From: Scenedesmus sp. PABB004
Taxonomy: Eukaryota
Assembly: GCA_014905635.1 (NCBI GenBank)
Contig: CM026547.1
Span: forward strand, 2,418,001-2,482,000
Length of the DNA stretch: 64,000 bases
Direction: 5' to 3'
Numbering within the stretch: the first letter of the stretch is position 1; each line of letters starts with the position of its first letter. Shown piece by piece: positions 1 to 64,000 of this stretch. The position numbers and the translations under genes were made by a program. The notes beneath the pieces are model-generated. The model saw only the letters and a list, made by a program, of their open reading frames with translations. It did not search any database and was not told the origin of the DNA.

Positions 1-96
1 TCCGCACGTCCGCACGCCGGCGCTGGCCCGCGCCAGCAGGCAGAGCAGCAGCAGCGCTGCCGCCGCGCGCGCCGCGCCGCCGCCGCCGCAGCGCAT
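1..96 (-). CDS. 5' end of a probable secreted protein, truncated by the window edge
   Basis: ATG at 96 reads [27 protein letters not shown], a signal-peptide-like hydrophobic stretch ending in A-S-A. Confidence 0.5.
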   Translation of the reverse strand, partial: MRCGGGGAARAAAALLLLCLLARASAGVRTCG

Positions 97-951
97 GGTC
101 GCGTCCTGGCGCGGCGCCCCTTAGCACGAGCGCACCTGCATGCTGCCTCGCCGCGGCGCCCCTGCGGACGCACGCGCGCGGCGCGGCGCGTCGGGCGGGG
201 CACGGGGCAGCAGCAGCGCGGCGCAACCGCCGCCGCCGCCGGCCGGGCCGGTGCCGGCCGCTGCCCGCGCCGCGCCGCCGCGCTGGCGGCAGGGCCGCGC
301 CCGCTGCCGATGCCGCTCAGGGGCGCGGGGACGCGCAGGAGCCGCACCTCGCGGGTGGTTGAGGGAGAGGCTGCTGCGCCCGCTCCTGCAGTGCCGGGGC
401 TGCCGCAAACTGGCTCCCGGTTCCTGGCGCCTGACAGGGATGATGTCACAAGCCCCCCTCCGGAGCGCACGGCCGGCCTTGACGGCGGAGTTCGACTTGC
501 CCGCGGCCGCTCGGCGCGCTGGGCGGCCGTGCGGGCCCAGGGCGCTGCTGGTGAGGGCGCCGGGATCGGCGGTGTGCTGGAGACGCGGCGCGGGCGGGCC
601 ACGGCTCGCGGGCGCAGCGGCGGGGCCCATCAATCGGCGCGCCGCTGTGCCCTGCTGGATTTTGACACGCGAACGGCGCGCGGGGCCATTCGATCGGCGC
701 GAGCACGAACGCACTCCCTCCGACACAGCGGCGCCGCTCGCCAGGCGCCCCACAGGCCTCGCCCCGCCCGCGCGCCAGCAGCCCGCGCCCCCAAGCACCC
801 CCGCCGCCCACGCGGCCGCTCTTCGTCGCTTCGACCGATCCCGCGCCGCCGCCGGACGCGCCGCGGTCCCTAGCAGCCGGCGGGCTGCGGCGGGCGCCCT
901 CTGCTGCTGCCCCGGCCGCCTGCCGCAGCGTCCGTCGCTGGCGCGGGCGCC

Positions 952-2179
952 ATGGGCGACCAGTTCTACCTGCGCTACTACGTGGGGCACACCGGCAAAT
1001 ACGGGCACGAGTTCCTGGAGTTCGAGTTCAGGCCTGATGGCGAGGTGCGCCCCCGCCCGCTGCGCGCCCCCTGGCGGGCCCGGCGGCCGCCCGGGCGGGA
1101 GATCAGGGCCCAGGCGCAGCCCTCCCGCGCCGGCGGCGCCGGCCGCCGCTCCGGCGCGGCGCGGCGGGCGCGCGCGCGCGGGAGCAGCGGCGGCGCCGCC
1201 GCGGGCGCCGGCGGCCCCACGCGCCGGCGGCGGCGGCGCGCGCAGATGCGCTACCGCAACAACTCAAACTACAAGAACGACACGGAGATCCGGAAAAAGG
1301 CGCACGTGTCGCAGGCGGTGCTGGACGAGCTGAAGCGCATCATCGAGGACGCCGAGGTGCGCGCGCGGCGCGCGGTGCGCGGCGCCGGCGCGCTGCGGCG
1401 GCGCCGGCGGCGGCGAGGCGGGCCCAGGCGTCGGCAGCAGCCGGCGCCGGGGCAGCAGCTGGCGGCGGGGCAGCAGCCGGGGGGGGGGGGGGCAGCAGCC
1501 GGCGGCGGGGCAGCAGCCGGCGGGGGGGGGGGGGGGGCAGCAGCCGGCGGCGCGCAAGCGCGCGGCGCGCCGCCGTGCCGCCGCGCCGACCCGCCGCCGC
1601 CGCCGCCGCCGCGCCCGGGCGTCGGTGCGCGCGTGTTGCGCAGATCATGAAGGAGGACGACAACAACTGGCCCATGCCGGACCGCGTGGGCAAGCAGGAG
1701 CTGGAGATCAAGATGAACGGCGAGCACATCTGCTTCAACACGACCAAGCTCGGCAGCGTGCTGCAGGTGCAGCAGAGCAAGGACCCGGACGGCCTGCGGA
1801 TATTCTACTACCTCGTGCAGGTGACGCCCGCTGGCACGAGCACAGCACGGCGCGCAGCACACACAGCACGCAGCACGCACCGCAGCACACAGCGGGAGGC
1901 GCAGGCGGCGCGGCGCAGCGGCGGCGGCGCAGCGGCGGCGGCAGCAACGGCGGCAGCGCAGCGGCAGAGCGGCAGCACAGCGCTGGCGAGCACGCGGGCG
2001 GCGGCGGCGGCGGCGGCGGCAGCGCGCGAGCGCGAGCCGGCCGGGCAGCCACAGCTGCGGCGCGCCGAGCACGCCCGCGGCGCGGCGGCGCGCTGCCGCT
2101 GCCTGCGCCGCAGGACCTCAAGTGCTTTGTCTTCTCCCTCATCTCGGCGCACTTCAAGATCCAGCCCATCCAAAAGTGA
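952..2179 (+). CDS. MAGO: Mago nashi, exon junction complex core protein (148 aa)
   Basis: Exons 952-1044, 1246-1356, 1644-1820, 2114-2179 joined by GT-AG introns. Motifs [55 protein letters not shown]. Confidence 0.98.
1432..1552. repeat. Imperfect GGCAGCAGCCGG repeat with poly-G runs in mago intron 2
   Basis: About five ggcagcagc(c/t)gg units separated by G-rich spacers or G homopolymers. Confidence 0.7.
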
Positions 2180-2752
2180 TGAGCCCCGCCCACCGCCGCC
2201 GCGGGCGCCGCACGCGCGCGCGGGGCGCTGGCGCGGAGGGCCGCCGCAGGCGCGGCGCGGCGCGGGGCGGAGCAGCGCGGGGCGGCCGGCGCGCACGCCG
2301 CTGGGCGCGGACCCCACGGCGGGCGGCGGGCGGCGGCCCGGAACGCGTGCGTGGCTGGAGCCGCAGCTGGCGTGGGCTGTGTTGAGTGTGGCTGCCCTGT
2401 TGCATGCGCGTGGCGCGCGAGCGGCCTGCTCTCGTCTGCTGCTGCTGCTGCTGGTGTTGGGGAGCGCGGGAGGGCGGGAGGGGCAGGGCGGCGCGGCGGC
2501 GGGGCGGCTGCTGCTGGGGGCGGCAGGCGCGGGGGCCGTGCGGCGAGTGCGAGTGCCTGGTAACCTCGAGATCGCGTCGCGAACGGCCGCGGCGCCGCCC
2601 TAGCCGTAGCTGTGCTGTGCTACAGCGCCTGCGTGTCGCGCACGCCCGCCCAACGCTCCACCGGCAAACTGCACTGCCACTGCCTTGGCGGGTCGCGCGA
2701 GCCGCGCCCGCCGTCTCCCCCCCCCCCCCTTCCACCTTGGGCACACACCTCA

Positions 2753-5700
2753 TCACGCCTGGCAGAGCAGCGCGGCGCGGCGCTGCAGCTCCGCGAGCTG
2801 CTCCAGCGCGCCGCCGGGCGCCGCGCCCGCGCCGCCCGCCGCCGCCGCCTTGAGCCGCCCCAGCTGCGCCGCGACGCTGCCCAGCAGCGCGCCCGCCTCG
2901 CCCGCCGCGCCGCCCTGCGGCGCGTCCAGCGCCATGGGCTCGGCGCCGCCGCTGCCGCCCGCGCCCCCGCCGGCGCCGACCTGCGCCTCGCGGCTGGCGG
3001 CCATCGCGGCCGCGCGCGCCACGACCGACGCCGGCAGGCCCGCGAGGCGCGCGACGTTGGTGCCGTAGCTCTTGGGGCACGCGCCTGCGCGCACGCGGGG
3101 CGGCGCGCCGCCGGGCGGTGGGCCGCCCTCCCACGCGCGCGCGGCCGGCTGCGCGGCGCCGCGGCCGCCGCCGCCACTGCCAGGCTGCCGCCGCACCGCA
3201 CCCGCTGTGAGGCGGTAGAGGAAGGTGACCTCAGCCACCTCCTCCTCGCTGCACCCCGCGCCGCGCGCCGCGGCCGCGGCCGCGGCCGCCTCGGGCGTGC
3301 CCGCCGCGGGCGCGTCGTCGCCGCCCGCGCCCGGCGGCGCCGCGACGGCGCAGGCCATGTGCATGATGGCGACCTGGGGGTCGGCCGCGTGCGCCGACGA
3401 GAGCTGGTGGTAGTGCGTGGCAAAGAGGCCCAGGCAGCCGCGCGCGTGCGCGAGGTGCTCCAGCACCGCCGCCGCGATGGCCGCGCCTGCGGCCGCGGCG
3501 GCGGCGCGCGCGCATGTGGGCTCGCTCGCGCGGCGGCGGCGACGGAGGTGGCGGCGGCGGCGGCGCGCGCCGCCCGGCGACGCGCACCGTCGAGCGTGGC
3601 GGTGCCGCGGCCGAGCTCGTCCAGCGCGACGAGGCTGCGCGGCGTCGCGCGGCCGAGCATGGCGGCGGTCTCTGCCATCTCAATGTAAAACGTCGACTGC
3701 CCGCTCAGGATCGCGTCGCGCGCGCCCATGCGCACAAAGCAACCGTCCACGGGCGTCAGCTCAAGGCTCGCCGCCGGCACCATCGCGCCGACCTGCGCGG
3801 GCGCGCGCGCTGGCTCAGCCGCGGCCCGCGGCGCCCCCGCCGCTGCCGCGCTGCCTCGCGTCGCCGCCGCCGCAGCGCGCGCTGCGCGCGCCGCCGCACC
3901 TGCGCGAGCACCGCCGCGAGGCAGACCTGGCGCAGCAGCGTGGACTTGCCGCCCATGTTTGGCCCCGTGAGCAGGATGAAGCCGGGCGCGTCGCCGCCGA
4001 GGTCAATGTCATTTGGCACAAACGACCCGCTCGCGCCGCCGGCGAGGCCCGCGGGGTGGCGCAGCGCGCGCGCGCGGAACACGCCGCCGCCGCGCGGGCC
4101 CGGCGGCAGCAGCTTGGGCCGGCAGACCTGCCCGTCGGCGGCGAGGCCCGCGCCCGCGAGGGCCATGAGGCAGTCCAGCACCGCGACCGCGTCGATGGCG
4201 GAGCCCCACAGCTCCGCGTGCGACACAAACACGCGCTCCAGCGCCTGCCACGCAGCGCGGCGCGCGGCGGCGGCGGCGCCGGCGTCGGCGCGCGCGCGCC
4301 GCGCTCCGGCGCACGCCCCGCGCTCCAGCACCGCGCGCGGCGCCCGCACGCCGCGCGCCGCGCCGCGCCGCGCCGCGCCGCGCCGCGCCTGCAGGCAGCC
4401 CGCCTCGACGCGCTCGCGCCGCTCCTCGGCCGCGGCGCGCGCGGCGACGAGGCCGCGCAGCTCGTCGCTGCCGAAGCGCTTGAAGCCCTTGCGGTGGCCC
4501 ACGAGCCCAAAGTGGGCCGGCACGCGGCCGCACGCGTCCTCTGGCACCTCCAGCACGTGGCTCTCCTTGTTCAGGCTGATGAACTTGACGCTCCGGCAGT
4601 CGAGCGCCTTGCGCACGCGCCCCAGGTACGCCTGGCGCGCGGGCGCGGCGGCGGCGGTGAGGGCGGCAGCGCGGGCGGGCGCGGCGGCGGTGAGGGCGGG
4701 CGGCGGGCGTGGCGAGGGGGAGGGGCGACGCGCGGGAGGGAGGGGAGGCGAGGGCAGGGGAGGGGAGGAAGGCGCGCTGCCTGCGCGGGGGCTGCGCCCC
4801 GGGGGGGGGGGGGGGGGCGCTGCCGGCGCGGCGCGGCGCGGGCACCTCGAGGTCTGCGTCGGCGGCGGCGAGCGCCGCGACGGCGGCGTCGAACGCGGCG
4901 TCCACGCCCGCCTTGCTCGGGCGCACCACGCCCTCGCGCTCCGCGCGCTCCCACTCGGCCGCGCCGCGCATGTCCTCGAGCCGCGACCCAAAGTCGGACC
5001 AGCGCGCGGGGTCGGCCAGCGCGGACAGCAGCTCGCTCTTGGGCGCCACCTGCGGCGCGCGGCGCGGGCCGGGCGGGGGCCTGGGCTGGCCGCCGCGCGC
5101 GTCGCGGTGCGCACGTCGCCCTCCCTCCCCTGCTCCAACCCCGGGGCGCCCGCCCGCGCCGCACCTTGCCAAACGCGTCCAGCGCGTCTGCGAGCGCGCC
5201 GAGGTCGCGCATCGCGCCGACCAACACGCGCACGCGGCGGCGCACCACGTCCTCATACAGCACCACGTGCGCCGCCTCGCGCCCCAGCCCGCCCGGCGTC
5301 GCGGCGCCGGCGTCGTTGGCCGCGGCCGTCGCGGCCGCGGCCGCGCCGACCGACGCGCCGAGGCGCGCGAGGCAGCGCTCCAGGTCGCTGCAGCCCGCGA
5401 GCGCGCGCCGCGCCGCCGACACGGCGGGCACGGCGTCGCCCATCAGCTCCTGCCGCCGCCCGGCGCGGGGCGGGGCGGGGCCGTGAGGGGCGGGGCGGGG
5501 CCGCAGGAGGCACCGCTGGCCGCGCCGCCTCGGCCGTGTGCGCCACCGCACCCCCCCCCCACCCCCCCCCACACACACACACACACACGCGCGCGCGCAC
5601 CTCGACCGCGTCCTGGCGGCGCGTGATGTCTGCCGTGCGATACAGCGGCCGCGTGAGCCAGCGGCGCAGCCGGCGCCGCCCAAACGGCGTCGCGCAGTGG

Positions 5701-8700
5701 TCCAGCAGGCCCAGCAGGCTGCCCTGCGGCCCGCCGAGCGCGTTCTCCAGCACCTCCAGCCCCTCCAGCGCCGCGCCGTTGAGCTCCATGGCCACAGGCT
5801 CGTCGCTGCCGGTCACCTGGCGGCGGTGCGCGCGCGGCGCGATGCGCGCGTGAGCCGGCACGCGGGTGGGCGGTGCCCCCAGCGCGCGTGGCGCCGCGGC
5901 GCCGCGGCGCCGCGGCAGCAGTCGGCGGCGGCGCGCGCACCCCCTCGCAGAGCGGCTCGTAGCGCGCGGTGGGGAGCAGCGCGGCGTCGAGCAGGTTGCC
6001 GGCGAGGAAGGTGGAGAGCAGCCCAAACGCGGCCAGGCCTGCCTGGGCCTCGAGGCGCCCCGGCTCGCCCGGCTCGCCGCCAACGCGGTAGCGCTCCGCC
6101 AGCGCCGCGAGCGCGGGCGGCACCTTGGAGGCGTCGGGGAAGTGCTTGGCGAGCACCTGGGGGGGGGGGAGGCCGGGCAGGGAGGAGGGCGCGAGGAGGG
6201 CGGGAGGGTGAGCGGTGCGCGCGTGGGCGGGCCGGCGCAGCACGCAGGCGCGGCGCGGCGGGCGGCGCGGCGGGCGGGCGAGCGGCCGCAGGCGCGCACC
6301 TCGAGCGCGGCGTCCGCGTCGGCGGCGCTCGCGGGCAGCTCGTTGAGCGCGGGCGCGGCGCCGCGGCTGCCGCCGCAGCGCACGAGGCGGCTCGTCGTCG
6401 CGCTCATCGCCGCGCTGCCCCGCCGCGGCAGCACCACCTCGACTGGCCGCAAGCCCGTGAGCTGCGTGCGCAGCTTGAGCCGCACCTGCGCCGCGCGCCG
6501 CGGCACGGCGGGGGCGGGCGCGTCGGCAGCTGCCGGCGGCCGCCGCTCGCCGCCAGGCCGTCCCCTTCACCCCCCCCCCCCCCCCACCACCACCACACCC
6601 CCCCCCTGCGCACCTCGTCGTCGCGCCAGCTGCCGACCAGGATGTGCCCCGCCGCCGTGTCGAGCGCCGCCGCGCCAATGAAGGGCGCGTCGTGCCCGCC
6701 GCACCCCTCGGGCACCTCCACCACTGCGGCCACGCGCGCGCGGGCGCGTGGGCGTTGAGGCCTGCGCCGCGCGCGCGCGCGCGCGCTGCCGCGCTGCCGC
6801 GCTGCCAGCGTGTGCTGCCGCGTTGCCGTGCTGCCGCGCGCTGCCGCGACGCACCGGCGAGCACGTAGGCCGCGTCCGGGTGCGCGGCGACCATCTCCGG
6901 GTCCATCAGCGTGCCCCGGCTCAGCACCGCGACCGCCTGGCGCGCCACCACGGTCGCCATCTTCTGCCCCGGCCGCCGCGCCGCGTTGCGCGCCTTGAGC
7001 TGCTCAGGCGTCTCCGTCTGCACGCGCCGGCGGCGGCGCCGGCGCGGCGCGCGGCCGTGGTCGTGGGCCTGCCGCGCGCGCCGCGCGCGCCGCGCGCGCC
7101 GCGGCGCGACCCCCACCGACCCGCCGCCCCTCTCTCCCGCCTCCCACCCGCCCTGCCCCCCCCCCCCCCCGCGCGCCCGCGCCCACTGCGCCGGCGCACC
7201 TGCTCCACCACGACCACGCGGTGCCCCGCGCGCGCGAGCGCCTCGGCCATGCCGTGGTACGCCGCCTCGGGGAAGCCCGCGTGCGGGCGCTCGCCCTTCA
7301 TGTACGCCAGGCCCAGCACGTCCACGCCCACAAACGCGTCCATCTCAAACATCTGGCCCACGCGCATGCGGCGCGGTGCACGCGGGCGAGGCACGCGGCG
7401 GCGGGCGGGGGTTAGGGGGGCCTCAGGACCGCGCACACGGCGGGCGGGCGAGCACGCGGCGGTGGCGGTGCGGCGGCAGTGGCGGCGGCGGTGCGGCGTG
7501 CGGAGGCGGTGCGCGTGCGGGTGCGGGTGCCGCACCTCGTAGAACTTGCCGACCTTGAAGAGCAGCACGCTGTCAAAGTTGGCCGCCTTGAGGGCCCACC
7601 ACTGCTGCTGCGCCTCGGAGACCTTGGCCGACTTGAACCACGACTCAGCGGCGGGGATGTGCAGGGTGCGGGGGTCGTAGTCGGGGTGGTCGGGCCGCCG
7701 CCCAGACGCGTCGCGGATCCTGCGCGCCGCCGGGCGAGCAGCGGGTCGGCGGCGGGGCGGCGGTCCAGCGGCGGCGGCGGCGGGAAAGCGGCGATGGGGC
7801 GGCGGCGACGGGAGGGGCGCGGGGCGCGGGGCGCGGGGCGCACGTCTTTGGGTGCAGGAAGGGGAAGCGCGCGGCCATGCTGGCGGCAAAGCGCGCCGCG
7901 TCGGCGCCGCCCGACGCGACCACGCCCAGCACGAGCTCGGGCTCTGCGCCGGCGGCGGCGGGCGCCGTCAGGAGTGCCGCGCGCGCGCAGCGCCGCTGGC
8001 GCGGCAGCGGCAGCGGCGGGGCGCCGCTCGCAGCCGCCGCCGCGGCGCACCGGCGCGCGCGCCGTCGCCGCCGGGCGTGACGTCCAGCGCGCCCTGCAGC
8101 GCCGCCTTGGCCTGCGCCGACGCGGGCGTGCGCGCGCCGCCGGGCGTGCCGGCCGCCGAGCCGCCGCCGGGCGTGGGCGTGGGCGTGGGCCGCCCGCCGG
8201 GCGCGGCCTCGTCGTCGCCGCCGCTGGCGCCGCGGAAGAGGCCCAGGCGCGCGCAGGGCGTGCCGCTCTCGCCGCGCGTCGCGGTCACGGGCGGCGTGAA
8301 GCCGGGGAAGGCCCCCGCGCCGCTGGCGCCGCCGCACATGAAGCGCTCCATGGGCGTGTGACCCGCCGACGACGGCGCGCCGCCGCCGACGCCGCCGCCG
8401 ACGGCGCCGCCGCGCAGCGCGCCCGCGGCGGGCGTGCACACGGGCGCCTCGGCGGCGGCGGGCTTGCGCTTGCGCGGCGCCTGCGGCACGAGGGGGGGGG
8501 GGGAGGCTGTGTGCGGCCCGCCGCCACCGCGCTCGCGCTCTCACTGGCTTGCGCGCGGGCGCAGAGCTGCCCGCTCGGCCCCGACGCAGCCCCGGCCCCC
8601 GGGGCCTGCCGCCGCGCACCTTGCTCGCGGGGCGCTTGCGCTTGCCGCCAGGCGACGCCTCGTCCTCGAGCTCCGAGTCTGCCTCGCCGCACGAGCCCGA

Positions 8701-8992
8701 CCCCGCCTCGTCCTCCAGCTCCTCCATCGCCTCGTCGTCGTCCTCCTCGCCGCCCTCGGCTGCCGCGCGGGCGCGCGCGGCGGCGGCGGGGGCGCGGCGG
8801 TCGGCGCGGCCGTGCGCGCGAGCGGGCGCGGGCGCGGCGCCCCGCCGCCGCCGCCGCCGCCCCCAAAGCCCAGGCGGCGCACCCTTGAAGTCAGAGTCTG
8901 AGTCGCTGGCGCCGCCGCTGGGGTCGCCCGCGCCGGCGTCGTCGTCGTCGCTGTCGCTCGCGAGCACGGCCGCGCGGCGCCTGCGCTTGGCC

Positions 8993-9029
<37 letters not shown>

Positions 9030-9811
9030 TGGGCAGCAGGGTGTGGCGCTCGGCAATGAGGTCCAGCCACTCCTCCTCGCCGTCGTCGTACACGACTGGC
9101 GGCGCGCGGCGCGCGGGCGGGGGCGGCCGCGTGGGAGGCGGGCGCGCGCGGCGCCGCTGCGCCGCTGCGGCGGCGCGCGCCGACGGCGGGGCCCGCCGCG
9201 CGCACCCTTGTGCTGCGCGGTCGCGGCGTTGAACTGTGCCACGCGGCCCTCGTACCAGGCCTTGTCCTTGGGCCAGTACACGCTGATGCACCGCCCCACC
9301 GCCGCGGCGCCCGCGCCGCCGCCGTGGGTGGGCTCGGCGCCCGCCTTGCCGCCGGCGGCGCCCGGCGCCGCGCCCGCGCCGGGCTTGGCCTTGACCCGCG
9401 GCGGCGCGGCGGGCTTGCCTGCCGGCGCCGCGGGCGTGGCCGCGGGCGCGGGCGTGGCGGCGGGCGGCTGCGGCCGCGCCGCCGCGCCCGACGGCGGCGC
9501 CGCGGGCGTGGCGCCGTCGGCCAGCGGCGGCGCCGCCGCGGGCGTGCTCGCCGGCGGCGCGGCTGCGCGGCGGCGGGCGGGCGGCGGCCGCCGTGAGGCG
9601 CGCCGCGCGCCACAGCCTGGCGCTGCTGCCGCTGCTGCCGCTGCCGCAGCCGCGGCGGGCGCGCGCCCTCCGCCGCACCCGCTTTGGGCTTGCACTGCAC
9701 GGGTGTGCCGCCCGCGGGCTTGGGCTTGGCGGCGAAGAAGGAGGAGATGGACTTTTGCTTCGCGCCCGCCGACACGGGCGTCTTGGCGGCGCCGCCGCCG
9801 CCCTTCACCAT
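2753..9811 (-). CDS. MSH6: DNA mismatch repair protein MSH6, multi-exon
   Basis: PIP box QKSISSFF, Tudor-like [27 protein letters not shown], mismatch-binding FKVGKFYE, Walker [43 protein letters not shown]. Confidence 0.95.
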
Positions 9812-10178
9812 GGCTGCCTGCGCTGTCGCGCTCCGTACCAAGCTAGGGCGTCGACCGGGCCGCCTGGCGGCTCTCGCGGGCGCGCGCGCACGCGCTGGGC
9901 GGGCGGAGCAGCAGCGCGACGCAGCCGGGCGCTCGTGGCGCGCAGGCACGCGCTGCGGGGTCTGACAAACGGGGAGCGCGTGGGGGCCTGCACCCGGGCA
10001 GCGAACGGCGCTGAATGACGCCTCTTCTGCGGTCTCTTAAGTCGGGCGTGTTTGAAAAATCCTGAGCGACGGCAGGGCGCCTGGGCCCCCGCAGTGCCGA
10101 GGAGTCCTCCCCCGCACGTCGCCCCGCGTCGGCACACAGCCCCGCCAGCGGGACGTCCGCGCGTGGACGTGCGCCTGC

Positions 10179-12090
10179 ATGCCCGCGCCGCCGCCCGCGC
10201 CGCCGCCGGCGATCGAGCAGCAGCGCTCCTCGCCCGTCGCGCCGCGCAAGCTCTCGGGCGCCGCGCGCCCGGGCGGCAGCATGAGCAGCCTGGCGGCGGG
10301 CGCCGCGAGCGCGGACGCGCCGCTGCCGGGGCACGACCGCGACGACCGCGACGAGGAGAAGGGCACGCTGCTCGACCGGCGCAGCAGCAAGACGATGCGG
10401 CAGCTCGCGCAGGCGGCGCAGGCGCCCAAGGAGGTGCGGGCAAGGGGTCAGGAGGGCGCGTCGGCGCGCGAGCAGCGGCGCGAGCCGCGCGGGGTGGCGG
10501 GGAGCAGCGGCGGTTGCGCGCGGTTGGGGGCGCTGCCGCCGCGCCGCGCTGAGCACCGCGCTGCGCCCCCGCGGCCCACTGCCGCCCCAGGCGATGCACC
10601 AGATCGTGCACAGCTGGTTCAGCAGAAAGTTCGCGACCGGCTGGTGCGCAGCCGCGCGCGGCGCAGCGGCGGCATCGGCGGCACGACAAGCGGGCCGCGC
10701 TCGCACGCGAGCGCGCCGCCGCCGCCGCCGCCCGCTTCCCGCCGCCCACCGCCCACCGCCGCCCGCCGCCCCCGCCGCCGCCGCCGCGCCGCCGCCGCCG
10801 CCGTGTCGCAGCGCGATCCTGCTGCCCATCGTCATCACCTTCTACGTGACCTTCCACTTCCTCAAGCTCTTTGACGGCATCTTCTCGGTGCGTGCCCCCC
10901 CCCCCCCCCCCCCGCGCGCCGCGCGCACTGCTGGGCGCGGACGGCACGCGCCGCCGCGGCTCCCCGCCCGCCCACACACAGCCCGCCTCCCGCGCCGCCG
11001 CGGCGCGGCCCGTGCCGCCGCCCCCGCGCCGCCGCGGCCGCGCCCTGCAGCCCCTCTACAAGCGCTTCCTGGGCTACGAGGTGTTTGGCCTGGGGTTCAT
11101 GACCTCAGTGGTGCGCCGCCGCCCGCCGCACCGCGCGGCCCGCCGCGCAGCGCCGCGCCGCGCGGCCCGCCCACCCGCCTGGCCTCTCCGCCGCGGCGCG
11201 CCCCCTGCGCCGCGTGGCGCGGCCCGCCCACCCGCCTGGCCTCTCCGCCGCGGCGCGCCCCCTGCGCCGCGTGGCGCGGCCTGCCCACCCGCCCGGCCTC
11301 TCCGCCGCGGCGCGCCCCCTGCGCCGCGTGGCGCGGCCCGCCCACCCGCCCGGCCTCTCCGCCGCGGCGCGCCCCCTGCGCCGCGTGGCGCGGCCCGCCC
11401 ACCCGCCTGGCCTCTCCGCCGCGGCGCGCCCCCTGCGCCGCGTGGCGCGGCCCGCCCACCCGCCCGGCCTCTCCGCCGCGGCGCGCTCATCATGGGCAGC
11501 TGTTCATCATGGGCACGGGCGTGTTTTGCAGCAGCTGGATGGGCGCGTGGGCGCTCGCGCTCGGGGAGTGGATCATCAAGCGCCTCCCGCTGGTGAAGCA
11601 CATCTACTCGGCGTCCAAGCAGGTCTCCGGCGCGCTGAGCCCCGACAGCGGCGAGGGCAGTAAGGCGTTCCAGGAGTGCGTGCTCGCGCGGCACCCGCGG
11701 CACGGCGAGTACGCGATCGCCTTCATCACAGGCCGCACGCTGCTGCAGGTGTGCGCGCGCGGGCCGCGCAGGCCGGGCGGCGGCGACGCGGTGGCGCCGC
11801 GCGCGCGCCGCGCGCCGCACTGCGCGCCGCGCGCCGCGCCGCGCCGAGCCCCCTCCCCCGTCCGTTTCCCCGCGGCGCCGCGTCGGCGGCGCGCGCAGAC
11901 GCACGAGGGCGACGTGCGCCTGACGGCGGTGTACATCCCCACCAACCACGTGTACGTGGGCGACATCTACCTGCTCGACGAGCGCGACCTCATCCACACC
12001 AACCTCACCGTGCGCGAGGGCCTCGAGATCGTGGTCTCCGTCGGCATGGCGCTGCCGCCAGCGCTCTCCGCGATCTCGCGGCGACGGTGA
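10179..12090 (+). CDS. LCV: LIKE-COV / COV1 family membrane protein (DUF502)
   Basis: Spliced exons give SRKFATGC-AILLPIVITFYVT, FDGIFSPLY, GEWIIKRLPLVKHIYSASKQVS, HPRHGEYAIAFIT, VYIPTNHVYVGD, EGLEIVVSVGMALP. Confidence 0.9.
11161..11486. repeat. 57-bp minisatellite, about 5.7 near-identical copies, inside an LCV intron
   Basis: Unit cgcggcccgcccacccgcc(t/c)ggcctctccgccgcggcgcgccccctgcgccgcgtgg starts at 11161, 11218, 11275, 11332, 11389, 11446. Confidence 0.95.
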
Positions 12091-12411
12091 CCCCCGCCGC
12101 GGCGGGGCAAGGGGGGAGGGCCGAGGCGGTTGTTGCGCTGCGCCCCGCAGTCGAAACCCAATAACGTGTGCGCGCGCGGTCTCCGCTGCAAGTCGGGGGC
12201 TGCCCACGCGCACAAGCCCAAGCCGCGGCAGCCCGCGCCCGCTCCGCCGCCGCTCGCGCGCACGTCGCCGCTCGCCCGCCCGACCGTGCGCGCCCGTCCG
12301 ATCTGCGCACGCCCGGCCGATCTGCGCACGAAGCGTCGACACTGCTTAAGCGCCACCGGCGTCGCCGTCCGTCGGGGGGCCGCGTGCCTGCGGCCGGCCG
12401 CCGCGGGCGCG

Positions 12412-13504
12412 ATGCGGGCAGCCCGCGCCGCCGCAGCGGCATGCCTGCTGTGCCTTGCGGCGCTCTGCGGCGCCGTGCACCACGAGGGTGACTTCATCCA
12501 CACGTCCCGGCGGGCGCAGTTCCTGCGGGTGCGCGCGGGGGAGCAGCGGCGGCCGCAACCGCCCGCCGCTTCTCCGCCGGCGGCGGGCGCCGACGCCCCG
12601 CGCCGCCGTGCTCCTCGCGCCCGCAGAAGCGCACCGCCTGGCACGACCTCATAGAGCACCACTGCCCGCGCTTCGGCCACACGCGCATCGTGAGCCGGCG
12701 GGCGGGGCCGCGGGGCCGCGGCAGTGGGGCTGGCCGCTGTCGGCCGTGACCGCAACCCCCCCCCCTCCCCGCGCCGCGCAGGTCGCGCTGCCGATCAACA
12801 AGCCCGGCAGCGAGGTGGACGCGATCACCGACTACCGGATACAGCTCTCCTTCGACGGTGCGCGGCAGCAGCGCACGCGGCAGCACACGAGCGCGCGCGG
12901 CGGCGACGGCGCCGACCGCCACCCGCGCCCGCCGCCCGCCGCCGCGGCCAGGCGACCGCATCCTCACCCCCTGGCTGACGGTGATTGGGCGGGGCGTGGA
13001 GGGCATGCCGCTGCTGGACGTGGAGCTGCGCCGCGCGGGCGACGAGCTGCAGGGCGCCAAGGCGCGCGTGCTGGCGCTGCCGGACGAGCTGCTGCTGACG
13101 CACAGCGCGCTGTTCGACGCGTACAAGAACACCAGCGCCTGGCCCAAGCACGTGCTGCTGCGCTACCACTTCACCGACGAGGGCGACGTGGACTTCAACG
13201 CCGGCCTCTACGTCGTCCTCACCGCCGGTGAGGCCTGCGCGCGCGCGCGGCGAGCACGGCCGGGCGGCGCGCGCCCACCTCGCCGCCCACCTCGCCGCGC
13301 CGCGCAGGGCTGGTGCTGTTTGGCGTGCTGGGCGTGAGCACGCTCGCGGGCGTGCAGGCCAAGCTGGGTCAGTTCATGCGCGACGTCGTCGGCGCCGACG
13401 CAGCAGCATTCGACCCGCTCGGCGAGCCAGGCGGCACGGGCGGCGGGCTGCCGCCGCTGCCGCCGCCGTACGTGCCGTTCAAAGGCGGCTCGCACGTGGA
13501 GTGA
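12412..13504 (+). CDS. Signal-peptide, single-TM protein resembling plant NPU (no primexine and plasma membrane undulation)
   Basis: Signal peptide, then RTAWHDLIEHHCPRFG, VALPINKP, YRIQLSF, TPWL, WPKHVLLRY, DVDFNAGLYV and a TM helix. Matches my recollection of the At3g51610 family. Five exons. Confidence 0.75.
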
Positions 13505-13666
13505 GCACAAGCGGGGCGGACGGCGCGGGCGGTTGCAACCCCAGGCGCGCTGCGAGCCACCTCGGTCACCGCCGCTCGGTCACTGCCGCGCCGCGTCCCG
13601 CGCGCGCGCCAGCCGCCAGCGGCTCGAGCCGATGCGCGTCGGCACACCTCGCCCGGCCCCGCGTCC

Positions 13667-15699
13667 TCACTTGGGCTTGTGCTGGTCCACGACCTTGCTG
13701 AGCTCCTCCACCTTCTCCGCGGTCGCGAGCGAGATCATGCACACTTGCAGCTGCGCGGCGGCGCCAGCGCGGCGCGGCGCGCGGGCCGTCAGCGCGCGCC
13801 GCCCCGCCGCCGCCCCGCCGCCGCCCCGCCGCGCCCCGGCCGCGCCCCGGCCGCGCCCCGCGCCGCGCGCGCGCCTGGTGCTTGGGCCCCGCGCTCGCGG
13901 CCACGCCCGCGGCGGGGTCGGCGCCCGCGGGCGGGAGGTCGTACTGCAGGACCATGAGGCTCATGCGGCACTTCTTGGGGTTGTTGGGGAAGGTCATCAC
14001 GGCGCTGTTGCTCATCAGCTGGCTCGACACAAGCTGCTTGCCCTGCGGCCGCGGGCGCGCGCGGGGCGGACGCGCGGCGGTGCGCGGGCGGCGCCAGCGT
14101 GGGCCGCGCTGCGCCGGGCAGGGCGTGCGCCCCGCCGCCGCGCCGCCGCGTCCGGGCCCCGCGCGCGGCCGTTCGTCCATCGCCCCCCGCTCACCACGTC
14201 GGTTGAGAACATGACGTAGGTCTTGTCGCCCGCGCCCTCCTTGGGCTGGCGCACGGTGAGCATGCCGACGCCGCGCGGCTCCCAGTCGGTCGCGCCGCCG
14301 TCGCGCTTGACGCGCACGTGCAGGCGCGCCTTGCTGCTGAACAGCACGCGCCACACGCTCTCGTCCACCTTGATCTCGGGCTTGAACTTGGGCGGACCCT
14401 CCTCCGCCTCCTCGCCCCCACCCCCGCCGCCGCCGCCCGCGCCGGCGGCGTCGGCCGCGCCGTCGCCCGCCGCAGGCGCCGCGGGCGGCGGGAACTTGAA
14501 CGCAGCGGGCGCGGGCGTCGCGGCAAAGCCAAACGCGGGCGCGCCGCCGGCCGCGGCGGCGGGCGTCGCGGCGGGCGTCGCGCCAAAGCTGAAGCCGCCC
14601 GCGCTGGCGGGCGTCGCGGCCGGCGCCGCGCCGGGGCTGGGCGTGGCGCCAAAGCTGAAGCCTGTGGCGGCGGCCGCCGGCGTGGCGCCCGCGCTGCCGG
14701 CCGCGCCGCCGGCGCCCCACAAGCTGCCGCCGCTGGCCGCGGCGCCCGCGTCCGCGGCGCTGCTGCCGCCGGCCGCGCCGCTGCTGCTGCTGGCGGCGAC
14801 GCCAAAGCTGAAGCCGCCGCCCGCAGGCGCCGCGGCCGGCGCCGCGGCGGCGTCGGCACTGCCTGGCGTGGCGCCAAAGCCGGGGCTCGGCGCCGCGGCG
14901 ACGCCAAAGGTGAAGCCCGAGCTGCTGGGCGGCGCGTCCGGCGTGACTCCAAACTTGCTGGGCGGCGCCGGCGAGGGCGCCTCGCTGCCGGGCGTGCCGC
15001 CGGGCGTGCCGAAGCGGAAGCTCAGCCCGCTCGGCGGCGCGGGCGTGTGGCCCGCGTTGGCGGTGTTGCTCGGCGCGCCGCCGGGCGTCGCCGCGACGCC
15101 GCCGGCGGCGCCAAACGTGCCGGTGCTGGGCGCAAACGTGACGGACTTGCGCCCGCTGCTGGCGCCGCTCGCCGAGAGCGGGCCCGGCGCGTGGTCGCCG
15201 CCGTTGGCAGCGGCTGCGGCCGGCGCGGGCGTGCCAAACAGGTTGCTCGCGAGCGGCGGGCTGCTGCCCTGGCCGCCCCGCAGGACGTCAGCATACTCCT
15301 CCAGCAGCGTGTCGGCGTGCCGCACATAGTCCGCCGCGCCGTCGCTCCACAGCTGCTCCGGCGCGCCCGCCGCCTGCCGATGCACCCAGCCCGCGAACTG
15401 GGCGTTCAGGGCGCGCAGCTTGGCGGCAAACTCGGCCGCGCGGTCGTCCGCGGCGCCGTGCCGCTGCGGCGCGCGGCAGCGGAGCGCGGCAGCGGCGGCG
15501 GGCGGGGCGCATCATGCGCCGGCGGGGTGCCCCCCAGCGTGCCAGGCGGCGCGACGGCAACCCCCGCTTTCTCTGGCGAAGGCGCGCGCGGGCGGCCTGC
15601 GCCGGGGCGCCGGGGCGCCGGCCATCAAACCGAGGACCCCACCTTGCTGCTCCCGCCCGCGCCCCCGAACAGCTCGTCCGTCGCCCGCCGCTTGCTCAT
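13667..15699 (-). CDS. Nup50/Nup2-like FG nucleoporin with C-terminal Ran-binding (PH-like) domain
   Basis: MSKRRATDEL start, LRALNAQFAGWV...LW..GAADY helix, repeated FSFG/FTFG/FGF motifs, then WEPRGVGMLTVR...YVMFSTDVGK RanBD-like region. Confidence 0.8.
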
Positions 15700-15992
15700 G
15701 GTTATGGCTGCCTCTCTCACGCGCTCAGCGTCGCATGCGGGCCGCCTGCCCCGATCAGGCGAGCGTGCGGGCGCACGTGCGCGCTGCTGCTGCTGCGCGC
15801 CGCGGCGGCTGCGGCGGCGGCGGTCGCGGTCTGTCGCTGCGTTGGGGTGGCGGGCAAAATGCGGGGAAGGGGGACGGGGCGGCGAACGGATCACGCGCGC
15901 CGGGCGCGTTTCGTCACTTGCGTGCGGTTCAAGGGCGGGGCCGCCGCAGGGGGCGTCTCGGAACGCCGCGCCGCCACGTCCGCCGCCGGCGC

Positions 15993-17043
15993 TCAGCCGA
16001 ACTGCTTGCGCATGTACGAGCGCCACGCGCGCTTGCGCGACGCGATGTCCCAGGTGCGCTCGTCGGGCTCCACGCCGTCCGCGGCCATGCGGTCAATCAC
16101 GTCCAGCGCGCGGTCAGAGTCGTTGGTGCGGGAGCACACGTCCAGCAGCGCGTTGTAGCTCGCTGCGGCGCGGCGGCGCGGCGGCGCGCGGCGCGTGGGC
16201 TCCCCGGGGCGCGGCGCGGCGCGCTGCTGCGGCGCGGCGGGCTCGGCGGCCGCGGCGGGCCCGGCAGCCACGGCGCGGCGGGCGCCTCACTCGAGGTCGG
16301 GTCGAGGCCGTAGGTGACCTTCATCTGGCTCAGCACCGCGTCGAGGCGTGCCCAGTCGGGCGGGCTCTGCCCGCCGTAGCCGCGCAGCATGACCGCAAAC
16401 GTGACCTCGTCCGGCTGCAGGAAGTCGCCTGCGCGGCGGCGCGGCTGCTCGGCGGCGCCGCCGATGCCCGCGCGCAGCCCCAGCGCGCCCGCGCGCAGCC
16501 TGCCGGCGCGCGGCCCCTTGCCCGCCTGCCCGGCGCGCACCGAAGAGCTGGTCAAAGACGCTCTGTGCCATCTTCATGTCGCGGCTGCGCGTGCACGCCG
16601 CGAGCAGCGCGGTCGCGGCCTGCGTGTCGGGCTGCACGCCGAGCGCCGCGAGGCCCGCCAGCTCCTGCACCGCCTCCTTGAAGCGCCGCTGCTCGCCGAG
16701 CGCCTTGATGCGGCGCGTGACCTCCTGCCGCACCTCGCGCTCGCGCTCCGCGGGCGTTTGCTGCGCGCCCGGGACGGCCGCCGCGTCACGCGAGCGCCCG
16801 GCAGCCAGCGGCCGCCCGCCGCGGGCTCGCAGCGCCCCGCAGCGCCCCGCATGCGCGCCGCCCGCCCCCGGCGCGCACCTCTCGCTCCTCCGCCGCGGCT
16901 GCAGCGACGCGCGCGGCGCCGCGCCAGCCGCGCTGCTGCTGCCGCCGAGCGTGGGCGCCAGCGGCGCCCGCGAGCGGCGCTTGCCTGCCGGTGGCGCTGC
17001 TGCTGCAGCCCCAGCAGGCACCGGCCCGGCTGCTGGCGAGCAT
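15993..17043 (-). CDS. Short pentatricopeptide repeat (PPR) protein, probably organelle-targeted
   Basis: GVQPDTQAATALLAAC, LQPDEVTFAVMLRGY, SYNALLDVCSR, MAADGVEPD. Transit-like first exon spliced over intron 16761-16878. Confidence 0.85.
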
Positions 17044-17524
17044 GGCGCTGCCCCCGCGGCTGTGCAAGCGGCGCGGGCAGTCGTGGCCACGGCGGCGCGC
17101 GAGCCGTCGGCGGCTGCGGCGGCGCTCGGCGCGTTCGCTTGAGCTCTGGAGCTGGGCGGCGGACTGGGGCGAGTGTGGGAGCGACGCGCGAGCCCCCTGC
17201 GCACTCGAGAAGGCCGGGGAGGCGGCCGGCCGACTGCTCGTCGAGCCCTGGCGCCGTGCCTCGAAGCGCGCCGGTCGCGCGCTCCTGCCAGGTCGACAGC
17301 GTGACGACGGCCAGCTCCCCCGCGCGCCACCAGCAGCGCACGCGCGCGCCTCCGCTCCGACTTGAATGACCTTGCGCGCCGCCCGGCAGAGCGGCCCCCG
17401 GTCCCCGACTCGCGCGACCTCGCGCACGAGCCCGCCCCGCCGCGGCCCGCCGCCCGCGGCGTCGCACGCCCCCGCCGGCCATCGCGCCGCGCTCCCGCAG
17501 CCCGGCGCTCGCACGGTGCCAGCC

Positions 17525-19953
17525 ATGGGCCTGTTCGACCGGCTCAAGCGCAAGGGCGGCGATGCGCCCTCTGCCAGCGGCGTGGCGACGCGCGCCACGA
17601 CGGTGCGGGCGCGGCGGCGGCGCGCGGCCGCCGCGGCGCGCCGGCGCGCCGCCGCGTCGCCGTCACGCGGCAGGGCGCTCAGGGGCACCTCTGGGCGTCC
17701 TCCGCGCGCGCGGTGGCGGCGCAGCCCGGCCGGGAGGGCGCAACCGCCGCGCCGCGTGAACACTGATCGACGTCCGCCCGCGCGCCACGTGCCGTGCGCA
17801 GAAGGAGCCCATGACGCAGGAGGAGATCGAGGAGCTGGTGCTGGAGCTCAACCGCATCGGGGTGCGCAGCGCGGCGGGCGCGCGGCGGCGGGCGCGCGCG
17901 CAGCCCGGGCGGCGGCCGCCGCGCGGCCGCCGCGCGCCTCCCGCCGAGCCGCGGGCGCGGCGGGCGCAGGCGGTCAAGTTTGGCGAGTTCACGCTCAAGA
18001 GCGGCCTGGTGTCGCCGGTGTACGTCGACCTGCGCGTCATCGTGTCCTACCCGGACGTGCTGGAGGCGGTGTCGCGCATGATGTGGGCCCAGGTGCGCAA
18101 CGTGCCGTTTGACATCATGTGCGGCGTGCCCTACACCGCGCTGCCCATCGCGACGTGCATGAGCCTCGGCTTCGGCCTGCCCATGGTCATGCGGCGCAAG
18201 GAGGCGCGTCGCCGCGGCGCGGCGCGCGGGCGGGGGCGCGGCGCGGGCGCAGCGGGGGCGCAGCGCGCGCGCCCGCTGCCGCCGGGCGCGCCGCCGAGCG
18301 GGGCGGCCGCGCCGCGGCCACGTCCATGTGCGCAGGTGAAGGACTATGGCACGAAGAAAGCGATCGAGGGCGCGTACAAGCCCGGCCAGCGCTGCCTCGT
18401 GGTGGAGGACCTCGTCACGAGCGGCGCCAGCGTGCTGGAGACGCTCGACCCGCTGCAGAAGGAGCAGCTGGTCGTGAGCGACGTCGTGGTGCTCATCGAC
18501 CGCGAGCAGGGCGGCGCGGCGCACCTCGCGGCGCACGGGCTGACGCTGCACGCCGCGTTCAAGCTCTCGGCGATGCTCGACGTGCTGCAGCGGCACAGCC
18601 TCGTCGACGACGCCGTCGCGGCGGCCGTGCGCACGTTCATCGCGGACAACCAGACCACCCTGCCCGCGACGCCCGCCGCGCCGGCGGCGGCGCCGGCGCC
18701 GCCCAAGCGGTGCGCGCCCTCGGGAGGAGGGGGGCTGGGGGTCGCCGGCCGCCCCGCCAGCCGCCCCGCCGGGCGCCGCGCCGACGCCGCCGCCGCGCCG
18801 CAGGCTGACGTACGAGGCGCGCGGCGCGGCGGCGGCCAACAGCGTCGCGCGCGCGTGCTTTGAGATCATGGCGCGCAAGCGCACCAACCTCGCGATCGCG
18901 GCCGACGTGGACACGGCGGACGAGATGCTGCGCCTCGCCGACCTCACGGGGCCCCACATCTGCGTGTTCAAGACCCACGTCGACATCTTTGACAGGTGAC
19001 GCGCGCGAGGCGCGGCGGCCTCGCGGGCCCAGGGCGGTCGCTGGCGCAGACCTCACGACCTCACGCCCCGCGCGCCGCGCCGGCCAGGTGGGACGACGGC
19101 ATTGCGGCGTCGCTGCAGGCGCTGGCGGAGAAGCACGACTTCCTCATCTTTGAGGACCGCAAGTTTGCAGACATCGGCAACACCGTGGTCAGCCAGTATG
19201 GCGGCGGGCTCTATAAGATCGCCGACTGGAGCCACATCACCAACGCCCACCTCGTGCCCGGGCCGGGCATCATCGACGGACTCAAGCAGGCGCGCGCGCC
19301 GCGGCGAGGGCGGGGCCGCGCGGGGCGGGGCGGCGATGGGTGCGCCGGCTGCGCGTCCGCCGGCGGGCGGGCTGCGCGGCCGCCGACGGCGCCGCGCGTT
19401 GCGCCGCGCCGCGTCAGGTGGGCCTGCCCAAGGGCCGCGGGCTGCTGCTGCTCGCGGAGATGAGCAGCGCGGGCACGCTCGCAAAGGGCGCCTACACCGA
19501 GGCGGTCGCCGCGGCGGCGGCGGCCGCGCCCGACTTTGTGATGGGTGCGGCGCGGCGCGCGCGGCGCGCGGCGCGTGGGCCGGCCGGCCGGCCGGGCCGG
19601 CCGGCCGGCTGGGCCGGCCGGCGCGCGCGCGCTCGCGCGCGCGCACGTGCGCCGGCGCGGGCTCACGCTCTTGCCCGCCGCGCCCGGCAGGCTTCATCTC
19701 GACCAACCCCGGCGCCTGGCCGGGCGGCCCCGGCGCGCCGGGGCTGATCCACATGACGCCCGGCGTGCAGCTCGCGGCCGGCGGCGACGCGCTGGGGCAG
19801 CAGTACAACACGCCCGCGGCCGTCATCGGCGCGCGGCGCAGCGACGTCATCATCGTCGGCCGCGGCATCATCAAGGCCGCCGACCCCGCCGCCGCGGCGG
19901 CCGAGTACCAGGCCGCCGGCTGGGCCGCGTACGAGGCCAGCCTCGCGGCGTGA
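17525..19953 (+). CDS. UMPS: Bifunctional UMP synthase (OPRT + OMP decarboxylase)
   Basis: [79 protein letters not shown]. Confidence 0.97.
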
Positions 19954-20058
19954 GGCGGGGGCGGGGCTGTGTGGCAGCGCGGCTGGGGCGAGCGCGATCC
20001 GTCGGCGGCGAGCGGGCGGGCGGGCGGGCGGCGCGCTGGCGCGCTTGCAACCCGCGCC

Positions 20059-22391
20059 TCAGTCCAGCGCCGCGCGCGCCGCCGCGGCCGCCCACTTGGC
20101 CGACAGCGCAGTCCTGTTGGGCGGCAGCCGCCACGCCGGCGCCCTGCGCCAGTGCGCCAGGGCGCCGGGGTCGTTCGCGAGCTCGGCGCCGCCCGCCGCG
20201 CGCACGGCGACCGCCGCGGGCGGCGTCACCCCGCTGGCGCCCATGGCGTGCAGGCCCAGCGCGGCCGCCGCGCGGCTCGTCGCCGAGAACGCGCCGCCCG
20301 CGACGCGCGGCGCCAGACCGGCGCTGCTGAAGCGCTGCACCTCGCGCAGCCCCAGCGCGCGCGGTGCGTCGCCGGCCGCCCGCGCGCCGCTGCTCGGCCG
20401 GGCGAGGCCGCCGCCTGCGCCCAGCAGCCGGGGGCCGGCCGTCGCCAGCCGCGCGCGCGGCGCCGCGCTGTGCGGGCGCGGGCGCGCCTGCCCCGTCGCG
20501 GGACGCCAGCGCCGCAGCTGCGGCTGCTCCTGCTCCTGCCCGTGCGGCTGCTGCCACTCCTGCTGCGCCGCCGCGGCGGCTGGTGCGGGCGGCTGCTCAG
20601 GGGCGGCAGCGGCGCTGCGGCTGGCTGCCGACACTGCGACGAGGTCCACGGCCGCCTGGCTGCGCGCGTAGCTGAGCGCCTCGCGCGAGCTCGGCCGCTC
20701 CCAGGCCTGCGACTGCGCCGCCCCGCCCCAGCAGAGGCCCGGCCACGCCGCCTCGTCAAGCAGGCACCCGCTGGCGCTGCCGAGCGCGGCCGGGCAGGTG
20801 CCCGGGCGGGCGCTGCGCACGGTGGCGCGCTGCGGCGCGCGCGCGCCAGCGGCCCGGCACCCCCGCCCCGGCAACGCGGCGGCGACTGTCGACGGCGGCC
20901 GCGGCGCCTGCGTGGCGAAGCTGCGCGCGGGCGCACACACGCACGGGGGCGGCGGGTGGCGCGTCGGCGGCGCGCGCTGTCGCCCGCCTGGCGCGCGGCG
21001 GCGGCTGCGCCGCGCGCGCTGGCTCACCGTGCGGCGGGCCCCCTGCCACTCCGCGGGCGCGTGAGGTGGTCGTAGCCGTCCCGCCAGTGGCCCCCCGCGG
21101 GCAGCTCACAGCCGCCAGCCTCGGGGCCCGCTGGCCTGCCCCCGCCCGGGGAGCCAGCGTCCGCGGGCGCTCGCACCGCGCCGCGCTGCTCGCGTCGCTG
21201 CAGCTGCTCACGCCCGACCACCCGGAACGCGGCGCTCCCCTGCTCCACCAGCGGACGGGTGCGGGCTGGCTCGCTGGTCCCCGCCTCGCCGAGGCGCGGC
21301 GTGGCGTCGCTGCCGGAGCCGTGCGCAGCGCCGCCAAGGGGTTCCAGCGCTGGCGCCCCGCCGGGCCCGCCGAGCGGCAGCTGCATCGCGAGAGCTGCAT
21401 CGCGAGCGACAGCGGCGGCCTGCTGCTGCGCGTGCTGTGGGTATGAGCCACGCCTGCTGGGCGCGTGCATGCACGCCACGCGCGCATGCTTGTCCGTGGG
21501 ACTGTGCAGCAAGCGGTAGTGCGCCGGGCCCGGGCTGTCTGCGCGCGGCGCGACACGCCCAGCGCGAGCGGCCTGCCGAGGAGTGAATGGGGGGGGGGGG
21601 GGCAGCTCGGCTCAGCATGCCGTCGCGACGGCACTGCACTGATCGGTGCAGTGAGTTGCGCACGTGCGGGAGCTCGTGCGGGCGCGCACCTGCTGGCGGC
21701 TGGTCGCCCGGAACGCCGCCGAGCCTCGCTCCGGGCTGCCGGCGTCTGCGGTCTGCGGTCGCGGCCGTGGCTGCTGAAGCAGCACCTGCGGCGGCGGCCC
21801 AGGCCCTCCAGCGCCCAGCCCAGCGGAGCTCCGCCGGGCAGCGCCGCTGCCAGCTGCACCGCATCCGGCAGCGCCCACCCTGGGCCGCAGCTGCAGCAGC
21901 TGTGAGCCGCTGGCCGACCTCGCCGCGCCGCCAGCCTCGGCCGCTTCCCAGGCGCGCGGCTGCGGCTGCTGGCTCGCGCCCCAGGGGCTCCCCGCAGCCG
22001 CCGCCGCGGCGTCCAGCGCGCCGGGCAGCAGGGCAGCCCCCGGCGCGGCGAGGAGGCCGACGCTGGCCAGCGACATCCGCGCGGCGCCCGGCGGCGCAGG
22101 GCCGGGCCGCTGCGCCGCGGCCGGGCTGCCGCCGCTGGCCAGGAGGCTCGCCTGCGCCCGGGGCGCCCTGCTTGCCAGCAGCCTGTCCAGCACCGAGTCA
22201 GCCGCAGCGTCGCCGGGGCATGGTCGGCTGCCGCACTCGGAGACCACGCTCAGCCGCGAGCGCGCGACCGGCCCCTGGCGAGCGGCGGGCGCGTGAGCTG
22301 TGCGCCCTGACGCTCCCACCCCGTCCATCGCGTCCCGCCGGCTGCGCCCGGCCATCAGGCGGCGCGCACGTACCTCCGCGGCGGCGCTCAT
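20059..22391 (-). CDS. Low-complexity hypothetical protein with an SPGPAHY (SHIPPO/STPG-like) motif
   Basis: Four exons join in frame via GT-AG introns (about 22275-22373, 21573-21689, 20921-21027). Motifs SAAFRATSR, DSPGPAHY, ARFATQAPR, GAFSATSR. Confidence 0.55.
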
Positions 22392-23341
22392 CGCGCAGCG
22401 GCGCAGCGGCCGCTGCTGCGGCCCCGGCGCATGCTGCAGCGGCAGCCCTGCCACTGCAGGACGCGGCGCTGCGATGGAAGACGAGGCGCGAGCAACCAGA
22501 GCGTGGGGCGCCCTGAGCGGCGAGGCGGCCACCGGTCAAACTGTGGCGTCGGTCTGCCGGAGCGGCTCTCGCAGCCTGCCTCGGCGCGCAGCGACGGGAC
22601 GAGACGCTTGCGCACCGAGCTGCGGGGAGCGTGGGGCGACTGCTGCTCAAAGCAGGGGCGATTACAGGGCGTGCGTTGGGGTTCAGCAAGCAGTGCTGAT
22701 GCAGACAATGTGCGCCCGGCCGCGCAAGGCTGTGGCGCTTGCGGGCCCGGCGGCGCGCGCTCGCTGCGTTATGGGATAAAACGCGCGTCCCCTCCGCGGG
22801 GACGCCCCCCCCCCCCCCTTCTGTCTGAAAGACAATGACAGGCGCGGCGCCGCGCGGGCGGGTCGAGGGCGGCGCCAGAATGCCGGCACCCGCCCCCCCC
22901 CCCGCCAAGCCCGCGCACGCGGCGCCACCCATCAAAGGGCCCTCGCCGACGGCGGCGCGCGTCGGCGGCGGCACGTGCCGCGCGCGCGGGCCCGCGCTTG
23001 CTCAGCGCGTGGCAGCCGCGCCGCCCCCACGCATGCAGAGCTCGAACAGCGCCGTCGGTGCGGTGGTGGTGCGTGCGTAGCCGTTCCTGGCGCCCCTCGC
23101 CATGGCAGAGGGGGCGCGCAATGGCCGTCTGTGCGTGCGCCAACCAACAACACCCTGCAGTCTACGTGCGACACTCTTCACAACTGCTTACGGTTGGCTT
23201 TCAGTGAGAGCTGAGGTCTTGACAGCAGCCACCGGCTGCGCGCTTCTTTTCATGGAGGGAGCGGGCGGCGGCACGCAGGCGCAAAGGCACAAACAGTGCG
23301 CCGCGCCGCCGCGCCGCGCCCCACACACGCCGCCGCGCCGC

Positions 23342-24698
23342 TCAGCCCACGTTTGTGAGGCGCGGCGGGTTGGTGGTGAGCGTGAAGCGCAGCGGCGGCA
23401 GGATCGTCACCGGCCCCGGCGCCTCGACGCGCCGCGCGGTGAGGGTCGGCACCGGCAGCCGCGCCGACGCGAGCCACGCCGGCAGGGCGAGCGTGTTCAT
23501 GATCAACGTGCGCGGCGTGGCCAGCACCGGCGTGAACAGCTCGCTCACGTTGCCCGCCGGCTCCGGCACCGCGGCCGCGGGCGCGGGCTGCGCGCCGGCG
23601 ATCGCCAGCGCGGCGACCGCCACGCCGCCGGCGCCGGCGGTGGGCTTGGGCGCCGCCGCAGGCGTCGCCGCCGCAACGGCTGGCGTCGCGGGCGCGGCCG
23701 GCGCCGCGGCCGCGGCGGGCACCGCCGCCGCCGCGACGGGCGCCGCCGCCGCCGCGGCCGGCGCGCGCAGCGGCATCGGCATGCGCCGCGCCGCGGCGAG
23801 CCCGGGCGCGGCGGCCGCGGCGATCGCGCCAAACCAGGCGCGCATCTCGTCGACGCGGCCGACGGCGAGGTATGTGTCGTACGTGAACTCGCTGAGCGGC
23901 GTGATCGCGGAGGTGACGAGCGGCGCCATGTAGGAGACGTCGCTGGTGGCGGTGGAGTTGTCGGGGCCGACGCGGTACGCGACGAGCAGGTCGCTGATGG
24001 GCGTGTACACGCCCACGCCGTACCCGGTCGCGGGGTCGACGTACGCCGCCCAGCCCTCTGCGACGCGCGGACGCGCGGCGAGGGCGCGGCGCGCGGCACG
24101 GCGGGGCGGGGCGGGGCGGGGCGTCAGGCGGCAGAGAGGAACACCGCGCGGCGCGGCGGCGCGCGCGCTGCATGCTGCGCGCGCTGCGCGCGCTGGGCGG
24201 GGCCGGTGGCGCGCACCTGTTGGCTTGTAGTACTCCCCGACCTGGCCGGGCATGAGGAAGGTGACCTGCCCGCCCGTCCAGGGCGCGGCGCCGGTGTAGG
24301 TCGCGAGCACGGAGAGCCGGCGGTCCACAAACACAGCGGGCACCTCCTGGTGGCGCGCGGGGTGGCCGTACTCGCCCGTGTAACGCATCGTCATGCGCAG
24401 CTGCGCAGCGGCGAGGCGGGGGGGGGGGGTGATGGGTGAGGCGGGTGTGAGGGGGAGAGAGCGTGCGCGGCGGACGACGCGGCAGTGGGCGTGCGCGTGC
24501 GCGCGCGCGCGTGCGCGTGGCGCGCTTGCCTTGACGAGGTTTGGCGTGAGCCGCGTCTGCGTGGTCATGACCACGTCGTCCACGAGCGCCTGGCTGCCCC
24601 AGTTGCGTGGGATCGCGCTCATGCTCACCACGCCGCCAAAGTTGGTCGCGCTCAGCAGCTTGGGCGGCTGGTTGTGCCAGCTCCCGCCCTGGACCTGC

Positions 24699-24730
<32 letters not shown>

Positions 24731-26549
24731 TCAGGCGGGCACTGCGGGGGCGCCGGCGCTGCGCGGGCACCGCCGCCGCGCCGCGCTGCGCGCGCGCTGC
24801 GGCGCTTGCCGGGTTCCAGCGCCAGTTGCGGTTCGTCCAGCAGCTGCCGTCCTCGCAGCCGTAGTAGCTCTGCTGCACGAGGCGCCCGCTGTCCCAGGTG
24901 TTGATGAGGTTCCGCCCAGCCCACGGCGCGGGCATGGCGGGCGAGCTGAGGTGCGTGATCGCGCCGCCGCGCGCGGGGTCGATGCCGACGCGCAGCCGCG
25001 CGTTGGTCAGGTAGGTCAGGCCGTCGATCGGCACCGGCGCGGGCGCGGGCGCCGCGGGCGCCGGCGACGGCGACGGCGGGCCGCCGCCGGGCGCGGGGCT
25101 GCTGGGGCCGCCGGCGGCGCCGCCGGGCGCGGCGGTGCCGTTGGCGGGGGCCATGAGCGCAGCCATGAGCGCGGTGAAGAGCTGCGCCTCGAGCGCCTTG
25201 GACATGCGCGGCGACGGCGCGAGCGGCACGACGCGCTGCGGGACGGGGTCGTCGTCGGGCGCCTGGGTCGCGATGTGCATCGCCTCGCGCCGCACGCCCA
25301 TCGTCGCGAGCAGCAGGTCGCTCGGCGACAGCGCGGGGCTCGTCGGCGCCGCGGCGGCGGGCGGCGGCGCGCCGGGCGCCGCGGGCGCCGCGGGCGCCGC
25401 GGGCGCGGCGGGCGCCGCGGGCGCAAAGCCCGGCGGCAGCGGCGGCTTGGCGGCGGCGATCACGGGCGTCAGCGGCTTGCCCTGCACCGAGCTGCGGCGG
25501 CGGCGGCGGTGGCAGCGGCGGCGGCGGAGGCGTGAGCCCGCGGGGCCGCGTGCCCGCTGAATGCGCTGCGCGCATGCCGCTGCGCGGGCGCCGCGCGTCC
25601 GCGCCGCGCCTCACCAGGTCGGCCGCACTGCCGCGCACATCGTGGCCGCGCCGTCCACCGCCGCCAGGTTGACCAGCAGGCCGGCCGCGAGCGCCGCGGC
25701 GCCCGCCACACGCGAGCGCCGCGGCCGGCGCCGCGCTGCTCCGGCGGGGGCCTGCGAGGCGCGGCGCGGCGCCGCCGCGCGTGGGCGGCGGCGGCCGCGC
25801 TGCGGCGGGCTGCGCGCCGGCCGGTGCGGCGGCGCGGCGGCCGCGGGTTCTCCCCGGGGCGGGCCAGGGAGCCGGCGGCGGCGGCGCACCTGCACCAGGA
25901 AGATCGCCAACAGCAGCGGCACGGCCGCCAGCGTCATGCTCTGCAGCCGCAGGCCGCCGTCGTCCGGCGCGTCGCCGGGGTGCAGCGCGCGCTGCGCCTG
26001 CGCCAGCGCCGCCGGCAGGGCCGCGCCAAAGGCCTGGCCGAGCGCCGCGCCCGGGCTCGGCGCCAGCGACGGCGGCGCCAGCGGCGCGGCGCCGGCGCCG
26101 CCGCCCGCGGCCAGCGCCGGCTGGGCGAGCTGCCCGGCGCCAGGGGCGCCCCCGGGCGCAGCCGCGGGCGGCGGCATCGCGCACAGGCACGCCCAGGCCA
26201 GCGCCAGGCTGAGCAGCAGCAGCGGCAGCGTGCGCAGCCGGCTGCCGAGCGAGGGCACCTGCGCCGGGCGCGCGGCGCGCGGTCGGCGCCGGCCGCGCGT
26301 CGCGCGTCGCGCGTCGCGCGTCGCGCGTCTGCTGCCCGCTCGCCCTTCCCACCGCCAGGGGCCCACCTGAAAGAGGCACAGCGTGATGAGCGCGGGCACC
26401 GCGCCGCGCGCGAGCGCCGGCAGCGGCGCGCCGCCGCAGCGTGCCAGCGCCGCCAGCACGTCGTCTGCGGGCGCGCCAGCCTCGGGCGCTGAGGCCTGGG
26501 CCCAGCCGGCCGCGTCCAGCGGCCCGCCGGCCGCCGTGGCGGCGGCCAT
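23342..26549 (-). CDS. Multi-TM N-terminus, Pro/Ala linker and a conserved beta-rich domain of unknown function
   Basis: Exons join in frame (RPT-C-SVQGKP). Domain reads YLTNARLRVGIDPARGGAI, NLINTWDSGRLVQQSYYG, WRWNPVQGGSW, HQEVPAVFVD, EGWAAYVD, SYMAP. Confidence 0.75.
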
Positions 26550-27324
26550 GCGCGTCTGCAGCCCGGCATGCACGAGGCGCCAGGGGGCGGCAGCGCGGCG
26601 TCGCGGAGCGCGGGCGGGCGTCGAGGGCGGTCAGCGGCTTAAGCGGGGCCGCGTGCGACTCCGCACACGGCGCGTCGGCGCGGCAGCGCTCGGTGCGGCC
26701 GGTGGGCGCAGTGCCAGGCAGCTTGGCGCGCGCGCGCGGCGTGGCCCAGCGCGAGCCGCTCAGAGCTCGTCACGCACCTCGCCGGCGCGCGGGCGAGCGC
26801 TGTGGGCTTGCGGCTTGGAGGGGCCGAGGTCAGGTGGGTGCGGCAGCTGCGCACGGCCTTGCCTGGTCGCTCCGCTGGAGGTGACGTGAACGGCAAGGAA
26901 CACTGGTGCACGGGGGAGACTGGCGGTGCAACAAGTGCCTGCGCCGCCGGCAGCGTCGCGCCCCTCCACCTGCCTGCCCTGGACTTCAAGCTCCCAGCGC
27001 CGCTCCGCTGTGCAGCGGACCACCACCAGCGCCGCCCCCACCCGGCGCCCGCCCGCCGACGACGCCGACCGCCGCCGCTGCCGCGGCGCCGCTGCCGACG
27101 CTGCTGCCGGCGCGGGCGCGGGCCCGCACGCCGCGCCGGGCGCCCCCCCGCGGCGCCCGGCTGTCGTGCCGGCCGCGGGCGGAGCCGCGGACCGCGCGCC
27201 GCGGCCCCGCGCGCGTGCGCGCGCCGCATTCGCCGGCAGCAGCGGCGCGCGCGCGCGGCGCACGCCACCGCCCCCTGCGCGCCCGGCACGCCGGCAGCCG
27301 ACCATCAGCCGGGCAGCGGAGACG

Positions 27325-27934
27325 ATGATGATGCTGCAGCGCCAGCAGCAGCAGCGGCTGGCGCGCCGCGGCGGCGCCGCCGCGCCGCCGGCGGCCGGGC
27401 GCGCGACGCTGCACTGCACCGCGGCGGGGAACAAGACGACGGGCGGGCGCAAGACGACCAGCGGCCGCAAGACCACCAGCGGCCGCGCGGTGAGCTCGCC
27501 GGGCACGACGACGAGCGGGCGGCAGCCGGAGCGGCAGCGCGCGCCCCAGCCGCCGCCGCCGCCGCCGGCGCGGCCGGGCAAGCCGCTGTCGGCGCGGCTG
27601 GGCGACCTGCTCAACCTGCTCACGCCCCAGCAGGAGGTGCGCGCGGCGCGGCGGCGCGGCCGCCGGCGCGCGGGGCGGCTGCCGGGCGCGGCCGGTGCGC
27701 GCGCGTCAGCGCGGTGAGGCGGCGCGGCCGCCGGCGCGCGGGGCGGCCGCCGGGCGCGGCCGACGCGCGCGCGCTCGCGCGCCGCCGCCGCCGCAGGGCG
27801 ACCTGGGCGACGTGGTGATGCTGTCGCTGAGCATGTGCGTGTTTGTGCTGCTGGGCATGCAGCTCTACCGCGTGTGGTACTTCTCCAGCATGCAGCTCAG
27901 CGGCCTCCAGACGATGCTCGACATGAGCAGCTAG
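27325..27934 (+). CDS. Small single-TM protein, probably plastid-targeted
   Basis: Arg/Ala/Thr-rich N-terminus, one intron from 27637, TM segment [19 protein letters not shown]. Confidence 0.65.
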
Positions 27935-28128
27935 GGCGGTGCGGGCGGCGAGGCAAACACGCGCGGCGAGCGGCGCGTGGCAGCGCCAGGTGCGGCGTTT
28001 TGGGGCGAGGCCGCCGGCGGGCGAGGTGCGCAGCCGAGCCGTAACTGCGGGCTGCTGCCGTGCGCGCGCCCGCTCGCTCGCGCGCATCGCATCGCATCGC
28101 GCGGCCGGGGGGAAGTGGCCGTTGATCG

Positions 28129-28133
28129 TTACA
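28129..28133 (-). promoter_or_regulatory. TGTAA polyadenylation signal of RPLP1
   Basis: Canonical chlorophyte poly(A) signal about 70 nt after the stop codon. Confidence 0.6.
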
Positions 28134-28203
28134 GGGACGCAACGCCAACAGCGCATCACACGGGCGCCGCCCGCCGGGCGGCCGCCGCGCGGCAGCCAGG
28201 AGC

Positions 28204-29094
28204 TTAGTCGAACAGGGAGAAGCCCATGTCCTGCGGGGCGGGGCAGCGCAGGGCGGCGGCGGCCGCGGCGCGTAAGCAGCAGCGCGGCGGGCGGCGGCCG
28301 CGCGCGCGCCGGTGCTGTTGCTGTCGCTGCCGCCGCCGCTGCCGCTGCCGCCACCGCAGCTGCCGCCGCCGCAGCTGCCGCCGCCGAGGCTGCGCCTGCT
28401 GCCGCTCTCGCCGCCGCTGCGCCAGAAGCTGCTGCAGCTTTGCCACCGCCTGCCAGCGCGGCCGCAGCCGCGGCCGCAGCGCCGCGCCGCACCTCGTCCT
28501 CCTCGGACGGCTCCTCCTTCTTGGCCTCCGCGGGCGCGGCGCCGCCACCAGCGCCGCCAGCAGCGGGCGCGGCGGCAGCAGCGGGCGCGCCGCCGCCTGC
28601 GGGCGCAGCAGCGGGCGCGGCGGGCGCGTGAGCGGCGCCGGCGGCGGCGCGCGCGCCTGCGCCTCGCTGGCTGCCGGCGCCCGCACGCCGGCGGTGGCGG
28701 CTGCCGGCGCCACGCACGCCGGGGGCGCCGCTGCGGGCATCATGCGCCGCGGCCGGGCCCGCGCGCCGGCAGCAGCCGCCGCGCGGCCGGCAGCGCCGCG
28801 CGGCGCGGCGCGGGCGCGCACCGGCGCCGACGTTGCAGATCAGGTCCTCCACGCTCTTCTTGGCGAAGAGCTTGGCGAACAGGGCGGGCCAGTAGGGCTC
28901 CACGGTGATGCCGGCCGCCTTCACGATGGTGTTGATGTTGTCGCCCTGCGCGCCGCCCGCGCCCGGCTGAGCCCGCCGCGCCGCGCCGCGGCGCCGCGGG
29001 GCCCCCGGCTGCCGCCGTGGCGCACCGTGATCTCCAGCCCGTCATCGTGCAGGATGAGCGAGGCGTAGACGCAGGCCAGCTCGGAGGTCGACAT
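28204..29094 (-). CDS. RPLP1: 60S acidic ribosomal protein P1
   Basis: [36 protein letters not shown], Ala-rich hinge, [12 protein letters not shown]. Four exons. Confidence 0.98.
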
Positions 29095-29204
29095 CCTGAA
29101 AGATGTTTAAGCCTGGGGAGGCACTAACAGGATGTTGACGACCGGGAGGAGGCCGAGCGCGGCCCGGGGCGGGCCCTTGAGGCGGGTGGACGCAGCCGCC
29201 GCGG

Positions 29205-29212
29205 TGGGCCCA
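29205..29212. promoter_or_regulatory. Site II-like TGGGCCCA palindrome in the divergent RPLP1/PRC-barrel promoter
   Basis: TGGGCY motif, typical of plant ribosomal-protein promoters, next to ATTAAA about 110 nt upstream of the ATG. Short motif, could be chance. Confidence 0.3.
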
Positions 29213-29465
29213 TTAAACCTCGCCGCTCGCTAGCTCAACACCCGCGCTCCTTGTGCCTTCGCGCGACGCTCCCCAGCACCACGCAGCGACGCACGCGCCG
29301 CCGCCCGCGCGCCAGGCCGGCACCCCCACGCGACCGGCGCCCGCCCGGCGCGATCGGCGCGCGAGTAACGCGCCCCCAGCGGCACACGCCCGGCCCGAGA
29401 TCGGTGTGCGTCCGCGCGACGGCGCGCGAGGCGGTGCAGCAGCAGCAGGCGCAGAAGTGAGCAGC

Positions 29466-31464
29466 ATGCACGCCACCGCCCGCGCCACGGCCCGGAGCGG
29501 CCCCGCGGCCGGCGCCCGGGGGACCCGCCGCGCCGGGGCCACGCCACCGCGCCGGGCGGCAGCCGCGGCGTCGCGCCCGGCGGCGGCGGCGCGCGGCGGC
29601 GCGCGCCGCTGCTGCGCCCGTCGGCGGCGCAGGCGGGCGGCGGCTGGGCGCCGCAGCAGCCGCCGGCGCAGCCGCTGGCGCAGCCGCTGGCGCAGCAGCA
29701 GCCCCTGGCGCAGCCGCAGCTGCAGCTGGCGCCGGGGCGGGCGGCCGCGCCGCTCGCGCCGCGCGGCGGCGCCGGCGCCGCGGGCGCCTACCCCGGCGCT
29801 GGCGCGCCCGTGTACCTGGAGCTGAGCCAGGTGCTGAACAAGCAGGTCGTCACGCGCACGAGCGGGCGCTGCCTGGGCACCATCAGCGGCGCGTGGCTCG
29901 ACCCCGCGCGCGGCAGCGTGGTGTCGTTCGACCTCGACGACCGCCGCGCCGGCGGCGCCGGCGCGGGGCTGGGCCTCGCCACGCCCGCGCGCGCCGGCAA
30001 CATCCCGCTCTCCGCGCTGCGCCAGGTGCGCGCGCGCTCGCGCGCGCGCCTTCGCGCCGCCGCGCGCCGCCGCGCTCACGTGCGTCCGCGCCTGCGCCGC
30101 CGCCCGGCCCCTTGCCTCTCCTCCGCCTCTCCTCCGCCAGATCGGCGACGTGGTCCTCGTGCACGACGAGGGCGGGCTGTACGAGCAGGACCTGGACGGC
30201 CGGCTCGGGTTTGTCAACCCGCTCGGCCTCGACGTGCGCACGCGCGCGGGCGACTTCCTCGGCAAGGTGCGCCCCGCGCGCCCGCGCGCCGCGCGCTGCG
30301 CCCCGCACGCCCTGCACGCCCTGCACGCCGCGCGCGGTCGCGCGCCGCGCTCTCGCGCCCACGCGCCCCCGCCGCCGCGCAGGTGCGCGACCTGTCGTTC
30401 AGCCCCGACAGCGGCGGCGTGTCGCGGCTCGCGTACGACGAGTTTGGGCTGCCCTTCCTCCCGCTCTCCTTCTTCGACTGCTACAGCGTGGCCCTGGGCG
30501 ACGTGCTGTCCATCGGGCGGGGCGAGGTCATCGTGTACGACGACGCCAAGTACCGCGAGCGCAAGGAGTCGGCCGGGCTCTTCGCCGCGATCCCCTCGCT
30601 GCTCAAGTCGCTTAACACGCCGCGCGGCGGCAGCCCGCAGCTCGCGCTGCCCGCGCCCGGCGGCGCGTCGACGGGCGACGTGTACCGCCTCGGCGCCGGC
30701 GGCGGCGGCGCGCCGGGGCGCTTCCTGCCCGCCGACTACAGCTACGAGCAGTGGCAGGCCGACCTGCGGCGCTGGGAGGCGGAGACGGGCATGACGTACG
30801 AGCAGTACCTGCGGTGCGGCGTGCGGCGCGCGCCGGGCGGCGGGGGGCAGCGCGCGCGGGAGCGAGGGCCAGCGCGCGCGGGGGCACGGCGCGGTGCCGC
30901 CCGCCCCGCTCTTGACGCGCCCGCGCGCCGCGCCGCGCCGCCGCCCCGGCGCAGGGGCCAGCCGCAGCAGCAGGCCGCGCCGCGCGGCGCGCTGCCGCCG
31001 GCGCGCGGCGCGACGCCGCAGCCGCCCTACCAGCAGCAGCCCGGCGGCTACGCGCCCGGCGCGGGCTATGGCGCGGCGTACGGCGCGGCGCCGCAGGCGG
31101 CACAGCAGCCCAGCTACGGCATGGCGCCGCCGCTGCAGCAGCAGCAGTACCCGGGCGCCGTGCAGCAGCCGCAGCAGCAGCAGCAGCCGCAGCAGTACCC
31201 GCAGCAGCAGCAGCGCTACGACGCGCGCGCCGCGGCGCGGCCAGCGGCGCAGTTCGGCGCCGCGCCCGCGCCTGCACAGCTGCAGCAGCAGCCGGCGGGC
31301 GGCTCCACGTGGGGCGCGCCCGGCGCGGCGGCGGCGGCGGCGGCAGGCGCATACGGTGCCCCGCCCCGCGGCTTTGCTTCCGCGCCGCCAGCGGGCGCGG
31401 CGGCTGCTGCGCAGCAGCCCGCTGCGCAGGCGCGCCTGCCCCCGCAGCAGGCGCGCCCCATGCC

Positions 31465-31505
<41 letters not shown>

Positions 31506-31777
31506 CGCCGGCCGGCGCCGCGCCCGGCCGCGCGGCCGCCGCGCCCTCGGCGCAGCAGCCCGCCGCCGCGGCGGCGGGCCAGGCTGGCCGACCCGTGGAC
31601 GACTGGATGGTGCGCGAGAGCCGCCCGCGCATGGCAGACGCGCTGGCGGACGGCGTGCTGCCGCTGGGCGAGGGCAGCGGTGGCGAGCCGGGTGCGGGCG
31701 ACGCCGGCGGCAGCGGCGGCGCGTCCCCCGAGCCGCGCGGTGACGCGGCGCGCCTGCCGCAGCAGGAGGCGGTGTGA
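29466..31777 (+). CDS. Tandem PRC-barrel domain protein with Gln/Pro-rich tail (start uncertain)
   Basis: LSQVLNKQVVTRTSGRCLG, LRQIGDVVLV, LGLDVRTRAGDFLGKVRDLSF, YDEFGLPFLP resemble cyanobacterial/plastid PRC-barrel proteins. (CAG)n poly-Q near 31466-31504. Confidence 0.85.
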
Positions 31778-31983
31778 GGTCGGGGAGTTGAGCGGCGTGT
31801 TGGGCGGTGCGAGGCCTCTGTCGTCATGTTGGAGTGCTCAGCCCTGGCGGCGGCTGCGCCCCGGCGGCGCACGACGCGACCCCGCGGCAGCTGCAGTAAC
31901 AGACCGGTCCCTCTGGCTTTCGCTCTCCACACGCGCCGCGCCGCGGCGTGCTGCGCAGCCCCGGCAGCGGCCGCCGCGGCGGC

Positions 31984-32142
31984 ATGCCGACGCTCTGCCG
32001 AATGCCCAAGGCCGCGCCAGCGCCGGCCCGCAGCGCATGGAGCTGCGAGCGATGTAGTGTCGTTAACGGGGCGGCGGCTGGGGCGCTGCGGCGGCAGCAG
32101 CGGCGGCGGCCAGCGCTGGCAGCAGCGGCGGCGGGCGGCAGA

Positions 32143-32182
<40 letters not shown>

Positions 32183-33216
32183 CCAGCAGAACCAGCAGCA
32201 GAACCAGCAGCAGCAGAGACGGCAGACGCAGCAGCACAAGGAGCAGCAGCGGCAGAGACGGCACGCAGCAGGCGTGCGAACTGCCGGCGGGGCTCACGTC
32301 GCGTGAGCAGCTGCCGCGGCACGTCGCGGTGAGCCGCCGGCGCGCGCCGCGCGCCGCGGGACGGTTGAGAGGGGAGGGAGGCACGCCCCCGCCGGCGCGC
32401 AGCCGGTGCGCCGCAGGCCGCCCGTGGCCCACCGCCGCCCGCCGCCGCGCCGCCGCGCCGCCGCCTGCCACCTCTCGCCCGCCGCCGCCGCCGCTGCCGG
32501 GGCGCGTGCAGCTCATCATGGACGGCAACTCGCGCTGGGCGGCGGCGCGGGGGCTGCCCGCGTTTGTCGGCCACGAGCGCGGCGTGGCGGCGCTGCGCCA
32601 GGCCGTGCTCGCGGCGCGGGCGTGGGGCATCCCCGCGCTCACCGTGTTTGCGCTCTCGCTGGAGAACCTGCAGCGCGAGCCGGGCGAGGTGGAGTTCCTA
32701 CTGCGCCTCTTCCGCTCCAGCCTGGCGGCGCAGCTGCCGGAGCTGCAGGCGACGGGCGTCGCGCTGGCGTTTGCCGGCGAGCTGCACCGGCTGCCGCCGG
32801 AGCTGCAGGCGCAGGCGGCCGCGTGCGTGGACGCCACGGCGGGCAACGACGGGTTGCTGCTGACCGTCGCGCTCGGCTACGGCGCGCAGCAGGACGTCGC
32901 GGCCGCGGCGCGCGCGCTCGCGGCGCAGGTGGCGCGCGGCGCGCTGGCGGTCGACGCGATCACGCCCGACCTGTTGGCGCGCCACCTCGGCTCCGCGGCC
33001 GCCACGGCGCGCGCGGGGCCGCCCGACCTGCTCATCCGCACGAGCGGCGAGCGGCGGCTGTCCAACTTCATGCTGCTGGAGTGCGCCTACACCGAGCTGG
33101 TCTTCGTCGACGACATCCACTGGCCCGACTTTGACCGCGCCGCGTTTGAGGCCGCACTGCTCGAGTACGCGCGGCGCCAGCGGCGCTACGGCCGGCGGCG
33201 AGCGGCGCCGGCGTGA
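31984..33216 (+). CDS. cis-prenyltransferase (UPPS/DHDDS family) with a Ser-rich transit-like N-terminus
   Basis: LPRHVA-LIMDGNSRWA, GH..G, TVFALSLENLQR, PDLLIRTSGERRLSNFMLLECAYTEL, WPDF, RQRRYG. Confidence 0.95.
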
Positions 33217-33353
33217 GCGCCCCGCGCAACGGTCCGGTTACGCCGGCGCGCGGGCCCCTCGCGAATCCCTCGCGCCAGTCGGCCGCCGCCGCCCGCCGGC
33301 GTGCCGCCCCGCCGCCCGCCCGCATCCTGCAGCCCCGCCGCTCGCTCGCGCGC

Positions 33354-36300
33354 TCAGGGCTCGGGCGCGTTGGCGTCGCCGAAGCGCAGCAGGTGCTTGA
33401 GCAGCTTGTGCTCGGGCGTGCGCTGCCGCGTGTAGCACTCGGTGTTGTCCATCTCGGCCTTGAGCTCCGCCGGCAGGTTGCGCGTGAGGCGGCGCAGCTG
33501 GCGGATGCTCTTGGGCCCGATCTCCGCGCCGCCGTCGCGCCAGTACCAGACCGCCGTAAACTCGTCAAAGATGGCGGCGTCGTCGGGCGTGAGCGCGGCG
33601 GGCGCGCCGCGCCCGCCGCCGCCGCGCGGCGCGCCGTTGGCCGGCGGCGCCGGCAGCGGCGCGCGCTCGCCGCCGGGCGCGGCCGCCTGCTGCTCCGTGC
33701 CCGCTTGCGCGCCGTCCCTGCCGCGCTCGCGGTCGCGCTCGCGGTCGCGCTCGCGCGCGGCCGGCCCGCTGCTGCTGCCGCCGCCGCCCTGCTTGGCGGC
33801 CTCCGCCGCGCGCGCGCGCTCCTGCTCGCGCGCGCGGTCGCGCTCCTCCGCCGTCATCACGTAGCGCGCGGGCGGCGGCGCCGCGGCGCCGCTGCTGCCG
33901 CGGGGCTTTTTGTTGGCGCGCGCCTCTGCGTCGTCGCCGCCCTCCGGGGCCCCCGGCACGGCCACGCTGCTGCGCATGCGCGGCCGGCCGGGCGGCTCGC
34001 CCCGGCCGCCCGTGACCATCACATACTCCCCGCCCGGCACGCCGCCGGGCGCAGGCGTGGCCGCGGCCGCAGGCGTGGCCGCGGCCGCAGGCGTGGGCGC
34101 CGGCGCGGGCGCCGCCGCCGCGGCGCCGCCCGCGCTGCCGCTCGCGGCGCGCGGCGGCGAGCGCGACGAGTCGCTGCCGCCGCCCAGCGGCTCGGCGTTG
34201 CTGCCGCTGGCCACCGCGTCGCTGCCGCCGCCCTGCGCGAGCAGGCGCTTGCGGCGGTCGCGGTCCTTCTTGCGCGGGGTCTTGCGCCGCGCCCGCTCGC
34301 CCGTGTCGGGCGGCGGCGGCGGCAGCCCGCGCGGGCCGCTGCCCATGCGCTCGGGCGGGCCTGGCAGCGGCGGGAAGCGCCCCGGCGGCGACCGCCCCCG
34401 CATGCCCGGCGGCGGCGAGCGGCCGCGCATGGGCCCCATGGGCCCAAAGGGCGGCGGCGGGCCGAAGCCATCGCGCGGCGGGCCAAACGGCGGCCCGGGC
34501 AGGCCGCGCATGGGGTCCCTGCGGCGCGGACGGCGCGGGCGCTGAGCTGCCGCCCAGGAAGGGACGGGAGGCGCGGCGCAGGCGCGCCGCGTGCAGCAGC
34601 CAGTCGGCACGCGCAGGGGGTCACTCACATCATGTGCGGCGGCGGGCCGGGCAAGCCCCTGTCGCGCTCCCAGCCCAGCGGCGGCGGCGGGCCGCCAAAC
34701 GGCGGCCCGCGGTCCCAGCCGGGCGGCGGCGGCCCGCCGGGGCCCATCATGCGCGGGTCAAAGCCGGGCGGCGGCCCGCGCATGTGCGGCGGCGGGCCGC
34801 CCATGCCGGGCGAGCGCGAGCGCCGCCGCAGCCCGCCACGCATGCCCGGCGAGCGCGAGCGGTTGCGCCGCGGGCGGGGCTTGCCGGTGCGCTTCTTCTT
34901 CTTCGCCCGCACGCGCTTCTCGCCAGCCGGCGCGGGGCTGCGCCGGCCGCTGCCGGCGGCGGCCTTGCCCGCGCTGCCGCCGCGCGACGCGCTGCTGCTG
35001 CGCGCCCGGCCGCCGTCCACGGGCGACCGGCTGCGGCTGCGGCTCCGCTCGCGCGCCGGGCTCCGGCTCCGCGAGCGCGGCGGCGACGAGCGCCGCGAGT
35101 AGGAGCGGCTGCGGCGCGGCGGCCGGCGGCACGGGTCGGCCGCCGCTCGCCGCCGCGCCGCCACGGCGCCGCCTGGGCGCGCCCGCCGGCTGCGCACCTC
35201 GTCACGCTCCCGCTCCGCCGGCCCCTGCCGCCCTCCAGCTCCTCGCTGCCAGTCCTGTCGAGCGCAGCGGCGCGGCGCGCCGTGCCTGAGTGCCGCGCTG
35301 CCGGCACGCTGCGTCGCTGTGCCCGCCCGGTGGGCACAGCCGCTGCGCCGCCGTAGCAGCGCGGCCGCCAGCCCAGCCAGGCAGCCCTGCGTGGAGGTCG
35401 GCTGCCCGGCCCACACCTTGCCCCGCCGGCAGCGGAATGCGGGGTGCAAGCAGTGCAGCTGCCGCGGCGCCCCTCGCGTTTTGCTGGCGTACGCGCTGCG
35501 CCGACTCTGCCCGCTGCCGTGGTGTGCGTTGCGGGCCGCCGCGCGGCGGCCCGCCAGCTCCAGCAACGCGCGCAGCGCGCCACCGGGCTGCTGGGCCGCC
35601 GGTCGCCCAGCCGCCGCGCAGCCCGGCATGCGGTGCTGCGCGCTCGCGCGCCAGCTGCTGGCGAGCCACGGCCAGCCGCGCTGGCGGCCGCGTCATGGCG
35701 CGCGCCGCCAGGCGGCGCGCGCCAGCGCTGCAGCACGGCCATGGGTGCGGGCCGCGGCAGCGCCAGGCGCGAGCGCGGCCGCGTTGCTGATCGTGGCACG
35801 CGAGCGATCGCATCGCAGTGCCACTGGCACGCCGCTCCAGCCTCCCTGGGTGCCGCAGCGCCGCCCGCCGAGCGGCCGCCAGCCCCCGCCGCCGCGACGC
35901 CGCGGCCGGTGCAGGGCGCCGCGCGCTGCAGGCGGCATCGCGCTGGGGCGCGGGCTGTCCCGCGTGCACGCGCCAAAACAGCGTGCAGGTGGACGTTGCG
36001 GGCGCCCGTCGCGCCGGCGCCCGCCGAGAGCTGCGCTGCGTGACCTAGGATCGGCGCTCACGGCGGCCGCCGAGCACACGCCAGCCGTCCCGCCGCCGCG
36101 TCCCGTGCGCCGGGGGCGGCCGCCACGGCGACGGCGGGCCGGCGCGGCGGCCGCCGGCGCCGCTGCCTCGCCGCCGGCGCCGCCTGCCGGCGGCCGCGCG
36201 CCGGCGCGGCTGGCGGGCCTGTGGCGCACCTCTGCCTGCTCCTGCCATTGTCGACGTCCTCGTGGTCCAGCTTCAGGCGCTCCTCGCCGTCGGATGCTGC

Positions 36301-36421
36301 AGGCCGCAGCGGCGCGAGCGCGCCGCGGGCGGTCGTCAGGCGGCGCGGGCGCGACGATCAGGGCGCGGGCGCCACGGATCACGCCCCGCCGCGCCTCACC
36401 CTCGCCGCTGTAGGCCGGCAT
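33354..36421 (-). CDS. RS-rich and Pro/Gly/Met-rich protein with a C-terminal GYF-like domain
   Basis: Exons MPAYSGE / ASDGEERLKLDHED / 57-nt exon 35198-35254 / RSRSRSP repeats and KKKKR / PPPFGPMGPMRGRSPP ... VWYWRDGGAEIGPKSIRQL. Splice phases are consistent; the 5' exons are less certain. Confidence 0.7.
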
Positions 36422-37115
36422 GGCGCCTCAGGCGCGCGGCGCCGCTCCGCTGCGCGCCTGCGACGCCTGCTCGCCCGCGCGCCTCTGCAGAAGCGCGGCG
36501 CGCTTCAGGCAGGCGCTGGGGCGCGCAGCGGCGGCGCGCACGCGCGCGAGCGAGCGGCGCTGGGCCGGGCGCGCGCGGCCCCGTCTCGCGGCGACGCCGT
36601 CCGCGCCGCACCTGGCTCCCCCGCACTGGGCCTCCACCACCCAGCGCAGCGAGGCCGCCGCGGGGTGGCGCAGCAGCCGCGCCGCCTCCCGCCGGCGGGC
36701 GGCGCGCTGCTGCTGTCTCTGCTCCCCTCCTTCTCGCTCGCTGGCTCCTGCGCCTCTGGCACCGTGACTGAACTGCAAGCGTGCGGCGACAGGCGCGCTT
36801 CCCAAGCGCGCGCGCGCTGGGCCGCGGCGCTGGGCCCTGAACGGCCGGGGCGCCCGTCGCGTGCGCCGCCTTACCGGCGGCTGAGACCGCCACCCCAAAA
36901 ACTCAACTCCGGCCGACACCGACACCGACACCGACGCCACACCGGCCATGCTGTGCGCCCGATGGCCCGCGCACGCCGGGGCTCCCACGCACAAAGAAAA
37001 CCGCGGCACGCGCCGGGAACGCGAAACAATCCCCCGTCCCCCCAGGAGGAGCTGCACATAACTGTACACAGCGCAGCGCGGCGCGGCTCGCCGCTCAGGC
37101 GGCGGGAGGAGACCT

Positions 37116-38089
37116 CTAGGCGCGGGAGAAGACCTCGGTGAACGCCGCGACGCCCTTGCCGGCCACCTCGGCGCGGTGCCGCACGACCAGGCGCCCCGCG
37201 GCGTCCAGGCTGAGCACGTCGGTCGCCTCGCCCGCGAGCGCGCCGTCCCAGGCCGCGCGCAGGCAGACCTCGCCGTCGCGCGCCGACACGAGCTGCCCGA
37301 GCTGCCGCCCCGCGCGCATGTCGCGGCGGCGGTGCGGGGCGGTGCGCACGCCGTCCAGCGGGAACGCCTCGACCGTGCCCAGCCAGCGGAGCTTGCAGAC
37401 CTGGCGCACGAGCAGCACGTCACCCTCAACGCTGATGTGCAGGCCGGCCATGAGCCGCGTCGCGGAGCGCAGCCAGCGCGGCACGCCAAAGAGCTCGCAG
37501 AACGGCTCCATGCCCTCGCTCGCAGCGCCGTCCTTGGTCCACGAGCCGCACACGCCGCGAACCGCCGCCAGGTCGACCGCGGGCCGCGCGTCGGCGCGGG
37601 ACGCCGCCAGCTGCGGCGGCGGCGGCGTGCGGCGACGGGGGGGGGGGGGGGGGGTCGCGCAGGCGCGAGCGCGGGCGCGGGCGAGGGCCGCGGTGCGCCG
37701 GCGCCGCCGACGAGGTCGGCGCGGCCGCGGCGCCCCCGCGCGTCGCGCACCTGCGACAGGGGCAGCTGCGACACCATGCTACGCAGCGCCACCGCCATGG
37801 CAGCGAGGACGGTCTGCAGCAGGCGCACCGCGGAGCGCGAGAGCAGCGGTGCCAGCGCGAGCGCCGCCGGCCAGTGCTGCGCGGCGACGTGCCTGGCGCC
37901 CGCCCCGCTCGCCAGCGGCGCCATCGCCACGGCGGCAGCCGGCGGCGCGGCGAGGGCGGCGCTGCCGGCCCTCCGTGCGCGCGCGCGGGCGTGCGCGGCA
38001 AAGCCCGCGGTCGCCGCTGCCGTCGCCGCCGCCAGCAGGCGCGGCGTCACGCGCGCTACGCCCATGCTCGTAGCCGTCAGCGCGTTCAT
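37116..38089 (-). CDS. Hypothetical protein with a lipocalin/FABP-like beta-barrel C-terminus
   Basis: CGSWTKDGAASEGMEPFCELFGVPRWLR resembles the calycin GxW start, followed by RRRD and terminal EVFSR. One intron. Start may be 38065. Confidence 0.6.
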
Positions 38090-38325
38090 AGGGCGGCCGC
38101 GCAGCCGCACGGGGTTGCTGCTCGGGAGCTCGGCAGCTCGGGAACGCCCGCTACTGCTGCTGCTTCGCGGAAGCGCGGGCTCGCGGGGCGGCGGGGTCAC
38201 GCGGACGGTCTCCAAGACCGCCGTGGGAGCGCGGCGGCGGAGCTGCGCCGCGCCGCGGCGCCGCGGGGGCCCCGCGGGGCGCACGCGCCCAAAAGCGCGC
38301 GGCCGCGCTCCGCCGGCAGCCGTGC

Positions 38326-39935
38326 TCAGGGCTGGCACCCCAGGCCGTCCATGAGCGCCAGCAGGTCCTCGCCGCCGCCGCCCCCCAAAAAGGCGCCGCC
38401 GCGTCCGTCGTCGTCCAGGCCCGCCGCGACGCGCGCCGCGCGGCCGTCGGCGGCGCCGCCAAACCGGAGCTCGCGCGCGCGCGGCACCGGCGGCGCGCCG
38501 CTCGGTGCCGGCGGATCCGCCGCGTCGCCGGGCTCGCCAGAGAGGTCGAGGCGGAAGGTGTCGCCGCCCGTCGGCGGCGCGGCCACGAGCGACGCGAGCA
38601 GCCCCAGCTCCGCGGCCGCCGCGCGCCCGCCGGCCGCGGCGCTGTCGCCGGGGTACGACTGCTCGCGAGCCCGCCCGGGCTCGCTGGCGGCCGGCGCGGC
38701 CGGCGCGGCCGCGGCGCCGCCGCCGCCGCCGCCGTCCGGCTGCGGCGCGCCTGCTCCGGCGCCATCGGGAGCAGGCTGCGCGGCGTCCGGCGCCGGCGCG
38801 TCGCCCGCGCGCCGCGGCGGCGGCACCACCTGGGCGCGGTCCTTGCGGTACAGGTTGTCGCCCAGCGGCACGGGGTGGCAGAAGAACTCGGCCGCCGCCG
38901 CCTGCGCGCGGCCGGGCGCGCGCGTACGTGTGGGCCCGCGGCGCGCCCCCTCGCGACATCGTCCTGCCGGCGGCGCACGTGCACGCGGCGGCCGCGGCTC
39001 GCCGCCCCGCCCCGCCGCGCCTGCTGGCTGGCCACGTCGTGGCGCTGCTCCGCCTGCAGGCGGCCGGCGGCGTCGTAGAGGCGCACCGCGCCCACGCGCG
39101 CGCAGAGGCAGCTGGGCGCCACCAGGCGCGCCGAGTGCAGCTGGATGCCCTCCGCCAGGAACAGGCTGACCTGCGGGGGCGCACGCGCGGTCGGCGCAGC
39201 GCCAGCGCCAGCGGCGGCGGCGGCGCGCGGCGCTGGGGCGCATGGCGCGGCCGGCCCTGGCCGGGCGCACCTTGACCCGCCGGCCCTGGAAGAAGCGCGC
39301 CAGCGTGCGCCGCAGCAGGCCCAGCTCGCCCGCGGGCAGCGTGCCGTACAGCCGCACGACCGCCTCCTCCGCCGCACCCACCAGGCCGATCACGGCGCCG
39401 TCGACCGCGCCGCTGGGGCTGCAGGCGGCGAGCGCGGTCGTGAGGATCGCCTGCACCGTGCCGAGGTGCCGCAGCGTCACCTGCGGCGTGCGCGGCCGGC
39501 CGGCGCTCGCGCGTGCGTGCTGCGCCGTGCGCGCCGCGCCGTACGCGCCGTGCCGTGCCGCTGCGCCGCGCCGCGCGCGCTGTCACGCACGTTGACGATC
39601 GCGTCGTCGAGGCGCGTCGCGGCGAGCAGCTGGTACTTTGCGCCCATGGTCACGAGGTCGTAGAGCTTGCCCATGCTGCCCTCGCTGAGCCGCATGATCG
39701 ACGCGTGCGCGAGGCGGTCAAAGACCTTGCGCATGGCGGCGGGGCTGTAGAGCTCCTGCGGCACGAAGAGCCGCCCCGCCAGGGACGCGGGGTCGACCAG
39801 CGCGCGCACGATGTCGGCGAGCACGGTCGCCGCCTTGTCCTGCGCGACTCCCTGCGCCTTGAGCCGCTGCTCCAGGATGTACACCATCTCGCACCCCATG
39901 TTGAGCACCAGCCAGGGCATCGCCAGCAGCGACAT
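38326..39935 (-). CDS. OSCP1: OSCP1 (organic solute carrier partner 1), cilia-associated family
   Basis: MPWLVLNMGCEMVYILEQRLKAQ, LFVPQELYS, VFDRLAHASIMRLSEGSMGKLYDLVTMGAKYQ, FFQGRRVKVSLFL, LGDNLY. Confidence 0.93.
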
Positions 39936-40334
39936 GGCCGCACGCGGCCGCGCGGCGCGCGGGAACCGGCGCGGCCGCGCGGCGTCGGCGCAGGCGGCGC
40001 CCGCCGCGGAAGGGACGCGCTCGGGAGGGCTGGCAGGAGACGCGCACGAGCCGGGGGCGGCCGTTCGCGACCCGCCGGTGGAGGTTGACCGCCGCGCTGC
40101 TGCCGGCGGGCGCGCGAGCGAGCGAAGGGCCGGCCTGGAGCGGCCTTCCGCGACTCGAGGTGCTCGGGGAGAGCGATGCCGCAGCCCCCGTGGGCGGCGG
40201 CGGGACGTGAATGGAGGACCTGAACCGCGGCGCTCGCCAGCCGTGCTGCCCCCGCGACGTCCGTGCGATCCCACATCCGGCCCCGCCTCCCTCCCCTCCC
40301 TCCCCGGGGGGACTCCTCAGGCACGGGCGGCGCG

Positions 40335-43300
40335 ATGCGTGCCGCAGGCCACGCGCCGCGGCGGGGCCGCGCCGAGTTGCTCTGTGTCGCCGCCGCACAA
40401 CGGCCGCCGCCGCGCAGCCCGCCGCCGCGCCAGGGCCCTGGCGCGGGCCCGGGCGGCGGCCCAGCCCTGCGGCTGCCCCTGGCGCTGGAGCGGCTGGCCG
40501 AGCTGTGGCGGCGCGTGTCTCCCACTGACGCATGCGCTGAGCCGCGCGGCAGCAGCAGCCTGGGCCGGCGCGTCCGCGTCCTCGTCAACCGCTTCGCCCT
40601 GCGCCTGGGCCCCCAGTTCACCGGCGCGCACGTCTACGCCGTCAGCGTCACGCCGCGCGGCGGCGAGCCCCAGCCGGCGGCGCCCGAGCTGCGCGCGCGC
40701 GCGGTCGCGGCGGTCGCGCGCGAGCGCGGCTGGCCGGACGGCAGCTGGCAGTTTGACGCCCCCGCCGGCCGACTGTTCAGCCTCGCGCCGCTGGCGCCGC
40801 CAGACGGCGGCGCGGACGTCGCGCTGCCCGCGGCCGGCGGCGCGCCGGAGGCCGTGCTGCGCGTCACGCTGGCGCCCGACCCCGCCGCCCGCCTGCCCGC
40901 CGCGCCCAGCGGCGGGCCGGGCGACGCGGCGCCGCTGCAGGCGCTCGGCCTGCTCCTGCGCGCCAGCCTGTGCGCGGCGCTGCCGCAGGCGATCCCGGCC
41001 GCGCGCGTGATGCTGCTGCCGCCCGGCAGCGCGCCGCGGCCGGCGGCGCCGCCGGCGTCAACCAGCCGCGGCGGCCACGGCGGCCGGGGCGGCGGCAGCA
41101 GGGGCGGGAGGGGGGGCCGCGGCCCGCCGGGGGGCGGCCGCGGCGGCGCCCCGGGCGACGCGCTGGGCCCGCTGCAGCTGTGGACGGCGCTCGCGGCGGG
41201 CGCCAAGCCGACGGAGATGGGGTGGACGCTGCAGCTCGACACCAGCCGCGGCGCCGTGCTCCCGGCCGGCGAGCTGGCGGAGCTGCTCGTGGGCGGCGCT
41301 GGCGGCGCGGCCTCGCCCGCGGAGCTGTGCGGCAGCCGGGCGAAGCTGGCGGCCGCGGAGAGCCTGGTCAAGGGTGCCAAGGTGCGTGCGCGCGCGGGCG
41401 GGGGCCGGGGGGGGGGGGGCACGACCGGCGGCGCCGCGCGTGTTGACCGCGCCGCCGCCACTGCCGTCCCCGCCGCCACGCGCCCGCACGCCAGGTGCAG
41501 GTGCGCTACCCCACCGGGGCGCAGTCGCGCGTGGTGCGCGGCCTCGACGCCCGCCCGCCCGCGCGCTACACCTTCAAGCCGCCCGACGGCTCCACCACGA
41601 CCGTGGCGGCGCACTGGGCCGCGGCGCACGGCGTGACGCTCGCGCACGGGCACGACTGGCCGTGCGTCATGGTCAGCGCGCGGGCGGCGATCCCGCTGGA
41701 GCTCTGCGCCGTCGCCGCGCCGCAGCCGCGCCGCGCGCTGAACGAGCGGCAGACCGCGGAGCTCATCAAGACGGCGGCTCTGCCGCCAGAGGTGCGACTG
41801 CGGGCGATCCGCGCCATCGTGGCGGGCCAGCTCTCGGGTTTCCGCCTGCGCCTGCTGCAGGCCTGGGGCGTGTCCATCAGCCCAGAGCCGCTCGAGGTGC
41901 GCGAGCGCGGGCGGGGGAGCCGCTGCCCGTGCGGCCGCGCGGCGCGCGGCTGACGCCGGCGCCGCCGCCTCTGCTGCCGCCAACGCGCGGGCCAGGTGCC
42001 CGGTCGCGTCCTGCCGGACGCGCTGCTCGAGTGCGGCGGCGGCACGTGCGCGGAGCCGAGCAACCAGGGGGCGTGGCGGCCGCCGGCGCGCGCGGTCACG
42101 CCGGCGCGTCTGCAGCGCTGGGTGGTGATCAACCTCGGGGGCGCGGCGCTGCGGCCCGGCGTCGACGTGCTGCTCGCGCAGCTGGTCGCGCAGCTGCGCG
42201 CGGCCGGCGGCTCCGTGGCGCCGCCGGAGCACGTTGCCGGCGGCGGCGGCGGCAGGGCCGGCGGCGCGCGCAGCGCGCTCGAGGCGGCCGCCGCGGCGGC
42301 GGGCGGGCGGCCGCAGCTGGTGCTGGTGGTGCTGCCGGAGCGGAGCTCGGCGCAGTACGGCGAGCTCAAGGGCGCCGCCGCGGCGCTGGGGCTCGTCACC
42401 CAGGTCGTCGTCGCGCCGCGCGTCGGCCTCGCGCCGGGGCGCGTCGAGCTGCGGCCCGCCGTCGCCGCCAACCTCGCGCTCAAGGTCACCGCCAAGGCGG
42501 GCGGCGCGAGCTGGCAGCTGCCGGGCGGCCCGCGCGCGTGGGCGGGCGGGCTGTGCGAGGCGCCGCTCCAGGTGCTGGGCATCGACGTCGGCCACGCCGG
42601 CGCCGGCGGCGGGCCCCGCCGGCGGCCGTCGGTCGCGGCGGTGGTCGGCTCGCTGGACGCGGGCGCGAGCCGCTACGCCGCGGCGGTCAGCGAGCAGAGC
42701 GGGGGCGAGGAGCTCGTGCTCGGCCTGGCCGACATGGCCGCGCAGGTCATGGCCGCGCACGCGGCCGCCAATGGCGGCGCGCCGCCCCGCTCTCTGCTGG
42801 TCTTCCGCGACGGCGTCAGCGAGAGCCGGTACGCCGCGGTCATCCGCGAGGAGGTGGCCGCTCTGCGCGCCGCGGCCGCGGCGGTCGCGCCGCGCGGCGC
42901 CGCGCCGCCCAAGGTGCGCCGCGGCGCGCTGCCCGGCGGCGGCCGCGACGCGGTCGGCGCGCGCGTGAGTTTCCACGCGCCCGCGCCCGCCGCCCCGACA
43001 CGGCCGCCCGCCCCGCCGCCGCCGCCGCCGCCAGCTGACGTTTGTGGTGGTCTCCAGGTCGCACGGCCTGCGCCTGCTGCCGCACCCCGACGACCCGAGC
43101 GCGTGCGGGCCCGACCGCGGCGGCAACGTGCCGCCGGGCACGGTCGTGGACCGCGGCGTGACGGCGCCGCTCGCGGCCGAGTTCTACCTCAACTGCCACG
43201 CCGGCATCCAGGGCACCAACCGCCCTGCCCGGTTCAACGTGCTCGTCGACGAGATCGGCCTCTCGCAAGACGGCCTCCAGCTCCTCTGCTTCCACCTCGC

Positions 43301-43502
43301 CAGCACGCACGCCGCGTGCGCCCGCACGATCGCGGTGCCCGCCGCGGTGCGCTACGCCGACAAGGCCGCCACGCTCGGCGCGTTCACCGGCGGCGTCGGC
43401 GCGTGGCGCGAGGTGCAGGCGCCCGCGCCGGGCGTGCCGGCGCGTGCGTGGCGCCCGCTGCAGGTCAGTGCCGACCTGGCAGGCGCGGCCTGGTTTTTGT
43501 GA
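40335..43502 (+). CDS. AGO: Divergent eukaryotic Argonaute (N-L1-PAZ-L2-MID-PIWI), about 944 aa
   Basis: Exons 40335-41381, 41495-41896, 41996-42913, 43035-43502. Motifs GRRVRVLVNRF, IPLELC, YGELK..VTQ, NLALKVTAKAGG, LGIDVGH, PSVAAVVGSLD, VFRDGVSE, GNVPPGTVVD, HAGIQGTNRP, VPAAVRYADKAA. A possible extra 5' exon starts at ATG 40211. Confidence 0.95.
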
Positions 43503-43803
43503 GAGACGGCTCGTGCGGTGGTGGCTCGTGCGGCGGCGGTGGCTCGTGCGCCGGTGCGGCGGCGGCTGGTTGCAGGGCGCCGGGCGGGGCGGCGGCGGCG
43601 GCGCGGTCGGTCGGTCGGGCGGCGGTGCAGCAGCATGCCAGGCCCTGGCCCCCCGCGGCGATGTTGCTTGGTGCGCGCCCGGTGCTGTGGCTCCCACACG
43701 CAGACGGAGATCGCGCCTGGAGTTGAGGAAATTGGGTTGCCCCTCGCGCTCCCCGGCCGGCCGCACCCTCCGCATCCACCCCGCCCCTCCAATCCCGGCC
43801 GCC

Positions 43804-45487
43804 ATGCAGGCCGCGCAGCGCGCCCTCGCGCGCACGCCGGGCCCTAGAGACGGTCGCGCTGCGCCGCCAGCGGCGGCGCGGCCGGCGGCGGCCGCGCGGC
43901 GGCGCGGCAGCAGCAGCGGCAGCACCGGCGCGGCGGCCCGCCCGCGGCCCGTGCTGGCGCGCAGCCAGGCGCCCGAGGAGGACGCGGCTGTGGCGAGCCA
44001 GGCGCCCGTGGATGACGCGGCTGTGACGCAGTTCGACGTGGACAGCGGCAAGGCCGAGCAGCTGGCCGGCGTGGGGGAGCTGGGGCCGCGCGAGGACGAC
44101 GTGCTGCCAGACTCCCTCGCCGATGCGATCACGGACGTGAGGCAGCGAGCGGCAGCGAGCCGCTGCCGTTCAGGATGAGCGCCGCAGCAGCGGCGGTCCG
44201 CCGCTCACCGCCGCCCGCGCCCCGCGCCCCGCGCCCCGCGCCCCGCGCCCCGCGCCCGCGCGCAGGCCGCCGCCGCGACGGCGAGCGCCATCAACAGCGG
44301 CGTGCTGCGCTGCCAGGTCGAGATCCTGCTGCCAGAGTTCTGGGGTGCGCAGCGCGCGGCGGCACCCGGCCCCGCGCGCGCACGCGCCTCGGGCCTCGCC
44401 GACTGAAGGGCGCCGACGCTCACGCCCCTGCCTCCTGCCCCTGCCCCTCCTCCTCCCGCCCTCCCGCCCTCCTGCCCTCCTCCCTCCGCCAGACCCCATC
44501 AGCGGGCCCATCTTCCCCAACAAGGGCGACCAGGAGCGCTTCTGGCGCATGACGCGGCGCTTCGTGGAGGCGCTCGGCGCGGCGCTCGGCGCGGGCGGCG
44601 GCGGCGCCGACGGCGGCGGCGGCGGCGGCGTGAAGGCGATCTACCCCGACGCGGGCGTGGCTGCGATGCTGAGCTACCAGTGGGGCGACCGCAGCTTTGC
44701 GATCGACTCGCTCAACGCGCGGCGCCCGGTCAGCCCCGACGACGAGCTCATCGTGCTCTGCTGCCCAGACCCGCCCGGCGCGGAGGAGGCGCAGCGCGCG
44801 GTGCGCCAGGTCGGCGAGCAGGACGAGGCCGCGGGCAGCATGGAGCGCCCGATCGTGCTCTTCAACCAGCGCCTCTCCAGGCGCGTGCCGCGTGCTGCGC
44901 GCCGCGCCCCGGTCACGCGCGGCACGCGCGGCACCCCCCTCCCCCCGCCCCTTTCCTGGCTCACGCCGCGCCGCCGCGTCGCCCCCGGCCGACGCGCAGC
45001 GGCGACGTCGGCATCGGGCTCAACGCGCGGCGGCTGCGCAGCACCTTCCTGCAGCGCTTCAACGTCACCTACTCGCTCCGCCCCGTGGGCGAGGTGGGCA
45101 CCGTGTTCCGGCGCTACCCGGGCCTCTGGAAGGTCTTCGTGGAGGAGCCGGCGCTGCCGGGGCGGTGCGGCGGCGCAGGGTGCAGGGGCGCGAGCGGGGG
45201 CGGGGCGCGGTCACTGCGCGCCCGCGCGGCGGCGCGCACACCCCTCCAAACGTGCTCGCCGCCGCCGCCGCCGCCGCGCCCGCAGGTACCGGCTCGCGGC
45301 GGAGCAGCCCAACCGCCCCGCGGGCGAGGCGCTGGACCTGATCATCATGACCGCGCTCGACCCGGACGCCGCGGCGGCCGCGGCCGCGGGCGGGGGCGGG
45401 GCCGCCGCCGCGCCCAAGGGCCTGCTGGAGAGCCTGGGCAGCACGATGGCGTCGATGCAGCGCTTCATGCGGAGCCTGTCGCAGTGA
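43804..45487 (+). CDS. DUF1995 plastid protein (At5g27560-like rather than LPA3)
   Basis: RCQVEILLPEFW, IYPDAGVAAML, RPIVLFNQRLSSGDVGIGLNARRLR, YSLRP, VFRRYPGLWKVF. Transit-like N-terminus. Confidence 0.85.
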
Positions 45488-46472
45488 GCGGCGGCGGTGC
45501 GCGCGGACGCGGGGGCGACGAGAGGCGGACGCGGTCCCCCGGGCACGAGTGGAACTGCTCGTTTACCAGCCCTCCACCCCCCGCCGTTGGGTCCTTATTC
45601 GACGCGCCCAGCCGTTTCGCGCGCGCAAACAGCCCAGCCCAGTCGTGCGCGCCATGGTGAGCAGCAGCCCGTCGCCCAGCGCCGGGCGTCCGCGCAGCAG
45701 CACAGCAGCACAGTCACGCGTGCCGCCGTCGCCGCGCCCGGCCTGCCTGGCGCCAACCAACCAATCATTGGAGTCCGAGGCCCCTGCTGCACGCGCGGCT
45801 AGATTCGAAATATAGGGGGCGGCGTGGAATGCGTGCTGCAAGCCAGAGGGGGCAGAGTGCTCTGCGCCGCTCTGCAGGGCGTGGTGGTGGTGGTGGTGGT
45901 GACGACGACGCCGCGTTCAGGCAGCGGCGCGGGCCAGAGCAGAGCGTGGTCCCTCAAACCTGTTGGTGGACGGCCGGCCGGCGGCTGCAGCCGGCGGCGG
46001 CGGGGCGTTGGGGCGCGCGCGAGGCGCGCCGAGGAGGGGCACACGGCGTGGGGGCGACGCATGCGAGCTGCACACCCCCCGACTGCACGCGCCCGCGCCG
46101 CGGCGCGCGACGCAACGAGAGAGGACAAAAGGACAACTGACGAGTCAAAAGTGGCGCCGACGGGCCAGCAACCATTCATTTGGGCCGAGAAGGAGTGGGC
46201 GGGCGGCGCGGCGCCGCGGGGCGCGGCGCCCCGGGGCGCCGCGCCGCCCGCCAAGGGATGGCTTGGAACGAGGCGTGCTGCCGCCTCGGCGGGCGCGCAG
46301 CGTCTGTGTTCACGCACGCCGGCGCGCCGCCGCGAGCCGGGCGCTTCCACGCGCGCCGCTCTCTGTGCTTGACCGTCGCCATCGCCCCCGCAAACCCCGC
46401 GTGCAGGCGGCGTGGGCCCGCGCTGGCGCGGGCACCCCCGAGCAGTGCGTCCCGGCAGCGATGCATCCCCCC

Positions 46473-49198
46473 TCACACGCCCACCATGCCGGCTGCGCCG
46501 GTGCTGCCCGGCCCGCTGCTGCCGCCGTTGGGCAGCAGCCCGCCGTCTGCAAAGAGCGGCAGGCCGCCGCCGCCGAGCGGCGCGTAGCCGGGCGCGCCGG
46601 CGGCGCCCGCCGGGCCTGCCGGCGCGCAGAGCTGCCCGGGCCCGGGCGCCACGCCCAGGGAGAGGCCGGCCAGCTTGTCCAGGAGCTGGCCGCCCTCCTC
46701 CGCGCCGGGCGCGCCGCCGCCGGGCGCGAGCAGCGGGTCGCTGCTCAGCTGCAGCGGCGCGCCGCCGCCGGGCGCGCCGCCGGGCGGGGGGCCGAGCCCC
46801 GCCGGCGGCGGCGCGCCGGCCATGGGCGACGGCCCCTGGCTCGTCTCCTCAAAGTACGTCGCGAGCGGCGTCTTGCGCGTGGGGCTGAGCGTGGTGGGCC
46901 CCGGCGGCGCGCCGCCGGCGCCGACCGGCGCGCCGAGGATGGGCGCCGACATGGGCACGCCGGGCGGGCCGGGCTCGGCGCCGCCGGGCATCGCGTCGAG
47001 GACGGCCTTGTTGCGGCTGACCGCGCCGGCGAGGCCGTTGATCCAGTGCAGGCCGAGCGTCTGCTGCTGCAGCAGCTGCTCCACGGGCAGCTGCAGGCCG
47101 AGGCTGGTGAGCGCGGTGAGGCGCTGCGCCGTGACGACGTTGGCGACGTCGCGGTGCGCGAGCGCGAGCGTGTCGAGCACCAGGAACGCCGCCTCGAGCA
47201 GGTCGGCGCTGCCGACGTGCTTGCACGCGAGCGGCGTGACGAGCGCGAGCAGCTGCACCGCGAGGTTGCCCGCCTGGCTGAGCCGGCTGAACGTCGCCAT
47301 GTGCCGCCGCGCCGCGCCGGCGAGGTAGCTGAAGTCGGCCAGCGCGTCGGGCAGCGCCATGCTGCCCTTGAGCACCGCGCCGAGCGTGTGCAGCATCGTC
47401 AGCAGCAGCACGAGCTCTGTGAGCAGCTGGTCGCGCAGCGCCGCCTCGCCCTGCGCCGCCGCGAGCACGCTCCACGACACGCTCTCGTAGCTCTCCAGCA
47501 GCGCGTTGCCGTTGGGCGGCGCGCCGCCGGCGCCGGCGCCGCCGGGCAGCAGCTGCTGCGCCTGCAGGCCGGGCAGCCCGGCGGCCTGGCCGCCACCGAG
47601 CACCATGGCCTGCGGCCGCGGCCCGCCGCCGAGCTGCAGGCCCGCCGACGCAGGCGGCGCGGCCGCCCACACGGCCTCGCCGCCCGCGCCCTGCGACTGC
47701 AGCTGCGCGAGCAGCTGCGCGTTGGCGCTCGCCGCCAGCGCGGGCGGCGCGCCGAGCGCCTGCTGCTGCAGCGGGCCCGACCCCAGCGCGCCATCTGGGC
47801 GGCGCCGGCGGGCGCCGCGCCGCCGGCCGGCGCGCCCGCGGGCGCCCAGCCCGCGCCGAGGCGCGCCTGCTGCGCCTGCAGCGCCTGCGGCTGCAGCACG
47901 ATGCCGCCCGAGCGCAGCGCGCTGTCGTCCAGCGCCATGCCAAAGCCGCGCTGGCCCATCGGCGCGGCGCCGCTCTGCTGCAGCTGGTACAGCGACAGCG
48001 GCTCCACCTGCGCCATGCCGCCGCCGTGCAGCTGCGCAAATGCGTACTGCCCGCCGGCGCCGTTGAACAGCTGCTGCTGCAGGGCCGCGTCGTGCGCGTA
48101 CGTGGCCGCCAGCCGGTTGGCCATGCCCGCGCGGCCCTGGAGCACGTGCGGCAGACTGATGCAGCGCGAGGCTGGCGGCCTGCGGGCGGGCGGGCGCGCG
48201 CGCGGCGGCGCGCAGGAGGGCGTCGGCGTCGGCGGGCGCGCGCGCGCGGGCGCGCGGGGCGGGCGCGGGCGGCCCCGCGCCGCTCCCCTCCCCGCGCCTC
48301 CCTCTGCGCCGCGCAGCGGGCGCACCTGTTGGCGCGGCGGGGCTGGCCGTCGGCGGCGGGGAAGCCCGACGCGCCGCGCCACTGGCCCTGCCCCGGGCGC
48401 GCGGGGTCGGCCGCCGCGCGCGGCTTGCCCGCGCTGTCGTCAAACGCGACCGACTTGGCCGCCGCCGGCGCGCCGCCCGCGGCGGCGGCCGCGCCGGCGC
48501 TGCCCGACCCGAGCTGGCGGCACGACACGCTGCGCAGGCTCGACTTGCGCGGGTGCGTCGGGATCTCCCCGTTGGCGCGCGCCGTCGCGGCGGCGGCCTT
48601 GCTCGCGTCCAGGTTGGCCTTGGTCGTCGTCATGTCCAGCCCGGCCAGCGCCGACATGGCCGCCTGCCGCGCCGCGTCGACGTCGACGCACGTGTTGCCC
48701 AGCCGCGCGAGGCCGCCCGGGCGGCCCTCCGCGCTGCCCGAGTCGCTCGCGGGGCCGGCGGTCGTGCTCGTCGCGCCGCTGCTGCTCGCGACGCTCGGCG
48801 GCACGCTGATCGGCATGCTGCCGGGCGGCGCCGCGCAGGGCAGGCCCGCCATGTCGAGCATCGCGCCCTGCGTGCGGGCGGCGGGCGGCGGCGGCGGGGC
48901 GTGGGCGGCCCGCGGCGCGCACGCAGCAGCAGCGGGCAGCAGCAGCGGGCGGCCGCCGCGCGGCGGCGGCGATCGGCGGCGGCGCGATGCTGGGGCGCCG
49001 CGCGGGCGCCGCGCCGGCACCGCCGCCGCCGCCGCCGCCACCGCCGCCGCCCTGGCGCGGCGCGCGCACCTGGGGCATCAGCGGCACCGGCGGCGGCGCG
49101 GCGAGCACGGTGGGGCCCTTTGGCAGCTGCTGCTCGCCGGCGGGCTCGGGCGCGCGCGGAAGGAGGGTAGTGTCCTGCATCGGGAGCGTGTCGTCCAT
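46473..49198 (-). CDS. Hypothetical Gln/Gly/Ala-rich protein with a helical C-terminal domain; frame discontinuity near 47800
   Basis: Coherent codon-biased exons from MDDTLPMQ, with C-terminal LRDQLLTELVLLLTMLHTL...LLEAAFLVLDTLA. No family recognised. Confidence 0.65.
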
Positions 49199-49917
49199 GC
49201 GCGGGGGGGGGGGCTCTGCGCGCGGGCGGTGATGGGCGATGGGCCCGCGGCCACGGGCGCGCCTCGGCGCCCCCAGCCAGCGGGCGGCACGGATCGGGGC
49301 AGCCCACGGCGCCCTGGCGCTGCGGGCCGGGGCGCACGCGGTCCGGGCGCTCGCACAAGCCGCGCCCCGCTGCTGCCGGCGCCCCGCGCGCCCTGCTGGC
49401 CCGCCGCGCCGCCGGCGGGCCCGGCCCTCGCCACCGCGGCCCCGGCGTGGCACCGACGGCGCGCGGCGCCCCAGCGCGGGCGCGCGGCGCGCCTCACCGC
49501 GGCGCCGGGCGGCAAGGGGGCCGGCTTCCGCGTCGCCGCGATCGCCTGCTCCCTATGCCTAGTCCATGGAGCGCGGGGCGAGCGTGCGCGCGCTGTGCTG
49601 CGCGCGACTGGTGGTGGTGCGAACGAGCCCGCTGCGGGGCGGGCGAGCCGTGCTGCGCTGTTTCCAGGCAGTGCCGTCGTCGGTGGAGGGGGGGGCTCGC
49701 CGGCGGGCGAGCGCGCGCCAGGGCCTGGCTGCACCTCGAGGCCGCCCGCGCCCCGCCCTGCGCGCCGTCTGCGCCGGCGCCAGGGAGGCGCGATCGCTCC
49801 GGCCCGCCCGCACGAGGGGCCTCGCAGCGCGTTGCCCGCGCCCGCGTGCGCCGGCCGCCGCCCGCCCGCGCGCGGCCCGCCCGCGGCGCCGCCGCCGCCC
49901 GCGCGCGCGCGCGCCGC

Positions 49918-52900
49918 TCACACCGAGATCGCGCCCCAGCGCGCCTCGCCGCCGCCGGCGGCGGCCTCGGCGGCCTTGCGCGCCGCGACGTGCGCGCGCG
50001 TGGCCTCCCAGTACGCGGCGACGCCGGGCTCGACGACGCCGCCGCCGCCGCCGCTCGCGCCGTCGCCGCCCGCGGCGAGCTCGCTCGCGACGAGCTCCAG
50101 CAGCTGCTGCACCGCGCCCGCGCCGAGGCCGTCGAGGCCGGCGCCGTAGTAGTAGAGGTAGCGGTTGGCGATGTCGACGTACAGCGGCGTCGCCGACGCG
50201 GCGCCGCCGCCGGCGCCGGGCCCGGCGCCGCCGCCGGCGCCGGCGCCGGCGGCCGCGCGGCCCGCGCGCGGCGCGGCCGCGCACTGCTGCTTCGCCGCCG
50301 CCGCGACCTTGAGCCCGCGGCGCAGCCCCGCCATGACCTTGCCGCCGTCGCGCACCGCGCCGGGCGCGCCGCCGGGGCGCGGCTCCTGCCACGCGAGGTG
50401 GCTCGCCGCGCACGCGGCGAGGCACTGGTCGCGGCGCTTGAGCAGGCGCGCGGCGTAGCTCGTCACGCTCTGCGCGAGCGCGTCGCGGTTCTCGGGCCCA
50501 AACACGTAGCAGCGGTGCAGCGTGCCCACGATCGCCTGCAGCGCGGTGACCTTGGCGCGCGAGTCCGCCACGCTCTCCTCGTACAGCGTCAGCGCCTGCG
50601 TCGGACCCGGCGGCGGCGGCGGCAGCCCGCGCGCGCGCGCGCGGTGAGCGGGTCGGGGGCTGCGAGGGCCCCCACGCGCCAGCGGCGCGCAGCCGCGCGG
50701 GCGGCGCGGCGCGCGCGCGGCCCTCCACCCCCCGCCCAGGCGGCGCGCGCCTGCTCGAAGAACTCGTACGCCAGCAGCTCCAGCCCCGCCTCCTCGCTGC
50801 ACACGTGCGCGCACGCGAGCAGCAGCCGCAGCGCCTGCAGCGGCGCGGGCACCTCGGCGAGCGCGAGCGCGACCTCCAGCAGCCACTGCAGCGCCGCCTC
50901 GGCCGTGATGCCCTCGCCGCCGCCCGCCGCCGGCGCGGCCGGCGCGTCGGCGGCGGGCTCGCCGTCGGCGCCGCCGTCGGCGGGCCCGTCGGCGGCGCCC
51001 TCGGGCGGCGCGGTGAGGCGGCGCAGCGCCTTGAGCCCGCAGAACGCGAGCGCGGGCAGCGTGTGCCGCATGCGCGCGGGGCCGCCGGCCTCGAGATGCT
51101 TGCGCGCGGCGCGCAGGATGGCAAACTGCATGCCCAGGTCGGGGCTGGTGAGCTGGTGCAGCATGCGCGCGACCATGTCCTGCTCCTCCTCAATGTCCTG
51201 CAAGCGGCGCGGCGGCGGCGCGGCACGGCCGGGGTCGGTGGCGCGCGGCGGCGCGCGCGCGGGGTCGACCCAGCGCGGCGCCGCGCTGCGGCGCCGACGC
51301 CGCGCGGGTGGCCCACCTCGTCGTCCATGTCCTCGTCGCCCTCGCCCTCCTCGACCAGGGGCGCGATGAACTTGAACAGCATCTCCACGCAACCCAGGTC
51401 GCCCACGCCCGCGCCCTGAGACGCGCGCACGCGCACGCAGGCGGCACGCCGTCGGCGCAGGGCGCGCGCGTTCGCGGGGCCGCGCGTGCGCCGGCGCGCC
51501 GCGCCGCGCGGCGCGTGCTGCGGCGCGCCTGTGCGAGCACCGCGTTGACGACGCGCAGCGCCATGTCCTTGTGCGTGCGCCGCGAGAGCAGGCCCATGAG
51601 CGGGGGAAACTGGTCCAGCCCCAGCACCGTCACCGCGTCGCGCCGCGACAGCGGGCTGCTCAGCAGCGCCACGAGCGCCTTCTCAGCCTTGGCGTCGCCG
51701 CCCAGGCCCCTGCGCGGTGCGGCGCGGCGCGGCGCGGCGCGGCGCGGCGCGGCGCGGCGCGGCGCGGGGCGCGGGGAGTGAGCGCGTGCGCGCGCCAGCG
51801 CGCGGGCGCCCCGCCGCCGCTCCCCCGCGTGGCGCGCGCGCCGCGCCGCGGCGCGGCACTCGCTTTCCGACCAGGCCGCGGTGGCAGGCGCCGAGCACGC
51901 GGTTGACGTTGGGCAGCGCGTCGGGGTGCACGCCCTCGGTGAAGGCCATGAGCGCGACGTACATCTCCACCAGGCTCGCGGGCGGGATGTCGCCGTGCAG
52001 CTCCGCGACCTTGCTGATCGACTCGACAAACTTCTCAAACGCGTGCCCCTCCAGCAGGCGCGACACGACGGCCGGGTCGCTCGCCGCGTAGCTGCGCGGC
52101 GCGGCGGCGCGCGCGGCGCTCGGCCGCCGAGCCGGCGGCGGCGGCGGCGCGTGCGGCGGCGGCGCGCGTGCTCACCGCGCGAGGCGGTCCATGAGGCTGG
52201 CCATGACGGCGTGCAGCCGCACGCCGCTCTGGAGCTCCGGCAGCGCGCCGAGCAGCGCGTCGAGGCTGCTGAGGTGGAAGGCGTCGGGGAAGCCCTGGAT
52301 GACGCACTGCATGAGGTACGCCTGCGCGAGCTCGTCCTTGCACGACACCACCTGCTCCAGGAGGCGCGGCAGCACGCTGCCCACGTACAGCTCAAACGTG
52401 AGCCCGTCGAGCTGGCTGATGTACGTCAGGTTCTTGCCCACCAGGTCCTGGGGCGGGCCGCGCCGGGGAGGGCGGCGCTTGCGGCGCGGCGCGGCGCGGC
52501 GCGGCGCGGCGCGGCGCGGTGCGCACGCCCGGCGCCCGCCCGCCCGCCCTCCCTGCCCACCCCGCGCGCGCACCTGCAGCTGCTGGCGCTCCTTCTCGCG
52601 CCTCTCGCGGTCGCGCGGGCCGCCCTGGTGCTGCATGCGCACCCAGAGCTTGTTCATCTCGATGAAGTTGGTCAGCAGGAAGTCAACGGCGTCGTGGATG
52701 CCGCCCGGCGCGGCGCCCGGCGGCGCCGCCGCACCCGACGCGGCCGTCGCCGGCGCGGCGGCGGCGTCCCCCGCGGCGGCGCCCGCGGCGGCGTCCTGCA
52801 GCAGCCCCCGGCTGCGCTGGCAGAGGTAGCTGCGCAGGAAGAGGCCGCGCGTGGGGTGCTGCACGCCCTTGGTCATCTCCACCAGGTCGCGCAGCACCTC

Positions 52901-53672
52901 GGGGCTGTTGGCGGTGCCGGACTTGATGTAGAGGCAGCCCACCGCGACCATCAGGTAGCTGCGCGCCCGCGGGCAGCGAGCCCCAGGGGGGGGGGGTGAG
53001 GCGGCCGCCAGCGCCCGCGCCCGGCGCCGCGGCCGGCCGCGCAGCGCAGCGCGCGCGCCGGCGCGCTCACAGGCGCGGCAGCACGTTGCCCGCGTGCTGC
53101 ACCAGCTCGTACAGCTCCGCCAGCGTGCGGCCCTTGCTCTGCTCGTCCGCAAAGTAGGCCTGCGTCGCGCGGCACGCCGCGTGACGGCGGGCGCGCGTGC
53201 TCGGCCGATGCCGCCCCGCCGCCGCGACGCCGCCGAGCGCTGCTGGCGCGCCGGGGGCGCGCGGGGGTGGGGCCCTGTCGCGTGGCGCGTCGGCGGCGTC
53301 GCGCGTCGCACCTCGAGGTTGCCGAGCTCATCAAAGACCTGCATGTACAGCTCGTAGTACTTCTGGGGCGACAGGAACGACGTCCGCAGCTCGCCCAGCA
53401 TCGCCGCCGAGTAGCGCAGCGCCTCGCGCAGGTTATCCTCGTCCTGCAGCCGGACGCGCGGCGGCAGCGGCGGTCGCACGGCACGAGGCGGCGCTCGGCG
53501 GCGGCGCGCGGCCCGCGAGCAGCAGCAGCGCCGGCGCGCCCCTCTCACAACTGCCGCCCCCGCGCGCGCAGCCCGCCCCACGCCGCCGCACCATGGCCTT
53601 GCGCATGAAGTAGGCGTTCTTCTTCACCGAGTTGGAGGCCTCCTTGAGGAACTTGTCCTGCTCGTCCTCCAT
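49918..53672 (-). CDS. VPS35: Retromer subunit VPS35
   Basis: EQDKFLKEA, MLGELRTSFLSPQKYYELYM, LYELVQHAGNVLPRL-YL, KGVQHPTRGLFLRSYL, NFIEMNKLWVRMQHQG, DLVGKNL, AYEFFEQA. Confidence 0.97.
51716..51766. repeat. (GCGCG)n pentanucleotide microsatellite in a VPS35 intron
   Basis: About ten tandem gcgcg units. Confidence 0.8.
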
Positions 53673-54334
53673 CTTTGCAGCTGCCCCGCCTGGCGCTGCG
53701 GCGCCGAGCGATGCAGCGCTGCTGGGAGCAGCAAAGAGCGATGCCGCACGCGTCGGCGCGCGATCAGGGGATTCGGCGCAGCCGGGGCGCGGGGGGGAGC
53801 TGCTGCTGCTGTTCGAGCAGCGGCCTGCCTCCGGGGCTGCGTGACTGCCGCGGGCGGGGGTGGCGGCGCCGGGACGACCGATCCGACACCACAAGCCGCG
53901 GCTGGGCACGGCGGCGGCGCGCGGCGGCGGGGCTCAGCGACCGCTGCGCCGCGCGACAAGCGAGCGCCCGCCGCGCGCCGCTGGCGTCGCCGCCGGGCGG
54001 GGCCTGCCGCCGAGGGAGCGCACACGTCCGGCTCGCTTACTGGTCCCCCCCCCCCAAGCAGGCGAGCGGAGCGCCGTGCGCGGCGGCCGTTCTCACGCGC
54101 GCGCCCCGGCGAGTGCAGTGTGAATGGTCGGCCACCTCCCCCCCGCTGAGCAGCGAAAACCCCGGATCACAGGCGCCCGTTCGCCGCGCCCTGCGGCGTC
54201 GTACTACGAACGCTCGAGTCGGCCGCGCGCACGCGCGCGCGCGCACGCAGACACACACACATCCTCACGCCCGCGCGCCCGTGCTGAGGCTGCAGCAGGG
54301 GCCAGCGCGCTCGCCCGCGCCCGTCGCCGCGGGG

Positions 54335-57173
54335 CTAGGTGTGGGGCTGCTTCACGCCCAGGATGCCGTGCTTGAGCGTGCTGGACGCCTTGAGCACGTC
54401 CTCGTTGCCCTGCCGCATCATCGCCGCAAACTCCTCGTAGTCGATGCGTCCGTCCTTGTCCTTGTCCTGCGCGCAGCAGCGGCCGCGGCGGCGGCGGCGC
54501 GGTGGGCGCGGCGACGACGCGGCGGGCGCGGCGGCGCGCCGAGGCCGCCGCGGCGCGCCGCGGCCGCCCCCGGCGCGCGCGCGCGCGCGTGCGCTGGCGC
54601 GCGCGAGCGGGCGCACCACTTCGGCCAGGATGTCCTTGATGTGCGCCGCGATCGTGCTCGCGTCGCCGTGCTGCTTCAGCCCCTGCTCCAGCTCCTCCAC
54701 CGTGATGTGGCCGCTGCCGTCCGTGTCAAAGTGCTGCGCGGCCGAGCGGCGGCGGCGGGCGTCGCGCGGCGCGCCACGGGCGTGCAAGCGCTGCGGCTGC
54801 CGTGCCGTCGCCGCGCGCTGCGGCTGCCGTGCCGTCGCCGCGCGCTGCGCTGCGCCGTGCCGGCCGTGCTGCCGGCCGTGCTGCGCCGCGCGCGCGCCTG
54901 GAAGGCCTTGTACAGTGCGTCCTCGCGCTCCAGCTTGCCCAGGTGCATCGTGGCGGCCAGGAACTCCTCATAGTCGACCTTGCCGTCGCCGTTGACGTCC
55001 GCGTTCTCCATGATGCGCACCAGCTCCGCCTCGGGGATCTTGCTGCCCTTGGCGCGCAGCCCGTCGCGCATCTCGTCGACCGTGATCGTGCCGCTGCGCG
55101 GCGGCGGCGCGGCGGCGCGCGCGCGGGCTCGGGCGCGCGCCCAGGCGCGGGCGCAGGCTGCGGCAGCCGCCCGGCGGCGCCGCGCGGCCGCCACGCGAGC
55201 AGCCGCGGCCGGCCCCGCGCCCGCGGCGGCGGCGGCGCCCCGCGGCGCGCCTGCCGTCCTTGTCCATGGCGGCGAACATCTCCTTGAGGCCGGTGATCTC
55301 CTCGAGCGGCAGGTTGGCGGCGATGACCTTGAGCGCCTCCTTCTTGAGCTTGTTCATCGCGGCAAAGCCCTTGATGCGGCTCAGCACCTCGGGCTCGATC
55401 ACGTTGTCACCCGCGACGCCGTCGGGGCGCACCCACTCGTGCGCGAGCACGTCGCTCGCGGTCGCGCGCTTCGCGGGGTCGCGCACCAGCATGCGCCGCA
55501 CGCAGTCCTGCGCGGGCGCACGCGCGCGCGCACGAGGGCGGCGCGGTGGGCGCGGCGCATGCGGCGACTGCTGCTGCGGCCACGGACGCTTCCGCTGCTG
55601 CTACTGCTGCTGCGCCGCCGCCCGCTGCTGCGCCCGCTGCTGCGCCCGCTGCCTCCGCCGCCGCCGCCGCTCTCGCCGCACCTTGGCGGGCTCCGAGACC
55701 TTGGGCCAGGGGTCGGTCTCAAAGTCGAGCTTGTTGCGCAGCACGGCGTCAAAGATCTGCTGCTCGTTGTCGCCGTAAAAGGGCGGCATGCCGCTGAGCA
55801 GGATGTAGAGCATCACGCCGCAGCTCCAGATGTCCGCCTCCTTGCCGTAGTTGCGGCGCAGCACCTGCCGCGCGCGGCGGCGGCGCCGCCAGTCAGCGCG
55901 CCGCGCCGCGCCGCCGCCGCCGGCCGCGCGCGCGCGCACCTCTGGCGCGACGTAGTAGGCGCTGCCGACGATGTCCCTGAACGACTGCGCCTCCTTGAAG
56001 AAGGCGCTGAGCCCAAAGTCGGTCGCCTTGAGCACCGCGTCGTCGGTCTTGTCGCTGAGCAGGAAGTTCTCGGGCTTGAGGTCGCGGTGGATGACGTTCA
56101 TGGCGTGGCAGTGCTGCACCACCTGCGCGCGTGCCCGCGGCGCGGCGCGGCGCGGCACGGGCGAGGCAGGCGGGCGGGGCGGGGCGGGCAGGGGGGCGGG
56201 CGGGCGGGGTGAGCGCGCCGGCGCGCGGGGCGCGCGCGGCCCCTGCCGCGGGCGCTGCTGCCGCCGCTCTGCTGCCGCCGCTCTGCCGCCGCCGCCCGCC
56301 GCCCGCCCGCCGGGCCCCTGGCTCCCGCGCCCCCCGCGCCGCGCGCCTTGACGATGGTGCGGATCGCCGTCGCCGCGTCCTTCTCGGTGTACTTGCCGCG
56401 CTGCACGATGCGGTCAAAGAGCTCGCCGCCGAGGCAGACCTCCATGACGATGTGCACGTGGTGCTTGTCCTCGTACGCGCCGCGCATCTGCACGACGTGC
56501 GGGTGGCCCGCGAGGTGGTGCATGATCTGGACCTCGCGCTGCACGTCGGCGACGTCCTCCGGCGTCGCGAGCTTGCGCTTGGAGATCGACTTGCACGCGA
56601 GCACCTCGCCCGTCTTCTTGTCCGTCACCATGCGCGTCGTCCCAAACTGGCCCTTGCCCAGCGTCTTGCCAAAGTCATAGCTGCGCGCACGCGCGCGCGC
56701 GCGGGCGCGGATGGGAGGGGCGCCGCGGCGCGGCGGGGCGCGGGGCGGGGGCGGCGGCGGCCGCAGACCGCGCTGCAGAGGCGACAGCCGGCCGGCCGCG
56801 GGCTGCGGGGCCGCGCGGCACGCGCGCCGGCGGGAGCAGCACCGCGCCCGTGCGCCGCCGAGTGCCGCGCCGCGGCGGCAACGCTCACATCGTTTTGACG
56901 TCGGGCGTCTCCTTGCCCAGCACGTTGCACTGCAGCGTCTTGGCGCCCGCGGCGGTCTGCGGGCGCCGGCCCGGCGTGAGCAGCAGCGCCCCAGATGCCG
57001 GCCCCGCCACCGCCCAGCCCCGCGCGCCGGCCCGGCCTGGCCGGCGCCGGCGGCTGTGACAGGCCGCTCCCAACGCAACGCACCCCGCTGCCGCCCCCGG
57101 CGGCCCCGTTCGGCGCCGCGGCTGCCGCGCCCGCGGTGCTGGCGGTCGCGGGCTTGGAGCTGCACAGCCCCAT
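54335..57173 (-). CDS. CDPK: Calcium-dependent protein kinase with four EF-hands
   Basis: MGLCSSK acylation motif, [31 protein letters not shown], junction [11 protein letters not shown]-hands [48 protein letters not shown]. Confidence 0.98.
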
Positions 57174-57567
57174 CGCGTCCCCTCGCGTTGCCGGGCGCCT
57201 CTGCGGGCCCGCTGGACGCGGGAGCAGCTGCCGCGGCCGACCCTGGTGATGCGACCGCTGGCGACCGCTGAGGGGCGGGCGAGCCGCGCGGAGTGCACCA
57301 CGAGCGCCGGGCGGGCGCGGCGAGGAACAGCGGCGGCCCGCGCCGCGCCCGCCCGGCGAACCGCGCGCCGCGGGTGACGACCGACGCGCAACTGTTGCCG
57401 GCGCCGCCTCCGCCGCCCCCCCCCCGAGGTCAGCGGGGGCCCCCGACCGGCCCTGCAAGCACGCCCCTCACACGGTGTGATCGCCGCCCCGCCGCCGCGC
57501 CGCGCTGCACGCGCGCCCGCCCGCCGCGCGCCGCTCGCGCCCGCGCGGCGCGCGCGCCGCGCTCAGC

Positions 57568-58788
57568 TCAGTAGATGTCGGAGCCCTCCTTTCCGAGCTG
57601 GCCGGGGCGGCGCTGCAGGTAAGCGACGACGCCGAGGACGATCGGCGCGCCGACGAGCACGACGTTGGCCGCGTGGTACAGGCCGGAGCTGAGCGGGAGG
57701 TGCAGCCACCACGCGATCTGGCCGACCGCGCCGCGCCCGCCCGTGACCGGCTCGGCGAGCACGACGCCCGCCCAGCCCAGCATCGCGAGGCGGCCTGCGC
57801 ACGTGGTGGGGCGCCGGCGGGCGGGCGTCGGCGGTGCACCGCCGCACGCGTGGGCGGGCGGCGCCGGCGCGGGCGACGGCGCCAGCGCGCGCCGCGCGCG
57901 CGGCTGCCCGACGGCGCGCGGGCGGCGCGGGGCGCGGTCGCGCACCCGCGAAGAGCTCGTTTGCCTTGTCAAACCCGAAGACGCGGCCGTAGCCGAAGAA
58001 GCGCGCCGGCTCGGTGAGCGGGTTAACCCAGCGCAGCGGCGGGCCGCGCGGCCGGCGCAGCAGGTCCTGCGCGCGGCAGCCGGCGGCGCGCGGGCCGCGG
58101 GCGGGCTTTGGCCGGCGGGCCGCCGGCGGGCGGCCGGGGGCGGGCGGGGGGGGGGGGTGGCCGCGGCGGGCGCCGCCGCGCCTTGCGGTTGGCCTCGCTC
58201 CACGTGGGCGTCGTGGGCGAGAGGCCCCACAGCCCGTGTGCGACGAACGCGAGCAGCACGCCCTGCACCACGATCGCAGGCAGGCCCGTCAGAACGCACA
58301 GCTGCGCGAGCGGGCCCGGGCCCATGAGGAAGGTCTGCGCGCGCGGCGGCCGCGCGTGAGCGCGCGCGCAGCATGGGCCAGGGCGCGCGGCCGCGCGGCG
58401 GCGCGCGTGGGGCGCCTCCCACCTCCCAGCTGCAGGCCGCGTAGAAGCCTGCCATGGCAGCCCGGCCGACGAACACCTCGCGCCGGCGCGAGAAGACGGG
58501 GACGCTGAGAGACGAGCGGAAGGCCTTGGCGGGCGGGGCCGCCGGGCTCCGGCCCAGCGCCGCGTCGGCCTCGGCGGCCGTGGTGCCCGCCTCGTGGTGC
58601 CGGCGCAGCAGGCGGTCCAGGGCGTCGCGCTGCTCCTTGGCGGCCGGGGCCGCGTCGCGCTCCTTGAAGGCCCGCGCGTCGACCCCCGCGCGGCGGCGCT
58701 GCGGCGCGGCGGGGCGCCGCCAGGCCGCGGGACGCGCACCGAGCACGGCCCGCGCGCCACACAGGCGCGAGGGCGCGGCGCTGAGCAT
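57568..58788 (-). CDS. Four-helix LHC-superfamily protein, PsbS-related
   Basis: Transit peptide and two LHC motifs (REVFVGRAAMAGF, FGFDKANELFAGRLAMLGW), each followed by G.LAQL/GAVGQI and a second TM helix. Confidence 0.85.
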   Translation of the reverse strand: MLSAAPSRLCGARAVLGARPAAWRRPAAPQRRRAGVDARAFKERDAAPAAKEQRDALDRLLRRHHEAGTTAAEADAALGRSPAAPPAKAFRSSLSVPVFSRRREVFVGRAAMAGFYAACSWEVGGAPRAPPRGRAPWPMLRARSRAAAARADLPHGPGPARAAVRSDGPACDRGAGRAARVRRTRAVGPLAHDAHVERGQPQGAAAPAAATPPPRPPPAARRRPAGQSPPAARAPPAAARRTCCAGRAARRCAGLTRSPSRRASSATAASSGLTRQTSSSRVRDRAPRRPRAVGQPRARRALAPSPAPAPPAHACGGAPPTPARRRPTTCAGRLAMLGWAGVVLAEPVTGGRGAVGQIAWWLHLPLSSGLYHAANVVLVGAPIVLGVVAYLQRRPGQLGKEGSDIY

Positions 58789-59185
58789 CGCGGCCGGCGG
58801 CGCGCGGCGATGACGACGACGGCGGCGGTCGAGGCAGCGGCGCGTGCGCGTGCAAGGGCAGGACGTTGAGGCGGGCTGGGGGCGGCTGGTAGGAGTGGGG
58901 GCACGCGACGGATCGCACGAGACGGAGCGGCGGCGGCCGCGAGCAGCCGCTGAGCCCTGCGCCGCCCGCGCGCCGCGGGGGCATTTTGCACTCGGCGTGG
59001 AGGCCGCTAGCGGCGGCGTGCGGGTGGGGCTGCAAGAGGATGTCACCGCCGCGGCCCGGTGCGCCGCCGGCCGCCCCGCGCGCACGCACGCCGCGCCGCG
59101 GCCGCCGGCCGGCGCCCGCGGCGCCGGCGCCGGCCTGAAGCCCTGAGCCGTCCGAGTCGACGCGCCGGCGTGGGACCACCGACGG

Positions 59186-61009
59186 TCAGCGGTGGCCCGG
59201 CGCGACGCGGCGCTTGCCGCGCGCGTCCAGCCAAGCGTCGCCCAGGCTGCGCCCGTCCTGGTAGGGGTTGGTCGTCTGCTGGATGATCTCACGCAGGTCG
59301 GGCCGCCCCCGGCGCTGCTCCGCGCCTGCCGCCGCCGGCGGCGGTGCAGCGGGGCGTGGGCGCGTGAGAGGCCGCCGGCGCGCGCGCCGCAGCGGCTGCC
59401 GTGCCAGCGCCGCCGCCGCCGGGCGCGACCGCGCGCACCGCGCGCGCCGCCGGCTGCGGCGCCGCCGCCGCCGCCGCAGCGCACCCGGCACGCGCTGCTT
59501 GCCCGACGGCTGCAGCCAGGCGTCGTCGAGGCGCCGCCCGTCCTGGTAGGGGTTGCTGCTCTGCTGCAGCACCTCGGCCAGCCCGCGCCGCCCGCGCGCG
59601 ACCTCGGGGCTCGCCACCGGCCGCTTGCCCTTGTGCTCCAGCCAGCTGTCGCCGCCGGTCGCGCCGGGCGCGAGCGAGCACCTGCGCGGCGCGGGCGGCG
59701 GCGTCAGGCGCGCGGGCCGGGCAGCGGCGTCGGGCGGTAGGGCCGGCGGGACCAGCGCGCCTCGCCGTGGGCCGCCTCGGGCGTGGCGCGCCGCTCACCG
59801 GCCGGCCAGGACGTCAAACAGGTCGGCGCGGCCGCCCCTGGCCTCCGGCACGGCCATGTGCTTGCTGGTCTTGTAGGGCGCGGGCGGCGGCGGCGCGCTG
59901 AAGTCGTCGGCGTGCACGTGGCTCCGCGTCTGCGCGAGGCCCGCCGGGTCGGGGCGCCGGATGACGTACGCCGCGGTCGCGTCGTCGATGCAGTGCCCGT
60001 ACGGCGTGGCGTTGATCGCGCCCGCGCCCCAGCGCGTGACCTCCAGCGTGTCGCGCGTCGCCGCGGGCGCGAGCCGGCCCGCCCGCGCCGCCGCGCCGCC
60101 CGCCGCGCCGCCGCCGCCGCCGCCGGCCTGCAGCGCGGACGCCTCGGCCTGGGCCTTGACCAGGTCGCGCTTGAGCGGGTCGGCGATGTCGCCCGCGGGC
60201 AGGCGGATGGCCGCCGCGAGCGGCGCGAGCGCGTCGTAGTCGGCGGGGATGACCACGTCCCGGAACACGCCGCCCGGCTTGGCATTGACCGCGGCGACGT
60301 AGCTCGCGCTCGCCGCGGCGAGGCGCGCCTCGACCGCCGCGACGGGGCGCGCGTCGAGCGCCGCGGCGAGGCGGGCCTGCAGCACGTCAAACACCTGCGC
60401 GCTCCAGGCCGCGTAGAGCGCCGCGCCGCGCGCCGCGCGCGCGCCGTCCGCGTGGTCCAGCACCTCCTGCACCTCCGCCACCACGCCGCCGCCGCCGCCG
60501 CCCAGGTCCGCCAGCACGTCAGCGCAGAGCGCCTCGAAGCGCGCCTCGCGCGCAGCCGCGGCCGCGGCCGACTTGCGCTGCGGCGGCGGCGGAGGCGGCG
60601 GGCTCAGGCGGCACCGCCGCGGGGTCGGCGCCGCCGCGGCTGCTGCCGCCGCTGCCGCCGCCAGCGCCATCCGCGGCGGGCCTCCGCCGCGCCTGCATGG
60701 CGGCCCGGAACGCCTCGTCCTTGCTGCGCGCCTGCGCCTCCAGCGCCGCACGCTGGGCCGCCTTGCGCTGCTGCCAGGTGCTCCATGCCGCGCTGCGCGC
60801 GGCGGCGGTCGGCGGCGGTCGGCGTGGCGCCGCGCGGCGGCGCGGCGGAGCTGGCCGCCCGCGCACACCGCTGGTGTGCGCACGCACGTGCCGGGCGACG
60901 GCGCCGGGGCCGTCGCGGCGCGCGGGGCCGACGTGCCGCCCGCCGCCACCAGCTCCTGCACCAGGGCGGGCTGGTAGGTCTTCAGGCGCTCCCTGGCGGG
61001 CGCCGCCAT
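59186..61009 (-). CDS. FAM228-like probable flagellar protein with C-terminal repeats
   Basis: ALYAAWSAQVFDVLQ...YVAAVNAKPGGVFRDVVIPADYD...DPLKRDL resembles FAM228 as I recall it. Exons join in phase. Confidence 0.65.
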
Positions 61010-61330
61010 GGCCGCCGGCGGCTCGCCCGCGCCGCTGCCTCAGCCGCGCCGCCGCGCTGCCTCAGCCGCGCCGGCGTCGCATGCAGCACCGTCCAGCTGG
61101 GCGCGACGTGCGGTGCCCAGCAGCGGCGCGAGTCGGGCGCGAGCGAGGGCGCGGGAGGATGCGCGCGCAGGCGCGAGCAGCGCGCGTGGGCGCGCAGGGC
61201 AGCTGGCGCAGCTCGGCAAGAAGCTCCAGGCAGCTGGGAAGGCTGTGGCGCGCCAGGGCGGGCGCTCCGGAGGTGCGCCGCAGTGGGCTGTAGCGGCGTC
61301 TGCCACTGCAGGCGCTCCAGCGGCGCCGGC

Positions 61331-62068
61331 TCAGGGCTCCTCGCCCTCCTCGTCCAGCAGGCGCAGCTCGCGCCGCAGGCGGCGCGCCTCTGCGGCGAGC
61401 ACGCGCGCCTGCGCCGCCTGGCGCGCGCTGTGCAGCGCGTCGTAGCACCCCACGGCGAGCAGCGCGCCCAGCGACAGCCGCTGCGGGCGGGCCGGCGGGC
61501 CGGCGGGCGGGCGGGCGGGCGGGCGGGCGGGCGGGCGGGCGGGCGGGCGGGCGGGCGGGTGCAGCCGCCGCCGCCACTGCCGCCGCCGCGTCGCCGGCGC
61601 GGGCGGCTCGCGGCGCCGCACCTTCCACAGCCGCGCGTTGCGCCGCGCCACGGGGGCGCGCAGCAGCTCCGGCACGACGGCCAGGTACGCCGCGTGCGCG
61701 CCGGCGCCGAGCATGAACGCGCTGCCTGCGCGGCGCGTCGTGCGGCCGGCCGGCGCGGCGGCGGTCGGCCGCTGCTGCGCCTGCCGCCGTCGCCGCCACT
61801 GCGGCCACGCGCAGCGCCGCTGCTCACCCAGCGCCACCAGCGTCTGCTCGCCGCGCGTGCGCAGCCAGTCGTCCAGCCTCTGCGTGCGGGGCGGCACCGC
61901 TCGCAGCGCCGGCCGCCGGCCGCCGCTCGCAGGCCGGCAGCGGCTGCCGCTGCTCTCCCCGCGCGCGCCGCGCGGCGGGCGCACCCGGCCCGCGGCGGCT
62001 GTCGCCAGCGCCAGCACCGATGGAGGCGGGCCGTCGGGCCCGCCCTGGGCGGCGGCCTGGGCGGCCAT
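61331..62068 (-). CDS. Small hypothetical membrane protein
   Basis: Exon-like blocks RLDDWLRTRGEQTLVALG, SAFMLGAGAHAAYLAVVPEL, RLSLGALLAVGCYDAL...RLLDEEGEEP separated by GT-AG introns. Confidence 0.6.
   Translation of the reverse strand: MAAQAAAQGGPDGPPPSVLALATAAAGRVRPPRGARGESSGSRCRPASGGRRPALRAVPPRTQRLDDWLRTRGEQTLVALGEQRRCAWPQWRRRRQAQQRPTAAAPAGRTTRRAGSAFMLGAGAHAAYLAVVPELLRAPVARRNARLWKVRRREPPAPATRRRQWRRRLHPPARPPARPPARPPARPPAGPPARPQRLSLGALLAVGCYDALHSARQAAQARVLAAEARRLRRELRLLDEEGEEP
61504..61559. repeat. (GGGC)n tetranucleotide microsatellite, intronic
   Basis: About 13 tandem gggc units. Confidence 0.9.
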
Positions 62069-62341
62069 ACGCTCGCGCGGCGCGGCGGGCGGCGGGCAGC
62101 GCGCGGGTTGGCGGCGGTTGCGGCGGCGATCGCGCGCGGCAGCGGCCGTGTGCTGTCGCTCGTGCTGCCGGCACCGGGAGTGGGCGCGGCGGCGCGAGCG
62201 GTTGGGGCGCCGAGAACCCGCCGGCCGGTGCCCCTGCTGCTCGGCGGCCCTCGCAAGTGGCCCACACTGCGCCCGCCCGTCCGCACCGTGAGGCTGCCCT
62301 GTGACCGTCGCGCCGCGCGCCGCGTCCAGCGCCCGCGTGGA

Positions 62342-64000
62342 ATGAAAGCCCTACAGCAGCATGCGCCTTGCCGCGCCCGGCGCGCCGCGCCTGGCGCCGG
62401 CCGGCGCGCGCTGAGCGTGCGGGCGGCCGCAGCGGTGCGTGGGCGCCGTCTGGGGCAGCGCCGTGCGCCGCGCCAGCCCACGCCGGCCCCGCACCGCAGG
62501 CGCCTGCTGCCGCGCCCGCCAAGGCCGGCCCCGGCGCCGAGACGTGCCGCGTGGCGGTGCTGGGCGCGTCGGGCTACACGGGCGCCGAGGTGGTCCGCCT
62601 CAGCGCGCTGCACCCGCACCTCACGATCACGGCGCTCACCGGCGACCGCCAGGCCGGCAAGGTGCGGCGCGCCGCGCCTGCCCGCGCCGCCGCTGCGCCG
62701 ACCGCGCTGACCGCCCTCCCGCCGCCCTCCCGCCGCCGGCGCGGCGGGGCTCTCGGGCAGGCGTTCTCGGAGGTCTTCCCGCACCTCGTCGCCGCGGCGG
62801 ACGTGCCGCGGCTGGCCAAGATCGACGACGTCGACTTCAGCGCCGTGGACGCGGTGTTCTGCTGCCTCCCGCACGCGACGACGCAGAAGATCATCAGCGC
62901 CCTGCCGGAGCACCTCAAGATCGTCGACCTCTCCGCCGACTTCCGCCTCGCAAACGTCGACACCTACGCAGAGTGGTGCGGCGCGCCGGCACGCGGCAGG
63001 CGCCGCGGCGTGCCCCGCCATCCAAAGAACGACCCCGAAGGTCGGGCTCGTTCTGGTGCACCGCGGTGTGCCTCGTCATCCAAAAGAAGGACCCGGGCCG
63101 TCCTTTTGGATGACGGGGCGCGCCGCGGCGCACCAGAACGAGCCCGACGCCGGGGTCGTCCTTTTGGATGGCGGGGCGCGCCGCGGCGGGCGGCGGCGCA
63201 GCAGGCGGCAGAGCGGCGCGGCGGCGGCGACCGCGGCCCACAGCGCGGCGCCGCGCCGGCTCGCAGGTACGGCGGCGAGCACAGCGCGCCGGAGCTTCAG
63301 AAGACCGCAGTGTACGGCCTGACCGAGGTGTACCGCGACGCGATCGCGCCCGCGCGCCTCGTGGCCAACCCGGGGTGCTACCCCACGACGGTGCAGCTGC
63401 CGCTGCACCCGCTGCTGCGCGCGGGGCTCATCTCGCCCGACGACATCATCATCGACGCTAAGTCGGGTGCGGCGGCGGCGTGACGCACAGCCGAGCCGCG
63501 CGCGCGCACGCCCCCCGCGCGGCAGGGCCAGCGGCGGCACCGGCGGCGGCGGCAGCGGCCCGCGCGCGCGCCGACCCACGCCGCGCGCCGACCCTGCCGC
63601 CGCGTGTGGGTCAGGCGTGAGCGGCGCGGGGCGCAGCGCGAAGGAGTCCAACCTGTACGCCGAGATCGCGGAGGGCATCAACGCGTACGGCGTGACCAAG
63701 CACCGCCACATGCCCGAGATTGAGCAGGGCCTCAGCGACGCCGCGGGCAAGCCCGTGACCGTGAGCTTCACGCCCCACCTCATGCCCATGAGCAGGTGCG
63801 CCCCGCCGGCCGCGGGGGTGTGGGGGGTGTGGGGGCTGCGGGGGCGTGGCTGGGGACCGCGGCGCGGCGCGGCCGACCCCGCCCCGCTCCGCCCGCCGTG
63901 CCCCGCGCTCCGCCCGCACGCGCCGCGGCGGCCAGGGGCATGCAGTCGACCATGTACGTCAAGCTCGCGGGCGGCGCGAGCGTGGAGGACCTGCGCGCCA
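62342..64000 (+). CDS. argC: Plastid N-acetyl-gamma-glutamyl-phosphate reductase, 3' end outside the window
   Basis: Transit peptide, [78 protein letters not shown]. Confidence 0.97.
63001..63188 (+). ncRNA. Long intronic fold-back, candidate miRNA precursor (alternatively a MITE-like inverted repeat)
   Basis: 63001-63086 is a near-perfect reverse complement of 63103-63188, inside argC intron 62976-63266. Confidence 0.6.

What the first reader, a model, noticed from the sequence alone, without database searches (positions are those of the whole stretch)
40335..43502. Highly divergent Argonaute with an intact DEDD slicer tetrad
Seen: all AGO domains are present. The catalytic positions read D (GIDVGH), E (EQSGGEELV), D (FRDGVSE) and D (RYADKAA), and the MID 5'-phosphate residues Y-K-Q-K are kept. 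Many usual motifs have drifted: VTAKAGG for INAKLGG, VSRSHGLR for VQKRHHTR, STHAAC for YTYARC, C-terminal AWFL. It has only 3-4 introns over 3.2 kb, fewer than most neighbours. Known: terminal D instead of H occurs in plant AGO2/3-type and algal AGOs. Inference: a fast-evolving, slicer-competent paralog, possibly a specialised defence or silencing clade.
Basis: partly seen in the sequence, partly recalled or inferred. Interest (0 to 1): 0.75.

Follow-up and report, generated by a model that had tools for sequence, protein, structure and literature searches.

The report
Algal Argonaute of the AGO1 clade
This is a real, intact Argonaute gene of a very GC-rich green alga; it is divergent because it belongs to an already described divergent algal Argonaute group, so it is a useful new member and not a new kind of protein.

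Summary
Window 40335-43502 (+) encodes a 944-aa Argonaute in 4 exons with 3 GT-AG introns. Alignment to human AGO2/3 and Arabidopsis AGO10 puts D680, E722, D755 and D898 on the catalytic tetrad and Y604, K608, Q619, K650 on the 5'-phosphate pocket. An AlphaFold model (pLDDT 82.7) matches human AGO1 over its whole length.

The gene is already in GenBank as 'AGO3 [Scenedesmus sp. PABB004]'. That model wrongly fuses it to the downstream DUF1995 gene.

It is divergent: it lies about twice as far from canonical green-algal AGOs as they lie from each other, also after recoding that removes GC-driven bias. It is not an orphan. With a Monoraphidium protein and a metagenome protein it is sister to the Chlamydomonas AGO1 clade (bootstrap 99, SH-aLRT 96; recoded 95/76). 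In Chlamydomonas, AGO1 binds Dicer-independent small RNAs longer than 26 nt (PMC10226591).

DEDD is ordinary for Chlorophyceae. Traits of this subgroup are an RGG-rich loop inside linker L1 and loss of the arginine matching human R812. Expression and paralog number could not be tested. I rate it a new member of a known kind, of modest interest.

The parts
40335..41381 (+). Exon 1 (residues 1-349): disordered N-terminal extension, N domain, L1 and the start of PAZ
   Evidence: ORF and splice model. The public model P0001 uses the same start. AF2 pLDDT is below 50 for residues 1-48 and high from about residue 70.
41028..41174 (+). RGG-rich insertion (residues 232-280) in a loop of linker L1
   Evidence: Coordinates. 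pLDDT is below 50 for residues 243-271. Only P0002 (Monoraphidium) of the 64 other rows fills these columns with a comparable RGG run, with 29 residues. In-frame GC3 is 0.98.
41382..41494 (+). Intron 1 (113 nt, GT-AG)
   Evidence: The junction KGAK|VQVRYP is also used in the public model.
41495..41896 (+). Exon 2 (residues 350-483): PAZ and L2
   Evidence: Pfam PAZ 25.8 bits. The model matches full-length AGO structures.
41897..41995 (+). Intron 2 (99 nt, GT-AG)
   Evidence: The junction LEV|PGRVLPDA matches P0267 (VVPGRILPDA).
41996..42913 (+). Exon 3 (residues 484-789): MID and the first half of PIWI. It carries Y604, K608, Q619, K646 and K650, and the catalytic D680 (42584-42586), E722 (42710-42712) and D755 (42809-42811).
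42914..43034 (+). Intron 3 (121 nt, GT-AG). The public model uses a later donor (intron 42965-43034, 70 nt), which adds 17 residues.
   Evidence: With the early donor, AAPPK|LTFVVVS lines up with P0015 (YRPKVTFVVVS). Only 4 of 64 other rows have 5 or more residues in the extra columns, and pLDDT there is 55. No RNA data were available to decide between the donors.
43035..43502 (+). Exon 4 (residues 790-944 plus the TGA stop): second half of PIWI, with the fourth catalytic residue D898 (43359-43361), L903 at the position of human R812 (43374-43376), and the C-terminus ...LAGAAWFL
   Evidence: The C-terminus matches P0002 (LAGSMWFL), P0267 (LAGRVWFV) and P0015 (MAGKMWFV).

Best explanation
Window 40335-43502 is an intact nuclear gene of Scenedesmus sp. 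PABB004. It encodes a full-length AGO-clade Argonaute with the domain order N-L1-PAZ-L2-MID-PIWI. It belongs to the divergent chlorophycean 'AGO1 clade', whose studied member is Chlamydomonas reinhardtii AGO1 (Cre02.g141050). Within that clade it forms a Sphaeropleales-type subgroup with a Monoraphidium minutum protein and unnamed metagenome proteins.

Shown here: the fold, the domain order, a complete acidic tetrad (D680, E722, D755, D898), a largely canonical 5'-phosphate pocket, and the placement in the tree.

Inferred: the protein binds a 5'-phosphorylated small RNA guide, with the 5' end in the MID/PIWI pocket and the 3' end in PAZ. It pairs the guide with target RNA and can cut the target at the RNase-H-like PIWI site. 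By analogy with Cr-AGO1, its guides may be long (over 26 nt) and Dicer-independent, derived from repeats or tRNAs, as opposed to miRNA-type guides. The RGG-rich L1 loop may play the part that GR-rich N-terminal extensions play in other AGOs, namely RNA contact or arginine-methylation docking.
For: Identity: the third exon is 100% identical to GenBank 'AGO3 [Scenedesmus sp. PABB004]'.

Family: Piwi scores 95 and 108.6 bits. phmmer gives human AGO2/3 at 1e-20 to 1e-22 and AtAGO10 at 1e-21, against PIWI-clade proteins at 1e-6 to 1e-11.

Fold: the AF2 model has pLDDT 82.7 and pTM 0.84. The best Foldseek match is human AGO1 4kre_A (E 2.9e-56, TM 0.81 normalised to the target, 894 aligned columns). 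AtAGO10 gives TM 0.79 and Siwi 0.67.

Residues: the tetrad and pocket are as listed. The first and third tetrad positions are kept in all 12 subgroup relatives whose sequence covers them. The fourth is D in P0267 and P0015 and H in P0002.

Tree (54 rows, 465 columns, LG+C20+F+G4 PMSF): window + P0267 100/99; adding P0002 100/99; adding P0105 (Edaphochlamys KAG2499777, named in the paper's AGO1 clade), P0292-P0294 (three Chlamydomonas species) and P0296 gives 99/96. The same 8-row clade appears after Dayhoff-6 recoding (UFBoot 95, SH-aLRT 76). In a 181-row FastTree, which lacked P0292-P0294 and P0296, the window groups with P0267, P0002 and P0105 (91).

Alternative placement: forcing the trio together with 8 canonical Sphaeropleales AGOs costs 35 lnL, p-AU 0.033.

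Rare shared states: R two residues before the fourth catalytic position in 5 of 65 rows, and S in place of R in the KRH motif in 5 of 65 rows. All of these rows lie in this clade.

Literature (passages read): AGO1 and AGO2/3 form different clades that may have split in an ancestor of Chlorophyceae, and AGO1 binds Dicer-independent sRNAs over 26 nt (PMC10226591, abstract and passages). Cr-AGO1 is 35% identical to Cr-AGO2/3 and has the tetrad DDDD (PMC6668577).
Against: The window protein, P0002, P0267 and P0105 all have an amino-acid make-up unlike the rest of the alignment. Both subgroups sit on long internal branches, so long-branch or compositional attraction is not excluded.

SH-aLRT falls to 76 after recoding. 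The AU p-value of 0.033 is marginal, and the group tested was chosen after the tree had been seen. Signature columns shared with the Chlamydomonas AGO1 group number 6, against 0 to 4 for seven control groups, which is a weak margin.

Some Cr-AGO1 traits are not shared. The tetrad is DEDD, not DDDD. The GR-rich stretch is internal, not N-terminal. No Dicer gene lies near the AGO in this window, whereas the Chlamydomonas gene identifiers Cre02.g141000 (DCL1) and Cre02.g141050 (AGO1) suggest that those two genes are neighbours.

L replaces the arginine matching human R812, so 5'-phosphate binding may differ.

An intact tetrad does not prove slicing; from recall, some human AGOs with complete or nearly complete tetrads are poor slicers. 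There are no expression data and no small-RNA data.
Confidence: 0.7

Rival explanations
1. It is a recent, fast-evolving duplicate of the canonical Sphaeropleales AGO. On this reading its grouping with Chlamydomonas AGO1 is an artefact of long branches and shared GC-driven composition.
For: Composition is flagged as deviant for the window protein, P0002, P0267 and P0105. After recoding, SH-aLRT for the joint clade is only 76. The AU p-value is 0.033 and post hoc. The signature count is 6, against up to 4 for unrelated groups.
Against: Support is 99/96 under a site-heterogeneous model. UFBoot is 95 after Dayhoff-6 recoding, which merges the main GC-driven exchanges. No signature column is shared with the 8 canonical Sphaeropleales AGOs. 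Monoraphidium minutum has both a canonical AGO (P0224) and a member of this subgroup (P0002), so the split predates that species.
Confidence: 0.15
2. It is a guide-binding Argonaute that does not slice, acting by recruiting other factors despite its acidic tetrad.
For: Many motifs around the active site have drifted. The arginine matching human R812 is lost. From recall, a tetrad alone does not predict slicing in human AGOs.
Against: All four tetrad positions are acidic and align unambiguously. The first and third positions are kept in all 12 subgroup relatives whose sequence covers them. Such retention across relatives only 40-53% identical suggests selection on catalysis.
Confidence: 0.2
3. 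It is an unexpressed or decaying gene copy.
For: No expression evidence could be obtained.
Against: The frame is open for 944 codons across 4 exons with canonical splice sites. Codon-position GC is strongly periodic. Catalytic, pocket and C-terminal residues are conserved. The predicted fold is confident.
Confidence: 0.04

Closest known systems
Chlamydomonas reinhardtii AGO1 (Cre02.g141050) and its clade (Edaphochlamys KAG2499777, C. incerta, C. schloesseri)
   Same: It is the sister group in all three trees built here. Both are about equally distant from canonical algal AGOs (2.98 and 3.45). They share rare states: R two residues before the fourth catalytic residue, and S in the KRH motif. 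Pfam finds only a subset of the AGO models: PAZ and Piwi in this gene, and PAZ, Piwi and in some members ArgoN in the clade. The fourth tetrad position is D in Cr-AGO1, as it is here.
   Different: The glutamate finger is E here and D in the Chlamydomonas group (PMC6668577 gives DDDD). K646 is kept here but is S or G there. The R812 equivalent is L here and R there. The GR/RGG stretch is an internal L1 loop here and N-terminal there. The Chlamydomonas group has a long insert after the first catalytic D that is absent here. Identity is only about 31-33% over the full length.
Chlamydomonas AGO2/AGO3 and canonical Sphaeropleales AGOs (Raphidocelis, Tetradesmus, Chromochloris, Monoraphidium P0224)
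   Same: The domain order is the same. Cr-AGO2 shows the same DEDD tetrad (PMC6668577). The 5'-phosphate residues Y, K, Q and K are kept.
   Different: They form separate clades. Identity is 26-33%. Canonical proteins hit ArgoL1, ArgoL2, ArgoMid and ArgoN in the precomputed Pfam lists; this one does not.
Human AGO1/AGO2 and Arabidopsis AGO10 (solved structures)
   Same: The whole-length fold matches, with TM 0.77-0.81 normalised to the target. The tetrad and most pocket residues align.
   Different: Sequence identity in the structural alignments is 22-24%. The fourth tetrad residue is D instead of H. The RGG loop is extra. The R812 equivalent is lost.
Plant AGO2/AGO3
   Same: An acidic fourth residue.
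   Different: Membership was not examined: no named plant AGO2/3/7 sequence was in my trees. The three streptophyte AGOs included grouped far from the window protein.

Membership tests
Eukaryotic AGO-clade Argonaute | PIWI domain with an RNase-H-like fold | tested here: met
   Pfam Piwi scores 95.0 and 108.6 bits against a gathering score of 28.9.
Eukaryotic AGO-clade Argonaute | PAZ domain | tested here: inconclusive
   Pfam PAZ scores 25.8 bits, below the gathering score of 28.8. The fold model nevertheless aligns to full-length AGOs over about 894 columns, PAZ region included.
Eukaryotic AGO-clade Argonaute | Full N-L1-PAZ-L2-MID-PIWI architecture | tested here: met
   AF2 pLDDT 82.7, pTM 0.84. 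Foldseek 4kre_A E 2.9e-56, TM 0.81 normalised to the target.
Eukaryotic AGO-clade Argonaute | Closer to the AGO clade than to the PIWI clade | tested here: met
   phmmer gives AGO chains at 1e-20 to 1e-22 and PIWI chains at 1e-6 to 1e-11. Foldseek TM is 0.77-0.81 for human AGO1-4 and AtAGO10 guide complexes and 0.67-0.68 for Siwi and MILI.
Eukaryotic AGO-clade Argonaute | Catalytic tetrad D-E-D-H/D | tested here: met
   D680, E722, D755 and D898.
Eukaryotic AGO-clade Argonaute | 5'-phosphate pocket (Y, K, Q, K, K and the R812 equivalent) | tested here: inconclusive
   Five of six positions are kept. The R812 equivalent is L, against R in 60 of 65 rows.
Eukaryotic AGO-clade Argonaute | Binds small RNA guides; slices targets | not testable with these tools
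   This needs immunoprecipitation with sRNA sequencing and an in vitro cleavage assay.
Chlorophycean AGO1 clade (PMC10226591, Suppl. Fig. S1) | Monophyly with Cre02.g141050 and KAG2499777 to the exclusion of the AGO2/3-type | tested here: met
   99/96. 95/76 after recoding. 91 with P0105 in FastTree. A long-branch caveat applies.
Chlorophycean AGO1 clade (PMC10226591, Suppl. Fig. S1) | DDDD tetrad, as reported for Cr-AGO1 (PMC6668577) | tested here: not met
   The glutamate finger is E722 here and D in P0105 and P0292-P0296. This is a trait of the Volvocales subgroup and not obviously a defining one.
Chlorophycean AGO1 clade (PMC10226591, Suppl. Fig. S1) | Absence of tryptophan-binding pockets (PMC6668577) | not tested
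   I had no retrievable human AGO2 sequence with pocket numbering to map.
Chlorophycean AGO1 clade (PMC10226591, Suppl. Fig. S1) | Association with Dicer-independent sRNAs over 26 nt | not testable with these tools
   No RNA run was listed.
Plant AGO2/3/7 clade | Phylogenetic grouping with named AGO2/3/7 proteins | not tested
   No named member was in the data set. The three streptophyte AGOs present did not group with the window protein.

The most novel reading that the evidence does not exclude
The AGO1 clade is an ancient, Chlorophyceae-wide second RNAi arm that carries long, Dicer-independent, piRNA-like guides. Its Sphaeropleales branch has rebuilt the protein in three ways: it moved the arginine/glycine docking module from the N-terminus into an internal L1 loop, it dropped the arginine matching human R812, and it kept a true glutamate finger. 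Together these changes would imply a different way of holding the guide 5' end and of recruiting partners such as Tudor-type readers of methyl-arginine.
Probability: 0.15. Interest if true: 0.55.

Novelty: new member of a known kind. Interest (0 to 1): 0.3.

Why it matters
The published AGO phylogeny (PMC10226591, Suppl. Fig. S1, text of the figure read) places only Volvocales proteins in the AGO1 clade. It places the Sphaeropleales proteins it sampled (Chromochloris, Raphidocelis) on the AGO2/3 side. A Scenedesmus and a Monoraphidium member would support the authors' suggestion that the two AGO types split before the Chlorophyceae radiated. They would also give a second lineage in which to ask whether long Dicer-independent small RNAs are an old feature.

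In practice, the GenBank model of this gene should be corrected. It should lose the fusion to DUF1995, regain the native C-terminus AWFL, and probably use the earlier donor for intron 3. For RNAi-based engineering of Scenedesmus strains it is useful to know which AGO type is present.

Tried and rejected
- Whole-genome search for AGO paralogs: no genome is held for this window, so paralogs could not be counted. A word-based protein search with the Cr-AGO2 PIWI region listed 120 of 517 hits. None of those listed was from Scenedesmus sp. PABB004. This is weak evidence only.
- Expression: no RNA holder was listed for the gene.
- Earlier scan notes: none for this genome and none for the search words.
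- Dicer or RdRP linkage, as in Chlamydomonas DCL1-AGO1: Pfam on all 366 stop-to-stop ORFs of 120 aa or more in the window found none. Short exons could have been missed.
- Naming the metagenome relatives: three cluster look-ups gave no organism for any subgroup fragment.
- Literature: searches for 'Argonaute' + 'Sphaeropleales' (1 paper, a DNA-methylation review by title and abstract start, not opened), 'Argonaute' + 'Scenedesmus' + 'small RNA' (11 papers; none of the 10 listed concerns this clade by title or abstract start), and 'Scenedesmus sp. PABB004' (9 papers; none on RNAi by title or abstract start) found no description of this gene. PMC13738206 holds none of my six terms.
- Rejected reading, an RGG stretch that is a retained intron: it is in frame, has GC3 0.98, and is matched by an RGG run at the same loop in P0002.
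- Rejected reading, the public 1335-aa fusion model: the native stop is preceded by a C-terminus conserved in three relatives.
Full report
**What is there.** The window is extremely GC-rich (0.72-0.84 in 500-nt windows around the gene), so all six frames stay open for long stretches: there are 366 stop-to-stop ORFs of 120 aa or more in 64 kb. Inspecting the overlaps shows three GT-AG introns. Joining exons 40335-41381, 41495-41896, 41996-42913 and 43035-43502 gives a single frame of 944 codons ending in TGA. The exons have the coding signature expected in such a genome: GC3 is 0.95-0.98 against GC2 of 0.56-0.69.

**Is it an Argonaute with the stated residues?** Yes.
- Pfam finds Piwi on the two C-terminal pieces (95.0 and 108.6 bits) and PAZ just under its threshold (25.8 against 28.8 bits). 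It finds nothing on the N-terminal piece.
- phmmer against PDB sequences matches 32 distinct chains for exon 3 and 38 for exon 4. Human AGO1-4 and Arabidopsis AGO10 score 1e-19 to 1e-22, and PIWI-clade proteins score 1e-6 to 1e-11.
- The printed alignments place GIDVGH on GADVTH, the second E of GGEELV on the E of RQEII, FRDGVSE on YRDGVSE, and the D of RYADKAA on the H of YYAHLVA.
- In a 65-row alignment of full-length AGOs, the window has D680, E722, D755 and D at the fourth site. It also has Y604, K608, Q619, K646 and K650 (window coordinates).
- The one departure is L at the position matching human R812, which is R in 60 of 65 rows.

**Fold.** I predicted the structure from that alignment. 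That row therefore carries the public model's 17 extra residues and lacks the last 12 residues. The model has mean pLDDT 82.7 and pTM 0.84. The only low-confidence parts are residues 1-48, 61-65, 243-271, about 791-800, and the truncated tail. Foldseek against the PDB gives human AGO1 4kre_A at E 2.9e-56, TM 0.81 normalised to the target, over 894 alignment columns. AtAGO10 gives 0.79 and silkworm Siwi 0.67. All AGO domains are therefore present, although Pfam misses the N, L1, L2 and MID models.

**Whose gene is it?** Exon 3 is 100% identical to GenBank 'AGO3 [Scenedesmus sp. PABB004]', a 1335-aa model whose precomputed domains are PAZ, DUF1995 and Piwi. Comparing that model with mine shows two differences.
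- The public model uses a later donor for intron 3, which adds VRRGALPGGGRDAVGAR. Only 4 of 64 other AGOs have 5 or more residues in those columns, and pLDDT there is 55. With the earlier donor the junction AAPPK|LTFVVVS lines up with YRPKVTFVVVS of the closest relative, P0015.
- The public model splices out the stop codon and runs into the neighbouring DUF1995 gene (Pfam hits at 44141-45657). The native end ...LAGAAWFL* matches LAGSMWFL (P0002), LAGRVWFV (P0267) and MAGKMWFV (P0015).

The choice of intron-3 donor still needs RNA data.

**How divergent is it, and what does it belong to?** An exhaustive HMMER search of 1.84 billion cluster representatives with exon 3 found 2640 proteins at E up to 0.001 but only 5 at E up to 1e-30. 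The best of these are 40-57% identical and mostly fragments. Of the 148 representatives I compared with nine reference AGOs by BLASTP, 15 matched the window protein or its Monoraphidium relative best. The other best matches were Phycomyces 103, Chlorella 17, Selaginella 8, Tetradesmus 3 and Cr-AGO2 3. The only named near relative is a Monoraphidium minutum protein, P0002, at 41% identity.

I built trees on the MID-PIWI region.
- A FastTree of 181 rows put the window with P0267 (99), then P0002 (93), then P0105 (91). Rows shorter than 500 aa, or not covering most of the query, had been dropped.
- P0105 is Edaphochlamys debaryana KAG2499777.1. The text of Suppl. Fig. S1 of PMC10226591 labels this protein as part of the 'AGO1 clade' together with Cre02.g141050.
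- A search with P0105 brought in the Chlamydomonas reinhardtii, C. incerta and C. schloesseri proteins of that group.
- In a curated set of 54 rows and 465 columns under LG+C20+F+G4 (PMSF), support is: window + P0267 100/99; adding P0002 100/99; adding the five Chlamydomonas-type AGO1 proteins 99/96.
- The program flagged only P0096 and P0024 as long end branches. It did flag the window protein, P0002, P0267 and P0105 for deviant composition.

**Control for GC bias.** I recoded the same alignment into the six Dayhoff classes, which merge K/R, I/V/L/M and A/G/P/S/T. I then ran GTRX+FO+G4. The same 8-row clade returns with UFBoot 95 and SH-aLRT 76. Holding the trio together with eight canonical Sphaeropleales AGOs costs 35 log-likelihood units, p-AU 0.033. 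This test is marginal, and I chose the group after seeing the tree. Columns where the trio shares a residue that is rare elsewhere number 6 with the Chlamydomonas AGO1 group, 0 with the canonical Sphaeropleales AGOs, and 1-4 with five other groups. That supports the grouping but is weak.

Mean patristic distances are:
- window to canonical algal AGOs: 3.45
- canonical to canonical: 1.54
- canonical to fungi, oomycetes and plants: 2.52
- after recoding: 1.17, 0.56 and 0.87.

The divergence is therefore real and not only compositional. It is a shared property of a known clade, since the Chlamydomonas AGO1 group lies 2.98 from the canonical AGOs.

**What is known about that clade.** From PMC10226591 I read the abstract, passages and the text of Suppl. 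Fig. S1. [quoted passage not shown] AGO1 binds Dicer-independent sRNAs over 26 nt from moderately repetitive clusters, and these rise under N or S deprivation. In that figure the AGO1 clade holds only Volvocales proteins, and the Sphaeropleales proteins sampled lie on the other side.

From PMC6668577 I read passages. Cr-AGO1 is 35% identical to Cr-AGO2/3. Cr-AGO2/3 have the tetrad DEDD and Cr-AGO1 has DDDD. Cr-AGO1 lacks the tryptophan pockets and has a short N-terminal GR stretch. My alignment agrees: the glutamate-finger column is D in P0105, P0292-P0294 and P0296, and the fourth position is D in 16 of 65 rows. The DEDD tetrad that headed the finding is therefore ordinary for Chlorophyceae.

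**What is particular to this subgroup.**
- It keeps a true glutamate finger: E in the window and in P0002, and E in P0267, P0269 and P0015 as read from the sequences.
- The arginine matching human R812 is absent: L in the window and A in P0002. By my reading of the sequences it is V in P0267 and I in P0015.
- A 30-50-residue RGG-rich insertion sits in a loop of L1. Only P0002 of the 64 other rows shares it, and it is disordered in the model. Cr-AGO1 carries its GR stretch at the N-terminus (PMC6668577).
- The C-terminus is WF[LV].

**Surroundings.** Pfam on all 366 long ORFs shows ordinary housekeeping neighbours:
- Mago nashi
- a MutS homolog
- DUF502
- OMP decarboxylase
- ribosomal P protein
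- a cis-prenyltransferase
- OSCP1, head to head with the AGO
- DUF1995
- Vps35
- a kinase with EF hands
- a semialdehyde dehydrogenase

No Dicer, RdRP or transposon domain was found. There is no sign here of the DCL1-AGO1 neighbourhood that the Chlamydomonas gene identifiers suggest.

**Mechanism.** Three things are shown: the AGO fold, the acidic tetrad and most of the 5'-phosphate pocket. The rest is inferred from established Argonaute biochemistry. A 5'-phosphorylated guide is anchored in the MID/PIWI pocket and in PAZ. The target pairs with the guide. The PIWI site then cuts the target opposite guide positions 10-11. By clade membership alone I infer that the guides may be long and Dicer-independent, as for Cr-AGO1. 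The RGG loop as an RNA-contact or methyl-arginine docking element, and a modified grip on the guide 5' end because of L903, are speculative.

**Limits.**
- No genome is held, so the paralog count is unknown.
- No RNA run was listed.
- The trees contain no named plant AGO2/3/7, no C. eustigma AGO1-clade protein and no PIWI outgroup.
- The root is not inferred.
- The structure was predicted on the public model's sequence.
- The supplement of PMC10226591 was seen as extracted text, not as the figure itself.

**Verdict.** The gene is a new, Sphaeropleales-type member of the known chlorophycean AGO1 clade. It is already present in GenBank under a flawed model. Interest is modest.

Noticed in passing
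window 43476-45657 (+): The GenBank model P0001 (1335 aa) fuses the AGO to the downstream DUF1995 gene by splicing out the AGO stop codon. The DUF1995 Pfam hits lie in ORFs 44141-45484 and 44407-45657.
   Followed up: partly
window 39480-40316 (-): An OSCP1 gene (Pfam Oscp1, 118.5 bits) lies head to head with the AGO. By my reading of the ORF translation, its first exon starts a few hundred bases upstream of the AGO ATG, which suggests a shared bidirectional promoter region.
   Followed up: no
P0194 (Tetradesmus obliquus A0A383VYD8, 1294 aa): Read by eye, this AGO paralog of a related alga appears to have lost catalytic residues...FGLALAPP... where GADVTH is expected, YRAASEEGQ for YRDGVSEGQ, and YYAQLAA for YYAHLAA. 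It also carries long poly-Q and poly-A inserts. It groups with the canonical Sphaeropleales AGOs.
   Followed up: no
P0294 / P0295 (C. reinhardtii XP_001694840 / XP_001694841): These two older Chlamydomonas AGO1 gene models differ from each other and from the C. schloesseri ortholog around the first catalytic aspartate. P0294 has a gap at that column. This looks like a gene-model problem, not a biological difference.
   Followed up: no
whole window: GC is 0.72-0.84 in 500-nt windows (sampled at 36-48 kb), and GC3 in the AGO exons is 0.95-0.98. All six frames stay open, with 366 ORFs of 120 aa or more in 64 kb, so ORF length alone is no evidence for a gene here.
   Followed up: yes
window 874-2600 (+), 2623-7967 (-), 10285-12087 (+), 18993-19950 (+), 27623-29041 (-), 31900-33213 (+), 49921-53623 (-), 54338-57429 (-), 62305-64000 (+): Other genes recognised by Pfam, in order: Mago nashi, a MutS homolog (domains I, III and V), DUF502, OMP decarboxylase, 60S acidic ribosomal protein, a cis-prenyltransferase, Vps35, a protein kinase with EF hands (CDPK-like), and a semialdehyde dehydrogenase. 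No RNAi-related gene other than the AGO was found.
   Followed up: partly
P0009/P0267, P0010/P0269, P0015 and about ten shorter fragments (metagenome and Logan assemblies): About 15 distinct 50%-identity clusters of unnamed algal proteins match this AGO or its Monoraphidium relative best. The subgroup is therefore widespread in environmental data, but the organisms are not named.
   Followed up: partly

Follow-up and report, generated by a model that had tools for sequence, protein, structure and literature searches.

Introduction

In Chlamydomonas, 5152 small-RNA (sRNA) loci have given only 18 high-confidence and 24 medium-confidence microRNAs (miRNAs). Nine of the 18 high-confidence miRNAs are intronic, splicing being neither needed nor blocked, and some fold-backs are found without clear sRNA (PMC4817775). 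Algal miRNAs have been described as unconserved, often released by imprecise cuts from long hairpins, and probably mostly neutral (PMC5511227). Volvox AGO3 prefers a 5' U (PMC5093975). Furthermore, template switching is able to produce perfect stems, and the miRNAs resulting from it lie mostly in sense introns (PMC10710096). These sources, like the others cited here by PMC number, are drawn on in part.

The hairpin described here lies in an intron of the argC gene of Scenedesmus sp. PABB004, within a 64,000-nt stretch of contig CM026547.1 (the window, to which all plain coordinates refer). An initial annotation, made from the letters alone, had proposed it as a novel tandem miRNA precursor. 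It resembles the intron-derived, DCL3-dependent precursors of Chlamydomonas reinhardtii (e.g. cre-miR1157; PMC4817775), as far as these are described in the part of the source drawn on, in being a long sense-strand fold-back in the intron of an unrelated coding gene, and in being single-copy, with a candidate 21-nt 5'-U product and a genome holding three Argonaute loci and Dicer-like genes. Unlike them, it belongs to a Scenedesmaceae-like lineage and is known from sequence alone, and its arms are tandem duplicates, by which one stem would give two products with the same seed. With the medium-confidence miRNA and hairpin-siRNA loci of Chlamydomonas, which give more than one sRNA per arm (PMC4817775, PMC5511227), it shares a fairly long, near-perfect stem, the possibility of several sRNAs per arm and the lack of conservation, but its predicted products are near-identical duplicates and not unrelated neighbours.

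Two further kinds of structure are close to it. De novo miRNA hairpins formed by template switching have been shown in primates with the help of ancestral sequences (PMC10710096), whereas such an origin of the argC hairpin is a proposal. MITE and Foldback elements, and Jordan of Volvox (PMC5093975), have in common with it the long inverted arms, the subrepeats, an insertion-like lengthening of the intron and a possible flanking direct repeat, but the argC hairpin has no family of copies and what looks like its target-site duplication is a palindrome that belongs to the repeat unit and is common. Tandem-duplicated arms of miRNA precursors were not found described in the open-licence literature, judged by titles and the starts of abstracts. 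None are described in the part of PMC4817775 drawn on, whose tables may list such precursors, nor in the corresponding parts of PMC7676726, PMC12290286 and PMC12553114. In the same open-licence literature, no miRNA study in Scenedesmaceae was found.

Host gene and hairpin structure

The assignment of the host gene to argC, already made in the initial annotation, is borne out by three exons matching TIGR01850 at successive profile positions (41-110, 113-178 and 180-237), and the hairpin lies on the sense strand inside an intron of this intact-looking gene (Table 1). The stem is preceded by 25 nt of the intron and followed by 78 nt; a mirtron is excluded, as the hairpin ends do not meet the splice sites. 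Without its 188 nt the intron would measure 103 nt, with 88% G+C, and the neighbouring introns measure 99, 148 and 140 nt. The hairpin itself has 72% G+C, compared with 88% in the rest of the same intron and 87-89% in the three neighbouring introns, in agreement with the AT-richness first noticed.

Table 1. Features of the argC hairpin and its surroundings (positions in the window)
Feature	Position	Strand	Basis
argC exon upstream of the hairpin intron	62761..62975	+	TIGR01850 profile 41-110, E 7.8e-13
GT-AG intron, 291 nt	62976..63266	+	splice-site inspection
Hairpin, unbranched, 84 bp, single copy	63001..63188	+	folding, copy-number searches
5' arm, outer repeat unit	63001..63035	+	unit alignment; 3 changes by parsimony
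5' arm spacer, perfect complement of 63131-63148	63041..63058	+	repeat search, fold
5' arm, inner repeat unit	63059..63094	+	unit alignment; 6 changes by parsimony
Terminal loop of the minimum-energy fold, 7 nt	near 63093..63099	+	folding
3' arm, inner repeat unit	63095..63130	+	repeat search, unit alignment
Candidate 21-nt 5'-U small RNA, inner (predicted)	63104..63124	+	0 unpaired bases; 5' end UUUU
3' arm spacer, 19 nt	63131..63149	+	sequence, repeat search
3' arm, outer repeat unit	63153..63188	+	unit alignment; 2 of 36 columns differ from the inner unit
Candidate 21-nt 5'-U small RNA, outer (predicted)	63162..63182	+	1 unpaired base; seed as in the inner candidate
Palindromic 10-mer CGCCGCGGCG	63179..63188, also 63001-63010 and 63121-63130	.	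resembles a target-site duplication, yet part of the unit
argC exon downstream of the hairpin intron	63267..63466	+	TIGR01850 profile 113-178, E 2.4e-22; GT at 63467

On the plus strand the segment folds into a single unbranched hairpin of -181.2 kcal/mol (z -20.1), as stable as none of 200 shuffled sequences, with 84 pairs and 20 unpaired bases. The hairpin persists when the exon-intron-exon stretch 62940-63300 (361 nt) is folded whole. Thus, the nearly complete pairing of the arms around a short loop, claimed from inspection of the letters, holds. The minus strand, whose folding had been proposed together with that of the plus strand, gives a similarly strong hairpin (-177.4 kcal/mol, z -21.3), the gap being 3.8 of about 180 kcal/mol. 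It had further been argued that T-for-C differences in the left arm mark the argC sense strand, since they would form wobbles only there. All four (63011, 63067, 63069 and 63073) do form U:G pairs on the plus strand, but the A-for-G differences of the same arm (63028, 63060, 63087 and 63091), which are A:C mismatches on the plus strand, form G:U pairs on the minus strand, and the fold holds five G:U pairs on either strand. G:U wobbles are therefore ruled out as a strand marker, and the folding of both strands gives no strand preference.

The stem begins close to the 5' splice site and folds in its context, as would a structure adjusting in cis the splicing of argC or the amount of its mRNA, for instance through Dicer cleavage of the pre-mRNA. 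In Chlamydomonas, DCL3 cuts mRNAs with exonic hairpins and one intronic case affected the host mRNA, but most mRNAs with intronic miRNAs are unaffected in dcl3 mutants (PMC4817775, as far as drawn on). A function of this kind, which leaves both the better-kept arm and the arm doubling described below unexplained, is considered most improbable.

Two metagenome contigs from one study are identical to the window over 62842-63142 and 62854-63098. Because both match without a difference, an assembly error is unlikely for the 5' arm, the loop and the inner 3' unit, with the contigs maybe not independent of the source of the assembly; among the contig pieces listed, none spans the whole hairpin or covers the outer 3' unit. 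An empty-site allele, in which the intron would be joined without the hairpin, was not present among the matches listed for three sequencing runs.

Repeat anatomy and copy number

In each arm a unit of 36-39 nt occurs twice at a distance of 58 nt, with a 19-nt spacer in between. In the direct repeat (63092-63130 versus 63150-63188) 39 nt are 92% identical at a spacing of 58, and the motif singled out in the initial annotation starts at 63100 and 63158. The arm duplication with a period of 58 nt claimed there is thus right as to the spacing, but not as to its extent: the unit is of 39 nt and the 19-nt spacer occurs once per arm, so that the arms are not two full 58-nt copies. When the four units are aligned, column 19 holds A in both inner and G in both outer units; therefore either the tandem duplication preceded the fold-back or the change was compensated.

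Pattern searches of the genome covered the whole hairpin, its ends, the spacer and the unit. Non-self matches amounted to 3 of 5, 3 of 7 and 10 of 13, against 3, 10 and 9 in the respective controls. A further pattern search gave 6 non-self matches of 8 against none in the control, and on inspection all six are without a hairpin or extended likeness, as are the three non-self matches of the first search (3 of 5). Four of the six are one motif repeated in histone gene clusters, between divergent genes. Both matches in a DNA search of the own genome, which skips very common words, are the hairpin itself. By these searches, in which the many dispersed copies looked for did not appear, the hairpin is single-copy.

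The histone clusters deserve a separate remark. They form four near-identical gene blocks (L006-L009, G000:C24:1.56-1.71 Mb; 89-99% over 2.3-2.8 kb), whose genes we take to be H2A/H2B, and their promoter motif agrees with the hairpin unit in 18 of 20 bases, a likeness judged to be due to chance.

An origin of the hairpin as a lone MITE or Foldback/Mutator-like relic, possibly nested, inserted at CGCCGCGGCG with a 10-11-bp target-site duplication and perhaps still giving rise to small RNAs, has to be weighed against this result. Removal of the 188 nt would restore a typical 103-nt intron, a 10-11-nt direct repeat is found at both hairpin ends and around the inner unit, and terminal inverted repeats are present, though here the repeat takes up the entire element. 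Foldback elements, moreover, are characterised by long inverted arms that contain tandem subrepeats. The terminal inverted repeats of Jordan in Volvox give rise to miRNAs (PMC5093975). Against such an origin, the genome searches revealed a second copy neither of the entire hairpin nor of its ends, its spacer or its unit. The 10-mer at its flanks belongs to the unit and is frequent in its own right, with 451 copies in an 800-kb genome sample (0.56 per kb). The non-self matches at control level, together with the position of the palindrome inside the unit, do not support a MITE family. CpG is not depleted in the genome sample (observed/expected 1.19), which weakens decay of methyl-C as a genome-wide force, and the other hairpins sampled have no sequence in common with the argC hairpin. 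A transposon relic is accordingly regarded as improbable.

As for the source of the arm sequence, none was found in the window and the next 10 kb (best matches 21.7 and 22.7 bits, within background). An inverted duplication derived from a target gene, as in the young MIR genes of plants, was rejected, as no founder likeness appeared in the genome, in the window plus 10 kb or in the best pattern matches.

Asymmetry of the arms

The two arms have not changed to the same extent. The units of the 3' arm differ at 2 of 36 columns and those of the 5' arm at 6 of 36, and parsimony places nine changes on the 5' arm (seven if two shared ones are counted once) and one, near the loop, on the 3' arm. The binomial p of 0.021 or 0.070 for this asymmetry is post hoc and refers to 8-10 events. 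Through the two shared changes both duplexes carry the same imperfections, namely an A:C mismatch two bases before the UUUU run that forms the candidate 5' end and a U:G pair at position 17 of the candidate RNA; the chance of such common imperfections is roughly 0.03, a value that ignores CpG hot spots. Taken together, the asymmetry is what would be expected if the 3' arm held a conserved guide whose star strand drifts, although it could also be mimicked by error-prone copying of one arm or by conversion between the direct repeats.

A lesser but serious possibility is that the structure is inert: a fold-back formed by tandem duplication and template switching, tolerated in the intron, giving no small RNA or traces of it and undergoing slow C-to-T and G-to-A decay. 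Inverted repeats, or inverted and direct repeats together, are known to arise in one step by template switching (PMC10710096), and all nine transition differences between the arms have A or T on one of the two sides, which is the direction that decay usually takes. By eye, four of the seven 5'-arm transitions lie at CpG. Neutral decay would be expected to touch both arms equally, whereas 7-9 changes are found on one and a single change on the other. Two further observations speak against it: the search of the window and the next 10 kb revealed no source of the arm sequence, and the stem is 16 points lower in G+C than the surrounding intron.

Candidate small RNAs and their targets

Within the 3' arm two 21-nt 5'-U RNAs are predicted (Table 1), differing from each other only at position 10, outside the seed. 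Each has at most four mismatches to the other arm over 20-22 nt, the limit given for miRNAs in the part of PMC5511227 drawn on. The register of these RNAs is a choice, given that 5'-U 21-mers occur on both arms (of the 25 listed, 12 belong to the 3' arm and 13 to the 5' arm). The 58-nt unit spacing is not a multiple of 21.

The search for targets gave results within chance. A 15-nt perfect complement of the outer 3' unit (26.8 bits) lies at the end of a Sof1-domain exon (L027:1501-1515, G000:C13:1279095) and spans positions 1-13 of the candidate RNA, and a 22-nt complementary site with two mismatches (32.0 bits) lies in an exon (L032) that has no Pfam match and is presumably amine-oxidase-like. 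Both remain within the fitted chance expectation, which is 3.4 matches at 30 bits for the 3' arm and 1.7-9.4 matches at 33-30 bits for the 5' arm, so that no target above chance was found in this search. A 13-mer pattern search gave two non-self matches of four, against one in the control. Seed words compared with permutations are unconvincing (6 versus a median of 1, rank 0.976; 3 versus 2; 13 versus 5). No conserved copy was found elsewhere: three metagenome and two viral exact matches are unrelated sequence, none of them in a hairpin. In Rfam only three sub-threshold matches to generic hairpins were obtained, the best with 36.1 bits against a gathering threshold of 92, by which a known Rfam miRNA family is excluded.

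That neither a target nor a conserved copy was found in these searches is in line with an inert fold-back, and most young algal miRNA-like loci have been argued to be neutral (PMC5511227). The novelty claimed in the initial annotation holds in a weak sense only, green-algal miRNAs being unconserved even among close relatives according to the same source.

Small-RNA machinery of the host

The proteins needed to process such a hairpin appear to be encoded in this genome. Piwi matches were obtained at two places on C16 and at a third inside the window. Dicer_dimer matches adjoin RNase III matches at two places, on C7 (near 943-946 kb) and C24 (near 512-516 kb). One of the C16 Argonaute exons shares 93% identity with a Tetradesmus obliquus protein and 76% with Chlamydomonas Cre04.g214250; the host is thus a chlorophyte close to Scenedesmaceae and no Chlamydomonas.

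The Argonaute gene of the window, at approximately 40.2-43.5 kb and about 20 kb upstream of the hairpin, is divergent and Ala/Gly-rich, with Piwi matches at 42317-42889 and 43026-43382 (+). It has GIDV, RDGV and YAD motifs, which we take to represent the catalytic tetrad ending in Asp, and is far less typical than the two C16 copies.

Similar hairpins in the genome

Similar hairpins were sought in the window and in 80 pieces of 10 kb, which together make up 800 kb or 2% of the genome. Most of the pieces were regularly spaced; the six that had been chosen for their nearness to the window or to genes of interest held no strong hairpin. The scan gave 55 distinct hairpin candidates, 11 of them with z -8.6 or lower: the argC hairpin, one simple repeat of 95% G+C, which was set aside, and nine complex hairpins at four loci (L086, L036, L050 and L108), unrelated in sequence to the argC hairpin. 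Extrapolated to the whole genome, this corresponds to about 200 such loci (95% range 54-512).

The hairpins of L086 and L036, like that of argC, lie in lengthened introns between Pfam-matched exons (kinase and DEAD-box, respectively). The former (L086:3812-4028, G000:C35:503812-504028) is found in a protein kinase gene, has a length of 217 nt and is 91% perfect, with an outer stem that resembles scattered simple repeats and a single-copy core; the latter (L036:700-818, G000:C1:200700-200818), of 119 nt, is located in an intron of about 500 nt of a DEAD-box helicase gene. L108:3975-6667 (G000:C13:1903975-1906667) is a cluster of five hairpins and the best miRNA-cluster candidate of the sample. 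One hairpin of this cluster repeats an upstream stretch, and a paralogous pair within it has kept the lower stem, with the loop region diverged. The L108:3975-4051 hairpin is part of a 117-nt stretch that repeats nearby DNA in inverted orientation; this genome, then, makes such stems locally, which speaks for the inert origin considered above.

Internal repetition of the arms was found to be less common. Among 16 hairpins tested, three beat all 60 shuffles in both arms: the argC hairpin and two at L050 (3100-3197 and 3226-3411). The latter (G000:C24:503100-503411) are adjacent, single-copy and apparently intergenic, about 9 kb from a Dicer-like locus, and consist of 20-nt units at a spacing of 25 and units of about 22 nt at a spacing of 45-46, respectively. 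On one strand, L050:3100-3197 has two 20-nt U-starting units with one seed on the 3' arm. Doubled arms thus recur, but at only one of four unselected loci, and scaling of one such locus in 800 kb gives about 50 loci genome-wide (95% range 1-279). On a bolder reading, the argC hairpin would belong with the two hairpins at G000:C24:503100-503411, to which it is unrelated in sequence, to a recurring class of single-copy miRNA precursors with both arms tandemly duplicated, in which one stem would give two same-seed miRNAs; the existence of this class is a speculative proposal and rather unlikely as yet.

A further hairpin of the same region (L050:9770-9980, G000:C24:509770-509980), of 211 nt, lies by eye apparently in an open frame just after a RING-finger-like stretch; the C24 Dicer-like locus has its RNase III match some 2.4 kb away.

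Proposed origin and processing

On balance, the argC hairpin seems somewhat more probably than otherwise a young, lineage-specific intronic precursor of miRNAs or hairpin-siRNAs of the Chlamydomonas kind. The pre-miRNA proposed in the initial annotation consequently stays the leading and plausible reading, on the grounds of the single copy, the better-kept 3' arm, the Dicer-like and Argonaute genes and the recurrence of similar hairpins, but its strand argument is unsupported. A nearly perfect stem of 84 bp often gives rise to heterogeneous siRNAs. That the products are discrete miRNAs is a tentative proposal, and that they form part of a looser hairpin-siRNA pool a slightly more tentative one.

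The events leading to such a precursor may have been as follows. A 39-nt stretch would have been duplicated at a spacing of 58 and then acquired one A/G difference. The resulting 94-nt tandem would have served as the template for its own inverted copy, probably through a replication template switch that ended at the palindrome CGCCGCGGCG, and this fold-back would have created the 84-bp stem in one step. Transcribed within the argC pre-mRNA, the folded stem would leave an intron with a normal effective length of 103 nt, so that argC splicing would be unharmed. A Dicer-like enzyme would then cut the stem and the 3'-arm strand, with its weak UUUU 5' end, would be loaded into Argonaute, so that at most two 21-nt RNAs sharing their seed would result (63104-63124 and 63162-63182). 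Their regulatory effect is probably small, if any.

Biological significance

One more unconserved intronic hairpin in a green alga is of little importance by itself, since the turnover of such miRNAs is rapid and growth is almost normal in Chlamydomonas mutants that lack them (PMC4817775, PMC5511227, in the parts drawn on). The argC hairpin is rather of value as a pointer: this genome seems to hold some 200 such hairpin loci, and the intronic-miRNA system of the Chlamydomonas type may extend to this lineage. Doubled arms, if they represent a true class, would let a single stem supply a miRNA at a higher dose or in diversified form. Finally, if paired same-seed miRNAs do arise from it, the doubled-arm stem would lend itself directly to the construction of artificial miRNAs with two guides in these algae.
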